A model generated the notes under the pieces. It was not told the origin of the DNA. It saw nothing but the letters and a program-made list of their open reading frames with translations, and did no database searches. Of a stretch of 59,125 nucleotides of DNA, positions 1 through 59,125 are shown piece after piece. Location: positions 1 through 59,125 of the IMG/VR virus record IMGVR_UViG_3300036861_000222. One strand, 5' to 3'. A program made the position numbers and the translations under genes. Source of the DNA: a virus (taxonomy: Duplodnaviria > Caudoviricetes). Each line of letters starts with the position of its first letter. Position 1 is the first letter of the stretch.

Positions 1-127
1 GTTCGTCGCGCATAACGCCCGGTATGACGTTGCGATGCTCCGCAAGCACGGGATTCACTTCCCTACACACCTCGTTGACGACACCATGATGTTGAGCCAC
101 GTCGCCAATCCCGCTGTTTCAGTGGGG
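1..127. repeat. Terminal overlap identical to 58999-59125 (circular assembly overlap)
   Basis: Exact 127-nt identity of first and last bases; falls inside the polymerase ORF. Confidence 0.95.
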
Positions 128-1561
128 CTGAAGCAGCAGTCATCACGACACGTTGACAGCCGAGCCGCAGCCATGCAGAGCCAGCTGGACAGCGTGATGC
201 ACTCAGGAGGTTGGAGCTGGGCCACGATCCCTGTAGCGGCCACTGGACCTGTAGCCGCGTACTGGACATACGCCGCTCTCGACCCTGTCTTGACCGTACG
301 TCTGTGGGACCACCACGCGCCTACAGTCCTCAGCGAGGCTCCCAGAGCTTATGACCTAGAACTGGCTGCGGGTTGGATCGCCGATCGCATGGAGCAGGCG
401 GGCGTCCTGGTTGACCGTGAGTACACCTCCGCCCAGCATCGGGACTTCAGCGCGATGTACGACGAGCTGACCAGCCGTGCCCAGGACGAATACGGCGTTG
501 ATGCCGGTTCGAAAGAGCAGATTCTCAAAGTGCTGCTGGCGGACGGCGTGGAGTTGCATAAGAAGACTGACACAGGTGCCTACTCGCTGGACAAGGAAGT
601 GATTGCCTCCCTAGACCACCCGCTGATCCGCGTCATTGAGCAGCGCCGCAAGGTCGAGAAGCTGCAATCGACGTACCTGCGGAGGTTCCTGGAGTACTCG
701 GAGCGCGACAGCCGCCTGCACCCGAACATCAACACACTCGGATTCAAAGAGCAGGCTGCGGGTGCCTTCGGGGTCAAGACTGCCCGTATGTCCATGACGA
801 ACCCGAACCTACAGCAACTGCCGCGAGGGAAGGACCCGCTCTCACGTGTGATCCGCAACTGCGTGATTGCCGAGGAAGGCAAAACGCTCCTCATGGTGGA
901 CTTTGACCAGGTGGAGCTCCGTATCATGGCTCACCTGTCGGCCGACCCGGGGCTGGCTGCTGCGTTCGCCTCGGAAGGCGATTTCTTCACTATCCTGACC
1001 AGGGGTATCTACCACGATCCGACGATCGACAAGGACGACGCCAGGCGACAGCTGACGAAGTCATACGTCTACGCCACGCTGTACGGCGCTGGCAACGAGA
1101 AGCTGGCAGCCACGACGGGCGTGCCGCTTGCGGAGGTTGAGCAGCTGTCCAGAGACTTCGCTTCGTCATACTCTGGAGTGCCCGACTTCCAGCGTGAGGT
1201 GCAGAACCGCGCACGTGAGCGTGCACGCGACGGAGGAGCCCCGTACACCCGATCACCGTTGACGAACCGCAGGTTCGTGGGTGAGGCAGGCAGGGAATAC
1301 GCATTGGTGAACTACACGATCCAGGGCATGGCAGCGGAGATCTTGAAGATGAAGCTGCTAGAGCTGGACGCTGCGGGGCTGGGCTCGTCTATGCGCCTCC
1401 CAGTGCACGACGAAGTGATCCTAGAAGTTGACACCGCTGACGTTCCCGATGTCGTGGCGACCCTGAACGATGTCATGAATGACAACAAGCTGCTGTCTAT
1501 CCCGCTCACAGCGGGAGTATCCATCGGGAACCGATGGGGAGAGAAGGTCGATTATGTCTAG
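1..1561 (+). CDS. polA: Family A DNA polymerase, 3' part (continues from 58751 across the join)
   Basis: TARMS..NPNLQQLP, motif A DFDQVELR, motif B K..VY..LYG, motif C VHDE; ExoII HNARYD at the join. Confidence 0.95.
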   Translation, partial: FVAHNARYDVAMLRKHGIHFPTHLVDDTMMLSHVANPAVSVGLKQQSSRHVDSRAAAMQSQLDSVMHSGGWSWATIPVAATGPVAAYWTYAALDPVLTVRLWDHHAPTVLSEAPRAYDLELAAGWIADRMEQAGVLVDREYTSAQHRDFSAMYDELTSRAQDEYGVDAGSKEQILKVLLADGVELHKKTDTGAYSLDKEVIASLDHPLIRVIEQRRKVEKLQSTYLRRFLEYSERDSRLHPNINTLGFKEQAAGAFGVKTARMSMTNPNLQQLPRGKDPLSRVIRNCVIAEEGKTLLMVDFDQVELRIMAHLSADPGLAAAFASEGDFFTILTRGIYHDPTIDKDDARRQLTKSYVYATLYGAGNEKLAATTGVPLAEVEQLSRDFASSYSGVPDFQREVQNRARERARDGGAPYTRSPLTNRRFVGEAGREYALVNYTIQGMAAEILKMKLLELDAAGLGSSMRLPVHDEVILEVDTADVPDVVATLNDVMNDNKLLSIPLTAGVSIGNRWGEKVDYV

Positions 1562-2078
1562 TTTCGTCGTGATCGGTATCGATCCTGGGCTAAAAACCGG
1601 ATTGTTTGCCTATTATCACGCACCACGGCTTGGAACCTCCACGCCCATTGACCCGTGGACGTGGCCCGAGCAGTTTTCCGCTGACATATCCCCCTTCAAA
1701 CTCCGGGACTACATCAGCGAAGGGATTGGCATGGTAGGGGTCGATAGTGTGCATATCGCCATTGAGCGCTACATCATCACGCAGCGCACTGCCAAGCTGT
1801 CCCAGCAATCGGAGGCGTTGGAGGTGACTGGAGCGGTGAAGGCTATCGCCCAGCTGCACGGGATCACTGACGTGCGTCAGTACCTGAAAGCGAACCTCAA
1901 GTTCGCCTCAGATGACATGCTCAAGGGTGTTGGCTGGTACTCCCCCCAGCTCCGCCACGCCAACGATGCGGCCCGACAGGCGTTCGCACTCTTGAAGGAC
2001 GTTGACCAGGCGCTGTGGTCAGACCTGGTGAAGGATGCTATGATGAAATCCGAAGATGAAGGAAGGACGACACCATGA
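1554..2078 (+). CDS. RuvC-like Holliday junction resolvase
   Basis: N-terminal VIGIDPG..TG, central IAIE, C-terminal HANDAA; start overlaps polA stop. Confidence 0.75.
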   Translation: MSSFVVIGIDPGLKTGLFAYYHAPRLGTSTPIDPWTWPEQFSADISPFKLRDYISEGIGMVGVDSVHIAIERYIITQRTAKLSQQSEALEVTGAVKAIAQLHGITDVRQYLKANLKFASDDMLKGVGWYSPQLRHANDAARQAFALLKDVDQALWSDLVKDAMMKSEDEGRTTP

Positions 2079-4048
2079 CGCAGATTGTAGCCGAGATTGC
2101 CCAGGTAAAGAACGAAGAACGCATCATGCTCCATGGGGTGGAGCGGGACGAGTGGGTGGAAACCCTCTGGAATGACTCCTACCCCATCAAAGAGATCCCT
2201 GGGAAGCGCTGGGAGAAGGACACCAAGCGCTGGACGCTGCCACTGTCATGGGCGTCATGCGTCGTGCTGCGTGCGCAGTTCGGTGAACGCCTCATGGTCG
2301 GGCCGAAGTTGGGGGAGTGGGCGCAGGGGAGCCGATACCGGCGTGAGCGTGCGCTCAGTCTCCGTGAGGCTGTCGAGCCTGTGCAGCCCTACACTCCCGT
2401 CAACGACCACGACGAGAAGCTATACCCGTTTCAGATACCTGGACGTGACTTCCTAGTGACTGCCCGAAATGCTGTACTTGGTGACGAGATGGGGTCTGGC
2501 AAGACTTTCCAGACGATTGCGGCGCTTCGTGTCGTTGGAACCCAGGATGAAGTCATTCACCGCGACACCGAACCAGGCTATGAGGGGATGGGCTGGGTTG
2601 AAAGCGGCGCGTATCCTGCGCTGATCGTCTGCCCCAACACCCTGAAACGAAACTGGGAGCGGGAAATCCGTCAGTGGCTGCCAGAGGCAAAGCCGTTCGT
2701 GATCCACGGGAATGCCACCCAGCGACGCAAGCAGTTGGAAAAAGCGTCGGAAAGCAGCAGGGCGGTGATCATCATGAACACCGAATCCATTCGCCTGCAC
2801 TCGCGCCTGTCGCCGTACGGCTCCACACGCCTGAAGAAGTGCCAGGAGTGCGACCCCAAGGCGGGAACGCCTGACCTCAAAGTTGTTGCGTGCGAGACAC
2901 ACAAAAAGGAACTCAACAACATCCCGTTCAAGGTCTGCGTCCTGGACGAAGCCCATCGGGTGAAGGACCCCAAGGCGCTCCAGACGCGCGCCATCTGGAA
3001 TGTGTTCCACGGTCCCAGCGTCAACTACCGTTGGGCGCTCACCGGAACCCCCGTGGCGAACCACCCAGGAGATATCTGGAGCATCCTGCACACGGTTGAT
3101 CCGAAGAACTTCCCTGCGAAGTCGGCCTTCACCGATCGATACGCGCTCACGGAGCTCAACGCCTTCGGGGGTATGTCCATCATCGGGCTGAACCCGAAGC
3201 GGAAGGAAGAGTTCTTCTCCCTGGTTGATCCCATGTTCCGACGCATGATCAAAGCTGAGGTGCTGACACAGCTCCCTGATAAGACGTTCATGCGTCGTGA
3301 TGTGGAGATGAGCCCCAAGCAGTCAAAGGCGTACGCTGAGATTGAAAAGAACCTGGTCACGGTGCTTGACGATGGTACGGTGCTGGTCGCTGACGGCAAC
3401 CTTGCCGGGGCTACCCGTCTCCTCCAGTTCGCCTCCGCTTACTGCGAGGTTGACAGGGGCGACGAGCCCGATAATCCTGCGTCGTGGACTATGACGCTTA
3501 CCGACCCGTCGCCAAAGGTGGACGAGCTCATGTCCATCATCGAGGACAACCCGGGCAAGCCGCTGGTGATCGCCGCCGAACACCGACAGCTGATCGATCT
3601 CGCAGCCGACCGACTTACGAAGCAGGATATCCCGTTCGCACGGGTCACCGGTGGCGTCTCTGCGGATGAGCGTGACGAAGCGGTGCAGGCATTCCAATCG
3701 GGCAAACTCGACTACATCCTGTTCACGTACAAGGCCGGGGGTGTGGGGCTCAACCTCACGCGTGCTGACACGATGGTACGTCTTCAGCGGTCATGGAGCC
3801 TGGTAGACAACAATCAGGGCGTTGACCGCGTGCACCGTATCGGCTCGGAGGTGCATGAATCCATCACCATCATCGACTTGGTGACGGCTGGCACCATCGA
3901 AGAGACGCAGATTCAGCGCCTCTACGAGAAGGCCGAACGGCTGGAAGAGATCGTGCGCGACCGCGCCAAACTGGAGCGTTTGGGTAAGAGTACTGATGAG
4001 CTTGACGCGGAAGCAACGCGTCTTGAGGCTGGCAACCTGCTGGCATAA
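2075..4048 (+). CDS. SNF2-family (SF2) helicase
   Basis: DEMGSGKT, DEAH, LTGTP, GGVGLNLT, Q..DRVHRIG. Confidence 0.93.
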   Translation: MTQIVAEIAQVKNEERIMLHGVERDEWVETLWNDSYPIKEIPGKRWEKDTKRWTLPLSWASCVVLRAQFGERLMVGPKLGEWAQGSRYRRERALSLREAVEPVQPYTPVNDHDEKLYPFQIPGRDFLVTARNAVLGDEMGSGKTFQTIAALRVVGTQDEVIHRDTEPGYEGMGWVESGAYPALIVCPNTLKRNWEREIRQWLPEAKPFVIHGNATQRRKQLEKASESSRAVIIMNTESIRLHSRLSPYGSTRLKKCQECDPKAGTPDLKVVACETHKKELNNIPFKVCVLDEAHRVKDPKALQTRAIWNVFHGPSVNYRWALTGTPVANHPGDIWSILHTVDPKNFPAKSAFTDRYALTELNAFGGMSIIGLNPKRKEEFFSLVDPMFRRMIKAEVLTQLPDKTFMRRDVEMSPKQSKAYAEIEKNLVTVLDDGTVLVADGNLAGATRLLQFASAYCEVDRGDEPDNPASWTMTLTDPSPKVDELMSIIEDNPGKPLVIAAEHRQLIDLAADRLTKQDIPFARVTGGVSADERDEAVQAFQSGKLDYILFTYKAGGVGLNLTRADTMVRLQRSWSLVDNNQGVDRVHRIGSEVHESITIIDLVTAGTIEETQIQRLYEKAERLEEIVRDRAKLERLGKSTDELDAEATRLEAGNLLA

Positions 4049-4062
4049 GGAGTCAGATCGCC

Positions 4063-4173
4063 GTGAGCGGATCAGTATGGCCCTACGGCCTATGTGTGCT
4101 AGGGCTATTCCTGGTCCTGCTCACGGTGGTGTGGCTACGCGGAAGAGACAAAGAGGGAGGAACTGATACCTAG
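4063..4173 (+). CDS. Small membrane peptide
   Basis: AAGGAG RBS, GTG start, one hydrophobic stretch, 36 aa. Confidence 0.45.
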   Translation: MSGSVWPYGLCVLGLFLVLLTVVWLRGRDKEGGTDT

Positions 4174-4174
4174 T

Positions 4175-4336
4175 ATGCGATATGACAACCCCAAGGCCAC
4201 TCCAGAGTACATCGCCCGGGAGAGGGCCCGAAAGCGGTTGGTAAACCGCCGCGAGTTCGTAGAGAAGTGGTGGCCTCGCATTGAGGCTGAAGTCAGGGAA
4301 GGTGCGTCGCATGAAAACCACAGCGAAACATTTTGA
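4175..4336 (+). CDS. Hypothetical protein (53 aa, MRYDNPKATPEY...)
   Basis: GGAGG RBS, packed between neighbours. Confidence 0.55.
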   Translation: MRYDNPKATPEYIARERARKRLVNRREFVEKWWPRIEAEVREGASHENHSETF

Positions 4337-4502
4337 GTCGGAGAACGGAAAACTGATAGCCGAAGTAGACACGAACCGGATCACAGTCACTAACCGGAAT
4401 GTACGTTACCCGTTCAACACGATGCACATCCCGCATGATGACGTGAAGCCTCTCATTCAGTTCCTGCTAGAAGTAGAGACGGAGATTGAGCATGGGCTCT
4501 GA
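4311..4502 (+). CDS. Hypothetical protein
   Basis: GGAAGG RBS, operon packing. Confidence 0.55.
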   Translation: MKTTAKHFESENGKLIAEVDTNRITVTNRNVRYPFNTMHIPHDDVKPLIQFLLEVETEIEHGL

Positions 4503-5475
4503 AATTCGGCGCATCTCCCAATCGGAGATGAAGACCTTCCTCCGTTGTCGCCGTAAGTGGTGGCTGTCGGAGATTCGTCGTCTCGCCCCCAAGGGCAACG
4601 ACCCCACAGGGCCGCTGCGTTCGGGTTCCCGCGTGCACACTGCTCTGGAGGCTGTCTACACACCAGGAGAAGACCCGTTCGATGCACTGGTGAAAGCTCA
4701 AGGATCGGACCTCAACGCATACTTTTCAGCGGCAGCCAAAGATGGACAGGAGTATGACCAGGCAGTAAACGACACCTTCATCAAGGACTGCGAACTGGAG
4801 CGGATCATGTTGGAGGGGTACCTCCAGTGGATCGCTGAGGAAGGCGTGGACGCTGGACTGGAGGTGATCTCTACCGAAGAGGTCATCACGGTCCCAGGGG
4901 ATCTCTTCGCGCCTGCCCTGGTGGAGGAGTACGGCGATTTTCAGGTCGTCGGCAAAATCGACATGCGACTACTTCGTGTGATGGACGGGAAGCGACTGTT
5001 TCTCGACCACAAAACCGCGCAGTCACTCACCATGAACCTGCCGAGCCTCCAACAAGACCCGCAGATGTTGCACTATCACTGGCTTGAGTGGATGACTGGC
5101 ACCGATGAGCAGTGCGATGGAGCGCTGTACAACGTCCTGAAGAAGGTGAAGCGGACGAAGGCTGCCAAGCCTCCGTTCTACGCGCGATACGAGATTCACC
5201 ACAACAAGGATGAACTCCTTTCCTACGAGATCCGTATGCGCGAGATCATCCGAGACATGTTCGAACTGGAGCGCAAACTCCAGAGCGAAGGCAGCGACGA
5301 GTACGCCGCTCAGTTGGCGTATCCGAATCCGACTCGTGACTGCTCATGGGACTGCCAATTTTTCAACGCGTGTACGCTCTTTGACGACGGATCACGGGTG
5401 GAGGACATGCTTCGGGATCAATTCGTAGAGCGGAACCCGCTGGCGCGTTATGACGCGCCTCCCCCATCCGACTAG
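4492..5475 (+). CDS. RecB/Cas4-like PD-(D/E)XK exonuclease with Fe-S cysteines
   Basis: S.S....F..C.RKW, G..VH..LE, GKID, DHKT, Q...Y, C-terminal CSWDCQFFNAC. Confidence 0.88.
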   Translation: MGSEIRRISQSEMKTFLRCRRKWWLSEIRRLAPKGNDPTGPLRSGSRVHTALEAVYTPGEDPFDALVKAQGSDLNAYFSAAAKDGQEYDQAVNDTFIKDCELERIMLEGYLQWIAEEGVDAGLEVISTEEVITVPGDLFAPALVEEYGDFQVVGKIDMRLLRVMDGKRLFLDHKTAQSLTMNLPSLQQDPQMLHYHWLEWMTGTDEQCDGALYNVLKKVKRTKAAKPPFYARYEIHHNKDELLSYEIRMREIIRDMFELERKLQSEGSDEYAAQLAYPNPTRDCSWDCQFFNACTLFDDGSRVEDMLRDQFVERNPLARYDAPPPSD

Positions 5476-5523
5476 GGGGTATGATAGAATTCAGGTATCA
5501 AAGACGAACGGAGAAAGGATCAA

Positions 5524-6306
5524 ATGACAGAACGAAATCCAAGGCACAATGCGTCGTTTCTGCTCTATGGACGCACGAAGGTAGGGAAGTCCTCCCTTGC
5601 GGCAACATCCCCCGGACCGCTCCTCGCGCTTGACGCGGAGGGTTCTTGGAACGCCTTCGATGGCAGGCGGAACCCGAACAACGAGGGACAGCCGTACCGC
5701 GTCACGTGGTGGGATGACCTCGCGTCACCTCCACCTGCGATGGACGAGCATGACATCTGTGTCGTAGATGTGCAGCGTTGGGAGACGGTTGACCAGGTCA
5801 TCAACTGGGTTATCCGTCCTGACCACCCGTTCCAATCCATCGTGATGGACTCGGTTACCGAGGTCCAGAACCGTTGTAAGAAAGCACTTGTCGGTATCGA
5901 AGGCTTGCAGTATCAGGACTGGGGCAAACTCCTGGCGCACATGTCCGACCGCGTGAAGCGGTTTCGGGACATCGTGAAGGATCGGGACAATCCCGCTCGT
6001 GTCATGGTGTTCACCTCCGAAGGCAAGGCGCAGCAAGATGGGACGTACACCCCGCAGATGGAGGGGTCACTCCGCAACGGCATCGGGTATTGGATGAACA
6101 CCACCGCGTGCCTGCGTATCGCCCAGGTGGCGAACCAAGACGGGATCATCACCGACGACTCACCTACGGTGCGACGCTTGCTGGTGAAACCGCACCCTCT
6201 GTACATCACCGGTTCGCATTTCGAAGACCGGTTCGAAAGCAATACCATCGATAACCCCAACATCACCACGATGATGGGCAAGATCTTCCACGGCTTCCAG
6301 CCGTAA
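5524..6306 (+). CDS. AAA ATPase (AAA_24/Sak4-like recombination ATPase)
   Basis: LLYGRTKVGKS Walker A, LDAEG, IVMDSVT Walker B; between exonuclease and SSB. Confidence 0.8.
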   Translation: MTERNPRHNASFLLYGRTKVGKSSLAATSPGPLLALDAEGSWNAFDGRRNPNNEGQPYRVTWWDDLASPPPAMDEHDICVVDVQRWETVDQVINWVIRPDHPFQSIVMDSVTEVQNRCKKALVGIEGLQYQDWGKLLAHMSDRVKRFRDIVKDRDNPARVMVFTSEGKAQQDGTYTPQMEGSLRNGIGYWMNTTACLRIAQVANQDGIITDDSPTVRRLLVKPHPLYITGSHFEDRFESNTIDNPNITTMMGKIFHGFQP

Positions 6307-6320
6307 CGAAAGGACAGACA

Positions 6321-6854
6321 ATGGCAGACGTGAGCTGGGATGACATCCTGGGAACCGCTGATGAAGCCTTCAACATCCTGCCTGAGGGGCAATACCAGGC
6401 GGTTATCCGTGGGGCCGAATCGAAGGTTTCAAAAAAGAACAACGAGATGGTTGCGTGCACGATCAAAGTGAGCGAGGGTCCCTACGCTGGTAAGGGGATC
6501 GACACCGTATACGTGTCGCGCCCTGGACCCGGTACCGAGCCGGACAGGATGGAAGGTGCGGTGTCCATGTTCATGCGACACCTTAAGGGACTCGGGATCA
6601 GCTTCGACACTCTGAAGGCGCACAAGCCTTCGATGGCGCAGATTGCCCGTGTCGTGGAGGGTAAGCAGATCACCATCGTGGTCAAGCACGAAGAGTTCCC
6701 GAAAGGCAGTGGTGTGATGCAGGCCAAGCACCAGGGCCCGCTGCGCGCACCTGCGAGCGGCGCGGTTGAGGTGACGAGCTTCCCGCCCGTCGCTGCTACC
6801 GCTTCCGCTGGCTCCACGCCTGCGGGTGGGTTCTCCTCGGACCCCGGTTTCTAG
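6321..6854 (+). CDS. Single-stranded DNA-binding protein (DUF669-like)
   Basis: LPEG.Y...I....K.SK....M, low-complexity tail ending DPGF; gene context. Confidence 0.7.
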   Translation: MADVSWDDILGTADEAFNILPEGQYQAVIRGAESKVSKKNNEMVACTIKVSEGPYAGKGIDTVYVSRPGPGTEPDRMEGAVSMFMRHLKGLGISFDTLKAHKPSMAQIARVVEGKQITIVVKHEEFPKGSGVMQAKHQGPLRAPASGAVEVTSFPPVAATASAGSTPAGGFSSDPGF

Positions 6855-6861
6855 ACGATCA

Positions 6862-6887
6862 TGGGGACCCTTCGGGGTCCCCTTTTA
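6862..6887 (+). terminator. Intrinsic terminator
   Basis: GGGGACCC-TTCG-GGGTCCCC followed by TTTT. Confidence 0.8.
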
Positions 6888-6904
6888 CCATGAAAGGACT
6901 ATTC

Positions 6905-7351
6905 ATGCCATTTTGGGTAGCGAAGAACCGACAGAAAGACAAAGACAACGCCTTCGCACGCCGCGCCAAGCGACAGCGTGAGGAGCCGGAACAGGAGCCG
7001 CTGTCGACGCCCGAGGAGACTGACCTCTCTTTGGAGGCAGCCGTTCAGCAGGCCGCATCGGTACTCTCCGAAACCCCCGTGTTGGATGCTGCGGAGGTTC
7101 CCGAAGCAGTATCGGCAACTGAGAACAAGCGTGGACGCAAGCCTTCATCTGCGGTTGCCGCTCGTGAAGCTCGGGTGCTGGAAATCGTGCAGGATTCCGG
7201 CGACGCGGGTGTTTCAAAACCGGACATTGCCCAGGCCATGGAAGAGAAAGAGCAGCAGGTGTACACCTCGCTGCGTAAGCTCGCCCAGGCTGGCAAGGTT
7301 GAGAGCAAGTATGTCTCTGAGGTCAACGGATACCGCTGGTTTACCCTCTGA
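6905..7351 (+). CDS. Winged-helix DNA-binding protein
   Basis: Acidic linker, KRGRKP, C-terminal wHTH (SKPDIAQAM...VYTSLRKL...GKV). Confidence 0.65.
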   Translation: MPFWVAKNRQKDKDNAFARRAKRQREEPEQEPLSTPEETDLSLEAAVQQAASVLSETPVLDAAEVPEAVSATENKRGRKPSSAVAAREARVLEIVQDSGDAGVSKPDIAQAMEEKEQQVYTSLRKLAQAGKVESKYVSEVNGYRWFTL

Positions 7352-7381
7352 CCTGCACGAACGTAGACACTACCCCGGGGG

Positions 7382-7410
7382 TTGACTGCCCCGGGGCATT
7401 ATGTTAGAGT
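7382..7410 (+). promoter_or_regulatory. sigma70/HrdB-type promoter for the tRNA operon
   Basis: TTGACT-17 nt-TAGAGT with extended TG. Confidence 0.7.
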
Positions 7411-7453
7411 ACTCCTATCAGCAAGAACGAAGACACACGACGGAAGGATGCCA

Positions 7454-7519
7454 ATGTCTGACAACACATGGGATGACCTCGATTGGGACAATGGGCAGGA
7501 CATTCCTGTCGGGAAGTAG
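7454..7519 (+). CDS. 21-aa acidic peptide MSDNTWDDLDWDNGQDIPVGK
   Basis: GGAAGG RBS just downstream of the promoter. Confidence 0.4.
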   Translation: MSDNTWDDLDWDNGQDIPVGK

Positions 7520-7551
7520 TACCATCAAGTCCGGGCTTCGGTCCGGCACAA

Positions 7552-7622
7552 GCCTTCGTAGCCTAGTGGCAAGGCAACCGTCTCCAAAGCGATTGACAGA
7601 GGTTCGATTCCTCTCGGGGGTG
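7552..7622 (+). tRNA. tRNA-Trp(CCA)
   Basis: Cloverleaf, loop CT-CCA-AA, TTCGATT T-loop. Confidence 0.85.
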
Positions 7623-7733
7623 CTGAGTGTGTGAGTCCGTACACTTAGAAGGCCAAGCGCTTAACCAGCGTAACGGACTAACCAGCCTAGGTCGCTCCTA
7701 GGACTGGCAAAGGCTCCTGGTGGTTCAGGGGTA

Positions 7734-7806
7734 AACGCGGTAGCTCAATGGTAGAGCAGGGCCCCTAACCCGGGCCCGGATCTGGGTTCGAGTCCCAGTC
7801 GCGTTA
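7734..7806 (+). tRNA. Atypical tRNA, 6-bp anticodon stem, loop CT-AAC-CC (nominal Val-AAC)
   Basis: Canonical acceptor, D and T arms; non-standard anticodon arm. Confidence 0.65.
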
Positions 7807-7920
7807 CGGAAGCGATACCGGCTCCGAGGACGCCCACAGGTAGTCCTCTGACTGGACCTTGAGAGCGTCACTCTCTCAGGGTGTGCGTGACAGGTGTGAT
7901 GGCCTGGGTACGCACTGCGA

Positions 7921-7992
7921 CGCGGGATAGCTTAAAGGTAGAGCACCTGGCTCATAACCAGGATGATGCGGGTTCGACTCCCGCTCCCGCTA
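7921..7992 (+). tRNA. tRNA-Met(CAT), initiator-like C1:U72 mismatch
   Basis: Cloverleaf, loop CT-CAT-AA. Confidence 0.88.
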
Positions 7993-8050
7993 CGAGAACG
8001 GTTCGGAAGGTTCATCGGGGGATGGTCACCTGAATACCGAGCCGTTCGCT

Positions 8051-8133
8051 GGAAAGTCTGAGACTTGGTGTCTCGCCCCGGTTGCTACCTGGGGACATCC
8101 TTCGGGATGACGGTTCGATCCCGTGACTTTCCG
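8051..8133 (+). tRNA. tRNA-Ser(GCT)
   Basis: Long variable arm with TTCG loop, anticodon GCT, G73. Confidence 0.8.
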
Positions 8134-8136
8134 CAT

Positions 8137-8222
8137 GGAGGGTAGCGCGCGTTGGTGCGCAAGCGGTCTTGAAAACCGTGCCAGGGTGAAACCTGAGGGT
8201 TCAACTCCTTTACCCTCCGCCA
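8137..8222 (+). tRNA. tRNA-Ser(TGA)
   Basis: Long variable arm, loop CT-TGA-AA, encoded CCA. Confidence 0.88.
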
Positions 8223-8338
8223 ACTACATAGGCGTTATTCGAGATTCCGCACACCTCCGAATAACGCGCGTGGCTCCCCCAGGACGCCACGTGTACCGGG
8301 TGGGTCTTTCATCTCCACACTTCCCACCCGGTACGAAC

Positions 8339-8418
8339 GGGAGTCCGATGCAGGTGCATCACCCAGCCTGTAAAGCTGGTGTCCATGGACAAGGTTGGTT
8401 CGATACCAACGGCTCCCA
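8339..8418 (+). tRNA. tRNA-Tyr(GTA)
   Basis: Loop CT-GTA-AA, extended variable arm. Confidence 0.82.
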
Positions 8419-8419
8419 C

Positions 8420-8493
8420 GCCGCGTTAGAGTAACGGTTATCTCACCAGGTTCTCAACCTCGGAGACTACGGGTTCGAATCCCGTACGCGGTA
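8420..8493 (+). tRNA. tRNA-Glu(CTC)
   Basis: Loop TT-CTC-AA, cloverleaf. Confidence 0.85.
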
Positions 8494-8502
8494 CGTGAAT
8501 AA

Positions 8503-8575
8503 TCGGTTGTGGTGCAACTGGAAGCACGCTAGGCTTTGGTCCTAGAGGTTCCTGGTTCGAACCCAGGCAGCCGAG
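8503..8575 (+). tRNA. tRNA-Gln(TTG)
   Basis: U1-A72, loop CT-TTG-GT, G73. Confidence 0.85.
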
Positions 8576-8580
8576 CTTGA

Positions 8581-8652
8581 TCCCTGGTAGTTCAGTGGAA
8601 GAACGCCGAGCTGTTAACTCGGATGTCGTTGGTTCGAATCCAGCCCGGGGAG
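8581..8652 (+). tRNA. tRNA-Asn(GTT)
   Basis: Loop CT-GTT-AA. Confidence 0.92.
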
Positions 8653-8671
8653 CGTCACAAGTGAACATTGA

Positions 8672-8745
8672 TGCTTGCTAGCACAATTGGTAGTTGCGTC
8701 CGGCTCTGAACCGGAAGGTTCCTGGTTCGAATCCAGGGTGAGCAG
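8672..8745 (+). tRNA. tRNA-Gln(CTG)
   Basis: Loop CT-CTG-AA. Confidence 0.9.
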
Positions 8746-8826
8746 CGTTGGGGCTATGTGAACGTAAGACTGTCGCAGAGAACGGGCATAGACGTATCTC
8801 ATAAAACGCAGGCACCCCATTGATAA

Positions 8827-8899
8827 GGTCCGTTAGAGTAGTGGTTATCTCACCTGGCTTTCATCCAGGAGAAGACCGGTTCGATCCCGGTACGGACTA
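8827..8899 (+). tRNA. tRNA-Glu(TTC)
   Basis: Loop CT-TTC-AT. Confidence 0.9.
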
Positions 8900-8915
8900 C
8901 GCAAGACAACTTCAT

Positions 8916-8988
8916 GCTTCATTGGCGCAGGGGTTAGCGCAACGGCTTGTCACGCCGTAGGTCGCGGGTTCAAGTCCCGTATGGAGCG
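8916..8988 (+). tRNA. tRNA-Asp(GTC)
   Basis: Loop TT-GTC-AC. Confidence 0.92.
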
Positions 8989-9029
8989 CAAGGCTTCCAA
9001 GTCTTCTAGTCGGTCGCTTGGAAGCCAGA

Positions 9030-9101
9030 CGGGATATGGCCCAGTGGTAAGGCGCTTGCTTTGGGAGCAAGACAGCGGAGGTTCGATTCCTCCTATCCCG
9101 A
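9030..9101 (+). tRNA. tRNA-Pro(TGG)
   Basis: C1-G72, loop TT-TGG-GA. Confidence 0.92.
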
Positions 9102-9103
9102 CT

Positions 9104-9178
9104 GAGTGTGAAGCACGAAGGCAGTGCGCCCGGTTGTGGTCCGGGATTCTGCGGGTTCGAGTCCCGTCACACTCCCCA
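9104..9178 (+). tRNA. tRNA-His(GTG)
   Basis: Loop TT-GTG-GT, C73, encoded CCA. Confidence 0.88.
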
Positions 9179-9187
9179 ACTTCATAA

Positions 9188-9260
9188 GCTCCGGTAGCCC
9201 AACGGTAGAGGCATCAGGTTTAGGTTCTGATCAGTGGGGGTTCGAATCCCTCTCGGAGTA
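9188..9260 (+). tRNA. tRNA-Leu(TAG), short variable loop
   Basis: Loop TT-TAG-GT, Leu-type D arm, 5-nt variable loop. Confidence 0.88.
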
Positions 9261-9261
9261 C

Positions 9262-9334
9262 ACTCGCCTAGCCCAACGGTAGAGGCGGCGCTCTCAAAAG
9301 GCGTTCAGTCCTGGTTCGAATCCAGGGGCGAGTA
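9262..9334 (+). tRNA. tRNA-Leu(CAA), short variable loop
   Basis: Loop CT-CAA-AA. Confidence 0.88.
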
Positions 9335-9402
9335 CGTTGTTACCGCAACATATATCCTAAGAAACCACAAACGTGACATAATGCCAGTTATGTCACCCAT
9401 AT

Positions 9403-9475
9403 GCCCTGATAGCTCAACGGATAGAGCGACAGCCTACGAAGCTGGTAGTTGGAGGTTCGAATCCTTCTCAGGGCA
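9403..9475 (+). tRNA. tRNA-Arg(ACG)
   Basis: Loop CT-ACG-AA. Confidence 0.92.
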
Positions 9476-9556
9476 CGAAGGCATCTTTCAAGTTCGGGTA
9501 CGGAACAGTCAAACAAGGCTGTACGTTAGGGATGGGCAGACGAAGCCCGAACACAT

Positions 9557-9627
9557 GCGGTAGTAGCTTAGTGGCAAAGCGTCTGTCTTCCAAACAGATA
9601 ACGGGAGTTCGATTCTCCCCTACCGTT
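9557..9627 (+). tRNA. tRNA-Gly(TCC)
   Basis: Loop CT-TCC-AA, U73. Confidence 0.9.
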
Positions 9628-9696
9628 CGGGGAGTGATGGGTTAGGACTCCGCATCAAAACTTCACCTCGGTTCCCGCGCAAGCCGGAACCGCCAT

Positions 9697-9770
9697 GCCC
9701 TTATAGCTCAGTAGGTTAGAGCAGTCGCCTTGTAAGCGAACGGTCCGGGGTTCGAATCCTCGTTGGGGCT
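9697..9770 (+). tRNA. tRNA-Thr(TGT)
   Basis: Loop CT-TGT-AA. Confidence 0.9.
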
Positions 9771-9842
9771 CAGCAACATGGCAAAGTGGGTTGTCGTGTT
9801 GAGTGGCGTCTCAAGCCTGGGACTTCAGGCTTGAGATGTTAC

Positions 9843-9914
9843 GTCTTGCTAGCTCAGTTGGCAGAGCACAGGATTGAAACCCCTGGTGGCGTGGTTCGAT
9901 CCCACGGCAGGACA
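9843..9914 (+). tRNA. tRNA-Phe(GAA)
   Basis: Loop TT-GAA-AC. Confidence 0.85.
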
Positions 9915-9929
9915 CGTTACAACTACATT

Positions 9930-10002
9930 GGGTCATTAGCTCAGTAGGTAGAGCTCTGTTCTCTTAAATCAGATGTCGTAGGTTCGATCCCTACATGACC
10001 CA
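9930..10002 (+). tRNA. tRNA-Lys(CTT)
   Basis: Loop CT-CTT-AA. Confidence 0.9.
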
Positions 10003-10006
10003 CTTT

Positions 10007-10081
10007 GCGCCGTTAGCTCAGTTTGGTCAGAGCTGTGTACTTTTAATACACAGGGCGAAGGTTCGAATCCTTCACGGCGTA
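10007..10081 (+). tRNA. tRNA-Lys(TTT)
   Basis: Loop CT-TTT-AA. Confidence 0.92.
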
Positions 10082-10082
10082 C

Positions 10083-10155
10083 ACCCTGTTAGCTCAGTGG
10101 ATAGAGCGGGAGGTTTCTACCCTCCGCGCCCCGGGTTCGAATCCTGGACAGGGTA
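10083..10155 (+). tRNA. tRNA-Arg(TCT)
   Basis: Loop TT-TCT-AC. Confidence 0.9.
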
Positions 10156-10156
10156 C

Positions 10157-10229
10157 AACGCGGTAGCTCAGTGGTTAGAGCGGCATCCTGATACGATGCG
10201 GGTCCAGGGTTCAAATCCCTGCCGCGTTA
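10157..10229 (+). tRNA. tRNA-Ile(GAT)
   Basis: Loop CT-GAT-AC. Confidence 0.92.
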
Positions 10230-10230
10230 C

Positions 10231-10303
10231 GCACCATTAGCTCAGCGGAACGAGCGGCTGTCTTACAAACAGCGGGTCGGGGGTTCAACTCCCTCATGGT
10301 GTA
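10231..10303 (+). tRNA. tRNA-Val(TAC)
   Basis: Loop CT-TAC-AA. Confidence 0.92.
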
Positions 10304-10383
10304 CGGATGGATTGATCACCATCAAATCCTAGATAACCGCTGCGTCCTGGCCTAGGCACCCTTCGAGGTGTAAGGATGCGTTA

Positions 10384-10456
10384 GGGCTGTTAGCTCCAAT
10401 GGTAGAGCATCTGTTTTGCATACAGAGGGTTGTCGGTTCGAATCCGTCACGGTCCA
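10384..10456 (+). tRNA. tRNA-Ala(TGC)
   Basis: G3:U70, loop TT-TGC-AT. Confidence 0.92.
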
Positions 10457-10572
10457 CGGTGAGAGTTCCGGGTGTTCTAGACTCCCCCGGAACCACCCGC
10501 TATAGCCATTCTCCAAACCTCCAGTACGGCCGTACGTTCACGAGGAGCGGATGACCCTGCCTTTAGCGTCAA

Positions 10573-10646
10573 GGCGTGATGTCCGAGTGGTCAGGTAACG
10601 GCCTGCAAAGCCGTTCACGTGGGTTCGAATCCCGCTCACGCTTCCA
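10573..10646 (+). tRNA. tRNA-Cys(GCA)
   Basis: Loop CT-GCA-AA, U73, encoded CCA. Confidence 0.9.
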
Positions 10647-10764
10647 ACCTCATATGAGCGCGCATGAGCGCGCACCGCTCAGTGAGCGCGCATCCTCCGG
10701 GTTGCGCGCTCATTTTGGTGTCTGATAGAATTCGTCAACGACACGACGAACGAAGGACGAAACG

Positions 10765-12021
10765 ATGAATGACTTTGCATCAACACCCGAGGGAGCGCTC
10801 ATCATCGCGTGCGCGTTCGGAGCGCTCATGATCGCACTCATCCTGTGGCGCACCGCAGGAGGCGCGCGTGCGCGCGCATCTGAGAAAGCGCGCGCATGGG
10901 CTGAACTGAAGCGTCCCGAGTGGGAGGAGCGCGCATCGCGCAAACGAGAAGCGCGCGCATCTGGAGCGCGCGCAGACGCGCGCTTGCGCATTGCGCTCCT
11001 GAGCGCGGTTGCGCTCGTTGCGATCGCAGCCACCAACCTGAGCGCTCACGCTACGATCAACGCGATTCGGCGCGCAGGGCTGGACAGCGTTGACGCTGCT
11101 ATCTCCGTGGTGATCGTCTTTGAAGCGTTCCTGATGATCCTCGGAGCACTGTCCTGGTGGCACATGAACCGAGGCACGGGCCCCAACTGGTATGAGGTGG
11201 GCGTCTGGTCTATGGCCGCGCTCATGGGAATTGTTGCCTGGTGGGGTGGACACAACCCCATCTTCGCGTTGTGGCCCCTCTTGGCGGCTATCGCCTGGCA
11301 CGTGGTTATCACCTTCGGACGAGAGCACAAGCAGTCAGCGCTCATCACCTGGTGGCGCATGAAGCGTGGCAAGGCCACCTCGCAGGACGCAAACGTGGTG
11401 CTCACTGAGCGTCTGATCACGGCCATTGTTGATCACGGTTACGCGGCCAACGAAGGAGCGCGCGCACTGCGCGCATTCCATGAGCGCGCATTCAACCGCG
11501 CATGGGCGCGAGCGGATGCGCTCGGCATCCTCACCCCCGAAGTGCGCGCGCGCATCCAGACGCGCATTGCCGCTCGCTACGCCGGAGCGCGCGCGCTCGC
11601 CCCTGAGAAGGTTGAGCACATGAACCCGTGGAATGAGCGCGCAATGAGCGCTCCCTCTCGGAGTGCGCGCACGGTGCGCCCGGTGAGCGCTCCTCCCGCT
11701 CCCGCTGTCGAGGTGAGCGCGCATGGAGAAGTGAGCGCGCATGACGAGCGCGCATCTGAGGATGAGCGCGCAACGGAGGTTGCCGAGACGATCACCGTTC
11801 CTACGTACACTGAGAGCGCCTATTCCAAGGGTGAGCTGGTGGAAGCTATTGAGAAGTTCTTTGCCAGCAAGAACATGGTGGCGAAGGAATGGGCCAAGAC
11901 GTTCGTTGAAACCAACGGTGTCCTTCCCAACGGTGATGACCTTGCGCGGTTCACCCGGAAGACGGCAGCCAACTGCCGGAAGTGGATGGCTCCGGTCCGT
12001 AAGGAACTGGGTCTCAGCTAA
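10765..12021 (+). CDS. SpdB/DUF2637-like multi-pass membrane protein with C-terminal HTH
   Basis: About 5 hydrophobic segments, Pro/Ala linker, C-terminal LPNGDDLARFTRKTAANCRKW HTH-like; own promoter (TGaTAGAAT) and RBS; upstream of TraB-like gene. Confidence 0.6.
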   Translation: MNDFASTPEGALIIACAFGALMIALILWRTAGGARARASEKARAWAELKRPEWEERASRKREARASGARADARLRIALLSAVALVAIAATNLSAHATINAIRRAGLDSVDAAISVVIVFEAFLMILGALSWWHMNRGTGPNWYEVGVWSMAALMGIVAWWGGHNPIFALWPLLAAIAWHVVITFGREHKQSALITWWRMKRGKATSQDANVVLTERLITAIVDHGYAANEGARALRAFHERAFNRAWARADALGILTPEVRARIQTRIAARYAGARALAPEKVEHMNPWNERAMSAPSRSARTVRPVSAPPAPAVEVSAHGEVSAHDERASEDERATEVAETITVPTYTESAYSKGELVEAIEKFFASKNMVAKEWAKTFVETNGVLPNGDDLARFTRKTAANCRKWMAPVRKELGLS

Positions 12022-12029
12022 GCTCAGGA

Positions 12030-12227
12030 GGCTGGCACACCCCCGGATGGGGGTGTGCCAGTCCTGTTCCCAGGTCTCCAGATCTGGCACACCTACAAAC
12101 CACGGTTGACCTGCGGAAATACTGATTTGGCACGGCTGACACGCTGTGCCAGCGTCTGCGAGGGCGTAGCATTTCCGCAGGTCACAGCCATCCACCAACT
12201 GACAATCTGGCATGGCGTGCCGTGCCG
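12030..12227. repeat. Intergenic TGGCAC/GTGCCA repeats, hairpin and 14-bp inverted repeat
   Basis: Hairpin 12030-12063; TGACCTGCGGAAAT (12107-12120) and ATTTCCGCAGGTCA (12171-12184). Confidence 0.75.
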
Positions 12228-12280
12228 GAATGGTGTATGATTAAATACCTAGTCAGAGATGAAACGATAGGAAGATACAC

Positions 12281-12718
12281 ATGATTGAGACTGCCATCGA
12301 CCAGACAGCCGGAGGGCTCGCGGTTGCGTTCTTCCTCTGGGCCTGGTGGACAAACCGGAGGAGCGACAGCAGGGCTGCGGGTATTTCAGCTGTCATCCTT
12401 GCCATCGTGGGATCGATGCTGTTCTATGCTGCTCCGTGGTCGCTGTGGTTCGCGAACCTTGTCGCCTCCATTCTCCAGATGTTCGGAGATTTCCCGGTAC
12501 ACCCGGTTATGACCATTGCCTGTCTGGCACTGTTGGGGGGTGTGGTCTTCGACCTCATCAATGACCCGACGTACAACGTCGGCGCTGTATGGGCGCTTAT
12601 CTTCGCTCCGATCATGGCGCGCGGCGCGGCTGGCCTTGCAGGTTCGTTCTTGGAGCAGCTGTTCGGCGGCGCTTCGATGGCGTTCCTCGACGCTGTGAAG
12701 CACCTCTTCGGAGCCTGA
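12281..12718 (+). CDS. Small multi-pass membrane protein (Spd-like by context)
   Basis: 4 hydrophobic segments; stop 1 nt before the TraB-like start. Confidence 0.75.
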   Translation: MIETAIDQTAGGLAVAFFLWAWWTNRRSDSRAAGISAVILAIVGSMLFYAAPWSLWFANLVASILQMFGDFPVHPVMTIACLALLGGVVFDLINDPTYNVGAVWALIFAPIMARGAAGLAGSFLEQLFGGASMAFLDAVKHLFGA

Positions 12719-12719
12719 C

Positions 12720-14567
12720 ATGAGCGCTCATGAGGAGATCGAAAACGATGAGCGCGCACTGTCGCGCTATGCGCGCGCGTCTTGGGATCTCGCTTCCCAA
12801 GGCGCGCGCCGCCATGTTGAACGTGCGCGCGAGTGGGTGCGCGCTGAAGGCCTAGAGGATCACATGCGCGCTCAAGAGGTCAAGCAGATGAGCGCGCGCA
12901 ATGAGCGCGCATCGAAGCAGCGAGCGCGCATGTCCAAGCGAGCGCGCGCGAGCGCGCATCCGCCAGCACCTGTGCGCGCCATGAGCGATCTTGAGCTGAA
13001 GTCGCGCGCATTCGGTACGCGCGCACTGCGCTCACTCGGAGCACTCAGCGTGCCGTGTGCGGTAGCGGCCTATCCGGTCTGGAGCCTCGCGCAGGGTGAC
13101 CCCGTGCCGCTTCTGCTGTGGCCTTCCGCCTACGGGTACCTGGTGTGGGACGGATGGATGTTCCTGAACAGGGAAGAGAAACGAGCTGAGGGCGATGAAC
13201 GAACTGAGCCGCTTCCTGTCGAGAACGGGAAAGTACCCGTCTTCCGTCCGCAGCGTCTGACAGAACTGCCTCCCACTGCGGAGGAAGTGCAGATCATCCA
13301 CCGAATCGACACATGGGCGGAGCGCGCGGAGGAGCGGAAGCTGCAGGACGTGGTTCCGCAGCACCCTGTGATCGATGAATCAGGGCTCCTCATCCCCATG
13401 GATCTGACGGGGCAGTGGACACGGGAAAAGCTCGGAGGCCAGGTCAGCCAGATTCGCGCGCTCCTGGCGGTACCGGATGGTATTCAGACGCAGGTGAAGC
13501 CGGGAGGTACCGCCGACCGCGCGGTGTTGCGGGTGCGGACACGTATCCGTGACCTCGATCTGGCTTGGAACCCTGAGCGCAAGGGGTTGGGGCTTGACGC
13601 TGATACGGCCGAGATCATCACTATTGACATCACTGACCGCATCCTCGTTGCGGGAATGTCGGGTGCTGGTAAGTCGGTAGTGCTGCGGACGCTCATGGCG
13701 GAAGTCCTCGGCCTCATCCACACGGTTGTGGTCATCATCGATCTGAAAGTCGAGGGCGCGTTGTGGGCGCATTGCGCTCGTGTCGAGTCGAAGAAAGGAG
13801 GTATTGAAGGCCTGGTATCCGAGCTGATCGCTGAGATGGAGGAACGGGAAGACATCATGCGTGAGCGCGGGATGGACCTGTGGGAACCTACCGCTGAGCG
13901 ACCGCGCATCGTGGTAGTGGTTGATGAGGGAGCCGAGCTGATCGGGGGTGTTCCTGACTGTATCGACAGGATTCGAACCCTCGCGGTGCGGGCCCGAAGC
14001 TCCCAGATGCCTGTCTGGTGGGCTACGCAGAAGCCGACAGTCACTGGAGCAGGGCGTGGACTCGACACCATGATCTCCGCGCAGCTGACCACGATCATCT
14101 GTTTGGCGGTTACCTCCCCTCAGGAGTCGCGCACCGTACTTGGGGAGGACGCTACCGCTAACGGTTGGGATGCTGACGAGCTGTTGAAAGGTGGCTGGGC
14201 ACTCGTCCGTACACAGGGGGAGCGGAAGGTTCCGAACCCGGCCAGGGTCTGGTTCATGACGAAAGAGGATGTGAAGGCGATCCCTCCGCGTGAGGCGTGG
14301 AGGCGAAAGAAGGCAGGCGTTGAGGCAGTGCCACACATCCTGGCGGTAGCACTGAAGTTGTCCGAAGGGCTGCAGGGTGTTTCCACAGCGCAACTGGTGT
14401 CAGTCCTGGGGTTCACGGATACTGAGGTACACACGCGACTCCGCGCGCTGGGCGCCTCACCCGAACCGAACGCCTTCGCCATGGGCAATGGAGACAAAGC
14501 GCGTGGTTATCGACGCTCTGTGCTTGAATCTGCACTAATGACTGTGAGGGGTCAGTATGAGGCTTAA
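12720..14567 (+). CDS. traB: TraB-like FtsK/SpoIIIE dsDNA translocase
   Basis: Two N-terminal TM segments, Walker A GMSGAGKS, IIDLK, Walker B VVVVDE, ARS finger, WATQKP, C-terminal wHTH ending RGYRR. Confidence 0.8.
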   Translation: MSAHEEIENDERALSRYARASWDLASQGARRHVERAREWVRAEGLEDHMRAQEVKQMSARNERASKQRARMSKRARASAHPPAPVRAMSDLELKSRAFGTRALRSLGALSVPCAVAAYPVWSLAQGDPVPLLLWPSAYGYLVWDGWMFLNREEKRAEGDERTEPLPVENGKVPVFRPQRLTELPPTAEEVQIIHRIDTWAERAEERKLQDVVPQHPVIDESGLLIPMDLTGQWTREKLGGQVSQIRALLAVPDGIQTQVKPGGTADRAVLRVRTRIRDLDLAWNPERKGLGLDADTAEIITIDITDRILVAGMSGAGKSVVLRTLMAEVLGLIHTVVVIIDLKVEGALWAHCARVESKKGGIEGLVSELIAEMEEREDIMRERGMDLWEPTAERPRIVVVVDEGAELIGGVPDCIDRIRTLAVRARSSQMPVWWATQKPTVTGAGRGLDTMISAQLTTIICLAVTSPQESRTVLGEDATANGWDADELLKGGWALVRTQGERKVPNPARVWFMTKEDVKAIPPREAWRRKKAGVEAVPHILAVALKLSEGLQGVSTAQLVSVLGFTDTEVHTRLRALGASPEPNAFAMGNGDKARGYRRSVLESALMTVRGQYEA

Positions 14568-14793
14568 GTGGGTCAGAGATGACACGAGTATGTACACGTA
14601 CCGTGCTGAGTCGATTCGGTATCGATTCATCATGATCGTACCTCCGCGCGCGCGGACGACACTCTGGGTACAGCACACCACCGACGACTGGGGCAGCAAC
14701 CCGATCGATCAACGGTTGTGCCGCTCACGGCGTTACGCTGAGCATGTGGCGCAGCGGTTCGAGAACCAAGACAACCCGCGTCGCCTGAGATGA
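14557..14793 (+). CDS. Hypothetical protein
   Basis: GAGG RBS, overlaps the TraB-like stop. Confidence 0.6.
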   Translation: MRLKWVRDDTSMYTYRAESIRYRFIMIVPPRARTTLWVQHTTDDWGSNPIDQRLCRSRRYAEHVAQRFENQDNPRRLR

Positions 14794-14797
14794 CACC

Positions 14798-15511
14798 GTG
14801 AACTGGTATCGACTCCGCGTGGAGATCGCAGCATGGGCAATGCGTTCGTGCATTTCGGTGCTGACCTTCCTGGTAATCGTGCGTGTGCTGTTCATCTCAA
14901 GAGAAGGCATGCGATCCTACGCGATCTCACTACGCTTCCTTGCTGAAAACGAGTGGGTGTTGTACGCCGGGCTCCCGTTGGGAATCGCGATCCTATGGCT
15001 GTGCTACTGGCGGGTGTTCCGTGTTTACCGAGGAAGACGTCGTTATAAAGAAAACCCAGTTCGCCTAGGAGGTCATGTGCGCAGAACTGAACAACCCGCA
15101 GCCCCTCGCACTAGTGAGGGGCTGCGTCCCCATTGGGAGGAAAAGGCGGCGTGTCGAGACTACAACAACAAGTATCAAGACCCTTGGGACGCTGACCCCA
15201 GCGTGGGTCATGTCAACTCGGAGGCGCACAGTTTCTGTGGCAGATGCCCGGTGAAGCGTGAGTGCCTACTAGCAGGCCTGCGAAGCGACGCACTCAACAA
15301 CGGCGTTGCTTTTGGTATCTGGGGAGATACCGCACCCAAGCATCGCCGAGCCATGATCCGAGTTCGCTACCGTCAAGCGTGCCCTGTTTGTAAGGGGAAG
15401 CTCGTGATCACAGCCAACGGTGAGGAGTGGCAGGCATGTGCCTCATGTGGGATCACCTGGCGCTGTAAGAAGCGTGTCGTCTTCACGCACGGTACACAGC
15501 AACCCAGCTGA
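14798..15511 (+). CDS. whiB: WhiB-family regulator with N-terminal TM region and C-terminal zinc ribbon (possible internal start at 15077)
   Basis: W...AAC, C..CPV...CL, GIWG; CPVC...CASC; AGGAGG before GTG 15077. Confidence 0.82.
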   Translation: MNWYRLRVEIAAWAMRSCISVLTFLVIVRVLFISREGMRSYAISLRFLAENEWVLYAGLPLGIAILWLCYWRVFRVYRGRRRYKENPVRLGGHVRRTEQPAAPRTSEGLRPHWEEKAACRDYNNKYQDPWDADPSVGHVNSEAHSFCGRCPVKRECLLAGLRSDALNNGVAFGIWGDTAPKHRRAMIRVRYRQACPVCKGKLVITANGEEWQACASCGITWRCKKRVVFTHGTQQPS

Positions 15512-15965
15512 CAGGGATGTCCACCCATGTGGCCGTGGTTGCCTGTGATTGGTACACGAACATCGTGAATCCTGTTGTAGTGATCGTGATCGCCCGAGAC
15601 TCCCAGCGTGCTGTAACTCCTGCGCCTGAGTCGATGTTTGTTGTGATCGTGGGCAGCGTCGGGAACGTGAATCCAAAGTTCACAACTGCGGTGGATTGGC
15701 TCAGCGTCGTGAACGAGATGAGCACCGTGCCGCGTCTCGTCCAGTTCGTCAAGTTGGTGATGTCGGTCTGGTTTGATGCGATATTTGCCTGGTTAGCTGC
15801 GATCAAAGACCCTTGAGTCGAGACTGTGGTTTGCAGTGACGAAAGCGCAGCGTCAACCTGAACAGCCAGGACTGGCATCGTGGCGGTAGGCCCTCCGGTC
15901 AACGTCGTCCCAGGAAGCGACGTGGGCGACTCGTAGTCGAAGCCGTAAGTACTGGTATTAGGCAT
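15483..15965 (-). CDS. Minor tail / receptor-binding-like protein
   Basis: MPNTSTYG N-terminus, coiled coil, beta-rich C-terminus (FPT.P, TTTGF, W.A). Confidence 0.65.
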   Translation of the reverse strand: MPNTSTYGFDYESPTSLPGTTLTGGPTATMPVLAVQVDAALSSLQTTVSTQGSLIAANQANIASNQTDITNLTNWTRRGTVLISFTTLSQSTAVVNFGFTFPTLPTITTNIDSGAGVTARWESRAITITTTGFTMFVYQSQATTATWVDIPVSWVAVYRA

Positions 15966-15973
15966 GAATCCCC

Positions 15974-16525
15974 CTAGCTGAACGTAGAGACGAAGTATGT
16001 GTTGTCGATGCGCAAGATATCGTCAGTGCTGACCGTTGAGGTGGAATGCATGTCCGCGATCAGGATAGTTCCCGAGGTGTTGGCAACGACCGTACCGGAG
16101 GTGACGGAGCACTGCACAGCACAGTATGTCGTCTGTGAAGGACGAGCCTCGACAGTGTTGATAGTGCACAATATGGTGTCTGTGACGTTACCAGCACTGT
16201 TGGCAGCAAACGCGCCACCTGTACGTGTAAGCACAATGTGAACCGAAACAACCGGACCCCATTGGCGATACAGACTCGTAGTCACCGAGTATCCCGAAGC
16301 CGCCGCTACAGTGAGTGCAATCCACCCGGTATCGGTTGGAGAGGTTGTCTGCAACGAGGCAATATCTCCCTCCGCAGCGGCAAGGCGGCTGTCAACTCCT
16401 GCGATGACGGTTTCCACCTGCTCGGCCAGGATAGGGGACGATCCGTCCGAGTCACCTGTGAGTGTGATACCAGGTTTGGTGAGTGGAGTTTCGTACTCGA
16501 ATCCGTACGTTGGTGTCATGGGCAT
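15974..16525 (-). CDS. Minor tail protein
   Basis: N-terminus paralogous to the preceding gene; DTGW..L motif. Confidence 0.65.
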   Translation of the reverse strand: MPMTPTYGFEYETPLTKPGITLTGDSDGSSPILAEQVETVIAGVDSRLAAAEGDIASLQTTSPTDTGWIALTVAAASGYSVTTSLYRQWGPVVSVHIVLTRTGGAFAANSAGNVTDTILCTINTVEARPSQTTYCAVQCSVTSGTVVANTSGTILIADMHSTSTVSTDDILRIDNTYFVSTFS

Positions 16526-17637
16526 TAGAGGACTCCCACATGAATGATGGTCGATTGACGGGTGGAGATGGTGATCGGAGATGACACGTCGAACGGGATT
16601 GTCACCCGGTCAACAATATGCACTTCCCTCGTCCCGTCGTTGTATACCACCCTTAGCACATCATAAGGACGTACAGCAGGGTTAGGCACCGCTGAAAGTC
16701 CGACATCGTAGGGTGCTCCGAGAGACTGCCTCAGGAGGTTGACCGCTGCATTCTCAGCCTGTGATTGTGTCGTGATGAAGCTGGAAGCGTAGAAACGAGG
16801 GACGCGCCCAAACGAACCTCCGAAGAATGTAGGGCTAGACTCCTGAGCGTTGACAGCTACAGCATGTACAGGCGTGAGCTGGTCCGCGCCTTCGCCCGAA
16901 ACGACAAGCGCGTTGTAAACACCATCACGTGACAGCGACCGGTCGGCCTGTACCATGACGCCACCTGGACCAGCGTTGACAGTCCAGATGATGTCAGTTT
17001 CGCTAGGGATGTCTTTGAAGACCAGTTGTCCCAGTTCATCCCAATAGAAGATCTTCCCCAGCCCGTCCGCCAGAGTCTTCAGAATTTCCAGTCGGGATTC
17101 CTCAGCGATGAGCGCACGCCCTAGCTGTGACTCGTCGGAATCGTCATCCCAGATGATAACCGCATCTGGGTACACCTCTAGGACAACCTCATTCACAATG
17201 TCCCCGACGAGTGTTCCCGTCAACCACTGGCGCGGCTGGACAAATCTGGAATCGATGATCGTTGCCATCCGATCATCTAGGTCAAGACCCAACGGACCTT
17301 TAGCAGAATCGGACTGCGTAGTCTTGCTGATCCGGTAATATCCCATGGGAGCCCAGAGCGTACCCCCCGCGCCAGTCTCCACGCCGCGCGCTAGGAACAC
17401 CTCCGAACCGTACGGGGCGAACCTGAGATCACGTGCGTTTGGCCATGCTTCCGCTACGGATACGCCGCCTGTCGATCGCACATCAGCGCTAGCGTCATAC
17501 TCCACATCACCAGAGACAACACGCATGGCAAGACCTGAGGGGTCATTCCCTGTCTGGAATCCATCCACAAGTACCGCCCGGAACCGGGCCGTATGCGATC
17601 CGGCTACCAGACCGGCGAAATCAGCAGCGGTAACCAT
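16525..17637 (-). CDS. Minor tail / baseplate hub protein (DUF5047-like)
   Basis: GSH...F, G.V..DA.A.VR, YN...V.GE, FGRVP..Y.S, PNPA...DV. Confidence 0.75.
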   Translation of the reverse strand: MVTAADFAGLVAGSHTARFRAVLVDGFQTGNDPSGLAMRVVSGDVEYDASADVRSTGGVSVAEAWPNARDLRFAPYGSEVFLARGVETGAGGTLWAPMGYYRISKTTQSDSAKGPLGLDLDDRMATIIDSRFVQPRQWLTGTLVGDIVNEVVLEVYPDAVIIWDDDSDESQLGRALIAEESRLEILKTLADGLGKIFYWDELGQLVFKDIPSETDIIWTVNAGPGGVMVQADRSLSRDGVYNALVVSGEGADQLTPVHAVAVNAQESSPTFFGGSFGRVPRFYASSFITTQSQAENAAVNLLRQSLGAPYDVGLSAVPNPAVRPYDVLRVVYNDGTREVHIVDRVTIPFDVSSPITISTRQSTIIHVGVL

Positions 17638-18587
17638 TACGACTGGAGCCCGTAGCAACGGTCAACATTTACACGGGATGGCGTGCCTGAGGTGTTCCGT
17701 GCGAAGAGTTGCACGGAGCGAACGGAACCCGGCGTGGTGGTAGTACCCCATCCAGGGACGTTGAAAGTGGCTGATCCTGCACCAGAGCTTCCTCCCGCAG
17801 TGACACCATCTAGACGAAGTTCCCAGTCCACGGTTCCGGCAGTGACGCTCTGTTGTACACCAATGGAAATACGTGGGTGCCATATGGTACTGAAGCCGTG
17901 GAATACCTCCTGATAAGCGGCGTTGGTGAATGTGGGCCAGAACGGCCCCCCCACAACAACACTTGTCCCACTAGAAGGCACCATATGGATGTTCAGGTAC
18001 GGACGGGCGAGACCTGTCTGCGTAGCCGCATCCGTAGAGAAAACCTCCGTGCCGCTCTGATCATTGATGCCGAAGAACTGGCTTCCTGGTGTCCCGTAGA
18101 CACGCCACGCTGGCGTCCCGTCTCGGTAATAGGCGTATAGGACCTCACCATTGATAATGGACAATGCACGGTGTTCATCCGCACCACCATAGAAAAGACT
18201 CCACAGCGGATCGCCGTCTGACTCCTTTCCGAAGAATGCAAGAGTGCTACCGTCTTCGGTTACAAACCTGAAAAGTTTTGCCGTAACTTCTAGGTCGGCG
18301 ACGAACTCGCCCGGGTTGGAGAGCTTCCCAAGGATCCACCACGTACCAACACCTTTGGCGTTCTCCGGGGCCCATCCAAGCATCCCCACGACATCACCAG
18401 TACGGATAACAAGCGCGTTGATACCCTCGATAATGGGCACGTCTGTAAGGGTGATGCCGCGCCACTCAAGGGTGTTGTGCAGCGTCTCGTTGTCCCAGCT
18501 CAGCACCTTAGCTTGACTGAACTGGACACCACGGGAAGGCGCAGGAGTGAGCAGCGCTGCGAGATTATTGTTAGTCCTGTCGGTCAC
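17637..18587 (-). CDS. Minor tail protein
   Basis: Position after TMP and Dit-like gene; beta-rich. Confidence 0.6.
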   Translation of the reverse strand: MTDRTNNNLAALLTPAPSRGVQFSQAKVLSWDNETLHNTLEWRGITLTDVPIIEGINALVIRTGDVVGMLGWAPENAKGVGTWWILGKLSNPGEFVADLEVTAKLFRFVTEDGSTLAFFGKESDGDPLWSLFYGGADEHRALSIINGEVLYAYYRDGTPAWRVYGTPGSQFFGINDQSGTEVFSTDAATQTGLARPYLNIHMVPSSGTSVVVGGPFWPTFTNAAYQEVFHGFSTIWHPRISIGVQQSVTAGTVDWELRLDGVTAGGSSGAGSATFNVPGWGTTTTPGSVRSVQLFARNTSGTPSRVNVDRCYGLQS

Positions 18588-20701
18588 AGCACTGTCCCCC
18601 CGAACGAGTTAGCGTCTCCCTGTTCAAGCCAGAGTTCCTGCCATGTCGGCCAGGTTGCCCATACCGTTTCCCAGGTACCGTCCGCGCCGATCATGTCCCA
18701 GAGCATCTGCCAAGTAATGGTGGTGGGGATGACGCCTGCCAGGTCCACGGCAGCAACACGCACGAACCCGATACTCCATCTTCGAATGTTGGTGCCTGGG
18801 AGTGAGTGTCGTTCCTCGTGTCCATCCCACATCACATACCCGTACGGAATGCCTGAGTAGTCAGTGGGGCAATCTTCCTCTACATCCCCCGGGGGTTGTA
18901 GGTACAGGATCCCTCCGTATGTCAGGAGCGATCGCACGCCACGCATGGTGTCCTCGTCTTCAGTGACGAATGTCAGCGTGAACGAGGCGGAGGAGCCGAC
19001 ATCTGCGATAGCCAAGATCTCATGGCGACCTTTGATGTCAAAGAACCCTGCACGGGAGTCGCGATTCAGTGCGTCCCAATCAACACAGTCCAGCTCCCGG
19101 TTGAGGAGTGGGTACGCGATGGATTTGAGGAACGTCTCCGATTGGGTGGGCGTGACCTCAGCAGATGCTCCGACCGTGGGCGGAATCGTGTTGGCTTCCA
19201 TGGGCCCGAACCACTGTTCGAAGGCGTTCCCGCTTCCTTTGTAGGAGCGCATATAGACACCTGTGCCAGCAACGAGGGAGGTGTCGGTCGCGAATAGCGT
19301 CCAGTTGCTGGGCTCGCTGTCGCCTTCCTCCCAGGCTTTTGCGGAGAGACTGGTCCCTTGCACCCGGAACCGCACATGCCACGGGATGCCTGGAGTCCAT
19401 GTGCCCAGTGATGTCGTTGTAGTCAATAGAGTGTACACATTTGCGACAAACTTGCCGATACGCAGCTCTACTATGAATCCGTCACCTTCAGCGCGGAACC
19501 GGAGATTAGACTCATAGGCGTTGTTGGCGTCGGCTGCGCGCAGACCTACACCCCACTCTGTAGATACATCCATGGAGTCGCGCGCGCCAGGGAAGATAGC
19601 GGACCAGACGATTTCACCATCAGTAAGTCCTGTAACCGAGCTGGTGACCTGTTCAGCTACCGTACCCGCAGGCTGTGTACTCCGAACAACTCCGACACCG
19701 TTGTTCACCCACAGAGCGAATCCTGTGCTACTGCTACCGAGTGCCCACACTTGGCCCGTGTCAGCCACACCCCAGCTACCACCTGGGACGGGTGCGGTGG
19801 TGATGATGGAGGCACCTGCTTGCACAGTCCAGGTACGCCCCGCAGAGTCTACGAAGACTGTTGTTCCTGCTGCCTGCGCCGTGAAATCAGGGTTGGCAAC
19901 GATCGTGCCTCCGATACCATTCAACACCCTGGCCGCGAAGATATGGCCGATGAAACGACTGTTCCCGTTATTGCGTGCTCCGACTTCCAACGCACCATTG
20001 TTGGCGAATATAGAAGTCGTTCCTGCCTGCGTCAGCGGTGTACCGAGCTGAACCCAGGGACCGGACGCAATAGGGCCTTGAGACGTGTAGAAGGTTGTAG
20101 TCCTTCCCGACGCTCCGTTGTCTACGTCGAATGTGACACGGAGGGAAACACGTTCGCCGTTGATGATGTCTACAGGAACCGAAGACGTAGACGAGAAGCT
20201 GTTTGTACCGTTGGTGGACCAGGTAAACCGAAGGCGCCCCCCATTGGTGACATCCAAACGGTATCCACGGTTATTAGTGCTTTCGATGTACTTCGCCAAC
20301 ACGGTTTGATCCGCAGCGGGAGGCCACTGTGTCGGGGCCAAGTCGATACGTAGTTCGATATCCCCTGTGATGTCCAGAGCGGCGTTATCAGGGGTAGACG
20401 CATAGCTGTTGACAGCACCTGTCGTGTTCAGCGTGGTGCCGGAGGGATAGGCCCTGTTGAACGAATCGTAGAACACGGGCTCCAGTACTCGGTACTGATT
20501 CTCTATGTTGGGTGTGTACTCGTAGTCATCTACGACAGTTACACCCTGCGTACCCATCCCACTTCCGCCGCGTACATCAACCCATGTAACGCCGCCATTA
20601 ATGGAACGCTGGAGCTGATACCGAACATTGGTGACAGGACTCCCCAAAGTCAGGCGGACACGCCCTAGTGTTGGGAGGTACTGCGCTGTCAGCGTAGCCA
20701 T
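18584..20701 (-). CDS. Minor tail (Dit-like) protein with LamG/ConA-like insert
   Basis: Directly after TMP; ASTPD..ALDITGD, F.G.I motifs. Confidence 0.7.
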   Translation of the reverse strand: MATLTAQYLPTLGRVRLTLGSPVTNVRYQLQRSINGGVTWVDVRGGSGMGTQGVTVVDDYEYTPNIENQYRVLEPVFYDSFNRAYPSGTTLNTTGAVNSYASTPDNAALDITGDIELRIDLAPTQWPPAADQTVLAKYIESTNNRGYRLDVTNGGRLRFTWSTNGTNSFSSTSSVPVDIINGERVSLRVTFDVDNGASGRTTTFYTSQGPIASGPWVQLGTPLTQAGTTSIFANNGALEVGARNNGNSRFIGHIFAARVLNGIGGTIVANPDFTAQAAGTTVFVDSAGRTWTVQAGASIITTAPVPGGSWGVADTGQVWALGSSSTGFALWVNNGVGVVRSTQPAGTVAEQVTSSVTGLTDGEIVWSAIFPGARDSMDVSTEWGVGLRAADANNAYESNLRFRAEGDGFIVELRIGKFVANVYTLLTTTTSLGTWTPGIPWHVRFRVQGTSLSAKAWEEGDSEPSNWTLFATDTSLVAGTGVYMRSYKGSGNAFEQWFGPMEANTIPPTVGASAEVTPTQSETFLKSIAYPLLNRELDCVDWDALNRDSRAGFFDIKGRHEILAIADVGSSASFTLTFVTEDEDTMRGVRSLLTYGGILYLQPPGDVEEDCPTDYSGIPYGYVMWDGHEERHSLPGTNIRRWSIGFVRVAAVDLAGVIPTTITWQMLWDMIGADGTWETVWATWPTWQELWLEQGDANSFGGTVL

Positions 20702-23163
20702 TAATGGTTCCTCCGCGTTCCTGAGCGTGCACGACGCAGCATCTGCTGGTTCATGGCGTTCTGCTGCTCCACAACAATATCAGTAAGCTCTCTTTCACCG
20801 ATACGAACAACAAAGTAGTTATCGCCGCTTGACCCTGTGGCAGCGATGGAGTCTGAGCCGTCGCCTCGGGATTGGTTCTGGACTCCGGCTCGGCTCATAG
20901 CGGAGGCAAGCAGCGTGTCAACACGAGGGTCGCCAAGCGGAAGAAGCGCCTCATTGAAGCGGCCTTCACCGATCATCGCGAGGGTGGGTCCTGTGGCGAG
21001 CGCACCACTTGCGAGATAGGGGATGTTGGGGGTGTTGATGGTTCCACCACCTACGGTTCCGATACCGGGAATGTCCACAGACGGAATCGAGAACGACAGG
21101 TTGTTCCAACCGCTGATCACCGAGTTGATAGCGGAGCGGAATCCAGATGCCAACGGCGCGAATAGGTTGCTGAGAGAGCTACTGATCTTCCCGGGAATAC
21201 CCTTGATAAACCCGACAAAACTATTGAAACCATCACGAATGTTGTTCAGCGCTGTCACGTTGGCGTTTTTGACTGCGTTTATCCCATTTTTTAGTGGTGT
21301 GAACACATTGTTGTTAATCGCGTTCCAACCTGTCCTGAAGGCGTCCACTAGGAACTGCATCACTGCCGACATCTCTTCGAATCGGTTCGTCAATTGCTCT
21401 TTGATGAACTCGAAAATGATAGACAGCCCCTGGCCTGCTTCCTGGAATTTGTCTACCACGAACTGCACCGCTGCTGTCAGCGCAACCGAGAGTACTTCCA
21501 CCAGGAACTCAAGGATGGGGATGACCACAGGATTGATGATGGTATCGACAAGCCATAGCAGGATGTCACCGAGTACCTGAATGATCGGAGTCAGGACAAC
21601 CCCAATCACCTCGGCAACAACGCCTAGGATTTCCAGCAGCGGACTTAGGGCCTCAATCAGCGGTGCAAGTGCCTCCAGTAGCGATGAAATGACGGGGGCG
21701 ATAGCGCCCAAGGCGGTAGCAACCAGCTCAAGTACGACACCTAGCTCGCCACCGAGCAAATCAGCCCATACCTGGATTAGGGGCATAAGTGCTGTAATTG
21801 CATCAACTAGGACAGTTCCTAGCAATGTGATAATTTCAGACAATGGTGCGATAAGGGGTTGAATCGCAGCAGCAACTACTGTGAGTACAGGAGCAAGTGC
21901 AGTGAGTACTGAACCCACCAACTGAGACAAAGGACCCAGCAACGGCGCGACGACGTCAAGGATATTGCCGATGCCTGAGATGATCGGAGGGAGCGCAGGA
22001 GCGATGTTGCCGAGCACGGTAGCGAATGCGCTGCCTACGGTGTTGAGCGCTTCGAATAGGGTGACCAGTACAGTCTGCCCTTGTACTGACGCGAGGAAGT
22101 CGTCAAAGGTTTGGAGTACTTGGCCAAAGACTCCGAGGATATTGCCACCACTTGCAGCTGCCGCACTACCGATAGCCCCGAGGATGCCGACGAGTGGCGA
22201 CAGGATGTCGCCGATAGCCGAGAACACTGCAAGCGCATCAGTTACCCACTGCACTGCCTGGCCGCTGGCGGCTGCTTGATCAAGGAAAGTTGCAAATTGT
22301 GTGATCAGACCTGCGAGCCCAGCACCCGCGTCCGCTCCGAAGGCTTCATTGATCGCTGTACCGACATTGAGCAGCGAGCTGAACAGCAGCGCCAAAGGTT
22401 CCTGAACCGAGCTGATAATCTGCGCCATGATAGCGAAGCTCTGCGTTACGAAGTCAACACCCTCAGCGGAGGTAGCGACAACTGCGAGCCCTTGAATCAC
22501 GCCGTTGATGGCGGACGCCACCGCAGTCATACCCGTGGTCACAGGACCCAGTAGCGTGTCCGCAAGCTGGTTCAAAACTGAATCAAAGTTTTGGAAGAAT
22601 GCATCCTGTACGGAGTTCCGCAGCTCCTCTAGCTGCGGCATGAGATCTCGGATGGCCTGAGCAGCAGCCTGCACGTTAGGTGCAAGTCCCTCAATGGCCT
22701 CGTTGAATTCCTCTTCATCACCAGCGGCAGCAGCGAACGCGTCCCCGACGCCTAGCGTAGCGACACTGAGGGTTGACATTCCTGCCGCAAGCACTCCGAC
22801 GCCGGAGGGGAGTGCTGCGATGATGCCGACTGCTGGAGCCAGCGCAGCCGCAAGCTGGACAGCAGCCCCTGCAGCGGCTGTGAGCCCTGCTCCGAAGACA
22901 GCAAACCCTGCCACAGGGAGACGGATACCGGCGATAGACGAAAGAGTGGCGCTGAGTCCTGAGCCGAATCCATCGCCAAAGTCCTGACCAGCCTTGGCGC
23001 CGATGCGGCCTGTGCCGCGTGATGCCGCGTTCTCAGCTCTACGAACGCCATCGACTAGCTCGTCTTCGACAGCCTTACCTGCTTGACGGGCGGTACGTTG
23101 AATCTGCCGAGTATCCAGCTGAGCTGTGATCTCGACATACGCCCTGTCAAGTGGACCGGCCAT
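20701..23163 (-). CDS. Tape measure protein
   Basis: RAYVEI N-terminus, amphipathic Ala/Leu repeats, IPYLASG...GPTLAMIGEG. Confidence 0.9.
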   Translation of the reverse strand: MAGPLDRAYVEITAQLDTRQIQRTARQAGKAVEDELVDGVRRAENAASRGTGRIGAKAGQDFGDGFGSGLSATLSSIAGIRLPVAGFAVFGAGLTAAAGAAVQLAAALAPAVGIIAALPSGVGVLAAGMSTLSVATLGVGDAFAAAAGDEEEFNEAIEGLAPNVQAAAQAIRDLMPQLEELRNSVQDAFFQNFDSVLNQLADTLLGPVTTGMTAVASAINGVIQGLAVVATSAEGVDFVTQSFAIMAQIISSVQEPLALLFSSLLNVGTAINEAFGADAGAGLAGLITQFATFLDQAAASGQAVQWVTDALAVFSAIGDILSPLVGILGAIGSAAAASGGNILGVFGQVLQTFDDFLASVQGQTVLVTLFEALNTVGSAFATVLGNIAPALPPIISGIGNILDVVAPLLGPLSQLVGSVLTALAPVLTVVAAAIQPLIAPLSEIITLLGTVLVDAITALMPLIQVWADLLGGELGVVLELVATALGAIAPVISSLLEALAPLIEALSPLLEILGVVAEVIGVVLTPIIQVLGDILLWLVDTIINPVVIPILEFLVEVLSVALTAAVQFVVDKFQEAGQGLSIIFEFIKEQLTNRFEEMSAVMQFLVDAFRTGWNAINNNVFTPLKNGINAVKNANVTALNNIRDGFNSFVGFIKGIPGKISSSLSNLFAPLASGFRSAINSVISGWNNLSFSIPSVDIPGIGTVGGGTINTPNIPYLASGALATGPTLAMIGEGRFNEALLPLGDPRVDTLLASAMSRAGVQNQSRGDGSDSIAATGSSGDNYFVVRIGERELTDIVVEQQNAMNQQMLRRARSGTRRNH

Positions 23164-23205
23164 GAATGCACCTTAAGTGAGGAACCAACTCCGTCAGTCT
23201 ACCGC

Positions 23206-23589
23206 TTATTTTCGTCGCGCCTTACCGCTCACTCCGGCGGCTGTCAAGGTCTTGATGGCAGCCTTTGAGTTAAAGGTGTTAGCAGTATCAGTACCCCAGC
23301 CCGCAGGCTTTGGAGGCATACGCCGTTCCCGGCCGTTCACAGGCTGCGGGTTCTTCCGTGCTTCTCGGATTGCAGGAGCAGCCTTAGCAAGGTGCCATTC
23401 GGTAGTTCGCTGCGCGATCACGTCATCGAACTTCTGACGTTCCTCCTGCGAGGCGTTGCGTATACCGAAGTAATACACCAGGTTGAGCCAGCGATCCCAC
23501 GGGAGTTGCCAGTGGTCAACGTTGCGGGAGGCGCACCATCCATCGAAGAACGGCCATACCTCCGAGCTACGTACCCACTCCATCAGCAC
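23206..23589 (-). CDS. Tail assembly chaperone, -1 frameshift extension
   Basis: In the -1 frame of GGGAAAA in the upstream ORF. Confidence 0.8.
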   Translation of the reverse strand: MLMEWVRSSEVWPFFDGWCASRNVDHWQLPWDRWLNLVYYFGIRNASQEERQKFDDVIAQRTTEWHLAKAAPAIREARKNPQPVNGRERRMPPKPAGWGTDTANTFNSKAAIKTLTAAGVSGKARRK

Positions 23590-23942
23590 TATGACTGCTG
23601 GGTAGTCCCTTTTCCCAGTGCCTCACCAAAGATCCACTCAATGACTGCGTTGAATGTCTGCATATCGATGGGCACAGGGACTGGCTTCCCCTCAGAGTCC
23701 TTCCCCCAGAACCGGTTTTCGAACCGCTTAAACGAGTCCTCTTCGAAGATCTCGCCGAGCTTTTCAAGCAGGATTTTCCCGACGTTCGTGTCAGGGTTGT
23801 TCGCTGCCGCTTGGATCTCTCCCGCAAGTGCGGACACGCTTACCATCTGACCAGCGGCGATACCGGCACGGAGGAAGAACACCTCTCCGTCGATGTCGAA
23901 GTCGATACGGGTTTGGTTGGTGGTGAAGCTCTTCATTGACAT
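23589..23942 (-). CDS. Tail assembly chaperone
   Basis: Ends ...ALGKG at the slippery site; upstream of TMP. Confidence 0.85.
   Translation of the reverse strand: MSMKSFTTNQTRIDFDIDGEVFFLRAGIAAGQMVSVSALAGEIQAAANNPDTNVGKILLEKLGEIFEEDSFKRFENRFWGKDSEGKPVPVPIDMQTFNAVIEWIFGEALGKGTTQQS
23610..23616 (-). other. Programmed -1 frameshift slippery site G GGA AAA
   Basis: -1 slip reads AGG GAC TAC CCA GCA GTC ATA GTG CTG ATG into the downstream ORF. Confidence 0.85.
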
Positions 23943-23957
23943 AGCCCATTGCTCCTA

Positions 23958-24290
23958 TCAGAACTGCCGCATGGCGATTCGTAGCCCGTCCTGCAATGCG
24001 GGATTTGCTTCCATGTATCGGGTACCGAGGAAGACGTAAGGTGCGTATTCTACGTCTGTCCCAATCCGTTCCACGATAGCACCTGATCGGACAAACTCTC
24101 GAATCTGGATAGAGTTGACCAGGTTGCCTGTGTCGATACGACGGGGGTTGGCGCGGAGCCGCTGCTTCGCAGCCGCCTGCGTCGCGAGTGCCCGCGCGCG
24201 GAGATTCCGCACGACGCCTGACGATGGAGAGGTCACCAGTACCCGTGCGTTACCCAGATTGAATGAGTGACGTGTACGTGCTGTAGCCAT
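23958..24290 (-). CDS. HK97 gp10-like tail completion protein
   Basis: DTGNL..SI, YAPYV..GTRYM.ANP.L. Confidence 0.85.
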   Translation of the reverse strand: MATARTRHSFNLGNARVLVTSPSSGVVRNLRARALATQAAAKQRLRANPRRIDTGNLVNSIQIREFVRSGAIVERIGTDVEYAPYVFLGTRYMEANPALQDGLRIAMRQF

Positions 24291-24298
24291 GCTCCTGC

Positions 24299-24862
24299 CT
24301 AACTGATGTCACACGGATATCCACCGTTCATGACCCCGATTGAGACCGTGATCTCGGAGCCTTGGCACATGCCCCCAGGGCCCACTTCCGTCTGTGGCCC
24401 GATCAAGTACCGTTCGAACTCTTTCGTTCCGTCAGGCTGCCGAGTGGTTCCCGCGCACATGCAGCACATAAGCCCTGCACGCACCGCCCAAGCGTCTTCC
24501 ACGGTCACCCTTGCAGCAGCTGCGAGGGCTTCACAGGTCGGAGGATTGTCTCCGTCTCCCGTAGGAGAACACCGAGTCATAGAAATGGTGTAGTTGAAAA
24601 CGAACATGGGAGGGCCGCACTTCAAAATGCCTTGGTTCGTCTCGCCGCTCCACGGTTCTGGGAAGGCTGCAGTCTCGTACTGGGAGGTGAGGGAGATAGC
24701 CAGCTGCCCACACTCGCAGTCATCCCAGGCGATCTCCCCTGAGGTGATGCACACCCGTGCGGGAAGTCCTGAGGTGGTTCCTGCCAGGTACGGCGTAATA
24801 CAATCGCGCAGATGCTCGGCGAGTTCGAAGGCTGCGAACGGGTTCGCGTTCGTGAAGGCCAT
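24299..24862 (-). CDS. Tail terminator / neck protein
   Basis: Position; WDDC.CGQL and GP.G.C.G motifs. Confidence 0.55.
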   Translation of the reverse strand: MAFTNANPFAAFELAEHLRDCITPYLAGTTSGLPARVCITSGEIAWDDCECGQLAISLTSQYETAAFPEPWSGETNQGILKCGPPMFVFNYTISMTRCSPTGDGDNPPTCEALAAAARVTVEDAWAVRAGLMCCMCAGTTRQPDGTKEFERYLIGPQTEVGPGGMCQGSEITVSIGVMNGGYPCDIS

Positions 24863-25713
24863 CAGGAGGTCCCAACCCTACGCTGTTTGGGCCCATCGAT
24901 ATCGTAGATGTTCGCAAGTCCTGTGTTGAGTGGATTGTACGTTTTCACGAACATATCCGCCCAGTACAGTCCGAGCATCCCCTGAGCGAACGCCTTGTCG
25001 GAATCGAAGAACACCTTCTTCACACCTTGACGTGTCACCTCCTGCACGGTGCCGGAGGGAAGCACACAGCCTGAGGAGTTGACACAGCGCTTCGCGATCT
25101 CCACCGCGAGCTGTCCGGCTGCGAGCTTGCCAAGCTCAGGCACAGGCTGTCCATAGTTCGCGGTTACCGACCACGTACCGACTTCGGTATCTTCCAGGTT
25201 CAGGTCATTGCAGCGAGGCCACTCGTTTCCGTCAGTGCGCACCAGAAGATTGAAGTTATCCACCCGGTATGCCGAAGCCGGAAGCACCACCCCATCCACC
25301 TTAACCTCAACGATGGCGTTGACAGGGTAAGGGAGTCGGACCTCTGAGACATGCGAACATGAGCAGTCAGTGGAGCACGAACCGCAGGCAATGTTAATCC
25401 AGTTCCCTGCCACCAGCGCAGGCTGCGGCCAGGGCCATACGCCGCCGCTCAAGTTGTTCCAACCTTGCAGAGGAATCCACGGCCACGACGGAAAACAGTC
25501 TTTCCTGCACGGCCGAAGCGTCACTGCACACAGTCCGAACTGCTGCTTAGTCCTCATCCACAGCGCCTCAGTAGCGGCCATAGCGGCTACTTCCTGAAGC
25601 TCCGTAGTGGTCCCTTCCGGGAACTGTGCACACGACAATTCCCAAGCCTCACAAGGACCCGTCGCAGCGCTTCCCGCCGCTACTGGGGACGGAACCGGAT
25701 TAATGACTGGCAT
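24862..25713 (-). CDS. Head-to-tail adaptor
   Basis: A..LW..T..QFG.C, LP.PV..I.EV..DG, C.LP..V..VTRQGV. Confidence 0.7.
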   Translation of the reverse strand: MPVINPVPSPVAAGSAATGPCEAWELSCAQFPEGTTTELQEVAAMAATEALWMRTKQQFGLCAVTLRPCRKDCFPSWPWIPLQGWNNLSGGVWPWPQPALVAGNWINIACGSCSTDCSCSHVSEVRLPYPVNAIVEVKVDGVVLPASAYRVDNFNLLVRTDGNEWPRCNDLNLEDTEVGTWSVTANYGQPVPELGKLAAGQLAVEIAKRCVNSSGCVLPSGTVQEVTRQGVKKVFFDSDKAFAQGMLGLYWADMFVKTYNPLNTGLANIYDIDGPKQRRVGTS

Positions 25714-25724
25714 GGAACACCACC

Positions 25725-26912
25725 TTAGGGAGTCGCAAACTTACCTGCGGTAACGAACCGCGCCTGTGTCGTGTCGGCAAGATTCGTGGCAGTACGAATA
25801 ACTGCGATATAGCCGATGAGAGCAGACAGCGTAGCGAGCCCTGGATTGGGGGTGAATACCCCCGAGCCGATAGCGTCCAGTGCGTTCGCCAGGGATGAGT
25901 ACACGGTTTGCCCGTACTGCACGCTGATCTGGTCGATGGTGTTATCAGCTGGGGTGACGTAGACTCGCTGGATTGTAGCCGACCCCGCTCCGCCTCCAAC
26001 CGGAGTAACAACACCGCCGACGTCATAGTTCGCAGGATCGATCGTGTTCACAATCGGAGTGATAGTTGTTGTTGTCTGCAAGATACGGCGGAACTGCGCA
26101 GGGGCTTGGGCAGGCGTGACACCTTCATGAGGGTTTCCAGGATCGATGTCATGGGCGATCGAACGCAGGAACACCAGGCCTGAGGATTTGTCGAATTGGA
26201 GTGTGCTGCCCACAGGAGTGATCCGGTTTCCGATAAGGGAGAACGGGCCGAGTGCTTCCATTAGGTCAGCCACCTGATTCGCCTGCTGCTGCAGCATGGT
26301 ATGAATCGACTTAGTACCAACCACAGCACCCGCGACAGGATTGAACGCTGAGCGGCCGAGGATAACGAACTGACGTCGTTGTTGTGGGGTGGGCGTGGCT
26401 GCCTGCTGCGTCAGTGATCCGTCTGCATCCATGAGCCACCACGTGAGGACGCGCGACTGCGCGGGCCCGTCAAGGACGACAGTTCGAGCAGGCTCGTTGA
26501 TTTCTGTGATGAGCGGATTCGGAGGGTCCGTGACATCGTCTACGATGAATGCCCGCACCGCAGCAAAGTCAACTGCTGTTGGATCACTTACGTTCGCAGT
26601 GATATCGCCGCCGAAGGCGACGCCGGTAGAGAGTGTCACCTCCGCAAGCTCAGTGGGTGGTGGCGTTCCACCAACGCTGATCTGGAATGTCTCCGAATCC
26701 GCGTGCATCCAATAGTCGCCTTCTTCAGCATAGAAGGCAATCGTCCCTCCCACGCTTGTGGTGACAGGGTTCGCTAGGGGAATGGTTCCCCCTGCGTCAA
26801 CGTACAGTGGTGCGAGGATATTGGAGTCTAGGGGAAATACACGTATCTGCACACCAGCCGCGAGGGTGCCACTGGGGTACCAAAAAGTGTCTGTGTATTG
26901 CGCCAGTACCAT
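25725..26912 (-). CDS. Virion-associated protein (head or tail appendage)
   Basis: LY.D.....ANP.T...G...FY N-terminal domain; beta-rich body; structural operon. Confidence 0.55.
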   Translation of the reverse strand: MVLAQYTDTFWYPSGTLAAGVQIRVFPLDSNILAPLYVDAGGTIPLANPVTTSVGGTIAFYAEEGDYWMHADSETFQISVGGTPPPTELAEVTLSTGVAFGGDITANVSDPTAVDFAAVRAFIVDDVTDPPNPLITEINEPARTVVLDGPAQSRVLTWWLMDADGSLTQQAATPTPQQRRQFVILGRSAFNPVAGAVVGTKSIHTMLQQQANQVADLMEALGPFSLIGNRITPVGSTLQFDKSSGLVFLRSIAHDIDPGNPHEGVTPAQAPAQFRRILQTTTTITPIVNTIDPANYDVGGVVTPVGGGAGSATIQRVYVTPADNTIDQISVQYGQTVYSSLANALDAIGSGVFTPNPGLATLSALIGYIAVIRTATNLADTTQARFVTAGKFATP

Positions 26913-26938
26913 GCGTGTCCCCTTAGATCTCCCTCAGT

Positions 26939-27781
26939 CTACCGCTGATTATCGACTGTTGGACGACGCGGAGGTTCGTCGTAGCTCATGCCTACCCGCT
27001 TGGGCACACGTAGTGCAGTCGCCTGGCGGTTCGTGGCAACGAACGGCATACGGTTATATGTGGCAGGTGATCCCAATTCCAGGCTTGCGTCCGCCTGTGG
27101 CCTTGCAGGGAACCGTCGCGAGGCGACACGCGTAGACTCCCCCATGTTGATGAAGCCCTTATTCCAGGCACGACCCAGCGCTGAGGCATCTTCTCCGATG
27201 AACTCGTGCGCCTTCCTTCCCTGTCCATGCCCGACCAGACTCTCACCATCGCGGTGATCCACCAGGGACGGCCATGGGCACCAGGTGTTAAGCCGGAACA
27301 GGTCGATGGCGCAGCGACCTACCCTCCGGTCATACTGTGGGTATTGCTGCTTGTCGCACCACTTGATCAGCTCGTTGATGATCTCCGTAGGGAGGATGAT
27401 CGCAACACCCCAGTTGAGTGAGGGCATTTTGATCCAAGACGCATCTAGGTCGCGAGCCTGCATTACCGCGCGCTCTACCTTACCCGCAGCGGGGCGCCGC
27501 GTGCCAATATAAGGCGACACGACACCTGTCTCCGGGAGGAAGTCAAGCGCGGATTCGAGTCCGGCGATCAGGTCGCGACACACCAACGCATCGTCCTGAA
27601 CAACCATGCCCCACTCCGCGCCCTGGTCAATCGCCTGCCACGCGCGACGGCCAGTGTCCCAGCGGTTGTTTTTACGATCCCAGATAACGTCTGATTTCTC
27701 CAGTCCCAGCTGCTCCAGGAGGTGGGGGATGAACGGTGCGCGTTTCTGGTGTGCCATGATCTTCACGGAGAGCTGTGTCAT
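26939..27781 (-). CDS. Glycosyltransferase (GT-A-like)
   Basis: IMAH..R, VVQDDA, PSLVDH motifs. Confidence 0.7.
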   Translation of the reverse strand: MTQLSVKIMAHQKRAPFIPHLLEQLGLEKSDVIWDRKNNRWDTGRRAWQAIDQGAEWGMVVQDDALVCRDLIAGLESALDFLPETGVVSPYIGTRRPAAGKVERAVMQARDLDASWIKMPSLNWGVAIILPTEIINELIKWCDKQQYPQYDRRVGRCAIDLFRLNTWCPWPSLVDHRDGESLVGHGQGRKAHEFIGEDASALGRAWNKGFINMGESTRVASRRFPARPQADASLELGSPATYNRMPFVATNRQATALRVPKRVGMSYDEPPRRPTVDNQR

Positions 27782-28362
27782 GCTTGCGCCTTCTCATAGA
27801 CAAAGAAGGACGCGAGCCCTTCTCGGAGTGGTTGTTCGGTACGTTTCAGTTCCCAGCCGCCGAACATCCGCGCGATGTCGGGCGTGAACTCACGTCGGAA
27901 GACGTGACGGGCTGTGAGTCCACCAGCGTAGTTAGTGGAGTAGATCATCACGAAGCGTTCGGCGCTTTCGAAGAGCTGCTCTAGATACGTGAAGTAGTCG
28001 TTATCGTCGGGAAGATGGAAGAGCACATCCAGGCTTAGGGAAAGCTCATTCGGAACCTCAACAATTTCAGGGATGTTCAGCACAAACTCGTGTTGAGGGA
28101 ACTTAGCACGCATACGCTCAACAATGGTGAGTGATACATCTACACCAAGATAGTCAGCTCCATGTAGGTCAACAAGATCCAAAACCTGTCCGTCTCCACA
28201 ACCCCAATCGATCACGCTTTCAACGCTGTGGTCACGAATGAAGCCAGAGACGTACTTCGCCTTGTAAGAGCCTTCGTCGCCTTCAGAACCTGCGCCGGAG
28301 GTTCGCCCCTCGCGGTAGCGCCGATCCCAGTACCCGGCGGGAGTGTATTGGAGTTGCTTCAC
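27778..28362 (-). CDS. Class I SAM-dependent methyltransferase
   Basis: YW..RY...SG.GS, VIDWGCGDG, YLGVDVS. Confidence 0.88.
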   Translation of the reverse strand: MKQLQYTPAGYWDRRYREGRTSGAGSEGDEGSYKAKYVSGFIRDHSVESVIDWGCGDGQVLDLVDLHGADYLGVDVSLTIVERMRAKFPQHEFVLNIPEIVEVPNELSLSLDVLFHLPDDNDYFTYLEQLFESAERFVMIYSTNYAGGLTARHVFRREFTPDIARMFGGWELKRTEQPLREGLASFFVYEKAQA

Positions 28363-28994
28363 TTCGTCACCCCCGGAACCCGTTGCCCGATGACATAGCC
28401 AGGACTGCCCACTGCTAGCCGATCAGTAACCTTCCGCAGCCCCGTCAACTCCTCCGACTGGACCAGCGCGCTGACAGCTGCGAGTACCCCCGGGTTGTGC
28501 TCCTGATCGTAGTCATCAAAGATGATCACGGCGTCATCTGCGAGGTGCGGACGCCACGCCCGGAAGTCAGCTAGCACCGCTTCGAAGTGGTGGTCACCAT
28601 CAATGTAGAGCAGGCCGACTGGCTTACCACATAGCCCCTCATGCCACATCTCCGCTGCCAGGGTGGTCAGGGAGCGTACCGGAGTCACCTGGTCCCGTAC
28701 GTCTGCTTTCTCCAGTTGCCGCAGGAACTCTTGATAGGTGGCGGAAGGTAGCCGTTCCAACACACGGTTTCGCCATGAAGAGACTTCCTCGGACCAGGCG
28801 TCTACCGCGAAGACAGGCGCTCCGAGTCCTGTCTTCGCTCCTCGCGCCAGGTACGCCGTGGACTTCCCGCGATACGAGCCAAGCTCCACTACCGCACGTT
28901 CAGCGGCAACCTGCGATGCTGCCTTATGCAGCACCTCCCCAACCTCCGCAGAAATCAATCCGTCAAGCTCGGATAGCTCATCAAGTCCTAGCAT
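28359..28994 (-). CDS. Class I SAM methyltransferase (Methyltransf_24-like)
   Basis: VELGSYRGKST, LYIDGDH, IFDDY; GGAGG RBS before ATG 28994. Confidence 0.88.
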   Translation of the reverse strand: MLGLDELSELDGLISAEVGEVLHKAASQVAAERAVVELGSYRGKSTAYLARGAKTGLGAPVFAVDAWSEEVSSWRNRVLERLPSATYQEFLRQLEKADVRDQVTPVRSLTTLAAEMWHEGLCGKPVGLLYIDGDHHFEAVLADFRAWRPHLADDAVIIFDDYDQEHNPGVLAAVSALVQSEELTGLRKVTDRLAVGSPGYVIGQRVPGVTK

Positions 28995-29640
28995 TTCGCG
29001 CCTCCATAACGGATTGGGTGTGGTGCCATTGGTGTACTGCGATGACATCATTATCAAATGATACGGGAATCGTCCCCGTTTTGACATGTGAATAGCTGAA
29101 TGGGAACCATAGCCGTGAAGGATCCGTATGTCCTCCGTACTTCCGCCAAATAGGAGTGAGGTAGCGTGGACCTGAGAGGTGGTTCGGACGCTTACCGCGT
29201 AGACGGGTGACGTTCGCTGGGAGCCCACGAACCAACTCACGGAATATCGAGTGACGAGGCACAGCTCCCAGATAGGTGTTTCCTACCCAGTTGTGATCTT
29301 CCATTGCGGCAAAGGTGTCGAGTCCTCGGAGTGCGTTGTCAATGCGGTGCAGGGGGTTGGTATCCACGTCAGCGTAAAAGCCACCGTAGTTATACAGCAG
29401 CTCATAGCGAAGGATGTCTGATTGGAACTGTTCAACCGCGTCACCGGGCACCAGCTTAGACGCCTGATCGAATAGTGCCTGATTGTGCAACATAGGAAGA
29501 TTCGATTCGTCCCACAACGTGACCTCCCAGTCTGGGTGCATGTACTCCCAGGTGGTTAGGTTTTTTCGTAGGTGATTCGGCATTGGTTTCCCAAGCCAGA
29601 TGAAGTGCATCTTTCTTGGAATCTTCAGATCTTCTGTCAT
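28981..29640 (-). CDS. GT32/OCH1-like DXD glycosyltransferase
   Basis: IPR.MHFIWLG, HPDWE..LW, SDILRY.LLY.YGG.YADVD. Confidence 0.9.
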   Translation of the reverse strand: MTEDLKIPRKMHFIWLGKPMPNHLRKNLTTWEYMHPDWEVTLWDESNLPMLHNQALFDQASKLVPGDAVEQFQSDILRYELLYNYGGFYADVDTNPLHRIDNALRGLDTFAAMEDHNWVGNTYLGAVPRHSIFRELVRGLPANVTRLRGKRPNHLSGPRYLTPIWRKYGGHTDPSRLWFPFSYSHVKTGTIPVSFDNDVIAVHQWHHTQSVMEARNART

Positions 29641-29657
29641 GGTTCCTCCGAGTTACA

Positions 29658-29689
29658 GGGAGCGTGGTTGCATGACTAACCACGCTCCC
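29658..29689. terminator. Hairpin after the major tail gene
   Basis: GGGAGCGTGGTT...AACCACGCTCCC. Confidence 0.55.
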
Positions 29690-29721
29690 CAGAGATGGGC
29701 TACATCTACGCCTGTAGCGTA

Positions 29722-30384
29722 TCAGCTTCCGATCTCTACAGCACCACAACCGGCAGCGGGAGGCTGAACGGTAGTGATGTTGAATGCGAAGTGTTTACCC
29801 GGCTCCCACGTGGCCGTGGGGGAGTCTGCCAGCCACGGGTTTCCGATATCCCACAGGGGAGAAGCTGGCTTCGTCTGCGAGGCGAACCCGAAAGTAAACA
29901 CATCGTTCGTGAAGGTGAGTTCCTGCACACGAGCATTGAACTCATGCGGGAACGCCCAGTAAATCCACCGCTGAAGACCGGCAGCATCGCAGGCGTCCTC
30001 TCCTGCAACTGGCTGCCAGATCTCCTTAGAGAATCGGGCGTTCAGCAGACCATCACCGAAAGTGACGCCGGAGAACTCCGAACCGTCAACGATGGGGTCC
30101 TCACCGAACACCAACGCGATCAGGTCTACGTCCAGGGTGCACAGGTTGGTGACCTCATCCACCCAGTTAAGGAAGCTCGGCTCCTGCTCATTCACACAAG
30201 GCTGACCGTTCGCCTTGCGTTGGAGCAGACGCGTACCATCCTCGTAGTTGGGCGTCGCGGTAATTTCGGTCCATGAATCAGTGGTGACCTGGGCTGAACC
30301 GTCACCCGTCACGGGAACACCGCAGTTATTCAGCAGCGTGAAGCGCGCTACTTCCCCACGAATGGGGTTTGCACATACGGACAA
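29722..30384 (-). CDS. Major tail (tube) protein
   Basis: I.G...R.T.L..CG.P, ANG..C motif; GAGGTG RBS with TTG start. Confidence 0.75.
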   Translation of the reverse strand: MSVCANPIRGEVARFTLLNNCGVPVTGDGSAQVTTDSWTEITATPNYEDGTRLLQRKANGQPCVNEQEPSFLNWVDEVTNLCTLDVDLIALVFGEDPIVDGSEFSGVTFGDGLLNARFSKEIWQPVAGEDACDAAGLQRWIYWAFPHEFNARVQELTFTNDVFTFGFASQTKPASPLWDIGNPWLADSPTATWEPGKHFAFNITTVQPPAAGCGAVEIGS

Positions 30385-30419
30385 GGTTTACACCTCTTTT
30401 CTTATCTAGATGACGGTTG

Positions 30420-31316
30420 TCACGGAGTACCGTCCCCGGTGACGCTGGCTGCGAGATCCACCGGAGCGGCAAGCAGGCAGCAGTCATAGCCGACGACGTA
30501 CGTACGCTCAGCGATCATGGACACCGTGTTTACATTCCGGTCCAACGACTGAACTGGAGTAAATGAGTGTGGCGTCGCCTCACGCTGGAAGAACACAGAT
30601 CCCGTCGCGTAAATCCAGGAAACGTTGGCTACAGATGCGCCAGCCGGAGACGTTCCCGGATATCCCCCACCGATCACCACTCGTGATCCGGCAGGCGTGA
30701 ACGCCTGTCCGTCGCGTGTGATCAGCAGCATCTGCGACGCCATGATCTCGGCGACTTCCAACGTCACGTGTAGCGTGGCAATACCTGGATAGCAGTCACG
30801 CATTGCCGTTTCCAGTGCACCGACCACCAGCACGATGTTGGCGGGTGTAGCTGAGATAATATCCGTCTCAAGCTGCAAGACGTCTTCACCATCTACAACA
30901 GCCGCTGTTGATGCGAGGTGTGGATATTGACGGATAGCGCCGCCTGTCTCCACGATTCCCGTTGCGAAGATGCGTTCTACTTCCCGAGCTTCTGCACGAA
31001 TCAGCGCTTGTTGATTTCGTGGTGACAATGCTTCCCATGAGCCTGTTGGTGAGCAGTCGATACGTGTGAACACGGTGAACGGAACTGCGCCATAGACAGC
31101 CCAGTCCCATGTTTCCGCCTTGGCGACTGGAGTTCCCTCCAACGTCACACATGCATCGAACGTACCGTCAGCATCGGGACACAACGGCTCCCAGGTGATC
31201 CCGCGACGCCAGTGTGTGTCTACCAAGTCAAGCTGTGTTGCTGTACTCAGTAGTCCATACTCTGGAGCGGTGAACGGGATTATGTCACCGTTGATCAAGA
31301 ATCTTCCGCGACTCAT
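30420..31316 (-). CDS. Minor capsid / decoration-type protein
   Basis: Directly after the MCP; YGLLS, W..G..W, TP.G..VV.GGGY, N.....AERTYVV..DC. Confidence 0.6.
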   Translation of the reverse strand: MSRGRFLINGDIIPFTAPEYGLLSTATQLDLVDTHWRRGITWEPLCPDADGTFDACVTLEGTPVAKAETWDWAVYGAVPFTVFTRIDCSPTGSWEALSPRNQQALIRAEAREVERIFATGIVETGGAIRQYPHLASTAAVVDGEDVLQLETDIISATPANIVLVVGALETAMRDCYPGIATLHVTLEVAEIMASQMLLITRDGQAFTPAGSRVVIGGGYPGTSPAGASVANVSWIYATGSVFFQREATPHSFTPVQSLDRNVNTVSMIAERTYVVGYDCCLLAAPVDLAASVTGDGTP

Positions 31317-31351
31317 CCGCGCTCACCTCCCTTCTCTCGTCTCGAAATCGA

Positions 31352-33136
31352 TCAGCACGTGATGTTACGTGCGCCGATGATGCCCGCAGAGCAGATGTCC
31401 ACGGTCACGACACGGGACTCGTGTCCAGGCTTCAGCAGCGCGTAGCAATCTTCGGCCCACGCTGCCGTGTGGTCGTTCGTGCTGTTGAGAACGGAGTCAC
31501 GAACGACGCCCAGGTCCAGGGACATGGAGTTGCCACGAACGAACGTGCCAGGCGCGTAGATCATGTAATCGAGCGTGGTCGGCCAGTTGGTGAGCGGCGT
31601 TGCCGCGCCAGGGTCGCCAGCTGCACGTACCTGCCAGTCGCCTACGAACTGGACGCGGACACCGCGAATGTTGAACCAGTCGGCAATCATGCCGTCTGTC
31701 ACGGAGAATACATCGACGCCGTCGCGGTTCGCGAGATCGGCGCGGATAACCGCGTTTGCCCAGCGAGGAAGCACGACTTCCAGCACCGCATCAAAGCACA
31801 TGCTGTACTTCTCGCGGTAGTCAACCGCGCTCAGTTCGATGGAGCTGAGCAGCGCTGAGGTTGTCGCACCTAGGAGTGCCTGGTGGTTGACAGGGATTGA
31901 CGCGGAGATGGCGTCGCCCGATCCTCCACCGTTCAGCATGAGGTCGATGATGCGTGCGTTCGTCGCGCGGGCCCGGATCGCCATGACCAGCCGGAGCCAG
32001 TTGGCGATCAGTTCGGGGTATGCGTAGTCCACCAGGTTACCGGCAGTCACGCAGAAACCATCGCAGTCGGCGCGTCGGTCTACGAAAGTAGGACATTCTA
32101 CGCGTACGCATGGTTTGAAGACAGACGCGGAGTCAACCGCATCAATGTCGTCCTGCTCTGTCCAGGTCCAGACGATGCCCGGATCCGAAGCGAGGTCGCC
32201 GAAGCTGGGGGAGGTGGGGTACTGGACGCCGCCTCGGTTGAGTCCGACCGTGGGCAGGTCGATCATGCCGTCTTCGCAGACGACGTTGAAGAAGTCGTAA
32301 GAGATCTCCGAAGGCGCGCACCATCCGCCAGCGGCAACGAGAACATCCTCATCAGCAGCCGCTTCTAGAACCGCGTTCATCTGCTCCGGCGTGGAGTTCT
32401 CATTCAGCGTGAATGTGAATTCACGCTGCAATGACGCAACAGGGTACTGGTTCGGGTTACCTGTGGTAGACACAGGAAGCGTGCGAGCGCGCTTGTGGAA
32501 CGCCTCTGCAAGCTGACCAATGTTCTCAAGGCGTCCGCCCTGCGTGAAGCCAGGAACGTCAGCCGAAGCCACGATCACCGCTTCGGAGCGTGCCTCGTGC
32601 ACCTGAGCGTCAGGTGCATACTGGGCGATGGTGCCCAGACGGAGACGCTGGTTCAGGTCCGTTTCCGGCTTCAGGTAGTCAGCCGCGAACGCCTTCATCG
32701 TCTCACCTACAGCAGCGGATACTGCTGCTGTGATGACGGACTGCGAGGCTGCTGCGGAGAGCGCGGGAACCAACTCCTTTGTGGCGCTGGTTTCGTCCTG
32801 ATCCGTGGCTTCCGCTTCCTCGGCCGCTTCTTCGCCTGAGGCCGCAGGTTGGATAGCATCGCGGAGAGCAGCGGCACGCTGGGCCAGGTCGTCCGCCTCA
32901 GCAGTGACCAGAGCAGAGCGCTCCTTAACCGCGAGGATCTGACCTTTCAGTGTTTCCAGCTGAGGGAAGTTCTCGGCAGTGACCCCATCACCGTTGTTGT
33001 AGAGCGCATCGAACTGCTTCACCAGCTCGTCATGCAGACGGGACAGCTCAGCGGAGTCGCTGATAGCTGCAAGCGCAGCGGTCAGCTCTTCGCCACCATC
33101 CGGCAGGTGCGTTCCCGCCTCGTTGTCCTTCGGCAT
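31352..33136 (-). CDS. Major capsid protein with N-terminal scaffold-like coiled coil
   Basis: LVAAGGWCAPSE..Y, DLP....RGG, KPC....CP, LG.V.DS.....ND. Confidence 0.85.
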   Translation of the reverse strand: MPKDNEAGTHLPDGGEELTAALAAISDSAELSRLHDELVKQFDALYNNGDGVTAENFPQLETLKGQILAVKERSALVTAEADDLAQRAAALRDAIQPAASGEEAAEEAEATDQDETSATKELVPALSAAASQSVITAAVSAAVGETMKAFAADYLKPETDLNQRLRLGTIAQYAPDAQVHEARSEAVIVASADVPGFTQGGRLENIGQLAEAFHKRARTLPVSTTGNPNQYPVASLQREFTFTLNENSTPEQMNAVLEAAADEDVLVAAGGWCAPSEISYDFFNVVCEDGMIDLPTVGLNRGGVQYPTSPSFGDLASDPGIVWTWTEQDDIDAVDSASVFKPCVRVECPTFVDRRADCDGFCVTAGNLVDYAYPELIANWLRLVMAIRARATNARIIDLMLNGGGSGDAISASIPVNHQALLGATTSALLSSIELSAVDYREKYSMCFDAVLEVVLPRWANAVIRADLANRDGVDVFSVTDGMIADWFNIRGVRVQFVGDWQVRAAGDPGAATPLTNWPTTLDYMIYAPGTFVRGNSMSLDLGVVRDSVLNSTNDHTAAWAEDCYALLKPGHESRVVTVDICSAGIIGARNITC

Positions 33137-33222
33137 CTCGGTTCCTCTTGTGTAATGGGGTGAATACTCGGATTGTACACACGATTTACAGGTGAAAACC
33201 TGGTTTCACCTTGTAATCGAAA

Positions 33223-33405
33223 CTATGTGTTCGACTTTGCACCTGACTGGGTGTTCTTCGTATTCCAGTCAGTCTTTTTCGCCTGCGACGAACCAGCGGA
33301 GGTGAGCACACGCACGGCGCGTTCACGCGCCATCCGTGCCTGCTCCTCCGTGGAGAACACTCGTGTCTGCCCGTTGACCTTCTTTTTCCCGCAGTTGCAA
33401 CCCAT
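33223..33405 (-). CDS. Small basic protein (MGCNCGKKK...)
   Basis: Typical small ORF between protease and capsid genes; AAGGGG RBS. Confidence 0.6.
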   Translation of the reverse strand: MGCNCGKKKVNGQTRVFSTEEQARMARERAVRVLTSAGSSQAKKTDWNTKNTQSGAKSNT

Positions 33406-33417
33406 CTCAAGCCCCTT

Positions 33418-35727
33418 TCAGGTGAGGAGTTCTGAAGCGAACGCCCGGATTCGTGTCTCAGGATCACGGCCGATTTGCGCGGCGATCCGGTCGGCGGCTG
33501 CGCGCATGCCTATCGGTTCGTCTACGCCAGCTGTAGTGCCAAAGCGCAATGCTGTGGTAGTCGAAGCCAGTTCGCCGCCTTGCAGCGTGAAGGAGTGGTG
33601 TGCCGTGGGGAATCCGGGGACCGGAACGAGGAGCGCAGCGGCGAGCTCGCGCTTCCCCGGCTTTTCACGGTGCGGGCCCCAATCGCCGGACAGCTGACAC
33701 GCCATCATCCGAGCAACCTGCTCAGCGTTGACACCTGGCACCAATGCTCCCGCGATCCACACACCCCTGCGGTTTTCGCCTACACATGCGGTAGCGACTA
33801 CCGAACATGCATTGTCGTAGTGCTCGCGTCGTGCCTGACCTTTCGGGCCCACGGGTGCGTGTCCGCAGTCCATCGTGATCGGCCCTGTAGCCAGTCGGGT
33901 ATAGCCGCCATGTCCATCGTCAACGAGTGTTGCGCGGTTCATCCAGATCCCGTAATCCACGTTGCCGACCGGTACCGTAACGCGCTTGTCGCGGTAGCTG
34001 CGGTGCGCCACGTGGCGTGGTGCGAGATACCCGAAGAATCGCCCCTCGTCGGTAACTGTGATGGCGCCAATAGCAGGGTCTTCGCCTGGCTCGGCGAACC
34101 ATTCGACAGGTGGAAGCTCTGGAATAGTGATCGTATACGCCGCCGCAGTAAGCGCGAAATCTTCCTCAGGCTCTTCGATGTCATCTGGCAACTCTTCATC
34201 AAGGTAGAGACGAGCCTCAGCGAAGGCAGGGATGTCAACCAGGTCAACGCCGCGAATCCGAGCCCCGTCAGTGATGATGGTGCGCTCAGGCTCCGCGCAC
34301 ACAGGATCAAACTCGGCTGCTTCGTTTTCGATATCGCAGCCTTCGGCGAACTGGTATTCAACCGTGAGTCCAGCCCCGTCAGGATCCTGGTCAATGAGGA
34401 TGGAGACACCAGCGAGGATACCTGGATTGGCACGGGTGCCCATGAGCCGAGCAGCCTCAGGACCCCAAGGCGCTTGCAGGTCGATAACCCCAGTAGCGAA
34501 GAGCTGGTTACCATCACGTTCAATGGTGTCGATACGGCCGACCCGCGCAACCTTGTCAGAACCTGATCCCCCATGGCTGCGCTCATACTGGTATCCCAAC
34601 GGGATTTCAAGCGTCGCCGGAGTCGCGCCTTCGATCTGCCATGACAGGTTGTCAGTGTTGAACTGTCGCCCGTCTCCGGTGACACGATTCCCGACAACGA
34701 TAGGTCCCGACACACGCACATAACGGGGGTTGTGGCTCAGCCCCTCCTCGGAGGCGTACAGCGCTGCGAGCTGTGCTTTTGCAGACTCCTCGGTATCGTG
34801 GCATCCTTCCACTTCGCCATCTGCTTCCTTCACCACTGCGAATTGCCCTGAGGCGCAGTCAGGGTGATCAGGAACGATATTCCACGGCATGGCAGGTTCC
34901 TCCGCATATCCGGCTGCGTTGATGGTGACGATTGTCCCGTTATCGTTCAAGTCGAGATCTTCAGGATTGAACACGGCAAATGTCGTGCATCGGCAGTTGA
35001 TGATCTCGCCTGGCGGCCCACTCGGATCGCCTGGGAAGGCCAGCGAGGATTCTCCAACAATGAACGGCGCACTGAACTGCACGATCTGTCCGTCAGCGTC
35101 CACATGCGTGTGCCGTGTGCGTGGATCGTTCGTCGCCTGCCATTGCTTGCGCATAACACCCGGTTTGATCCTGTAGGCAGTTTCGAATCGCAGCAGGGTT
35201 GCCATCGCAGCTACGTTGCGGGCCCCGTGACTCTCGGTACGGGCAATAACGTTGGCTCGGGGCTTCGTCACCACGATCGCGTCGCGCACCCGTTGTGCGA
35301 GTTGTGGCTGCGATTCGCCGAGTGCGATGCCTTCGGCAAGCTGTGTGCGGACGTTGAACCAGAGTTCGTTCCCGATACCGACAAGCCGGTTCTGCGCCTG
35401 TTGCAGATACTGCTCAGTGTCGAGTGCCTGGTCTTGCAGCAACGTGAGGGGGTTGCCCACAGCCAGCGCGAGTCGTGCCAGCGTCTCAGCTCCGGCTTCG
35501 ATCATGGACGTATCCAGCCGAGGAATCAACTCCTCAGCGACATATGCCGCCCACGCGGTGATGATGAGATCGAGTGCGGACTGATCAGCCTGCGCTAGTG
35601 CTTCCTCTATATCCTCAGATTCCATGACACGGAGGATGGACAGCTCTAGTCCCTGGTCTACGAGCCGTTCGAACTCCTCAGCTGTGAGGTCGAGTTCTTC
35701 CAGGGTCTGTAGGGGTACAGCTACCAT
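33418..35727 (-). CDS. MuF-like minor head protein fused to capsid maturation protease
   Basis: IARTE, W....D.RTR..H, FPGDP...EIINCRC; then TGDGR, VGRID, VDIPAF.EA, LSGDW. Confidence 0.8.
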   Translation of the reverse strand: MVAVPLQTLEELDLTAEEFERLVDQGLELSILRVMESEDIEEALAQADQSALDLIITAWAAYVAEELIPRLDTSMIEAGAETLARLALAVGNPLTLLQDQALDTEQYLQQAQNRLVGIGNELWFNVRTQLAEGIALGESQPQLAQRVRDAIVVTKPRANVIARTESHGARNVAAMATLLRFETAYRIKPGVMRKQWQATNDPRTRHTHVDADGQIVQFSAPFIVGESSLAFPGDPSGPPGEIINCRCTTFAVFNPEDLDLNDNGTIVTINAAGYAEEPAMPWNIVPDHPDCASGQFAVVKEADGEVEGCHDTEESAKAQLAALYASEEGLSHNPRYVRVSGPIVVGNRVTGDGRQFNTDNLSWQIEGATPATLEIPLGYQYERSHGGSGSDKVARVGRIDTIERDGNQLFATGVIDLQAPWGPEAARLMGTRANPGILAGVSILIDQDPDGAGLTVEYQFAEGCDIENEAAEFDPVCAEPERTIITDGARIRGVDLVDIPAFAEARLYLDEELPDDIEEPEEDFALTAAAYTITIPELPPVEWFAEPGEDPAIGAITVTDEGRFFGYLAPRHVAHRSYRDKRVTVPVGNVDYGIWMNRATLVDDGHGGYTRLATGPITMDCGHAPVGPKGQARREHYDNACSVVATACVGENRRGVWIAGALVPGVNAEQVARMMACQLSGDWGPHREKPGKRELAAALLVPVPGFPTAHHSFTLQGGELASTTTALRFGTTAGVDEPIGMRAAADRIAAQIGRDPETRIRAFASELLT

Positions 35728-37142
35728 CACGCCTCCCCCGGTTCCGTGGCCGTGGTGTCAACAGGGGATTCGGAGTCGACTCCAGTCTCTGTGGTTTCAG
35801 TCCCGTCCGGGTTCTCATCTCCTGTGTCAGTGGAGGCAGCGGCTCCGGTCGCACGGCTGCGACGCTCAAGCAGATCCGTCATGTTGTCGAGATCCGTGCC
35901 ACTCGGCCTGTCGGACTCTGAGAAGCCCTTCTCACGTCGGTACGCTACGCCGTTAATCTCCATACGGTCATAGGCTTCGTCAGCGGCCTTAGACTTGTCA
36001 GGTCGCTGCACGATCTCGGACGGGTCATACCAGATGACAATCCGGCCGCCATTGGGTCCGATCAGGGCATCTCCGCCAGCGCGGAGTACGGGGACGAGAT
36101 AGCCCTTCGTCAGGGCATGGCAGATCATTTCCGCGTCAGGCGCAATATGCAGCTTGATGCCGGATTCTTCCACCTGAGCGGCACCCCAGTGGTTCATACC
36201 AGCAACTCCGAGGAGTTGGTCAGAGGGCATGTCCAAGGCTGTCGCCATGCGGCGGATGGCACTCTCACGCTGCGTGATCAGCTTGTCGTCAATGGGGTTG
36301 GAGAGATCCAGCGCCATCATCACATCTGACAACTTCACGTCGGTAGCATCGCCGAGGTCAACGCCAATAGGCAGCTTCAACGCCGCTTCGGCGGACATAG
36401 GGTCTTTGATGCCACGTGATCCGACTTCCACCAGGACCTGCGCGAACGGGTCTTGTCCGTCCGCGCCGTTGGGGTTGGGGAGTTGGGGGAAACTGAGCTT
36501 GCCACGGTCGTAGAGGAGTACGCCGTTCGATGCTAGGCGGGATACCGTCTCAGCGACGATGCGCTTGTTGATGAGATCAAGCTCGCCCATGGCCCCTAGC
36601 GCGTGCGATGCTACGGAGCTGGCGCGGTAGGAGTACCGCTCGTCCGGGCGCCAGAACCGCACCACCATCGTGTCAGGTCCGAGTGGGTACCAATCCCGCT
36701 GGCCTTCACCGAATTTGAGCTGATAGACGCCTTCCCTGACACGGAGTTCGTCAGCGGAGTAGACAGCCCACAACTCCTCACCTTCTTCGCTGGTCTGTCC
36801 GACCAACCAGCCTTCACCGGGGACATTGAAGTGGATGCCCATGAGTTTCATGAGCTGGGCTTGTCCGCCGATACCACCAGCGAGCCGCGCTACGGCGTCA
36901 GCAGCTGGACCCTCCGCGATCACCAGTGGCTCGTCGCCTCCCGGAATGTACTCCGCTGCTAGCAGCCGCACACGTGAGAGGGCGTTCGCCTTCCAGTTGA
37001 CAGCGGCGCTGAACTCTTCCAATCCGTAGTAATAAGCCCAGAGCTGGTCCTGAACGGAGTTGTACCGTGGGGTGTACTGCTTAGAAGGGGACAGCACGGA
37101 AGCAGACGCTACAAGCGTTGTACCGAATGCCGGAAGTGCCAT
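35727..37142 (-). CDS. Portal protein
   Basis: W..NA.SRVRL, VPGE.W, SRLA.NG.L, R..AI.R.A..LD.P..LLG....NHW. Confidence 0.85.
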   Translation of the reverse strand: MALPAFGTTLVASASVLSPSKQYTPRYNSVQDQLWAYYYGLEEFSAAVNWKANALSRVRLLAAEYIPGGDEPLVIAEGPAADAVARLAGGIGGQAQLMKLMGIHFNVPGEGWLVGQTSEEGEELWAVYSADELRVREGVYQLKFGEGQRDWYPLGPDTMVVRFWRPDERYSYRASSVASHALGAMGELDLINKRIVAETVSRLASNGVLLYDRGKLSFPQLPNPNGADGQDPFAQVLVEVGSRGIKDPMSAEAALKLPIGVDLGDATDVKLSDVMMALDLSNPIDDKLITQRESAIRRMATALDMPSDQLLGVAGMNHWGAAQVEESGIKLHIAPDAEMICHALTKGYLVPVLRAGGDALIGPNGGRIVIWYDPSEIVQRPDKSKAADEAYDRMEINGVAYRREKGFSESDRPSGTDLDNMTDLLERRSRATGAAASTDTGDENPDGTETTETGVDSESPVDTTATEPGEA

Positions 37143-37150
37143 GTTTGTCC

Positions 37151-37510
37151 CTAGTCAGTGGTCAGGCTCCCTAGCACCACAATCACGCCGGACATAGCGA
37201 GCCACGTAAGCAACGGGTGGTTAATCCCGTACACCTGTGATAGTAGCACCGTAGTCACACCCGACACCCAGAATCCAAGGCACTTTACGCATGACAGCAG
37301 ATATGCCAGCTTTGAATTCCATTCCTCGGACTCGTTGTACAGCGACCACTCAGCGCTGTACGGCTCAGCGTGCTTATTGATCCAGCGCCGTTCGAAGAAT
37401 CCACGTATCGGTTGCATGAGCGGATCTGCGATTTTCGCTGACGCGAATACCCAGGAAACGAAGAATGAGGCGAATGTTCCAAAGAAGAACAGCCACGTAT
37501 CAGACATCAT
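37151..37510 (-). CDS. DUF1360-like membrane protein
   Basis: LL.C..C.GFWVS plus TM segments. Confidence 0.65.
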   Translation of the reverse strand: MMSDTWLFFFGTFASFFVSWVFASAKIADPLMQPIRGFFERRWINKHAEPYSAEWSLYNESEEWNSKLAYLLSCVKCLGFWVSGVTTVLLSQVYGINHPLLTWLAMSGVIVVLGSLTTD

Positions 37511-37697
37511 CACCCTTCGATCGTGGTTTACGAGGCCACGCCTTCACGGAAGCAAGCGCCAGCGCAGCCGCTGGGATGCCCGTGGCGAGTACGCCAGTCC
37601 AGAGACTGACCTCCTCCGTGCCCATCTTTGACTTGTAAGCGACGATACCCAACACCGCCAGTCCGAAGGCGTAGTAGGTTGCTCGTGTCTTACTCAT
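37500..37697 (-). CDS. Putative holin
   Basis: Two TM segments, basic tail, lysis context. Confidence 0.6.
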   Translation of the reverse strand: MSKTRATYYAFGLAVLGIVAYKSKMGTEEVSLWTGVLATGIPAAALALASVKAWPRKPRSKGDDV

Positions 37698-37990
37698 GAT
37701 CCGACTCCCTCTCCCGTGGTGACATGCGTTTTCACGTCGTCCACTTCCGATCGCATAGCGGCGAGCTCAATACTCATAGTCCCTATTGCCATATCGATAC
37801 GGTCAAGCCGTTCAACGAGACCCGGACGCTCCTCGGTATCACCTGCATAACGAGGTGGTCGGCCTGCGAGTGCGTCGATTGCTGCGATGGTTTTTCTCAT
37901 CGGACCCCAGACTTTCCCCACGATACCGCTCAGGAGCAAAGCGCCGAGGACGCCTGCCGCAGTCCACACCTCCGTACTGTTGAGCATCAT
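37694..37990 (-). CDS. Lysis-associated membrane protein
   Basis: N-terminal TM, G.P......PG..ERL coiled coil. Confidence 0.6.
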   Translation of the reverse strand: MMLNSTEVWTAAGVLGALLLSGIVGKVWGPMRKTIAAIDALAGRPPRYAGDTEERPGLVERLDRIDMAIGTMSIELAAMRSEVDDVKTHVTTGEGVGS

Positions 37991-37992
37991 GA

Positions 37993-38676
37993 TCAGATTC
38001 CTAGCAGCTTATTCCAGCTCTTCGGGCCGCAGATGCCATCGACTGAGAGCTTGAATTTTTCCTGGAAAGCACGGAACGCCTTCTCTGTCTGCTGCCCGAA
38101 GATACCGTCTGTGCTCACCTTCCAACCCGAGATTCCCAGGATCGCCTGTAGGATGCGCACCGCACGTCCTTTGCTTCCGCGCTTCAGTGTCGGCATCTTC
38201 GCTCCTAGCGTTGTATTGTCGGCTGGCTTGCTGGGCGTTGTCGGCTGAGAGGGTTTGGGCGTCGTGCTGTCCATCTGAGAGAGTTTCCAGGACGACGTGT
38301 TGTCGTATCCTGAGGTGCTGCGTCCGTCAGGTCCGTTGCCTACAGAGACATGGGCGTGTTCTTCGTGCCCACTCTTCCCGTGGTACGTCTCCGGCTCGAA
38401 TCCGTTCTTACGCTCGTAGATCTTGTGATTGAAGATCACGTAACGAAGATTCGGATGAGGGTGCTTCGTGATGAAGTCTACAAACCTCCGCAGGTTCAGG
38501 CCTGCGTTTCCCTTGATGTCCTTACCGCACACCACGTGTTTACTGTTGGGGTTGTGATCGGACCAGCTGTTCTGGTGAGCCGCATCTCCGATCTCCCAGG
38601 TGGTCGTACCTGGATACAACGACTGGAGTTCCTTCTCCAGTGTCTGTAGGCTCTTCGCTTCACGCCAGTTACTCAT
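37993..38676 (-). CDS. Endolysin (putative Zn-peptidase domain plus peptidoglycan-binding domain)
   Basis: IGD.AH....SDHNP, H..HAHVS; LKRGSKG..V..LQ, DGIFG..T, DGICG..W. Confidence 0.88.
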   Translation of the reverse strand: MSNWREAKSLQTLEKELQSLYPGTTTWEIGDAAHQNSWSDHNPNSKHVVCGKDIKGNAGLNLRRFVDFITKHPHPNLRYVIFNHKIYERKNGFEPETYHGKSGHEEHAHVSVGNGPDGRSTSGYDNTSSWKLSQMDSTTPKPSQPTTPSKPADNTTLGAKMPTLKRGSKGRAVRILQAILGISGWKVSTDGIFGQQTEKAFRAFQEKFKLSVDGICGPKSWNKLLGI

Positions 38677-38762
38677 AGCGATAACATAGCACGCGCTAGT
38701 CACACATAAGTGCTAAAACACGAATGATCCTAGTCCGAAGACCAGGATCGTTCAAATTCGTA

Positions 38763-39062
38763 CTATCGTCGGCGGGTTGTAGCACGAATGGCCCTATTCG
38801 CCTTTCGGCTCGCGCATCCTTTCGCCACGGCCAGTGCCCTCGGAGTCGCGGCAAGCGTGCCTGATACAAGGCGGGTAAGGTCAGGACGGTACGCCACGTA
38901 GATGTTGACAGACCAGTACAGCCTACCGTCAAGCTCATAGATCTGGGCGTAAGTCCGGTTCAGGTCAGCGCGGTCGCTGAACTTCCGCAGGTACCGAACT
39001 TTGGTCTCGCCCGTCCAGGCGTTCAGTTCCTCAACACGCTGCCACTCAAAGTCTTCCATCAT
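38763..39062 (-). CDS. Hypothetical protein
   Basis: GAGAGGA RBS. Confidence 0.55.
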   Translation of the reverse strand: MMEDFEWQRVEELNAWTGETKVRYLRKFSDRADLNRTYAQIYELDGRLYWSVNIYVAYRPDLTRLVSGTLAATPRALAVAKGCASRKANRAIRATTRRR

Positions 39063-39226
39063 GCATCCTCTCGTCTGTGTCTCCAGACTACCTGTCTGCG
39101 TCGTTCATGTCCTTGTGGGGTACCTACAACGTTTCTCCGTGAACATTGTATGGTTCCGGGTAGACACGCTTCAGGGTATGCCATAGTATTGGGGAACGAC
39201 GCAGGACACGATCAAAGGATACGAAG

Positions 39227-39469
39227 ATGAACGCTTTGGAACTGCTTAACATCGCCATCACCCGACGCAACCTCGCAGTTGCCTCCCTTGCGAAGGGGAT
39301 CACCATCGTGCAGGAAGGTGCTCTCAAGGGTCAGCCCGTGACCCTCGTTGCCCAGGCGTTCGAGTCGAAGGCTCGCACGCTTGCTGCTGCGGCGGGAACC
39401 GCCATCGTCCCCAGCCCCACCCGCCCGGGTGCCATCGCTGCCACTGCGATCGTCTCGCGGTTCATCTAA
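39227..39469 (+). CDS. Hypothetical protein
   Basis: TAGTAT -10, AAAGGA RBS. Confidence 0.65.
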   Translation: MNALELLNIAITRRNLAVASLAKGITIVQEGALKGQPVTLVAQAFESKARTLAAAAGTAIVPSPTRPGAIAATAIVSRFI

Positions 39470-39678
39470 TGATGGCCGTGGAGATCCCACCTGTCGGGGG
39501 TGATCACAAGCTGTTCACTCCCATCATCAAAGAACGTGACGGGTTCCGCTGCGTGAACAACTGTGGGCGTACGCCTCCCGCGAAAATGCTGAAAGTGGTT
39601 CGAAGAGACCCCTTCAAAGCTGACAGCTACGACAACTTGGAAACTGTCTGTCAGTGGTGCGGGAAGTACCGCGACTGA
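39469..39678 (+). CDS. Degenerate HNH-like zinc-binding protein
   Basis: RDGFRC...CG, DNL..VC..C; catalytic His not seen. Confidence 0.55.
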   Translation: MMAVEIPPVGGDHKLFTPIIKERDGFRCVNNCGRTPPAKMLKVVRRDPFKADSYDNLETVCQWCGKYRD

Positions 39679-39708
39679 TAAGCTGTCAGACAGCCGTGAG
39701 GCTGTGTC

Positions 39709-39742
39709 AATGCCCGGTCCCTAGGGTGAGGGACCGGGCATT
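39709..39742. terminator. Bidirectional terminator hairpin
   Basis: AATGCCCGGTCCCT/AGGGACCGGGCATT between convergent genes. Confidence 0.7.
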
Positions 39743-41310
39743 CATCGTGTCAGCCGCCCACCAAGCGAAGTCGGAACTGTGAACGGCAACCCCTCAATCG
39801 TAGGTCCCCCGAAGTGGCTGTATCCACTGGATACCTGCGAGAGGTCGATACCCGCATAGGCTGCGCGTGGGTCCGCTGCCTCAGCGCTTCCAGTCCCGTC
39901 ATAGAACGCCAACAGGAGCGCGTCAGCGATGTCAGGGCTTCGTCCCAGTCGTTCCCGAATGTCGTCTTTCTTCTCGATTTTGACCTTACCCGAGGAGTCC
40001 ACAACCGCATAGCGAGGCATGGTCAACTCCGCGATGGCGTCGTCGTCAAGCCCTGCGAGACTCCACGCCTTATTCCGGCTCAACTCTCGGCCGTTCCACC
40101 ACGCCTCAGCACGCACGTTCAGGAATCGTTTTGGCTGTGTTGACTTGTTTGCAAAGTTTACGTACTGAACGATACATTTTGAACGACGTTCTTTCAGCAC
40201 CTCGCGCAGACGACCAGCCACACCCCAGCCGATGCCCACCACGTCGATACGGACTTTGGAGAGATTCCATTCTTCGATGTGGTTGACCAGATTGCCGACT
40301 GTCTTCATGGGATCCCGGTCGGAGAAGGAAGCAACACGTCCGACCGCGATACCCACCCGCTCCACGATCACCGTGCGGTCCGACCCGCCGCCGACGTCGA
40401 TACCACCGATGCGCACTGCATCGGGATCATCTTCATAGTCGGCATCCTTGTACCGGCATTTGGCCGCGTCCTCCTCAGAGATGACGCGCCACGGATCAAT
40501 ATCACCCTTGGGGATCTCCCCTAGGACTTTCGACTGATACAACGCGGAGTCCTCGCCCCAGGCTATACGTCGGTCGTGCGCCCATTCTTCCGAGATCAGG
40601 CCGTCCGCAACTTCCTCAGGGACTCCCTCACCGGTGGCAGCGGGGGTGTGTTTGTACCCGATATGGATCTCGTTCCACAGCTCGGATTTGCAGGCGTCAA
40701 CGTAGGGGCCGCTCGTCACGTCAGGGTTACCGATCGCCAGGATACGAGCTTTGTTGTTGGAAGCAATCGACTCGGTAGCGTGCCAGAGCACGTCCGGTAC
40801 GCCCTGCGCCTCATCCAAGATGACGAGTACGAACCTGGCGTGAATACCTTGGAACGCGCCTTCGGAGTGCTCGGAGGGTTTACGGCCGATACCTACCAGC
40901 TCTTCACCCCCGTCACCGGTTGGCATATGCCACTCAGTCTGGTTACAGCGACCGGGGAGATTGGAGGCGCGGTGAATCTTGCCGATAGTCCTCCACAGGA
41001 TCGCGCGCACCTGCGGAGCGGTGGGCGCAGTCGAGATCACGAACGCCTCACCAGGCGGATGGGAATCGAGCCACCAGCAGGCAGTTGTGGACGCGATGTG
41101 CGACTTCCCCGAGGAGTGACAAGCCCTGACCACCGTTCGGCGGTTGTCACGTACTGACTCCATGACCTCACGCTGTTTTGACCAGATATGCATATTGGCA
41201 CGGTCCGACGCCCAACGCGCAGGATCGGCGGTATAATCCACCTTCTCACGGTTCAGCTCATCGAAAGCGTCGGTGATAGCTGATCCAAGATCTAGCTTGT
41301 AGGCGTCCAT
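39742..41310 (-). CDS. terL: Terminase large subunit
   Basis: WSKQ, ACHSSGKS, TAPT..Q, ILDEA.GV, IGNP, GIDVG, RSPD.ADA. Confidence 0.93.
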   Translation of the reverse strand: MDAYKLDLGSAITDAFDELNREKVDYTADPARWASDRANMHIWSKQREVMESVRDNRRTVVRACHSSGKSHIASTTACWWLDSHPPGEAFVISTAPTAPQVRAILWRTIGKIHRASNLPGRCNQTEWHMPTGDGGEELVGIGRKPSEHSEGAFQGIHARFVLVILDEAQGVPDVLWHATESIASNNKARILAIGNPDVTSGPYVDACKSELWNEIHIGYKHTPAATGEGVPEEVADGLISEEWAHDRRIAWGEDSALYQSKVLGEIPKGDIDPWRVISEEDAAKCRYKDADYEDDPDAVRIGGIDVGGGSDRTVIVERVGIAVGRVASFSDRDPMKTVGNLVNHIEEWNLSKVRIDVVGIGWGVAGRLREVLKERRSKCIVQYVNFANKSTQPKRFLNVRAEAWWNGRELSRNKAWSLAGLDDDAIAELTMPRYAVVDSSGKVKIEKKDDIRERLGRSPDIADALLLAFYDGTGSAEAADPRAAYAGIDLSQVSSGYSHFGGPTIEGLPFTVPTSLGGRLTR

Positions 41311-41358
41311 ACTGTGATTATCGCACAGAAAAAGCGACCTCCGAAGAGGTCGCTTTCC

Positions 41359-41646
41359 CTACCCTACGATGATGCCGCGTGAGGCGTTGTACGCCTGCAC
41401 TGTCGGCCGAGCCTGTCGGTTGGCGAACCAACGCTGCAGCTCTCCGTATACGAAGACGTGTTTCGCCTTGACGCCGTACGCTTCCCGGAACGTCTCGTCG
41501 GTTTGCACACGCAGACGGACCAGATCGGGGTCAGCGTGGTTGTCACCAGGTGTCGCCATGTCCTTCAGGTACGTCAGCGCATACCCGAACTCGTCCGCTA
41601 CCTCATCGAGTGTGACGAATGCGTCCTTTTTGAATCGTTTTGGCAC
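41359..41646 (-). CDS. HTH DNA-binding protein (excisionase/AlpA-like)
   Basis: VTLDEVADEFGYA..YL, F...EL..WF..R. Confidence 0.55.
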   Translation of the reverse strand: MPKRFKKDAFVTLDEVADEFGYALTYLKDMATPGDNHADPDLVRLRVQTDETFREAYGVKAKHVFVYGELQRWFANRQARPTVQAYNASRGIIVG

Positions 41647-41778
41647 TGTCTGTGTTCCTCTCATCCTCTCCACTGATCCGTGTCTCAGTGACGTAGTAGA
41701 ACCCAATCGCCGCTCCGATCACCACCACAAGCGGTATCAAAGCTATGAGCAGGGCTTCCCAGCGCATGAATGCTCCTA

Positions 41779-42273
41779 TCAGCGGTTATCCGAGCTCGGA
41801 GTCGCACCAGTCTGCCCCTGGTAGTGACTGCCCAGTCCTTCGTACCCATAGGGACGCTCAGCAGGAGAAGTCAGCTCAGTGAACACGATTTGGCAGATGC
41901 GTTCCCCAACAGGGAGAAACAACGTTTTCGACCCTACGTTGTACAGCTCCAACGTGATCTGCCCGTTGAATCCCGGGTCGATGAACCCTGCAGTCGTGTG
42001 GACTATCAACCCTCTGCGTGCCCATGACGAACGCCCGTTGATCTGTGCCACCAGGTGTGGAGGCACATTGACGAACTCCACGGTCGTTCCCAGTGCGAAC
42101 TCCCGTGGGGCCAGCTCATATCCGCCATCAACAATGATGCGCTGATCTTCGGACACGAAATCCGCGCCCAGGGTGAGGTCAATGCTGGCAGGCTGCATGT
42201 GCTCCTTACGGAACGGTGCGATCAGTCGATACAACGACTGCGCCACCTTCAGGTCAGCGTCACTCAGAATCAC
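41779..42273 (-). CDS. dcd: dCTP deaminase
   Basis: ILSD, QPASIDL, GRSSWARRGL, AGFIDPGF.G.ITLEL, YQGQ; AAGGAG RBS with GTG 42273. Confidence 0.93.
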   Translation of the reverse strand: MILSDADLKVAQSLYRLIAPFRKEHMQPASIDLTLGADFVSEDQRIIVDGGYELAPREFALGTTVEFVNVPPHLVAQINGRSSWARRGLIVHTTAGFIDPGFNGQITLELYNVGSKTLFLPVGERICQIVFTELTSPAERPYGYEGLGSHYQGQTGATPSSDNR

Positions 42274-42418
42274 TGCCGTACTCCTTACCGTGGTACTGCT
42301 TTCCGAACGGGTTGCCTCGAAGCGTCTGCCGAACGGCTTCAGTCTTGGGATCCTCTTTCTTGATCGGCTTCTCGCGCTTCGGCTGCGAGCCGATGATTCG
42401 TTGATCACGGATCGTCAT
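42260..42418 (-). CDS. Small hypothetical protein (MTIRDQRIIG...)
   Basis: AGGAGG RBS; overlaps the dcd start. Confidence 0.5.
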   Translation of the reverse strand: MTIRDQRIIGSQPKREKPIKKEDPKTEAVRQTLRGNPFGKQYHGKEYGSDSE

Positions 42419-42488
42419 GCATCCTCCTGTCGTTGTGCTGATATTTCCCCTAGGTACCTCCTGAATCAGGAGGTACCACAGGCAGTTA

Positions 42489-42803
42489 TCAGCGCTCCGA
42501 ACGTTCTTCCGCTTTCTGGTGCCAGCTCTTCAGTGAGTCGGCAAGACGTTTCCCTACTTCGGCAGCGGCCTGGGCCAGCCGATCGGCGGCATCCTCAACC
42601 GCCTGCTGCCTGAGCACCTTGGCCTCATTGAGCCGGAAATCCAGTTCCTCACGGGCAGCCGCGCGGCCTCGCATCTTGGCACGCTCCACCTCTGTCAGGT
42701 TGAGGCTGTGCTCAGATTTGTGGATGATCTCCGCCGATTCTTCGATGAATGTCCTGATTACCTGTGCGTCAGTCGGTGCGGGGACTGCCTTGTCTTTGGT
42801 CAT
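42489..42803 (-). CDS. Hypothetical helical protein
   Basis: GAAGGA RBS. Confidence 0.55.
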   Translation of the reverse strand: MTKDKAVPAPTDAQVIRTFIEESAEIIHKSEHSLNLTEVERAKMRGRAAAREELDFRLNEAKVLRQQAVEDAADRLAQAAAEVGKRLADSLKSWHQKAEERSER

Positions 42804-43047
42804 CAACGTTCCTTCTTTTTGTCTTCTTCTAGCTTGGCGTCGTCTTTGCGCACGGTTTTCACTACGTCGCGTCGCGCCTTCCTGTCTTCCCCTGACTGTG
42901 CAGGACGTTCAGGCCTGCGATCATGCCACAGCGGCATTGTGTTTCCTCCGTCTTGTGTCGTTGGCTTGCTACAGCCAACAGTACACGTGCCGTGTATGGC
43001 CGTCAATCCGGGTTCTGATTTAATGTTTTCGCAGGTCAACACCTGAG

Positions 43048-43076
43048 TTGACACGGATTACAGACGCTGCTAAGCT
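43048..43076 (+). promoter_or_regulatory. Promoter at the start of the accessory island
   Basis: TTGACA-17 nt-TAAGCT. Confidence 0.6.
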
Positions 43077-43589
43077 GGTAGGACAGTGAGCAAATAGCTC
43101 TTACACGACGTAAGAGCGCCGCCCGGTCTGACTGGCATTGGACCGGGCGTACTTGCCCTTGCTGCAAGCGCCTCATAAGACAAAGCGAGGACGCGAAACG
43201 AAGACGAAAGGACACATGATGAAAGGTACTTACTTCCATCTTGTAGTGGCTGGTATCCTCGCAGCTGGGTTGATGGTCATCGGAGCAGTCCTCGGACTGG
43301 CGATGCACTAGTGTCTGCCCGTGGTACTCCACCTCCGTTGGAGTGCCTAGGGGAGGAACTACCTCCAGACAAACGACGCAAAGGACAGCAATGAAGGACA
43401 ATTCTGAGGCTTGGAATCCTGATCCCATCTGCCACATTTGCAGCAAGCCACTCAGTCAGTGCACGCATCTCTAGGAGACTCAATGCGATACGAAGACGAC
43501 GATTATGATTCCTCGGATGATGAGGAGATCTGTGAATCCTGCTACGAGCGGGTGGAAGACTGCGAAGAACTGCGACGAAGGAACGAAAA

Positions 43590-43778
43590 ATGAGACAGCG
43601 CGAGGCTGAACTCTACGTAGGCCACAACGTGGTCATTACCACCCTAGACGGAGCCGAGATTGCGGCGCTGCTTCAGGGAGTCAGCGGTAAGGAGACACGT
43701 CTGCTCAAAGACGGAATGCGTGTGCAGGGTCCGCATCTTGACGACATCTACGGCATGGAACTGCGAGACAAGCCGTGA
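43590..43778 (+). CDS. Hypothetical protein (SH3/Sm-like size and pattern)
   Basis: RBS, overlap coupling. Confidence 0.55.
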   Translation: MRQREAELYVGHNVVITTLDGAEIAALLQGVSGKETRLLKDGMRVQGPHLDDIYGMELRDKP

Positions 43779-43999
43779 AAAAGAAGACGCAGGACATGAA
43801 GACCCACAAGGCCTCCAAGATCAAGCGGCACCAGCCCGGCAAGGGCAACAAGTGGGGTCAAGCTACCGGAGGGTGGTCACCGTACGGACCTCCCACAGGG
43901 CAGAAAGACATCTGCCCCACCTGCGGGGGCGCACGGAGCTACGAGGCTTTTGACCGCGCTACGGGTCAGTGGTTCACGTACAACTGCACTCGTTGTTAG
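43775..43999 (+). CDS. Zinc-ribbon protein
   Basis: CPTCGG...CTRC. Confidence 0.55.
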   Translation: MKKKTQDMKTHKASKIKRHQPGKGNKWGQATGGWSPYGPPTGQKDICPTCGGARSYEAFDRATGQWFTYNCTRC

Positions 44000-44074
44000 C
44001 CCTCAGAGTCCCCGATCCGTGCGGTCGGGGATTTCTGCTATGATCAGGATGATACAGGACGAGAGGACATTTCG

Positions 44075-44266
44075 ATGGTACATCCGTACATCACTGACAG
44101 ACGCGGCCGGACGGTACACGTGGGCAGTCCGTCATACAACGGCATGAAGCCCCTGTGCAAGCCGGAGACTCGGGTCAGCTTCCACACCACGCTGATGGGC
44201 GGCGGACAGCATCTCTGTGCATCGTGCTCCAGCAGGGAGCTGCGTTTCCTCGGGAAGGGTTTGTGA
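44075..44266 (+). CDS. Small zinc-finger protein
   Basis: VH...PLC...LCASC. Confidence 0.55.
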   Translation: MVHPYITDRRGRTVHVGSPSYNGMKPLCKPETRVSFHTTLMGGGQHLCASCSSRELRFLGKGL

Positions 44267-44480
44267 TGTCCCAGCTCGTCCGCCTCAATCCCGACACTCC
44301 GTGTCCGCACTCAGGTGTGCACCACCCGCACCGCTGGCACTGCACTGATCCCGCCTGTAACTGGGGCGCTCCCTGCGGGTACACACCACTCATCTGCTGC
44401 GCGTGCAGCCAGGAGTGGCCCTGCGAGGAGCGGCAGCACCGCGACAACGAACGGAACACAGCGTCTACTGGGAAAACAAA

Positions 44481-44536
44481 GATCTGAAAAAATACCTGGC
44501 ACCCCCTTGCAGACACCTGGAAGGGGGTGTTAGAGT
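44481..44536 (+). promoter_or_regulatory. Strong promoter with UP-like element and CCCCC/GGGGG dyad
   Basis: TCTGAAAAAAT, TTGCAG-18 nt-TAGAGT. Confidence 0.75.
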
Positions 44537-44579
44537 TGTCCTTACAAGACAACAGGGTACAAAGACAGAGGATGCAACG

Positions 44580-45011
44580 ATGAACGAGCTCTACACCATG
44601 CTTCGCACCTCCATCATTGACACGGTGGAAGACCCACAGGAGCGTAAGGAAGCGTTGGACATGCTTCGGAAGAACACCCGAATCAGCGCAACTATCGCGG
44701 TGGTTCCCAAGTTCAACGAATGGACGCATCCCGGAACTGGAGAGGTTCGCAAATACCTCGCGAACGCGAACGAGGTGTTCGGATTCAACAAGGTCACCGG
44801 GGAATACGCGCTGTTGGAAGACTCCATCAGCTACGGAACCGCTACCGCTCTGAAGCGCTGGATCAAGGAATCGAAGCCTTACGTCAACGAAGAGGGTCAG
44901 CTGACCTGGGGTCGGAACGTCAACCTCCCAAGCGAACTCCGCTTCATCGGCGGGTCGCTCCTGGTGAAAATCGAGACTCACGCTCAGGAGCTGATCACCC
45001 GGAACCGCTAG
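44580..45011 (+). CDS. Hypothetical protein
   Basis: Own promoter, GAGGA RBS, terminator 45015-45044. Confidence 0.75.
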   Translation: MNELYTMLRTSIIDTVEDPQERKEALDMLRKNTRISATIAVVPKFNEWTHPGTGEVRKYLANANEVFGFNKVTGEYALLEDSISYGTATALKRWIKESKPYVNEEGQLTWGRNVNLPSELRFIGGSLLVKIETHAQELITRNR

Positions 45012-45173
45012 CAGAATCCCCCAGCCGAGAGGCTGGGGGATTTTCGCGTCTATGCGTTTGTGGTACGATAAAGGAGTCAACAGACAAACGATGAAAGGAC
45101 ACATCATGAAGTGTGGTTCATGCTCCCACCTCTGCCCGACCTGTAACCCGCGTCCAACTGGAGGTGGGAAGTA

Positions 45174-45473
45174 ATGCTCTCCTCCGAGGAACTGGCCGCG
45201 ATCACCAGGCGTGAAGCTGCGGCTTTTGGTCCCGACGCGGACACTACCGACGCGGTGAATTCTGCGATGGACGTTCCGGCTCTGCTCACCGAAGTGCGGC
45301 AGCTCCGCTTGGATCTCGCCGAGGCTCGCGGCGTCGCCATGGACCAGGGAGCTGTTATCGATGCGGTGCGAGCCCTGGCCGTATCGATGCTGGAAGAGTA
45401 CGGCCACGCAGAGCGCGTCTCCGGCAGTCGCATCCTGGATGCGATTCGGGACGCGAGAACAGGAGCGGTATGA
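45174..45473 (+). CDS. Hypothetical protein (DVPALL.EV..LR motif)
   Basis: GGAGG RBS. Confidence 0.7.
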   Translation: MLSSEELAAITRREAAAFGPDADTTDAVNSAMDVPALLTEVRQLRLDLAEARGVAMDQGAVIDAVRALAVSMLEEYGHAERVSGSRILDAIRDARTGAV

Positions 45474-45937
45474 TCGGGAGCCTGCCTACTGCGACGCACC
45501 TCTACATCACTACGCCAGGTATCAACCCCATGTTTCATGACGTCTTGTACCGTGGTGAGGGGTTTATCAGCACCGAGGATGAGCCTGAGTTCCTGTATCA
45601 CGAGCCAGTACAGATCGCCGGAGTCGCTGAGAATGGGCTCAGGGCTTATCCCGCGCCTGAGCTGGTGTCGCTGACGTTGGATTTGACGATGCTGGTTGAC
45701 AACGATCCAGCCGCGTTCTTCGCTTTGCGCAGCCTGGATGAGGTGTACGGCATCGAACTGTACGCAGGAACGAGCCAGGGGGTGCTCTGTGCAGTCCGCT
45801 ACCATCACTGCCAGATCCCGGAAGTTCACCCCAGCGGCGAACGGATGACGGTTCGAGCGTCCAGGTGGCCCGGTACCAGAGACATCTGTCAGACATGGAT
45901 CACCCCATGTCTACCTGAAACAGAGGAAACACGATGA
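45470..45937 (+). CDS. Hypothetical protein
   Basis: ATGA overlap, AGGAG RBS. Confidence 0.65.
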   Translation: MIGSLPTATHLYITTPGINPMFHDVLYRGEGFISTEDEPEFLYHEPVQIAGVAENGLRAYPAPELVSLTLDLTMLVDNDPAAFFALRSLDEVYGIELYAGTSQGVLCAVRYHHCQIPEVHPSGERMTVRASRWPGTRDICQTWITPCLPETEETR

Positions 45938-46113
45938 ATGACAACGAAAACAAGGAATGGACCGGAAAGTATCAGGCGCTCGCCGATGCGCTGAACCGCA
46001 TCGGGGCGCGAGTGGACTCGGAGGGGGACATCTCCCTGATCGATGAGCCTCGCACGTCGAACCTATATTTGGTGTTCAATCCCGCAGCGGACTGCTGGGA
46101 GGTTCGCAGATGA
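45934..46113 (+). CDS. Hypothetical protein
   Basis: ATGA overlaps on both sides. Confidence 0.6.
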   Translation: MNDNENKEWTGKYQALADALNRIGARVDSEGDISLIDEPRTSNLYLVFNPAADCWEVRR

Positions 46114-46331
46114 GCATAGATCTGGAACGCATCGAACACGACTACCAGAACGAATACGATGCACCACAGTACCTGTTGGACGACGTTCGCAACCTGATAG
46201 CTGAGGTACGGAGGCTGCGTCAAACAGCGTATGGCATCCGCCCGGAGTGCCCAGACATCTTCTGTCCTGGCTGGAAGGATTCCGGCATCTGTACTAAAGG
46301 CGCACAGTTCCGACACCATGAGGGGGCATAA
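46110..46331 (+). CDS. Hypothetical protein (DV..LI.EV.RLR plus Cys/His)
   Basis: GGAGG RBS. Confidence 0.6.
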   Translation: MSIDLERIEHDYQNEYDAPQYLLDDVRNLIAEVRRLRQTAYGIRPECPDIFCPGWKDSGICTKGAQFRHHEGA

Positions 46332-46724
46332 GATGAGCGTCATCTTCGCCAGCGCTGCTGTTGTGGCGATCGCCATCGGTCAGCTCACGCTCTGGGCTTG
46401 GATGTGGGCACTTGCCACCCGTGTCGAATGCTTGGAGCGACACTGTACCTGTCGAAGTACTGATAAGGAGTCATCATGAGCTTTCCGGGCTGGTCAGTCG
46501 AGTCCACGCATCCCTGTGAGGTATCCGAGGAAGTGGCCGAATCTTCGTTGTGCGCCATCTGCGCCAACGCAATCGAGTACTCAATGGCGTTCGCCTCGTC
46601 ATGGGGTTCAACCACACACCAGCACTCCATCACAGATGGTGATGATGTGTCTCATGTGGTGGTAGTTCGCCAAAACGGGTGATAACACGACGAAAACACC
46701 TGATCTGCGGCGTATGATCAGTGC

Positions 46725-47108
46725 ATGTCGTCATTCAACGGGGGCTCAGAATCCTCCGCTCCGATCGGGCAACTGATGGGCGCGGAGGATTCCTCGCGTC
46801 CAGGGGTCGGTACCGCGCAGTCCCTCATCATGGCGTCGATCGGTATCGGAGGATTCATCGTCGGGGCGCTGGCCGTGTCGCTGTGGCGCCCAGGGGGTGA
46901 GCCTGCGGTGATGGCGCCTGCGGTGTCCGTATACACCTGCGCCCAGCAGTACACCATTGTCGCTGAGGCGTTGAACGGACTGGTATCCGAAGGCATCGAC
47001 GCGGGGCAGGCCTCAACTCCTGACGTGTCTTGGATCAACTCCATCCATGAACGCCAGGAGGTCTACGCGGGTCAGTTGGAAACACTGAACGACGGCTGCA
47101 GCGAATGA
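46725..47108 (+). CDS. Single-TM membrane protein
   Basis: Hydrophobic segment, distal Cys pair. Confidence 0.55.
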   Translation: MSSFNGGSESSAPIGQLMGAEDSSRPGVGTAQSLIMASIGIGGFIVGALAVSLWRPGGEPAVMAPAVSVYTCAQQYTIVAEALNGLVSEGIDAGQASTPDVSWINSIHERQEVYAGQLETLNDGCSE

Positions 47109-47340
47109 CGCAGGCACGTGGCACCCTCAGCACGGCACATGTGAGCCTGTGGCGGGTGGGCGATAGTCCGCAGGATCGCTGTAGCGCGGTCGCCGGGAGG
47201 ATGGGTGAACTCGGATACGCCCGCTGGGCGCAGGAACTGCGGCTGGCAGGACATGGCGGGGACGCTGTACAAGTACCGTTGACGCTGCTGGGAGAGATGC
47301 TGCATGTCCTCGCTGACCAGGGGATTCGCTGCGGTGACAA

Positions 47341-47396
47341 GATCTGAAGAAATTATCTGAACCCCCTTGCGGACCTCCGTGAGGGGGTGTTATCGT
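47341..47396 (+). promoter_or_regulatory. Strong promoter with dyad
   Basis: TCTGAAGAAATT, TTGCGG-18 nt-TATCGT. Confidence 0.75.
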
Positions 47397-47431
47397 TGAG
47401 GAACCAAAGACAAACGATGAGAGGACAGACA

Positions 47432-47596
47432 ATGGGCAACCTCTTCACCACAAAGGCGGAACTCATCGCGCAGGCGCGTGAACTCCGTCAGGGCAGTTCC
47501 AACCTTTCTGGCGTGAAACTCGAAAAGGCTCAGGCAGAGCACAAGCGGATCATGCAACGTATCTCGCAGATCAATGAATACCTTCGCAACAACTAA
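47432..47596 (+). CDS. Small helical protein
   Basis: GAGAGGA RBS after the promoter. Confidence 0.7.
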   Translation: MGNLFTTKAELIAQARELRQGSSNLSGVKLEKAQAEHKRIMQRISQINEYLRNN

Positions 47597-47885
47597 CGAT
47601 GGAGGACAAACAATGGGACGTAAAGAACGTTGTGCGTGGTATGGGTGCAAGAAAACCACGCGTCTGCCCAACAGCAGCTGGAAAAGTGGGCTATTCCTGC
47701 TTGACGAGACCTTCCACGATGAGCGTCACCCCACCAACAATGCCCGGAGCGCGTTTCTGTTCTTCTGCCCTGAGCATGGCGACAAGCGTACGTGACCAGT
47801 AGCGGTTGCCTGTGAGGCTCACTGGAGTGAGCCTCTAGGGGAGGTGCTACCTTCAATGCATACATGAAGACGAGAGGATAGAACG

Positions 47886-48143
47886 ATGGCAGTCAAGCTC
47901 CACAGTCTCCCTGCTCCAATCCGCAAGGTTCTCGCAGCCGCTGAGCATGAGGCACGCCTTGCCTATGCGGACGCCCTGAACCACGAGACCACCGACTATG
48001 ATGAGGTGTTCTCGCGCGCGCACTTCGTGTACACGGATATGTGCGAGCAGCTCATGGTGTGCTACACGTACGGTTGCTATGAGCGGACCGACCTCGGTCA
48101 GTACTGCGGCGAACACAAGACGCGTGGGGTGCTGGGGCTGTGA
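47886..48143 (+). CDS. Hypothetical protein with C-terminal C-C-C-H finger
   Basis: GAGAGGA RBS. Confidence 0.65.
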   Translation: MAVKLHSLPAPIRKVLAAAEHEARLAYADALNHETTDYDEVFSRAHFVYTDMCEQLMVCYTYGCYERTDLGQYCGEHKTRGVLGL

Positions 48144-48524
48144 ACGGCGTCAGAGCAGGTAGCTGACAACCCCCGCCCGCTAGGGCGGGGGTTCTGGTAT
48201 GCTAGAGCAAGACCAAAGACGAGAGGATCAAAGATGGCACAAACCCGCTGGCACCAAACCACATCGCACGGCAATCGTTGCCGGAAGTGCAACGAGGCAG
48301 CCGCGCAGGCCAAAACGGACGCGATCGTTCGCGGCGTGGATATCGCTACGTTCACCATCACACAGGGATTGCACTCAGCTACTGTCGAACGCTCGGCACA
48401 GAGAGGATAGAACGATGGAGATCTGCGGATACTGCGACAACCACGAGGACGAGTGCACCTGTGCTTACTGCGACGCGTGCGACCGGGAGATGATCTACTG
48501 TGAGTGCGACATCGAAGAGGATGA

Positions 48525-48764
48525 ATGATGGAGCTGGAATGGCGTGAAACTGTCAACGCTGGCGGCGATCCAGTATGGATCGCCTACACCGACAACAAGC
48601 TATACAAACTGGTCATCACTGAAACCAATCCACCCGGATCTCAGGGGCCGTGGTACTGGGGTGAGATCATCTTCAGACCCGACGCCAAGGTAATTACAGA
48701 GACCGCGTACCAATCTCCGAAAACCGGCATGCGCGGCCTGGTTCGCAGGCTCGCGAAGTACTAG
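48525..48764 (+). CDS. Hypothetical protein, paralogue of 50493-50732
   Basis: Shared L.W, Y..VITE, Y.S, GL.RR..KY. Confidence 0.7.
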   Translation: MMELEWRETVNAGGDPVWIAYTDNKLYKLVITETNPPGSQGPWYWGEIIFRPDAKVITETAYQSPKTGMRGLVRRLAKY

Positions 48765-48779
48765 GCGAGAGGACACACG

Positions 48780-49124
48780 ATGGAACCATTCGACATTGCC
48801 GATCTATTCCCACAGCGTGAGGAGCCGATTCCGCGTGCAACCGCTGAGGATGAGCTGTACGTCATCAAGAGCAACCCGGGGCACATCAAGTGGGGCGAAC
48901 CTGACAACAGTTGGCACGGCTATCCCGCCTCGTACCACATTGGGTACCGAACCAAGTGGGGCTCAGTCGCGCTGTGCGGCGTCGGGAACGATGTGATCCC
49001 AACCGGGTGTCGCTGCGCTCCGTGGCACCCGAAGCCGGAACACACAGCGGTTGACTGCCCGGAGTGCTTCACCATTGCGCGGAGCCTCCATGACGAGGGG
49101 AAGTACCCCGATGAGCTGGGCTGA
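48780..49124 (+). CDS. Cys/His-rich hypothetical protein
   Basis: H...ALCG...CPEC; GAGAGGA RBS. Confidence 0.65.
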   Translation: MEPFDIADLFPQREEPIPRATAEDELYVIKSNPGHIKWGEPDNSWHGYPASYHIGYRTKWGSVALCGVGNDVIPTGCRCAPWHPKPEHTAVDCPECFTIARSLHDEGKYPDELG

Positions 49125-50125
49125 TGAGGTGGAAGCCACTCAGGCAGCTATGCAGGGTGACGTGATGCGCCAGACCGGAACAGACTGGCTGTACACCATC
49201 TCCGAGGCTGACCAGTACCGCGCGGATCGCAGGGTGACGAAAGCTCGGAGGAAGATCAACAAGGCGGAACGCAAGTACCTGCGGAGGATGCGAGGACATG
49301 AAGATGGACAAGCCTGACAGCTACGGACCCGAGATCATCATGAGCATTCAAGACAGAAACACGACAGTGTTTACGTGCACTGCCGCTGACTGCGACTGGG
49401 TACGAACCGCGTTGGGCTTCCCTGCCAGTGCCGAACGTGAAGCACTCGAACACCTTCGCGTGTCGCACTCACAGACATGGGACGGAGGTGTGAAGTAGTG
49501 GAACAGACGCACTTCCGGCTCACACTTCTCGATGAGAACGGCGACAAGATCCCCTGCCCTGTGTTCTCCATGCTGGGGAACTGGATGGACGCCGAGATCA
49601 CCAACGTGGAACGCTGGTATCACGTCTCCATCCCTTCCGAACCGATCGACTTGGGGGACTGGGATGGGCAAGCCTGAGAGCGTCAACAAGGCACTCTCCT
49701 GGATCATCTACGGAGCCGTAGCAGCCTCCCTGGCCGCTCCTATGCTGGGCATTGAGAGCAGGTTCGCGTTCGGGCTGGGCCTAGGGCTCCTCGTGTTCGC
49801 GTTCCTTGCGCTTGCACTGGGAGGTGCCTACTTCGCGAAGAGTGGAGCTGACTCCGATGATGATGACGAAGCAGCGGACCACAGCTGAGGCAGGGGGCAA
49901 TATGCAGAACCGCACCTCCAAACCCGAACGCAGAGCAGCGCGGAAGCAGTACCCGAAGGAGTGCCAGCGCCTTGGAACAGGGCAGTCCGCGCGCATCATG
50001 CGCAGCATTACCCCTGACATGCTCCGGCTGTGCTCCGCCATGAATGTTCCCGTATTCGTCCTGGCAGGAGCAGACCCTGGTGCCAACCACTGGTCAGCCT
50101 ACATGGGCTGACCTGCGAAAACACA

Positions 50126-50180
50126 ACTTCAAAGAAATTACCGAACCCCCTTGTCAACCGCGATGAGGGGGTGGTAATGT
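50126..50180 (+). promoter_or_regulatory. Strong promoter with dyad
   Basis: AAAGAAATT, TTGTCA-18 nt-TAATGT. Confidence 0.75.
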
Positions 50181-50241
50181 TGTCTTCAGCAAGGAAGAAC
50201 GGCAACGATCAAAGACCAAAGACGCAAGACAGGAGCACATC

Positions 50242-50439
50242 ATGAACCGTTACATGGTCACCCGACAGCGCAAGAACTGCGGACCCACTCAGGAAATCTT
50301 CGTCAAGACCATCGCCGAAGCGCGCCGCGCCTTCGACATCGCAGTTGAGGCTGGCGACCAGTTCGCAGAGATCTTCGACATGAACATGGACGCGCAGGTG
50401 CTGCTGCACCTCACCCCCGCCACCCACACCCGCTACTAG
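50242..50439 (+). CDS. Hypothetical protein
   Basis: AGGAG RBS. Confidence 0.7.
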   Translation: MNRYMVTRQRKNCGPTQEIFVKTIAEARRAFDIAVEAGDQFAEIFDMNMDAQVLLHLTPATHTRY

Positions 50440-50492
50440 ACGCCATCCGGGCGGGGCTGGAGCCCCGCCCACCAACGATGAGAGGATCTAAG

Positions 50493-50732
50493 ATGCACCT
50501 GACCTGGACAGAGAACACCGACGCCCACGGGCAGACCTACTGGGCCTGCGAAGTCCGCGCTTACCGATTCGTGATCACCGAGATCAGGAGCATGTTCGCC
50601 GGTACCACGTACTACGGCCGGTTGATCCATAATCTTGAATCCGGTCCGTTCGTGCTGGAATCGGCCGAGTACAAGTCCGAGCGCAGCGCCAAGTCTGGGC
50701 TCAAGCGTCGAGCCGTAAAGTACGGCATCTGA
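50493..50732 (+). CDS. Hypothetical protein, paralogue of 48525-48764
   Basis: GAGAGGA RBS; shared motif pattern. Confidence 0.7.
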   Translation: MHLTWTENTDAHGQTYWACEVRAYRFVITEIRSMFAGTTYYGRLIHNLESGPFVLESAEYKSERSAKSGLKRRAVKYGI

Positions 50733-50745
50733 GAGGATCGAAGAC

Positions 50746-50928
50746 ATGACGAAAGAGTTCGCACTCGGGCAAACCGTGGAAGTCATCACGCTGACGGGCC
50801 ACGTCAAGCGCGACTGCGAGATCGTGAAGGTTCACCCCGGGAACCGATACACCGCCAAGCACAAGCATTCCGATTGGACCATGCTCAACACGGGCACCGA
50901 GCGCATCTTCGCGCAGGACGAGGAGTAG
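50746..50928 (+). CDS. Small SH3/Tudor-like protein
   Basis: F..GQ.V.V...G....IV.V....Y. Confidence 0.6.
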   Translation: MTKEFALGQTVEVITLTGHVKRDCEIVKVHPGNRYTAKHKHSDWTMLNTGTERIFAQDEE

Positions 50929-50961
50929 CCGAAAAGAATCTGAGAAAGTTGCCCCACCAGC

Positions 50962-50991
50962 TTGCGCCCCTGTGCAGGCGGGTGTTAGGCT
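50962..50991 (+). promoter_or_regulatory. Promoter
   Basis: TTGCGC-18 nt-TAGGCT. Confidence 0.7.
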
Positions 50992-51272
50992 TTGGGTACA
51001 ACGATGAACGACAACGATAAAGGATGGATGCCATGATTGAGCACACCTTCAAGTCCGAACGTGAGGCACACGCAGCCCGGCGCGAGATGATCGCAGAGGG
51101 GAAGGAAGTTAGCCTCATCGGATACGACACTGAGCGTGAGGTGTATGCGTTCGATAGCTACGCGTAACTGAGCGCCCCGCTCCGGCGGGGCTTTTCTCGG
51201 CTGGGATATGTAAGCGTTTGCTGTGACACTGATGCTTCTCTGAGAAAAATATTAAAAAACTTGGGGTATGGG

Positions 51273-51301
51273 TTGCGGCGCTCCTGATGGGGTGTTAGGC
51301 T
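51273..51301 (+). promoter_or_regulatory. Promoter with A-tract UP-like element
   Basis: TTGCGG-17 nt-TAGGCT. Confidence 0.7.
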
Positions 51302-51328
51302 TCAGGGACAAGGACGACAAGACAAAGG

Positions 51329-51604
51329 ATGAAGACGATGAAGAAGCTCACCCAGGCCCAGGAAAAAGCACTCCAGACCATCACCGAGAACCCTGGCAAG
51401 GTCGCCAACAACTGGAACCTGGCCTCTGATGACCTCCTGTACATCCGCTCCACCACGGCGGTGGCGCTCGCAAAGGCCGGACTGATCGAAGGCGTCAAGA
51501 CGGACCAGATCAAGACCTACACCTACCCCACCGGACACAACGTGAGCGTTGACATAATCACCTGGGAGCTGACTGGCAAGGGACGCGAATACCTGGGGAT
51601 CTGA
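51329..51604 (+). CDS. Winged-helix-like protein
   Basis: LT.AQ..AL, T..AL...GLI, LT.KG. Confidence 0.65.
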   Translation: MKTMKKLTQAQEKALQTITENPGKVANNWNLASDDLLYIRSTTAVALAKAGLIEGVKTDQIKTYTYPTGHNVSVDIITWELTGKGREYLGI

Positions 51605-51804
51605 GAGGGGCCGCCGAGAGGCGGCTTTTCTCGCGGCAAGTAGGTAAGCGTTTGCCGATCGAAGTTGGGAGCGGGGGCGACGGTTGTTTGGTCCCCCGGC
51701 CGCCCTCCGCCGAAATTCGGACAAAACCCCCGAGGCAGGGGGTGCCTGGTCCGCCTGCATTCATTGTGTGCTAGACTGGACAACAACGACGAAAGGACGC
51801 AACG

Positions 51805-51975
51805 ATGGCAAAGATCTCCAAGCAATCCGCTCAGAACGCCAAAGACAAGGCACGTCAGGAGAAACAGGAGATCATGCGCAAGGCGGGGAAGAACTTCACT
51901 GCCAAGCAGAAAGAGCAGATGGCGGCCCTGAACGACGTGATCCGCGCGGCTGACAAGATCATCGACAAGGAATAG
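51805..51975 (+). CDS. Small basic helical protein
   Basis: TGcTAGACT -10, AAAGGA RBS. Confidence 0.6.
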   Translation: MAKISKQSAQNAKDKARQEKQEIMRKAGKNFTAKQKEQMAALNDVIRAADKIIDKE

Positions 51976-51980
51976 GACAC

Positions 51981-52169
51981 ATGGGCAAAAAGGAATCCGA
52001 GTTCGACAAGGTACGTAAGGGCATCATCAACCAGCGAGGCCCCTCGCAGGCCGAACGTGAGGAAGCAAGACGACGTAAGGAGCAAGCGGAAGAGCAGGTC
52101 AAGCGTCAGAAGGAACACGCTGAACGTGTGCGTCGGGCCGAGGAGCGGCGACGCCGCAATCAGGCTTGA
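51981..52169 (+). CDS. Small charged helical protein
   Basis: AGGA RBS; terminator 52187-52213. Confidence 0.6.
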   Translation: MGKKESEFDKVRKGIINQRGPSQAEREEARRRKEQAEEQVKRQKEHAERVRRAEERRRRNQA

Positions 52170-52515
52170 TCAATAGCCAGTACACGAGGACCCCGCAGCA
52201 ATGCGGGGTCCTTTGGCGTTTCCTGGCCCTGAGAGCAACGCTGACAGCCTCCCATAGCGAACCCCTACACGGGTAAGGGTATCGGCCTGTAAGGGCGTCA
52301 CAGAGCCACTAGGGCCCTCAAACAACGTCTTGCGTCTTGGATCTGTACCCGCGCTGGCAATCTCGTTATCGTATCGTGACCATATCGCCCGTGGGATATC
52401 CCTGACCTGCGCACATACAAGTCAGCGACGTACAACCTCGGGAACGGGAATAGCTCACGAGAATTGGGGTTCCCACAAGCTACCAACCAGTAGCCAGAAC
52501 TTGAGTCCCCCAGGC

Positions 52516-53040
52516 TCAACCTTCAATCATGGGATGACGGGGCACGCCATGGCCGACGCTTGCGTGCCGCTCGTTCAACTCCCGGCCGACCTCCGCCAGC
52601 GCGATCCGCAGCTCCTCGGTTGCGTCCAGCCATTGCTCAGGGCTCAATTGCGCGGCCTGTAGCGCCCTCTGGAGCACGTTCGCGATCATCTGCGCCTCAG
52701 CCTGCACACTCTCGATGTAGCGCTCTGAGAGGCCCGCTGAGACGGCCGCACGGGCTACCTGCGCGCCGTGTGCCCGCTCCTCCCGGCTGAGCTTGATCCA
52801 CTCCCGCAGCTCACGGCCCTGCGCCATCCTCATCCGCTCGTACTTGTCCGCGTCATCCCATTCGGCCGCCCTGTTGCCCAACTCGCGGTCATGCTGCGTC
52901 TCCACCTCGACTCGCTGGTCGACCCACTGCGACCGGTACGCGCTCCTGCGCACCTCCGCCAGCAGGAAGTCCCAAGGCGAAACATTCGCCTCCCCCGAGA
53001 ACGGGATCTCAGCCTTCCGCTCGTCCTTCGTCATCCCCAT
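52516..53040 (-). CDS. Putative terminase small subunit
   Basis: V.P...LL.EV.R.A, ER......A..A...G..ER, A..IA..L..AL pattern of actinophage TerS-like proteins. Confidence 0.55.
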   Translation of the reverse strand: MGMTKDERKAEIPFSGEANVSPWDFLLAEVRRSAYRSQWVDQRVEVETQHDRELGNRAAEWDDADKYERMRMAQGRELREWIKLSREERAHGAQVARAAVSAGLSERYIESVQAEAQMIANVLQRALQAAQLSPEQWLDATEELRIALAEVGRELNERHASVGHGVPRHPMIEG

Positions 53041-53059
53041 CGGCCATCACTTTCTGTTA

Positions 53060-53466
53060 CCTGTCCGGGATCCCCACCTGTCTGGGGTGTCCGGGATCTT
53101 TTGCATTGCAGCTCTAGCATTTCATATTCTAACAGTACAAGCGTTATATTTAGCTTCTCATAGCAATTATCTAAAAAGTATCCCAGACATCCCGGACAGC
53201 TAGAAAAGAAGACCAGGTCACAGCCATAATCGATCCCAGACACCATCCCAGACACCATCCCGTGCACCACCCCCTCAGATCCCGGACAGTGATAACGAAT
53301 CGATAAACCCCTGTAATCGCCTCACTACGCTCTGCTACCTGTCCGGGATACCTGTCCGGGATGTATCCCGGACAGGCCGGACAGGGAAAAGCCCCGATTT
53401 TCGTCACTCTCAGTAACAAAAACCGGGGCCTGTCCGGGATGCACGGGGTCCTACGCGACCCGGACA
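53060..53466. repeat. Iteron array (TGTCCGGGAT/ATCCCGGACA) around an AT-rich core; putative replication origin
   Basis: More than a dozen 10-bp copies in both orientations flanking AT-rich 53098-53179, at the 3' end of the helicase gene. Confidence 0.75.
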
Positions 53467-55163
53467 CCCTTCACGATCGGGGTCCGACCCTGTGACGGGG
53501 GAAGCTTTGCGTCCGTATTGACCTGTCCGGCGAACGCCGCTTTGAGGTCTCGGAAGAACACGTTCTTCCCTTTTACACCGAATCCCGCATCGGTCGTCCA
53601 CATGACGTACATGTCGTACAACGCGGTTTTCAGCGTGTAGGCGTCAGCCTCGAACTCCAGACAGTCCTGCGCGAACGCGATCACGGGCGACCCTGCCCGC
53701 TCCGCGTCACGCATGGCGCCCTGCACGGCCGTTCCCGTCGTGAACCTCCCGCCCTGACCCCAGAGGCGGTCAGCGCCCTCCATGGCCCATCTGAGCACTC
53801 CCGGCAGCTCAGATCCGAGCTTCGCCTTCAGCCCCAGATCCTCTCTGCCGAAGAACGACGCCTCAGTTGTCAGCGGTATCAGGCGCGAGGCAAGCGCCCC
53901 GGTGGTGTCGCGCAGGTCTGGAAGGTCGTTGGAGAGGATCACGATCCGGGCGTCCAGCTTGGCGACGATGGGCGACTGGTGCTTGCGGTCAATCGTGATC
54001 GGGTCCTCGCCCGAGATCATGAGCAACCGCTCCACAATGGCCGGATCAGACTTGGCGATGCGGGCGTCGCCGATGATGGCCAGCCGCTTGCCGAGCATGC
54101 CCGCCAGGCCGAAGTTGGTTGCCAGCGACGCCATGGTCGGGTGGTCGACCTGGCGGGATCCGCCGAGCAGCTGCTCCATCACCCAGGACACCGTTCCCTT
54201 GCCTGAGCGCTTGGGACCGATGAGGGTAAGCATCTTCTGAAGCGAGGTGTCCCCCGTCAACACATAGCCGAACCATTCCTGCAACAACGCCTGCGAGTCC
54301 CCGTCGCCGGGCCACAGCTCTTCGAGGAACTGCATCCATCGGCCACATCGCGCCCCCGGCTCCCACGCCACGGCCACGGCGGTGTCGGTGAAGAACTCAG
54401 GCGTATGCGGCAGGAGTGTGCGCTCACGCTCTCGCTCCAGACCAGCGCCCACGCCCACGTCCGCGCTCGCCGCCCTGGGCGACCACAGCAGCCCGTTAGC
54501 CACACAGGTCACCTCAGCCCCAGGCGTTCCCTTCTCGCGCTCATCCCAGTCCACGAGCCACGTCCCAGCGGACATGCTCTCGCTGGGCCGCGACTGCGCG
54601 GCCATCGCCTCCACGACTTCGGTCACACTCGTCCGGCTCGGAGCCCAATCCCGGACATCTACGGTGTCCTTTGTGGTCACTGTGTACTTGGCGTCCGAGA
54701 GCACGCTCCGCACCGAGTCGGCAACGGCGTACCGGTTGTCAGCACCCGTCAGGCGCTGGTATGCACCTCCGGTCCTGGCGCCCCTCCATAGATACCAGTC
54801 ATCCCGCCAGTGTTTGAGATGGACGCCTTCGCGTGCGTACAGGTACAGCAGGAACCGCGCTACCGCGTCGGGCTGCCTCGGCCCGGGAACCGGGCCCTCT
54901 GATACGGGCAGCGCGGAGGGGAGCAGGCGGAAGTGATCGTCAACGGCGATCACCTGCGTTGCCACGTCTTCGGCAGCTGTTTCGGTGCCCGACGCGCCAT
55001 CCGAGCCATTCGCGGCGTCTGCACCGCCTACCTTCGGCGCAGGCGGCGTCAGGCCTCCCAGGATCATGCTCCGCATGTCCAGGTCTACATGCCCGTTCGT
55101 GCCGTTCATTGTCTTTGCGTCGTTGCTGTCGTGATCGTGCTGGGGATCGGTTGCAGCGTCCAT
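53451..55163 (-). CDS. P4/D5-family SF3 helicase
   Basis: NGLL, LQEWFGY.L, GPKRSGKGT, ISGED.I.IDRK, SNDLP, C-terminal wHTH. Confidence 0.92.
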   Translation of the reverse strand: MDAATDPQHDHDSNDAKTMNGTNGHVDLDMRSMILGGLTPPAPKVGGADAANGSDGASGTETAAEDVATQVIAVDDHFRLLPSALPVSEGPVPGPRQPDAVARFLLYLYAREGVHLKHWRDDWYLWRGARTGGAYQRLTGADNRYAVADSVRSVLSDAKYTVTTKDTVDVRDWAPSRTSVTEVVEAMAAQSRPSESMSAGTWLVDWDEREKGTPGAEVTCVANGLLWSPRAASADVGVGAGLERERERTLLPHTPEFFTDTAVAVAWEPGARCGRWMQFLEELWPGDGDSQALLQEWFGYVLTGDTSLQKMLTLIGPKRSGKGTVSWVMEQLLGGSRQVDHPTMASLATNFGLAGMLGKRLAIIGDARIAKSDPAIVERLLMISGEDPITIDRKHQSPIVAKLDARIVILSNDLPDLRDTTGALASRLIPLTTEASFFGREDLGLKAKLGSELPGVLRWAMEGADRLWGQGGRFTTGTAVQGAMRDAERAGSPVIAFAQDCLEFEADAYTLKTALYDMYVMWTTDAGFGVKGKNVFFRDLKAAFAGQVNTDAKLPPSQGRTPIVKGVRVA

Positions 55164-55302
55164 GTTATGGTTCTCCTATCTTCAGTCGAATGATGATCGG
55201 GGCGCTTCCTTCGGGAAGCGCCCCGCTGGCGTCAGGAGCCGATATCGCCCGGCGTATGCGGTTGTGTGACCCGGCTCGCTGTCGATGCCGGGTTCCCATA
55301 CC

Positions 55303-56175
55303 CTACGTCTGCCCCATGGCGGCCTGTCCGGCATTCCAGCCTGATTCGAACGTGCGACGCTCCCGCGCCTCGTCCCCGCCTCCGATGCGCGCCATAACAG
55401 CCCAGACCTGCGCCCAGGCGTCGTCTTTCGTCATCTGTCCTGATATGCCGAGCTGGTAGGACACCTTGTTGAGCATGTCGTTCCGGCCGCCTTCGGGTGC
55501 GCGGCCCAGCTGTGCGAGGGCCCTGCGATCACGCCAGGCCGACCACTCGGGGTCATACCGGTCACCAGGCTCCGTCAGCGGCACGGGGCGTTTCCTGGTG
55601 AGTTCTACCAGCCATGCGGGAGCCTCCGTGATGCCCACGCGGCGGATGCCCTCCGGGCCGCGCGGGATCACCTGGTAACCGTCCCAGCCAGGGGCGCGGA
55701 CCAGGCCGCGTTCAGCCCTGACATCCAGTCCGGGCCCGAGGCGGTTGTTCGCACCTGTCGAGTTTCGCACGCCCTCAGTCCAGCGAAAGTAGAGGTGCGC
55801 ACCCCCCGAAGGGGTAGCGACGCCCATCGTTCGGGTGAAATCCTCGGGATCGTATTCGTGCCGGGAGCACAAGCGCCGCAACGTGTCGAAGCCGTTGACA
55901 CCGTGCTTGACGTCGATATCGAGCACCCAGATACCCGAACCGGGCCCGCAGGCGATACCGACCCCGTAGCCGGAGTACTCGCCCCCGGTCCACCAGTCTT
56001 CAACCTGTGTTCGGTCGGTGGTGGCCAGCTCGGGCCATGCTTTGAGCGCGGGCGTTCCGGCTTGTGGCACCAGGGGGAACACCCGCAGCCCCAGACACGT
56101 ACACACGTACGCAGCTGCTCCGGGTGTTCTGGCCTGCCCACCCGCAGCGGTAGCGCTGAACTTGACAGTAGCCAT
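55303..56175 (-). CDS. Bifunctional primase-polymerase (Prim-Pol)
   Basis: VFPL, GIACG...SG..VLDID.K, TPSGG.HLYF, LDVR, G.RN..L. Confidence 0.92.
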   Translation of the reverse strand: MATVKFSATAAGGQARTPGAAAYVCTCLGLRVFPLVPQAGTPALKAWPELATTDRTQVEDWWTGGEYSGYGVGIACGPGSGIWVLDIDVKHGVNGFDTLRRLCSRHEYDPEDFTRTMGVATPSGGAHLYFRWTEGVRNSTGANNRLGPGLDVRAERGLVRAPGWDGYQVIPRGPEGIRRVGITEAPAWLVELTRKRPVPLTEPGDRYDPEWSAWRDRRALAQLGRAPEGGRNDMLNKVSYQLGISGQMTKDDAWAQVWAVMARIGGGDEARERRTFESGWNAGQAAMGQT

Positions 56176-56379
56176 GTGTCATCCTCTCATCGTGTGTCGT
56201 ACCCACATCCTAGCGCATGTGGTAGTGTTGTGACAGCGCGGCTCAACCGCACTTGTCACAGCCAAATCTATCTATGATTCGGTTCGCTGCCAGCTGGTAT
56301 CGACGGGGCCGCGCTCCACACACAGTAAGTAAGCATGCATGTACTAGACGAACGATCAATGATGAGAGGAATACACAGC

Positions 56380-56967
56380 ATGGACCATAACGAAGCACTA
56401 GAGGTCATCAAAGAGTCGCTGAAGCCCTTCGACATCCTCTCTGAGGCGTTTGCGGATTTTGCACTGGACGAGTGCGAGGAGTTTGACCGCATTCAGGACC
56501 GGACTGAGATCAACGTGATGGCCTCAGGCCAGGTGTCGCGGGTGGTCGTGCTCGGCTTCGCCTCCTCGTTCAAGGATCAGAGTCACACGGGCCATCGCCC
56601 GGGAACCGCTCCGCTCAAGGGACGGCCGTGCCCCGCCTGCCGCTGGGCTGATGTCGCAGTACTGAAGACGATCACCGACGATCCCCAGCGCGAGCCGGTC
56701 TCCTACGTCCTAGTCCTCATGGGTAAGTCGGAGGTCCCAGACGAAGAGCACCGCATCAAGACTGTGTGGTCGGATGATCCTGAGGAGATCTTGCGCGGCA
56801 TGGTAGTGAACAACCACAACACGGGTGCCAAACGGAAGATCCCGTTCACGAACGCCACGGCGTTCAGGGAGGCTGCACGGGTCGATACAGGCATTGCGGC
56901 CGTCTGCGAGCAGTACGACGAAGTACTGCCGCGTCCTTCCGAGCCTGGTTCATATCTGGGACTCTGA
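56380..56967 (+). CDS. Hypothetical protein (C..CRW motif)
   Basis: GAGAGGA RBS. Confidence 0.7.
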   Translation: MDHNEALEVIKESLKPFDILSEAFADFALDECEEFDRIQDRTEINVMASGQVSRVVVLGFASSFKDQSHTGHRPGTAPLKGRPCPACRWADVAVLKTITDDPQREPVSYVLVLMGKSEVPDEEHRIKTVWSDDPEEILRGMVVNNHNTGAKRKIPFTNATAFREAARVDTGIAAVCEQYDEVLPRPSEPGSYLGL

Positions 56968-57143
56968 GTACAGCGACCCCGCATTGCATGAAAGGGGACG
57001 CTGTGATAGGTTCAGGAGGTCCCAACGCACAAGACCCTCGCGCGGGTCTTGGGATCAGGCGTTTCAGACAACGCCGGGGTCGGGTGAACAGGGGTGAACA
57101 CCCGACCCTCATACGCCACTGAAGATCAAAGATGAGAGGACAC

Positions 57144-57506
57144 ATGATGTACGGAGAATCCGACAACCAGCACTACCACAACACCGCCCAGGGACTCATT
57201 CACCTGTCCGAGTTCCTGAACAACCGGTTCATGCAGGCGCCGCTGAACGTCGCCAGCCGCGTGGAGGTGAACTACTCCATCCTTCAGAGCGATCCCGAGG
57301 ACGCGCGCCAGGAGTTCGCGGAGTGGAGCAAGTACCTCCGGGAGTGCGACGGGTCGTATTGGGGCGCTAAGTTCGTGGAAACCCGCCGCGTCTACGCGGA
57401 CAACCCTACAACCCACCACGTGGCTGAACTCCAGTTCGCGGACAACCATGTGGCCTACCGCGTGGTGTGGATCGAGCGAAAGGCGCAGGCCGATGAACAG
57501 TACTGA
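57144..57506 (+). CDS. Hypothetical protein
   Basis: GAGAGGA RBS. Confidence 0.7.
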   Translation: MMYGESDNQHYHNTAQGLIHLSEFLNNRFMQAPLNVASRVEVNYSILQSDPEDARQEFAEWSKYLRECDGSYWGAKFVETRRVYADNPTTHHVAELQFADNHVAYRVVWIERKAQADEQY

Positions 57507-57687
57507 ACGCACGATCATGATCATCAAGATTGAAGTACTGAAAGAGGCTGTAGAAGCCTTGGCAGAACTCGAATCCGAACGTGCCAAGGTGTCTAGTGTC
57601 TCCTCGCAGCGAAGCCGATTCGGTATCAAGGACTCGATTCAGCAGCTAAACGAGATCATCGACGCGTGCCAATCACGGATGGAATGA
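57493..57687 (+). CDS. Small coiled-coil protein
   Basis: Overlap coupling. Confidence 0.55.
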   Translation: MNSTERTIMIIKIEVLKEAVEALAELESERAKVSSVSSQRSRFGIKDSIQQLNEIIDACQSRME

Positions 57688-57794
57688 CTGCCTCTCCAAA
57701 AACGAGTACGAAAACCTCAGGATTGGTGACGAGTTCACCAAAGGGAATTTAGGGGATATTTATCCCGAGATTGCTGATAGAGGACGCACACAAT

Positions 57795-58035
57795 AAACTG
57801 GATAAAATTACCGGGAAAACTCCTCAACAACCTTCGAAGCATTTTATCGGGAAAATTATCGTAAAATTCGTTCGAAGACTTGTAAGGGGTTTTTCCGGGA
57901 AAATTCCGCATAAATTGCTTACAAGATCTTTACACACTTTTTCGCGAAAAATTATCCGAAAATCGGTGATGACATCCATACAGGGATTTACCGGAAAAAT
58001 TATGCGTAAAATGCTGACAAGTTGTTCAAGGGATT
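57795..58035. repeat. AT-rich degenerate tandem repeat with 48-bp period
   Basis: AATT at 57806, 57854, 57902, 57950, 57998. Confidence 0.85.
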
Positions 58036-58058
58036 TTCTCGACATTTTATGGAGAAAT

Positions 58059-58298
58059 ATGCAAGAGATTGAGGAACCAACCCAGGCCGAGAAGTCCGCT
58101 CACGCGATGCTTATGCTCGTGTTCGCCTGGGTGCTCATGGTGCCTGTGGGTGGCCTCGCGGCCATGCTCGGCATTGACAAGGGGCTCCACTCCTGGCTCC
58201 CTGTGGTACCGACATTGGACTACTGGGAGGCGTTCTGGGTGATGACGCTGGTGTACATAGCCAGGTTCGTCGTCTTTACCCGCTGGGAGAGTAGATGA
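58059..58298 (+). CDS. Small membrane protein
   Basis: GGAG RBS, two TM segments. Confidence 0.65.
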   Translation: MQEIEEPTQAEKSAHAMLMLVFAWVLMVPVGGLAAMLGIDKGLHSWLPVVPTLDYWEAFWVMTLVYIARFVVFTRWESR

Positions 58299-58474
58299 AC
58301 TCAGTGGGTGCAGTGCTGTTCAACCTGATCATGTCCACGGGGCTTGGAGCCGCAGGATACGGTGTAACGACGCTCCTAGGAGGTTCCTCGCACTTGGCGC
58401 TAGTGGTCGCTGTGACGCTGTTCCTTGCCTACTGGGGTGTTTTCGTGATCATCGCTTCAGATGATATGTTCTAA
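58295..58474 (+). CDS. Small membrane protein
   Basis: ATGA overlap, two TM segments. Confidence 0.6.
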   Translation: MNSVGAVLFNLIMSTGLGAAGYGVTTLLGGSSHLALVVAVTLFLAYWGVFVIIASDDMF

Positions 58475-58492
58475 GGACACAGAGGAGATAGA

Positions 58493-58681
58493 GTGACACC
58501 ATCGAACCATGACTTGATGACCCCTAGCGAAGTGGCGAAAGTCCTCCGCGTTGATCCAAAAACAGTGACGCGCTGGGCCGCTGCGAACAAGGTGGGTTCA
58601 GTGAAGACTCCAGGTGGACATATACGCCTGTTTCGAGCGGAGATCATGGAGTTGATGGAGTCTTCGACGCAGGAGCGGTAA
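58493..58681 (+). CDS. bldC: BldC-family MerR-like HTH regulator
   Basis: LMTPSEVA...RVDPKTVTRWA...K...KT.GGH.R matches the BldC signature; GAGGAG RBS. Confidence 0.85.
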   Translation: MTPSNHDLMTPSEVAKVLRVDPKTVTRWAAANKVGSVKTPGGHIRLFRAEIMELMESSTQER

Positions 58682-58750
58682 CAGGAGCCCGGTACCCGTT
58701 CGGTGCCGGGTTTTCTGTATCATAGGACTAACGAAGAAAGGACAGATGAC

Positions 58751-59125
58751 ATGCTCAAAGACGTATCCCTGCACTTGGTGGAAGACTACCAAGACGTTAC
58801 CGCCTTCATGGAGTGGCTGGGTTCCACCACTGCGAACCGCATCGGATTCGACACTGAAGGCGAAGGACTCAACACCTTCACTGACAAGGTGCGGCTCATC
58901 CAGTTCGGGGACCGTGACCACGGCTGGGCGATTCCTGTTGACCGCTGGTGCGGCCTCGCAATGGAGGCAGTTGACCGTATCTCGGAGCGAGGCGGCCGGT
59001 TCGTCGCGCATAACGCCCGGTATGACGTTGCGATGCTCCGCAAGCACGGGATTCACTTCCCTACACACCTCGTTGACGACACCATGATGTTGAGCCACGT
59101 CGCCAATCCCGCTGTTTCAGTGGGG
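58751..59125 (+). CDS. polA: Family A DNA polymerase, 5' part (3'-5' exonuclease domain)
   Basis: MLKDVSLHLV...GFDTE (ExoI)...RLIQFG...HNARYD; in frame with ORF 35-1561 across the join. Confidence 0.92.
   Translation, partial: MLKDVSLHLVEDYQDVTAFMEWLGSTTANRIGFDTEGEGLNTFTDKVRLIQFGDRDHGWAIPVDRWCGLAMEAVDRISERGGRFVAHNARYDVAMLRKHGIHFPTHLVDDTMMLSHVANPAVSVG

Follow-up and report, generated by a model that had tools for sequence, protein, structure and literature searches.

Oriented 8-bp words that are read by the winged helix of an FtsK-type pump are known from FtsK KOPS and SpoIIIE SRS, which are spread over the whole chromosome and skewed towards dif. Published clt loci are direct repeats of 7–9 bp that are read by TraB (PMC4447253, PMC3583192). 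The known clt described in PMC3583192 comprise 4–9 repeats in about 50–175 bp of essentially non-coding DNA, the pJV1 word being CCGCACA[CG][CG], and the clt of pWTY27 extends 16 bp into traA (PMC3583192, PMC4447253). The sps sites described in PMC4170104 are 2–3 copies of one 12-bp palindrome in the gene of a small soluble protein, with binding demonstrated by EMSA.

The window analyzed here, the whole record of 59,125 bases, is the complete genome of a lytic-type actinobacterial tailed phage from soil and not a conjugative element. The record was assembled as a circle, overlapping by 127 bp and starting inside the polymerase gene, and no integrase, Rep or relaxase was recognized in it; the genes described below, which an earlier note on this DNA had taken for transfer genes, therefore belong to a phage.

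A repeat field confined to a translocation module

The pump gene (12720..14567, + strand) encodes an FtsK/SpoIIIE-type translocase of 615 aa with a TraB-like architecture. Its motor matched PF01580 (1.3e-8), phrog_17958 (2.5e-56) and PDB structures of FtsK (about 1e-13; 2iuu at 9.5e-14). Residues 186–585 showed 29–37% identity to Tra proteins of Streptomyces plasmids, and the pump was 35.7% identical to its counterpart on the 8,830-bp S. lividans plasmid NC_001387.1, which we take to be pIJ101. The alignment of relatives displayed a conserved hydrophobic stretch at about aa 105–150. The C-terminus (encoded at about 14328–14543) models as a winged helix, with the AF2 order H-strand-H-H-hairpin and a core pLDDT of about 84; winged-helix proteins (MarR, Rex, ArsR, DnaD-N; E 0.02–0.2) made up nearly all of the Foldseek matches listed for it, FtsK gamma not being among them. 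The motor, the similarity to plasmid Tra proteins and the modelled winged helix support the TraB-like character given in the earlier note.

ORF418 (10765..12021, +) encodes a membrane-anchored protein with a helix-turn-helix-like (HTH) tail. Its AF2 model contains helices at residues 8–185, read as membrane-spanning, cytosolic helices at 192–286, a disordered stretch at 282–349 and a four-helix C-terminal domain at 355–415 (pLDDT about 92), although HTH matches of the tail were weak only. No Pfam or PHROG family matched ORF418, and Pfam was also blank for 33 relatives. The search returned 146 related protein clusters with 60–71% identity among the 120 matches listed, and the largest contigs carrying relatives are about 57–63 kb. 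Homology to SpdB2/DUF2637-type Streptomyces proteins was not detected (hhalign probability 0.4%), leaving of the previously proposed SpdB-like identity a likeness in position and architecture only. Between ORF418 and the pump, ORF145 (12281..12718, +) encodes a small hydrophobic protein of conserved synteny, for which no Pfam or PHROG family was found.

A field of GC-rich words runs through this module. All 15 genome copies of the degenerate quasi-palindrome TG[AC]GCGC[GT]CA lie within 10650–13040, together with 41 of the 49 copies of its 8-bp core G[AC]GCGC[GT]C, which merge to 34 separate sites; eight core copies and no ten-mer lie outside, and the core density is 17/kb in the field vs 0.14/kb elsewhere. 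GAGCGCGCA (14/14 copies, all on the + strand), TGAGCGCGC (11/11) and ATGAGCGCGCAT (3/3) are likewise exclusive to the region, which also holds 51 of 78 GCGCGC. The approximately 20 copies of TGAGCGC/GCGCTCA announced in the earlier note proved real: TGAGCGC was counted at 16 places in 10600–13100 vs 8 elsewhere in the 59,125-base genome, and GCGCTCA at 9 vs 9 outside. Of the positions listed there, four were off by one (10664 for 10665, 11683 for 11684, 11713 for 11714 and 12903 for 12902). In an unbiased k-mer scan, the field words and the tRNA T-arm topped the genome's 8- and 9-mers.

The consensus of the approximately 34 sites is (A/G)T-GAGCGCGC-A-T, a 12-mer that is quasi-palindromic at 10 of 12 positions. 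It is strongly oriented, with 19 GAGCGCGC vs 3 GCGCGCTC, and the positions flanking the defining 8-mer are informative (T at −1 in 11 and A at +1 in 14 of the 19 sites). Sites within sub-clusters are spaced by 10–19 bp. The field spans 2.4 kb, with 30 of the 34 sites in coding DNA and four copies in non-coding DNA ahead of ORF418, where the field begins as had been noticed; the field, whose GCGCGC cores had previously been assigned to three patches, falls into four clusters, one intergenic and three coding. Patch A (10792..11049, +) encodes the ORF418 segment between predicted membrane helices 1 and 2, and patch B (11456..11775, +) its cytosolic helices and disordered linker, with the densest words at 11634–11772. 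Patch C (12720..13035, +) encodes the Arg/Ala-rich N-terminus of the translocase ahead of its hydrophobic segment and includes the perfect palindrome ATGAGCGCTCAT (12720–12731), which covers the ATG of the FtsK/TraB-like ORF, as already remarked in the earlier note; the stop of the preceding ORF lies one base earlier.

The intergenic head of the field (10655..10716, +) lies directly 3' of tRNA-Cys. Tandem word copies at 10655–10664 and 10665–10674 precede a hairpin composed of a forward copy (10683–10692) and an inverted copy (10703–10712), which is followed by TTTT at 10713–10716. The RNA fold of the head reaches −41.6 kcal/mol (z −3.95), and none of 200 shuffles folded as well. This layout is common to L011, L015, L024, L027 and L006, where the stem is built from each phage's own word flavour, and is absent from the other subclade. 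Downstream, the −10-like hexamer TAGAAT (10726..10731, +), with TGA just before it (extended −10), has TTGCGC (10702–10707) 18 nt upstream, overlapping the inverted word copy. TAnnnT is kept at this place in relatives and a consensus promoter scan did not call the hexamer; we regard it as a candidate promoter of the ORF418 operon.

The field is interrupted by a conserved 259-bp spacer (12022..12280), either side of which the word orientation is identical. The spacer carries a second family, [CT]GGCAC[AG], in direct and inverted repeats, with 7 copies vs 38 in the other 58.8 kb, as well as a hairpin (12032–12061), a large inverted repeat (12107–12123/12168–12184) and a −10 TATGAT (12236–12241). 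In relatives, 7–10 copies occur at conserved positions in 16/16 loci (32/kb vs 0.9/kb), and the word resembles the pJV1 clt word (GGCACACC vs CGCACACC). This cluster is compact, non-coding, conserved in position and adjacent to the pump operon. It matches the anatomy of clt more closely than the GC field, and it is the likelier candidate for the site at which the pump itself loads (clt) or for an operator.

Selection on the nucleic acid and persistence in relatives

The words in the three ORFs were compared with 1000 synonymous-codon shuffles that kept each gene's own codon pool. GAGCGCGCA occurred 11 times vs 1.25 ± 1.05 in the shuffled sequences (maximum 5) and the core 39 times vs 12.5 ± 3.5 (maximum 24), neither observed count being reached by any shuffle. 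The words use all three reading frames: counts of GCGCGCA in frames 2, 0 and 1 are 16, 4 and 3 in this genome and total 126, 73 and 73 over 16 relatives, and GAGCGCGC yields ERA, GAR/RAR or (V/M)SAH depending on the frame. In the patches, 38 of 46 Arg codons (83%) are CGC; the share is 30% among the 682 Arg codons of other genes and 23% among the 57 in the remainder of the same ORFs. Ala-Arg is written GCGCGC in 15 of 18 cases. At conserved four-fold codons, third-position variability was 0.93 bits in the membrane core and dropped to 0.66–0.70 bits in the patches (Mann-Whitney p = 0.003, relatedness not corrected for), and many of the orthologous Arg codons have CGC fixed in 15–17 of 17 lineages whose proteins are 53–71% identical. 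Considering the excess over shuffles, the three frames, the CGC bias and the persistence in relatives, selection acts on the nucleic acid beyond the protein, and synonymous sites are under selection. The earlier note's claims on frames and on selection, and the codon-shuffle check it had proposed, are thereby borne out. Its claim that the repeats force an Ala/Arg/Glu/Ser bias was half confirmed: the patches are enriched in A (22%), R (17%) and E (11%) vs 10%, 6% and 6% elsewhere, but charged Arg/Glu/Ala-rich segments are also present in the analogous membrane-HTH proteins of Streptomyces elements.

The array is conserved across the clade. Every related locus examined has retained it, at a protein identity of 53–71%, and its synteny with the translocase module is kept in all relatives. 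GCGC reached 29–56/kb in the same patches in 17/17 non-redundant loci (>44/kb in 16 of these), compared with approximately 7–9/kb in the flanks of the four loci where flanks were counted, and the density was also kept in 30 non-redundant loci. Pooled words were 50–600-fold enriched with a 2:1 strand bias, and in most relatives the commonest 10-mers alternate perfectly between purine and pyrimidine, as in GCGCGCGCAC or ATGCGCGCGC. In the L006 lineage, the word was swapped for GAGCGCTC via synonymous changes, and the stem of the upstream hairpin changed along with it. More distant FtsK-bearing loci (phage YDN12 and viral contigs L110 and L111) contained no comparable array.

The word flavour, expressed as GAGCGCGC/(GAGCGCGC+GCGCGCGC), was 0.22–0.38 in 17 loci of one pump winged-helix class and 0.41–0.60 in 9 loci of the other. 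It follows the winged-helix class and not the ORF418-tail class, and the split persists within shared tail classes. The co-variation of repeat and winged helix sought by the earlier note was thus found, but on the tree the association comes down to roughly three independent changes, and linkage confounds it. Within the phage clade, the flavour split points towards the pump as the word reader, and the evidence for the ORF418 HTH is mixed.

A possible docking array and its rivals

Our tentative reading, which we would put at somewhat less than an even chance, is that the field serves as a cis-acting array of docking sites for a candidate DNA-binding protein of the module. The sites, written into the DNA encoding non-membrane, partly disordered segments of two of its membrane proteins, would form a dense row that docks a sequence-reading DNA-binding protein of this plasmid-like DNA-translocation module, and this contact would keep the region of the phage chromosome close to a membrane complex made up of ORF418, ORF145 and the TraB-like pump. 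That a protein binds the sites, which protein reads them and that the DNA is tethered to the membrane are what we infer. By analogy, the HTH tail of ORF418, the second option of the earlier note, leads as the candidate reader and the pump winged helix comes second. The analogy is with Streptomyces elements, among them pJV1, in which 9 of 10 copies of the clt word lie between genes and a different word, CGTGAGC, is embedded in the neighbouring TM-coil-HTH gene (9 copies in two frames, every one on the + strand, vs 2.2 ± 1.3 shuffled; 0/2000 shuffles reached 9). For ORF418 it is limited to architecture and synteny, because ORF418 is not detectably homologous to DUF2637-type proteins.

That the words act through nucleic-acid structure, either as stable mRNA structure or transcriptional pausing, limiting the expression of toxic membrane proteins, or as Z-DNA/cruciform-prone DNA, is unlikely but keeps some weight. 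The GCGCGC cores are self-complementary, the words are GC-rich, the alternating 10-mers of most relatives fit such a role, the upstream copies give a terminator-like hairpin, motif pairs form minus-strand hairpins, and the RNA of patch B folds better than its shuffles (z −2.41), unlike a membrane-core control (z +0.24). However, with a strand bias of 19:3, the asymmetric form has few full-length copies to pair with; the alternation is broken by the word of this phage (a GA break) and by that of L006, and the array persists anyway; the CGTGA[AG]C words of Streptomyces are neither self-complementary nor GC-extreme and keep a single orientation; and an Rfam search of 10300–13300 gave no family at E 0.1 besides the two tRNAs. 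The informative flanks, the orientation bias and the joint replacement of word and stem in L006 favour a sequence-specific site. Such a site could still be a giant clt, as the earlier note proposed, its words being TraB recognition sequences at which the pump winged helix loads to translocate phage DNA. We consider this rather improbable, even with a TraB-like pump whose C-terminus models as a winged helix, a clt-like spacing and orientation of the words, and a flavour that tracks the recognition-helix class of the pump rather than the ORF418 tail. The direct repeats read by TraB number far fewer in published clt (4–9 in 50–175 bp; PMC3583192) than the 34 sites in 2.4 kb, the separate clt and coding-embedded words of pJV1 argue by analogy that the field is not clt, the spacer cluster is the better match, and the flavour association shrinks to the few changes counted above.

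Other cis functions, such as an in-gene iteron origin of replication, DNA packaging, Chi-like protection by the cluster or binding of a host factor, have a slim chance. The lambda origin in gene O is an array of short oriented words within a gene, and the circular assembly leaves the true genome ends undefined; against this, the array lies approximately 27 kb from the terminase gene and not within a replication-initiator gene, it stays with the translocase module in all relatives, and plasmids and integrated elements with separate Rep regions of their own carry analogous arrays in the equivalent gene. It is very improbable that the array is a neutral by-product of Arg/Ala-rich low-complexity coding DNA grown by slippage or gene conversion. 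Identical words in three frames and in non-coding DNA, the fixation of CGC in 15–17 of 17 lineages, a codon usage departing sharply from the remainder of the same genes and counts exceeding codon-pool shuffles all speak against it, and they outweigh a local duplication of 18 bp (an insert reading GEVSAH at 11714–11749, compared with the relatives), the charged low-complexity segments typical of analogous proteins and the conservation of much of the Arg/Ala-rich protein sequence itself.

Comparison with known word arrays

Unlike KOPS and SRS, the field has no ten-mer copies beyond its 2.4 kb and no genome-wide skewed distribution. With the clt of pJV1, pWTY27, pSVH1 and pIJ101 it shares several direct repeats of an element-specific 7–9-bp word adjoining the gene of a TraB-type FtsK-like pump, but clt as described is compact and essentially non-coding (PMC3583192, PMC4447253) and is carried by conjugative plasmids or AICEs, whereas this field is mostly coding and sits in a tailed-phage genome.

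The sps sites resemble the field as short GC-rich (quasi-)palindromes inside spread-module coding sequence, SpdA2 binding sps within pIJ101 spdA2 (PMC4170104). Both impose recurrent peptides (SRDD/E in sps, ERA/SAH/ARA in the field), and one pSVH1 sps copy overlaps a start codon (PMC4170104), as ATGAGCGCTCAT does. The field differs in its number of sites and in its spread over three frames, two membrane-protein genes and non-coding DNA of a phage, and no SpdA-like protein was recognized among the phage ORFs scanned.

A further likeness is offered by the coding-embedded CGTGA[AG]C arrays of pJV1 and Streptomyces chromosomal elements, of which a literature search found no description in print. 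In Streptomyces elements with other TraB winged-helix types, the membrane proteins share CGTGA[AG]C and the HTH tail motif GWSxGWV, and the linker peptides follow the word (VNT with GTGAAC, VS[AT] with GTGAGC). These arrays comprise 6–12 copies of a word that is not self-complementary, compared with about 34 sites in the field; their host genes encode DUF2637-type products, and pJV1, L054 and L061 lack the pump N-terminal patch except for single copies at the traB start. Like the field, they lie in the gene for an HTH-tailed membrane protein beside the pump gene, and both combine one dominant orientation, at least two frames, unusual synonymous codons and linker peptides that follow the word.

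A tailed-phage genome with a plasmid-like DNA-pump module

The window is the entire record, a single contig of 59,125 bases that starts inside a DNA polymerase gene and has identical ends (1-127 and 58999-59125); this 127-bp identity is an overlap left by the assembly of a circular or permuted genome. PHROG scans assigned it to a tailed phage, with DNA polymerase, helicase, exonuclease, Sak4-like annealase and SSB genes on the plus strand of the left part, the portal, major head protein, head-tail adaptor, major tail protein, tape measure, tail proteins, lysin and large terminase on the minus strand at 16-41 kb, and the primase near 53-56 kb on the same strand. The 34 + 40 ORFs scanned with PHROGs and the 28 scanned with Pfam yielded no recognised integrase, repressor, ParB, Rep or relaxase. 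The earlier note had placed the repeats in "transfer genes"; given this gene set, the frame of a conjugative element is wrong, and the genome is that of a phage with a plasmid-like DNA-pump module. A glycosyltransferase-like ORF and two methyltransferase-like ORFs lie among the tail and head genes (26939-29240, minus strand).

The module directly follows an array of 26 tRNA genes (7552-10646) that covers most amino acids and ends with tRNA-Cys. It comprises the gene of the membrane protein ORF418 (10765-12021), a 259-bp spacer (12022-12280), the gene of the small hydrophobic protein ORF145 (12281-12718), the gene of a 615-aa FtsK/SpoIIIE-type protein, hereafter the pump (12720-14567), a 78-aa ORF and a WhiB-like gene (14798-15511). 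The pump carries an FtsK/SpoIIIE motor, and its closest plasmid relatives are Tra proteins of small Streptomyces plasmids (29-37% identity); the 8,830-bp record NC_001387.1 we take to be pIJ101. Its closest cellular relatives (31-40% identity) are mostly from Streptomyces and other actinomycetes, many of mycelial genera. The C-terminal ~80 residues of the pump are predicted to form a winged helix (core pLDDT about 84), for which the Foldseek matches are mostly winged-helix regulators, with weak E-values (0.02-0.2). A 57% identical pump homologue sits on a 2.3-kb contig (L036) assigned to an Eggerthellaceae MAG from goat jejunum; the contig is probably a piece of phage DNA that was placed in a bacterial bin.

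ORF418 is modelled as an N-terminal helical region, read as membrane-spanning, followed by cytosolic Arg/Ala-rich helices, a predicted disordered linker (residues 282-349) in which word density peaks, and a confidently modelled C-terminal four-helix domain with weak HTH-like matches only. The fold search with the whole model gave no hit below E 0.5, the short HTH-like matches being to LexA-N and sigma region 4. ORF418 matched no Pfam family, and hhalign detected no homology between it and the DUF2637-type proteins from Streptomyces elements (probability 0.4%).

The repeat field and selection at the nucleic-acid level

The GC-word field described in the earlier note was confirmed and extended. 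All 15 copies of the TG[AC]GCGC[GT]CA 10-mer family lie in 10650-13040, as do 41 of the 49 copies of the 8-bp core G[AC]GCGC[GT]C, merging there to 34 sites (17.2/kb vs 0.14/kb elsewhere). The asymmetric form is strongly biased in orientation (GAGCGCGC 19 vs GCGCGCTC 3), and the 12-mer consensus ATGAGCGCGCAT is a quasi-palindrome at 10 of 12 positions, with the perfect palindromes ATGAGCGCTCAT, over the pump start codon, and TGCGCGCGCA as its variants. Information extends beyond the defining 8-mer: the base at -1 is T in 11 and the base at +1 is A in 14 of the 19 sites. Helical phasing was set aside as support for the field, with vector strengths of 0.27 (10 bp) and 0.19 (10.5 bp) over 85 non-independent distances.

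Selection on the field acts at the nucleic-acid level, and four lines of evidence point this way. When synonymous codons were shuffled within each of the three ORFs, none of 1000 trials attained the observed word counts, which bears out the enrichment over a codon-shuffled background on which the DNA-level proposal had been made to depend. The words are also used in different reading frames, as had been noticed by eye: GAGCGCGC is read as ERA eight times, GAR/RAR five times and (V/M/A)SAH or MSAR four times, and GCGCGCA occupies each of the three frames in the window as well as across 16 relatives. Codon choice in the patches is extreme as well, CGC accounting for 38 of 46 Arg codons there vs 30% of the 682 in other genes and 23% of the 57 elsewhere in the same three ORFs. 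Ala-Arg is encoded GCGCGC in 15 of 18 patch cases; in other genes, which have 68 Ala-Arg pairs, this hexamer falls outside the six commonest codon pairs (4-8 cases each), while Arg-Ala is encoded CGCGCA in 15 of 27 patch cases vs 8 of 65. Lastly, four copies lie in non-coding DNA, where the field had correctly been said to begin.

In the window and in five related loci (L011, L015, L024, L027 and L006), these non-coding copies fold into a terminator-like hairpin behind the tRNA array; its stem is built from each phage's own word flavour, and a conserved TAnnnT -10-like element follows it; in the window, the hairpin at 10683-10712 plus TTTT reaches -41.6 kcal/mol (z -3.95). The other subclade has an unrelated hairpin at the same place and zero intergenic copies, and an Rfam search of 10300-13300 returned two tRNAs only. 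An action of the field through RNA or DNA structure is the strongest rival to its being read by a protein.

Methylation or restriction at GCGC was rejected, as both methyltransferase-like ORFs match Methyltransf_24/25-type domains and not C5 DNA methyltransferases, and GCGC outside the region (6.6/kb) is near the composition-based estimate (about 7/kb). On the minus strand, pairs of GC words form antisense terminator-like hairpins with T-rich runs at 10951-10973 and 12751-12768, and the region holds five terminator-like sites vs 1.6 +/- 1.3 in shuffles.

Conservation in the phage clade and candidate readers

Relatives of ORF418 fall into 146 protein clusters, 120 of them listed at 60-71% identity, with the largest contigs at about 57-63 kb. 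The related loci come from viral and metagenome contigs and conserve the module synteny. Each of the 17 non-redundant loci in the first batch has GCGC at 29-56/kb in the same patches (>44/kb in 16), vs about 7-9/kb in the flanks of the four loci counted. The top pooled words over these loci, GCGCGCGCA(T/C) and TGAGCGCGCA, are enriched 50-600-fold over the flanks with a plus-strand bias of about 2:1, and the complete relative G001 has 27 of its 41 core matches inside 2.3 kb of 60.9 kb. Many Arg codons are fixed as CGC in 15-17 of 17 lineages. At conserved four-fold-degenerate codons of the 17 lineages, third-position variability is 0.66-0.70 bits in the patches vs 0.93 bits in the membrane core (p = 0.003, relatedness ignored), a difference to be read with the fairly conserved protein sequence of the Arg/Ala-rich segments, where DNA and protein are not fully separable as drivers.

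Three word flavours were distinguished: GCGCGCGC(A) is favoured in most lineages and GAGCGCGC(A) in the window and a few others, and the L006 lineage uses GAGCGCTC, which arose via synonymous changes such as AGC GCG CAT to AGC GCT CAC. Close phage relatives were found neither by megablast of 10600-14600 against the phage collection nor by tblastn of ORF418. No comparable array was seen near the pump gene of the BG-cluster Streptomyces phage YDN12 (FtsK 33.5% identical) or in two distant viral loci (L110 and L111).

The earlier note had proposed TraB or an SpdB-like HTH protein as reader of the words and had suggested covariation of word and recognition helix as a check. Within the clade, word flavour tracks the recognition-helix class of the pump and not the tail class of ORF418, the tail classes being shuffled among lineages; this match therefore lowers confidence in ORF418 as the reader. 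The covariation is clear in raw counts and collapses on the motor-domain tree, where the larger recognition-helix class is a single clade (99/99) and three changes suffice for all four classes. Since the pump gene is, moreover, physically linked to the array, the match gives weak support to the pump as reader. Overall, the original interpretation is partly supported: DNA-level selection stands, the conjugative element falls away, a cis-acting transfer locus (clt, the loading site of TraB-type pumps) is unlikely, and HTH docking is plausible and unproven.

The spacer, clt loci and embedded words in other elements

The clt reading draws on the same match between word flavour and pump class, and is opposed by the anatomy of known loci, by the plasmid pJV1 as a control and by a better candidate in the spacer. 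Published clt loci (PMC3583192 and PMC4447253) are compact and essentially non-coding, with nine 9-bp repeats in pJV1, four 7-bp repeats in 175 bp extending 16 bp into traA in pWTY27, and a length of about 54 bp in pIJ101. In all 16 of 16 loci, the spacer between ORF418 and ORF145 (12022-12280 in the window) holds 7-10 direct and inverted copies of [CT]GGCAC[AG], whose positions are conserved (32/kb vs 0.9/kb). A hairpin, an extended inverted repeat and a -10 of TATAAT type lie there too. A single base separates its word GGCACACC from CGCACACC, the clt word of pJV1, which is a resemblance and not evidence of homology. The spacer is a better candidate clt or operator for the pump operon than the GC field. 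In the spacers of L010, L012 and L015, a GC-word hairpin (AGAGCGCGC...GGCGCGCATTTT) replaces the right arm of the large inverted repeat (about 1375-1420 in L010).

In pJV1 (L078, NC_001759.1), the published clt word CCGCACA[CG][CG] (PMC3583192) has 9 of its 10 copies in the intergenic stretch that separates the pump gene from the spd genes. A different word, CGTGAGC, occurs nine times on the plus strand at 1092-1568, in two frames, within the gene of a 371-aa protein with a membrane part, a charged coil, a Pro/Ala linker and an HTH tail; shuffles gave 2.2 +/- 1.3, and 0 of 2000 attained 9. The equivalent gene in Streptomyces chromosomal loci contains CGTGAAC 6-12 times in nine and CGTGAGC 10 times in one. 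These AICE-like elements with embedded words include L054 (1892-2392) and L061 (1656-2240), as well as L044, L045, L056-L058, L064, L069 and L073. In the four of them with measured codon usage, the use of CGT is raised, and that of GAA is raised in the three with CGTGAAC. The pumps of these elements have winged helices of other types, yet their membrane proteins share the HTH tail motif GWSxGWV, and the linker peptides track the word (VNT with GTGAAC, VS[AT] with GTGAGC). By sequence comparison, the embedded word goes with the membrane protein's tail in this family. A Nocardiopsis element carries CCGGGACG in the upstream gene and in the pump N-terminus. The pJV1 and Streptomyces-element patterns thus separate coding-embedded arrays from clt where clt is known. 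L061 also contains Prim-Pol, DUF3631 and a PycTM protein. Tight intergenic clusters about 2.6 kb downstream of the pump gene in L054 (8015-8216, CTGCGTCA, 8 forward and 3 reverse) and L070 (7913-8120, CCGCTACC, 8 forward and 5 reverse) look like iterons or clt.

A broader joint reading, to which we give little credence, is that this clade of lytic-type soil actinophages uses a plasmid-style dsDNA transfer kit to move replicating genomes virion-free, and that embedded arrays are a general second cis element. The kit would be complete, with the TraB-like pump, a spacer whose GGCAC words resemble a clt, the membrane partners and an extensive docking array by which the phage chromosome would be tied to the membrane complex, and the genomes might be moved to other hyphal compartments, neighbouring cells or spores. 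On this view the coding-embedded word arrays, which pJV1 and Streptomyces integrated elements carry too, would form an undescribed second cis element of actinomycete DNA-spread systems. If the field is a docking array, it would rank among the densest known DNA signals overprinted on coding sequence, shaping two proteins clade-wide, and the cis elements of TraB-type systems would split into a pump loading site and a docking array inside the partner's gene. Even a plasmid as classic as pJV1 shows the putative docking-array class, which is hence directly testable in a tractable system, and for phage biology it would bear on the purpose of FtsK/TraB-like pumps in actinophages. Thoma et al. 2015 (PMC4447253) mention, as speculation only, that phage SpdB2 homologues might aid phage DNA spread. 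The papers searched on TraB, clt, SpdB2 and phages gave no account of such arrays in phages, nor of the word embedded in pJV1, and the nearest published case is that of sps and SpdA2 (PMC4170104).

Follow-up and report, generated by a model that had tools for sequence, protein, structure and literature searches.

Among the systems that resemble the phage locus described here, the closest are Tra (KilA) of pIJ101 from Streptomyces lividans and the corresponding proteins of small plasmids such as pTSC1; pIJ101 also has KorA and SpdA/SpdB/KilB, with spdA and spdB located after tra. A working model exists for pSVH1 (TraB/clt/SpdB3-Spd79-SpdB2), in which, according to the available part of Thoma et al. 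2015 (PMC4447253), an FtsK-like pump has a winged helix that reads short repeats, and membrane Spd partners are needed for intramycelial spread. The clt loci themselves consist of direct repeats, to which TraB binds through its winged helix (PMC4447253 and PMC3583192, in their accessible portions). A Streptomyces plasmid-phage has also been described, namely pZL12/phiZL12 (Zhong et al. 2010, J Bacteriol 192:3747; the likeness as stated in the accessible text of PMC3583192), a 90-kb temperate plasmid-prophage with ParA/ParB (PMC4487206, available part). FtsK-like genes are present in Streptomyces phages as well; the phage papers that we found name the gene no further than "FtsK-like", and the available text of two of them (PMC11536984, PMC13587820) proposes only roles in replication or development.

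The window (the whole stretch of DNA that was analysed, 59 kb) is a complete uncultured actinophage genome with a 127-bp terminal repeat. A preliminary description of this DNA had listed full capsid, tail, terminase and lysis genes, and PHROGs annotation agrees, the set comprising capsid, portal, terminase, tail and endolysin. Its statement that integrase, repressor and ParA/B are absent was likewise borne out: of 44 ORFs compared with PHROGs and 58 compared with Pfam, all of about 50 aa or longer, none was recognisable as an integrase, as ParA/B or as a repressor of the GntR or CI/Cro type. A single HTH_17 protein is encoded at 58493-58681. By its gene content the phage looks lytic and non-temperate, and the lack of detectable partition, integration and repressor genes sets it apart from pZL12 as described. 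Solely from where homologues occur, we infer that the host is a mycelial actinomycete; Streptomyces specifically is not established, and the nearest full-length cellular relatives of the ATPase discussed below come from Nocardiopsaceae.

The locus of interest lies on the early strand, downstream of the replication genes and tRNAs, and comprises the following features:

10655..13025, + strand: repeat array with core GCGCGC and consensus tGAGCGCGCAt, a quasi-palindromic repeat TGAGCGCGCA
10655..10712, + strand: intergenic head of the array, with three direct copies and one inverted copy of TGAGCGCGCA
10765..12021, + strand: orfA, ORF of 418 aa
12022..12280, + strand: conserved non-coding region between orfA and orfB
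12281..12718, + strand: orfB, ORF of 145 aa with about four TM helices
12720..14567, + strand: ATPase gene, ORF of 615 aa, predicted FtsK-fold dsDNA translocase of the Tra/TraB clade
14557..14793, + strand: ORF of 78 aa, overlapping the ATPase stop and kept after the ATPase in relatives
14798..15511, + strand: WhiB-domain protein of 237 aa, the last gene of the rightward block

The ORF list agrees with the three ORFs originally delimited (418, 145 and 615 aa), and the orfB stop codon adjoins the ATPase start codon. A survey of related phages for the three-gene unit, which had been suggested at the outset, covered 37 IMG/VR relatives, 30 of them with enough downstream DNA to judge; the ATPase is present in 30/30 and orfB in 29/30, with gene order unchanged. 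The stretch 10655-14567 is a conserved early-strand operon, which probably extends as far as 15511. For the 78-aa ORF no family match was found. The WhiB-domain protein has two predicted N-terminal TM helices and a CxxC...CxxC stretch at its C-terminus; the WhiB family is tied to sporulation control.

The ATPase can be divided as follows (residue numbers):

1-90: coiled N-terminus
about 102-149: hydrophobic hairpin
about 185-530: FtsK alpha/beta motor
311-319: Walker A
398-404: Walker B
539-598: winged helix
to 614: terminal helix

The same domain order, including a motor with TQKP, is found in pIJ101 Tra. The protein matches Pfam FtsK_SpoIIIE (PF01580) at E 1.3e-8 and 35 bits (cut-off 24), and both Walker A (GMSGAGKS, with G317 and K318) and Walker B (VVVVDEGAE, with D402 and E403) are invariant across the family alignments, as expected of an FtsK/SpoIIIE motor. 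The post-sensor-1 motif is TQKP throughout the Tra family, as opposed to TQRP in FtsK, and the near-invariant R426 occupies the column of the arginine in FtsK "KAR", which we take to be the arginine finger of FtsK. An AF2 model (mean pLDDT 90) has an FtsK-like motor followed by a C-terminal winged helix like that of the Tra/TraB clade, built from helices 539-547, 556-563 and 567-576 and a beta hairpin at 582-598 (block pLDDT about 79-93); in Foldseek it matches best, at E about 1e-16, TcpA (a conjugation coupling protein) and FtsK motors. Motor motifs and winged helix are kept intact clade-wide. The initial reading of a membrane-anchored ATPase with intact Walker motifs and a winged helix therefore stands as regards the motor and the winged helix, whereas the anchor is only moderately hydrophobic (19-residue Kyte-Doolittle maxima of 1.48 at 106-124 and 0.93 at 131-149), the model placing neighbouring helices at 90-125 and 129-161 in the N-terminal part. 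We predict a membrane-associated dsDNA pump of the hexameric type.

The family to which this pump belongs was assessed by profile search and phylogeny. BLASTP against pIJ101 Tra gave E 3e-57, with 36% identity over 370 aa and 192 bits. In a tblastn search of plasmids 17 records matched, of which 16 are labelled Streptomyces, most of them smaller than 20 kb and pIJ101 among them; the 17th is a 5.3-kb record labelled Pseudomonas, whose match is identical to that of pIJ101. The best NCBIfam match is plasmid_TraB (NF041214, E 1.1e-14), with EccC and FtsK ranking below, at 54 bits and thus below the curated cut-off of 800 bits. Since pIJ101 Tra itself has no match to NF041214 at E <= 0.01, this model appears to cover another TraB subtype. 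In a tree of 137 rows (LG+G4, without TraSA-type and pSVH1-type TraB), the group containing the window protein (support 100 in a quick search) was nested in a clade of 71 rows (support 96 in the same quick search), which also contains pIJ101 and pTSC1 Tra, phage YDN12, and Streptomyces and Nocardiopsaceae elements; chromosomal FtsK (three rows) and EccC-like proteins (six rows) fall outside it. The TraB-type identity proposed earlier is thus upheld, and these comparisons assign the ATPase to the Tra/TraB clade of plasmids and integrative elements rather than to chromosomal FtsK or EccC.

Relatives were found at 80 genome loci, 69 of them in Streptomycetaceae and seven in Nocardiopsidaceae. The elements concerned carry KorA-like GntR, NUDIX, ParA and Prim-Pol genes as well as SpdB homologues, and KorA-like genes occur at many genome loci (50 tblastn hits). 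In contrast, the phage has no detectable Kil-Kor regulator of the GntR TraR/KorA type (58 ORFs against Pfam). The most similar arrangement is seen in Nocardiopsaceae (Halostreptopolyspora alba L008; Streptomonospora L010, L012 and L043; Nocardiopsis L022 and L044), where SpdB-like, orfB-like and Tra genes occur together. Their ATPases share 34-36% identity with that of the phage over nearly the full length, including the C-terminal winged-helix subtype, which differs from that of pIJ101 Tra. An orfB homologue (26-32% identity in the alignment) lies directly upstream of the Tra gene at these six loci, and further upstream is a gene whose product combines four TM helices with a winged HTH at the C-terminus. 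The surrounding DNA is bacterial, has a G+C content of about 70% and includes genes for Prim-Pol, NUDIX, ParA and GntR proteins. None of the 45 ORFs scanned at five loci used for this comparison was a virion gene (L008, L009, L012, L022 and L043), and no repeat array as clean as that of the phage was found in the Nocardiopsaceae rows.

The 4-TM protein said to precede the ATPase is recognisable in orfB, which has about four hydrophobic helices and occupies the same position in Nocardiopsaceae elements; judged from this conservation, it is a dedicated partner of the pump that is common to mobile elements of that family. The case of orfA is different. Its hydrophobic maxima are at 10-28, 76-94, 111-129 and 166-184, the structural model adding a helix at 142-162, and its layout starts with an N-terminal TM helix and a loop rich in Ala and Arg. 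A membrane domain of four helices comes next, then a helical domain that is conserved, and a disordered linker leads to the HTH-like end, modelled confidently as a four-helix domain (355-415). Such an architecture (four-helix membrane domain, helical cytoplasmic part, HTH-like C-terminus, location beside a Tra gene) is that of SpdB, and pIJ101 likewise encodes, beside its pump, a protein with several TM helices and an HTH-like domain at the C-terminus, although there the membrane genes follow tra and in the phage they precede it. Homology is another matter: the proposed profile comparison of 10765-12021 with SpdB2/DUF2637 gave no support to the earlier Spd assignment, as hhalign of the orfA family against an SpdB alignment reached only 4.5% probability, covering the C-terminal HTH alone, the DUF2637 HMM matched nothing in the window up to E 10 and 0/40 orfA family members, and BLASTP against pIJ101 SpdB found nothing. 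A language-model lead did point to a DUF2637 cluster (0.89, 196 shared features). Thus orfA resembles SpdB in architecture and gene position but has no detectable homology to it, unlike the upstream protein of the Nocardiopsaceae elements, which is a true SpdB homologue with a PLAAKxLW motif. Neither orfA nor orfB had tblastn matches in 50,697 phage records.

Besides its intergenic copies, the repeat array has copies within orfA (codons 33-72 and 232-334) and within the ATPase gene (codons 11-100), with each of the three reading frames represented. In the genome GAGCGCGCA occurs 16 times, without exception inside 10656-12950 (14 on the + strand, two on the - strand), and 53 of the 78 genomic copies of GCGCGC lie within about 3 kb. 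In a synonymous recoding test of orfA (1000 recodings, two expected values per motif), GCGCGC was observed 28 times against 5.2 or 11.3 expected, and GAGCGCGCA seven times against 0.26 or 0.71; 0/1000 recodings reached either observed count, so the repeat density is far beyond what the encoded proteins require. Over 38 genomes, GAGCGCGCA occurs 190 times on the + strand and 66 times on the - strand of module regions, compared with 0 (+) and 8 (-) in 315 kb of flanks. The head of the array follows directly after the last tRNA gene, its last direct and inverted copies forming a 13-bp hairpin (10683-10712) followed by TTTTGG. In the conserved region between orfA and orfB, a perfect hairpin of 13 bp (12032-12061) is followed by an inverted repeat of 17 bp (12107-12184). 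The region also has [CT]GGCAC repeated about seven times and a -10-like element, TATGAT, for which relatives have TATAAT. A strict scan detected no promoter in 12022..12280. Expression of orfB and the ATPase is probably driven and regulated from this region, and the 61-aa ORF inside it (12055-12240) is unlikely to be a gene.

Two roles can be envisaged for the array, either loading in the manner of clt or regulation through operators. The function that best fits the locus as a whole is, in our tentative view, to which we give somewhat less than an even chance, virion-free spread of phage DNA through the mycelium. Binding of the array, either by the pump's winged helix or by the HTH at the end of orfA, would mark phage DNA; pump, orfA and orfB, held in the septal or lateral membrane, would thread the phage dsDNA, as it replicates, into adjacent hyphae or compartments of a hypha, much as TraB, clt and Spd proteins do for plasmids, and infection could move through the mycelium before lysis with no need for receptors. 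In this way the phage may spread its DNA without virus particles. The idea has precedents in pZL12 and in a 2015 remark on phage SpdB2 homologues (Thoma et al., PMC4447253, available part); to these the present phage adds a lineage that looks lytic, a module that is fixed, and the repeat array. Several points speak against virion-free spread: the phage lacks a detectable GntR Kor/TraR regulator, orfA is not demonstrably a Spd homologue and, compared with pSVH1, has no SpdB2/DUF2637 match, the array differs in form from known clt loci (see below) and gives an unusually structured mRNA (fold of RNA 12700-13060, z -2.98, with 0/100 shuffles equally stable), the mycelial host is putative, the phage papers cited above propose other roles, and the gain for a lysing phage from moving its DNA before lysis is plausible but hypothetical.

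One may also consider that the array is purely regulatory, i.e. that the TGAGCGCGCA copies are operator or "stoperator"-like sites recognised by a dimeric HTH repressor, or that their GCGCGC tracts pair with one another in the mRNA; in either case a toxic Tra operon of the kil type would stay off until needed. Transfer of DNA by the pump could then still depend on another signal, such as the [CT]GGCAC repeats of 12022-12280. As an argument against a clt-type loading site, the array is far larger and more dispersed than the 8-bp clt repeat set of the pSVH1 system (about 37 sites over 2.4 kb, as against four to nine repeats in 50-200 bp at known clt loci), its overall strand bias is weak, at only about 2:1, and the motif, a 10-bp quasi-palindrome with a perfect palindrome core GAGCGCTC in L151, the most divergent relative, would suit a dimeric regulator. 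The hairpin-forming upstream copies, the structured RNA and the inverted repeats of the probable promoter region point the same way, as does the fact that a GntR Kor protein, of which none was found in the phage, normally restrains toxic traB (PMC4447253, available part). Yet the sites are scattered over 2.4 kb of coding DNA and not at promoters, they are biased towards one strand (14:2 in the window, 190:66 clade-wide), and no candidate repressor was found beyond the HTH domains of the module itself, and we regard a purely regulatory array as possible but unlikely.

Virion-free spread has further to be weighed against other uses of the pump. Plasmid tra/spd genes cause growth retardation in pocks, and the module might serve host takeover by growth arrest, permeabilisation of septal membranes or displacement of host DNA, with no movement of phage DNA between compartments. 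The Kil-Kor nature of plasmid tra genes and the membrane pores made by SpdB2 (PMC4447253, available part), the PHROGs class of the ATPase family ("moron, auxiliary metabolic gene and host takeover") and the position of the operon after replication genes and tRNAs agree with such a role; for mere toxicity, however, neither the conserved winged helix and motor motifs nor a phage-specific repeat array would be needed, which makes it improbable. FtsK-fold motors anchor, segregate or clear chromosomes, and a pump acting within one cell could do the same for phage genomes, i.e. membrane anchoring or segregation, septum clearing, or prespore loading leading to a spore carrier state. The predicted membrane-anchored WhiB-domain protein that ends the operon would suit this, as would the replication or development roles proposed by Streptomyces phage authors (above), but the ATPase groups with conjugative Tra and not FtsK, and the genes conserved beside it belong to transfer elements; we consider this quite improbable. 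Exclusion of, or defence against, superinfecting phages or resident conjugative elements is suggested by a match of the ATPase core (residues 290-502) to the PADLOC model mad8 at E 1.2e-16, but the neighbouring genes match no other PADLOC model and the 59 bits over the core compare with 192 bits to pIJ101 Tra over 370 aa, so that this role appears very improbable.

The phage described here differs from pIJ101 in that its module resides in a tailed phage that has all its virion genes, and other phages carry members of the same family at 29-36% identity (the FtsK-like translocases of YDN12, TP1604, Geonosis and other Woodruffvirus, as well as Xkcd426, the JustBecause and Satis group, and Mischief19). 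In YDN12, gp70 (multi-TM with a C-terminal HTH) and gp69 (small TM protein) are encoded just upstream of the pump, and gp70 homologues lie beside a Tra gene at two Streptomyces loci (L048 and L074). The YDN12 pump falls in another subclade, with pIJ101, which suggests a separate acquisition; in YDN12 and the other Streptomyces phages the pump gene is at the genome end, unlike in this phage.

The three open reading frames of the module, which the preliminary description had read as a DNA-transfer unit of the Streptomyces plasmid type (TraB plus Spd) in a virion-encoding phage, were confirmed in place, and the observation as a whole holds:

10765-12021, plus strand, orfA, encoding a 418-aa protein
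12281-12718, plus strand, orfB, encoding a 145-aa protein
12720-14567, plus strand, the 615-aa FtsK-fold ATPase (the pump)

The ATPase exceeds the cut-off of the Pfam FtsK_SpoIIIE model and matches PHROG 17958 ("FtsK/SpoIIIE-like", E 2.5e-56). Its Walker A (G317, K318) and Walker B (D402, E403) residues are invariant across two family alignments, a TQKP motif found in the entire family, including pIJ101 Tra, occupies the position of FtsK TQRP, and the near-invariant R426 aligns to the arginine of FtsK KAR, which we take to be the arginine finger of FtsK. The AF2 model (45 sequences, mean pLDDT 90) opens with a long coiled region and two adjacent helices (90-161), continues with an alpha/beta motor resembling that of FtsK and ends in a winged helix of three helices and a hairpin (539-598), and the top Foldseek ranks are held by the conjugation coupling protein TcpA of pCW3 and by FtsK motor domains (E about 1e-16). 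The FtsK/SpoIIIE ATPase with both Walker motifs is as first described, and a C-terminal winged helix is modelled. The hairpin of the two adjacent helices is only moderately hydrophobic, and we therefore grade membrane anchoring as likely.

Among 72,556 plasmid records the ATPase matches 17, 16 of them labelled Streptomyces and mostly under 20 kb, including pIJ101, where the match falls on tra (36% identity over 370 aa, E 3e-57). A search of 50,697 phage records returned 20 Streptomyces phages, with an FtsK-like or FtsK/SpoIIIE-like translocase annotated in 19, and an exhaustive search yielded 1,469 relatives (E <= 0.001), the nearest full-length named ones being from Halostreptopolyspora alba, a Nocardiopsaceae MAG and Nocardiopsis dassonvillei. 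When one genome per species was scanned, 80 loci were found (69 Streptomycetaceae, seven Nocardiopsidaceae, one Pseudonocardiaceae, one unclassified MAG and two short contigs labelled Corynebacterium and Paenarthrobacter). The best named NCBIfam model, plasmid_TraB (E 1.1e-14), scores far under its cut-off, which reflects subtype, since pIJ101 Tra gives no match to that model either. In a tree of the ATPase core (137 rows; "quick" search, LG+G4; rows more than 80% identical to a kept row removed, except 24 named key rows; TraSA-type, SffA and pSVH1-type TraB proteins left out), rooted on three chromosomal FtsK proteins from Streptomyces genomes, the window and its phage relatives form a single clade (support 100). 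This is nested in a 71-row clade (support 96) with the Tra proteins of pIJ101 and pTSC1, phage YDN12, and Streptomyces and Nocardiopsaceae elements, whereas FtsK and EccC-type proteins fall outside, so that the assignment to a plasmid Tra type rather than to chromosomal FtsK or EccC is upheld. Since YDN12 lies in a separate subclade with pIJ101, phages seem, from this topology, to have gained such pumps more than once.

The membrane partners differ in how well they can be traced. The product of orfB has about four hydrophobic helices. In six cellular loci (L008, L009, L010, L012, L043 and L044) an orfB homologue immediately precedes the Tra gene, with 28-35% identity (E 3e-6 to 3e-11 in a small database) and motifs common along the whole alignment; pump and orfB thus form a conserved pair in phages and cellular elements. 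These loci also carry Prim-Pol, NUDIX, ParA or KorA-like GntR genes, a content that fits integrative or plasmid transfer elements. A tblastn search with orfB against phage records gave no match, and a word-index search found close phage relatives only. The orfA protein has one N-terminal helix, a four-helix membrane domain and a confidently modelled C-terminal four-helix domain (355-415), and shares with SpdB its gene position and build. In those cellular elements, the next large gene upstream of the orfB homologue encodes a true SpdB homologue, in which four TM helices bearing the PLAAKxLW motif known from pIJ101 SpdB are followed by a coiled coil and, at the C-terminus, a winged HTH. The proposed membrane partners are thus upheld in part: orfB is conserved with Tra, but homology of orfA to SpdB was detected neither by BLASTP nor by profile-profile comparison (hhalign 4.5%, not significant), and the DUF2637 HMM gave no match. 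Nor did orfA match phage or plasmid records by tblastn or the PDB by Foldseek of its model (E <= 0.001), and Pfam, PHROGs and NCBIfam returned nothing meaningful for either orfA or orfB. A language-model search put DUF2637 and SpdB_N / HTH_SpdB_C as the clusters nearest to orfA (0.89, 196 shared features), a result that we treat as a lead only. Woodruffvirus phages show the same pattern: in YDN12 (3656-7449), gp69 (small TM) and gp70 (multi-TM, C-terminal HTH), both "hypothetical" in the published annotation, come just before the FtsK-like pump gene. Two Streptomyces loci, L048 and L074, have a gp70 homologue next to Tra.

The terminal 127 bases of the 59,125-bp record are identical at both ends and a DNA polymerase I gene spans the end-to-start junction, so that the record represents an entire, circularly assembled genome of about 58,998 bp (G+C about 58%). 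A rightward block encodes DNA polymerase, helicase, exonuclease, a Sak4-like annealase and SSB, followed by the tRNA genes and then the module region. Features outside the three-gene unit include:

7552-10646, plus strand, 26 tRNA genes directly upstream of the module, including Cys, Trp and two each of several amino acids
14798-15511, plus strand, WhiB-domain protein (Pfam E 3.5e-11), with two TM helices predicted at the N-terminus and a CxxC...CxxC stretch at the C-terminus
about 15.5-41.3 kb, leftward block with tail, adaptor, major tail, major head (594 aa), portal, endolysin and large terminase genes
53451-56175, minus strand (opposite to the neighbours), Prim-Pol and DUF5906 (D5-type) primase-helicase genes
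58493-58681, plus strand, 62-aa HTH_17 (excisionase/MerR-like) protein, just upstream of the DNA polymerase gene

The virion and lysis genes are thus present as described. Scans of 44 ORFs with PHROGs and of 58 with Pfam, very small ORFs lying outside both, turned up no integrase, ParA/B, GntR or CI/Cro-type repressor. The tRNA array fits a lytic phage whose 58% G+C is well under the roughly 70% of its likely hosts. The HTH_17 protein, which has no accompanying integrase, is the sole clear small DNA-binding regulator found outside the module. Around the Prim-Pol and DUF5906 genes G+C is raised (66% at 54-56 kb); the idea of a second, AICE-derived module there was dropped, the Prim-Pol being only 34% identical to that of the Halostreptopolyspora locus L008 and the adjacent helicases and genes unmatched.

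The capsid protein has distant relatives only (all below 37% identity), nearly all in actinophages of Mycobacterium, Gordonia, Microbacterium and Streptomyces, and megablast of 10700-15600 against phage records gave no match. Metagenome assemblies contain 146 close homologues of the orfA protein, the 120 listed being 60-71% identical; contigs of 58-63 kb carry many of the 146, and by these homologies the phage is a member of a common uncultured lineage. In IMG/VR, 37 loci have an orfA homologue, of which seven stop within 200 bp of orfA, leaving 30 evaluable. The ATPase is present in all 30 (44-64% identity) and orfB is detectable in 29 (28-78%); the exception, L145, has no orfB at E <= 1e-5, yet keeps an 870-bp gap in its position. 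Wherever the relatives' DNA extends far enough, the order orfA, orfB, ATPase, 78-aa ORF, WhiB-domain gene is constant. The survey thus recovers the proposed three-gene unit, which, judged from sequence comparison, is a core part of the lineage and not a recent insert. A membrane part is unusual for WhiB proteins, which as a rule are small and soluble. The alignment to some relatives is limited to the WhiB part, so that the membrane part either varies or is encoded by an ORF of its own.

The module also contains a DNA signal that the preliminary description does not mention, an array of GCGCGC-cored repeats packed into 10655-13025. Its commonest 9-mer, GAGCGCGCA, is the commonest of the genome (16 copies, 14 on the plus strand, all within 10656-12950), and 53 of the 78 genomic GCGCGC hexamers lie between 10 and 13.3 kb. 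The sites form four groups and are present in all three reading frames. One group occupies the intergenic DNA that follows the last tRNA gene and comprises three direct copies and a single inverted copy, with a hairpin formed there; two lie within orfA (codons 33-72 and 232-334) and the fourth within the ATPase gene (codons 11-100). The protein parts that bear them are Ala/Arg-rich, which itself favours GCGCGC, and the excess was therefore compared with synonymous recodings:

Motif counts in module genes and in 1000 synonymous recodings (expected from genome-wide codon usage; from within-gene shuffle)
orfA, GCGCGC: observed 28; expected 5.2; 11.3; 0/1000 recodings reach the observed count
orfA, GAGCGCGCA: observed 7; expected 0.26; 0.71; 0/1000
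ATPase, GCGCGC: observed 21; expected 5.4; 8.3; 0/1000

Other phage genes with 12-14 Ala-Arg dipeptides have one or two GCGCGC, versus 21-28 in the two module genes with 28-30 dipeptides. Both the recodings and the counts per dipeptide relative to 22 other genes argue against a mere peptide effect, and the array is among the strongest examples that we have met of a DNA signal embedded in coding sequence through synonymous codons. The hot spot recurs in 37/37 relatives (7.6-33 GCGCGC per kb in the module, 0-3.7 in the flanks); pooled over 38 genomes, GAGCGCGCA occurs 190 times on the plus and 66 times on the minus strand of module regions, whereas 315 kb of other DNA contain 0 and 8 copies, respectively. 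L151, the relative that diverges most, has GAGCGCTC in place of GAGCGCGCA, which defines a shared core TGAGCGC and a site in the form of a 10-bp quasi-palindrome. When motif and recognition helix were compared for co-variation, the helix, (T/A)EVHxR(M/L)R, was conserved across the clade and the motif shifted only in L151. A k-mer search of the Nocardiopsaceae loci, pIJ101, pTSC1 and YDN12 gave weak local clusters only, such as CCCGGGACG in L044 and GAGGCGCC in L012, on which we do not rely. A second conserved non-coding element is found in the orfA-orfB gap:

12022-12280, long inverted repeats and a -10-like box, kept in relatives

It includes a perfect hairpin of 13 bp and a 17-bp inverted repeat whose arms lie 44 bp apart. 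There are also about seven [CT]GGCAC repeats, which loosely recall the pJV1 clt repeats, reported as CCGCACA(C/G)(C/G) (PMC3583192).

In plasmids, according to PMC4447253 and PMC3583192, a membrane TraB/Tra hexamer reads short clt repeats by its winged helix and pumps unprocessed dsDNA; Spd membrane proteins interact with TraB/Tra and are required for spread across cross-walls. Of the protein features of this scheme testable here, only a Kor-type regulator and a demonstrable homology of orfA to Spd are missing, and the phage-specific array is located exactly in the module. By analogy, the pump may carry the phage's own replicating DNA into neighbouring compartments or hyphae, a predicted function that we put forward tentatively, as a real possibility somewhat short of probable. 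The full proposal is more doubtful, and we consider it rather unlikely as a whole: a widespread lineage of lytic phages that infect mycelial actinobacteria would have domesticated a conjugation pump together with its membrane partners and a roughly 37-site loading array, and would use them to drive its replicating genome through hyphal cross-walls or into touching hyphae, without virions.

The array might instead be regulatory, repressing a toxic operon, and its palindromic form, huge copy number and strongly structured mRNA (z -2.98) suit repression at least equally well; for that part we regard this as unlikely but worth serious weight. As to the module, rival readings make it a kil or takeover device, let the pump segregate phage DNA within the cell or load it into spores, or give it a part in exclusion or defence, the last in line with a PADLOC mad8 match (59 bits) to the ATPase core. 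Were transfer of phage DNA nonetheless its role, it would be a bacterial counterpart of plant virus movement systems, a cell-to-cell infection inside a multicellular host, spreading without virions or receptors and beyond extracellular defences.

To our knowledge, little is understood of how phages advance through the compartmented actinomycete mycelium. Should a Tra-type pump carry phage DNA from one compartment to the next, models of plaque growth, of how host development contains phages and of escape from resistance at surface receptors would need a second, virion-free route. In the literature covered, with subscription journals largely outside, we found no paper on a Tra module in a lytic phage or on a comparable repeat array, and the Streptomyces phage papers found mention "FtsK-like" genes without a link to Tra; new here are the apparently lytic uncultured lineage, the fixed module and the unusually strong embedded DNA signal. 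The lineage offers a clean test case, with the module fixed in every evaluable relative and a sharply defined candidate DNA site, and because the phage looks lytic, plasmid-like maintenance would not confound the test.

A minor observation concerns pIJ101-like Tra and KorA on short contigs labelled Lentzea (L058), Corynebacterium (L061) and Paenarthrobacter (L072). SpdB is 99.7% identical to that of pIJ101 in L058 and 67% in L061, and KorA in L061 and L072 shows 82-84% identity; these contigs may be small plasmids, vector carry-over or cross-contamination.
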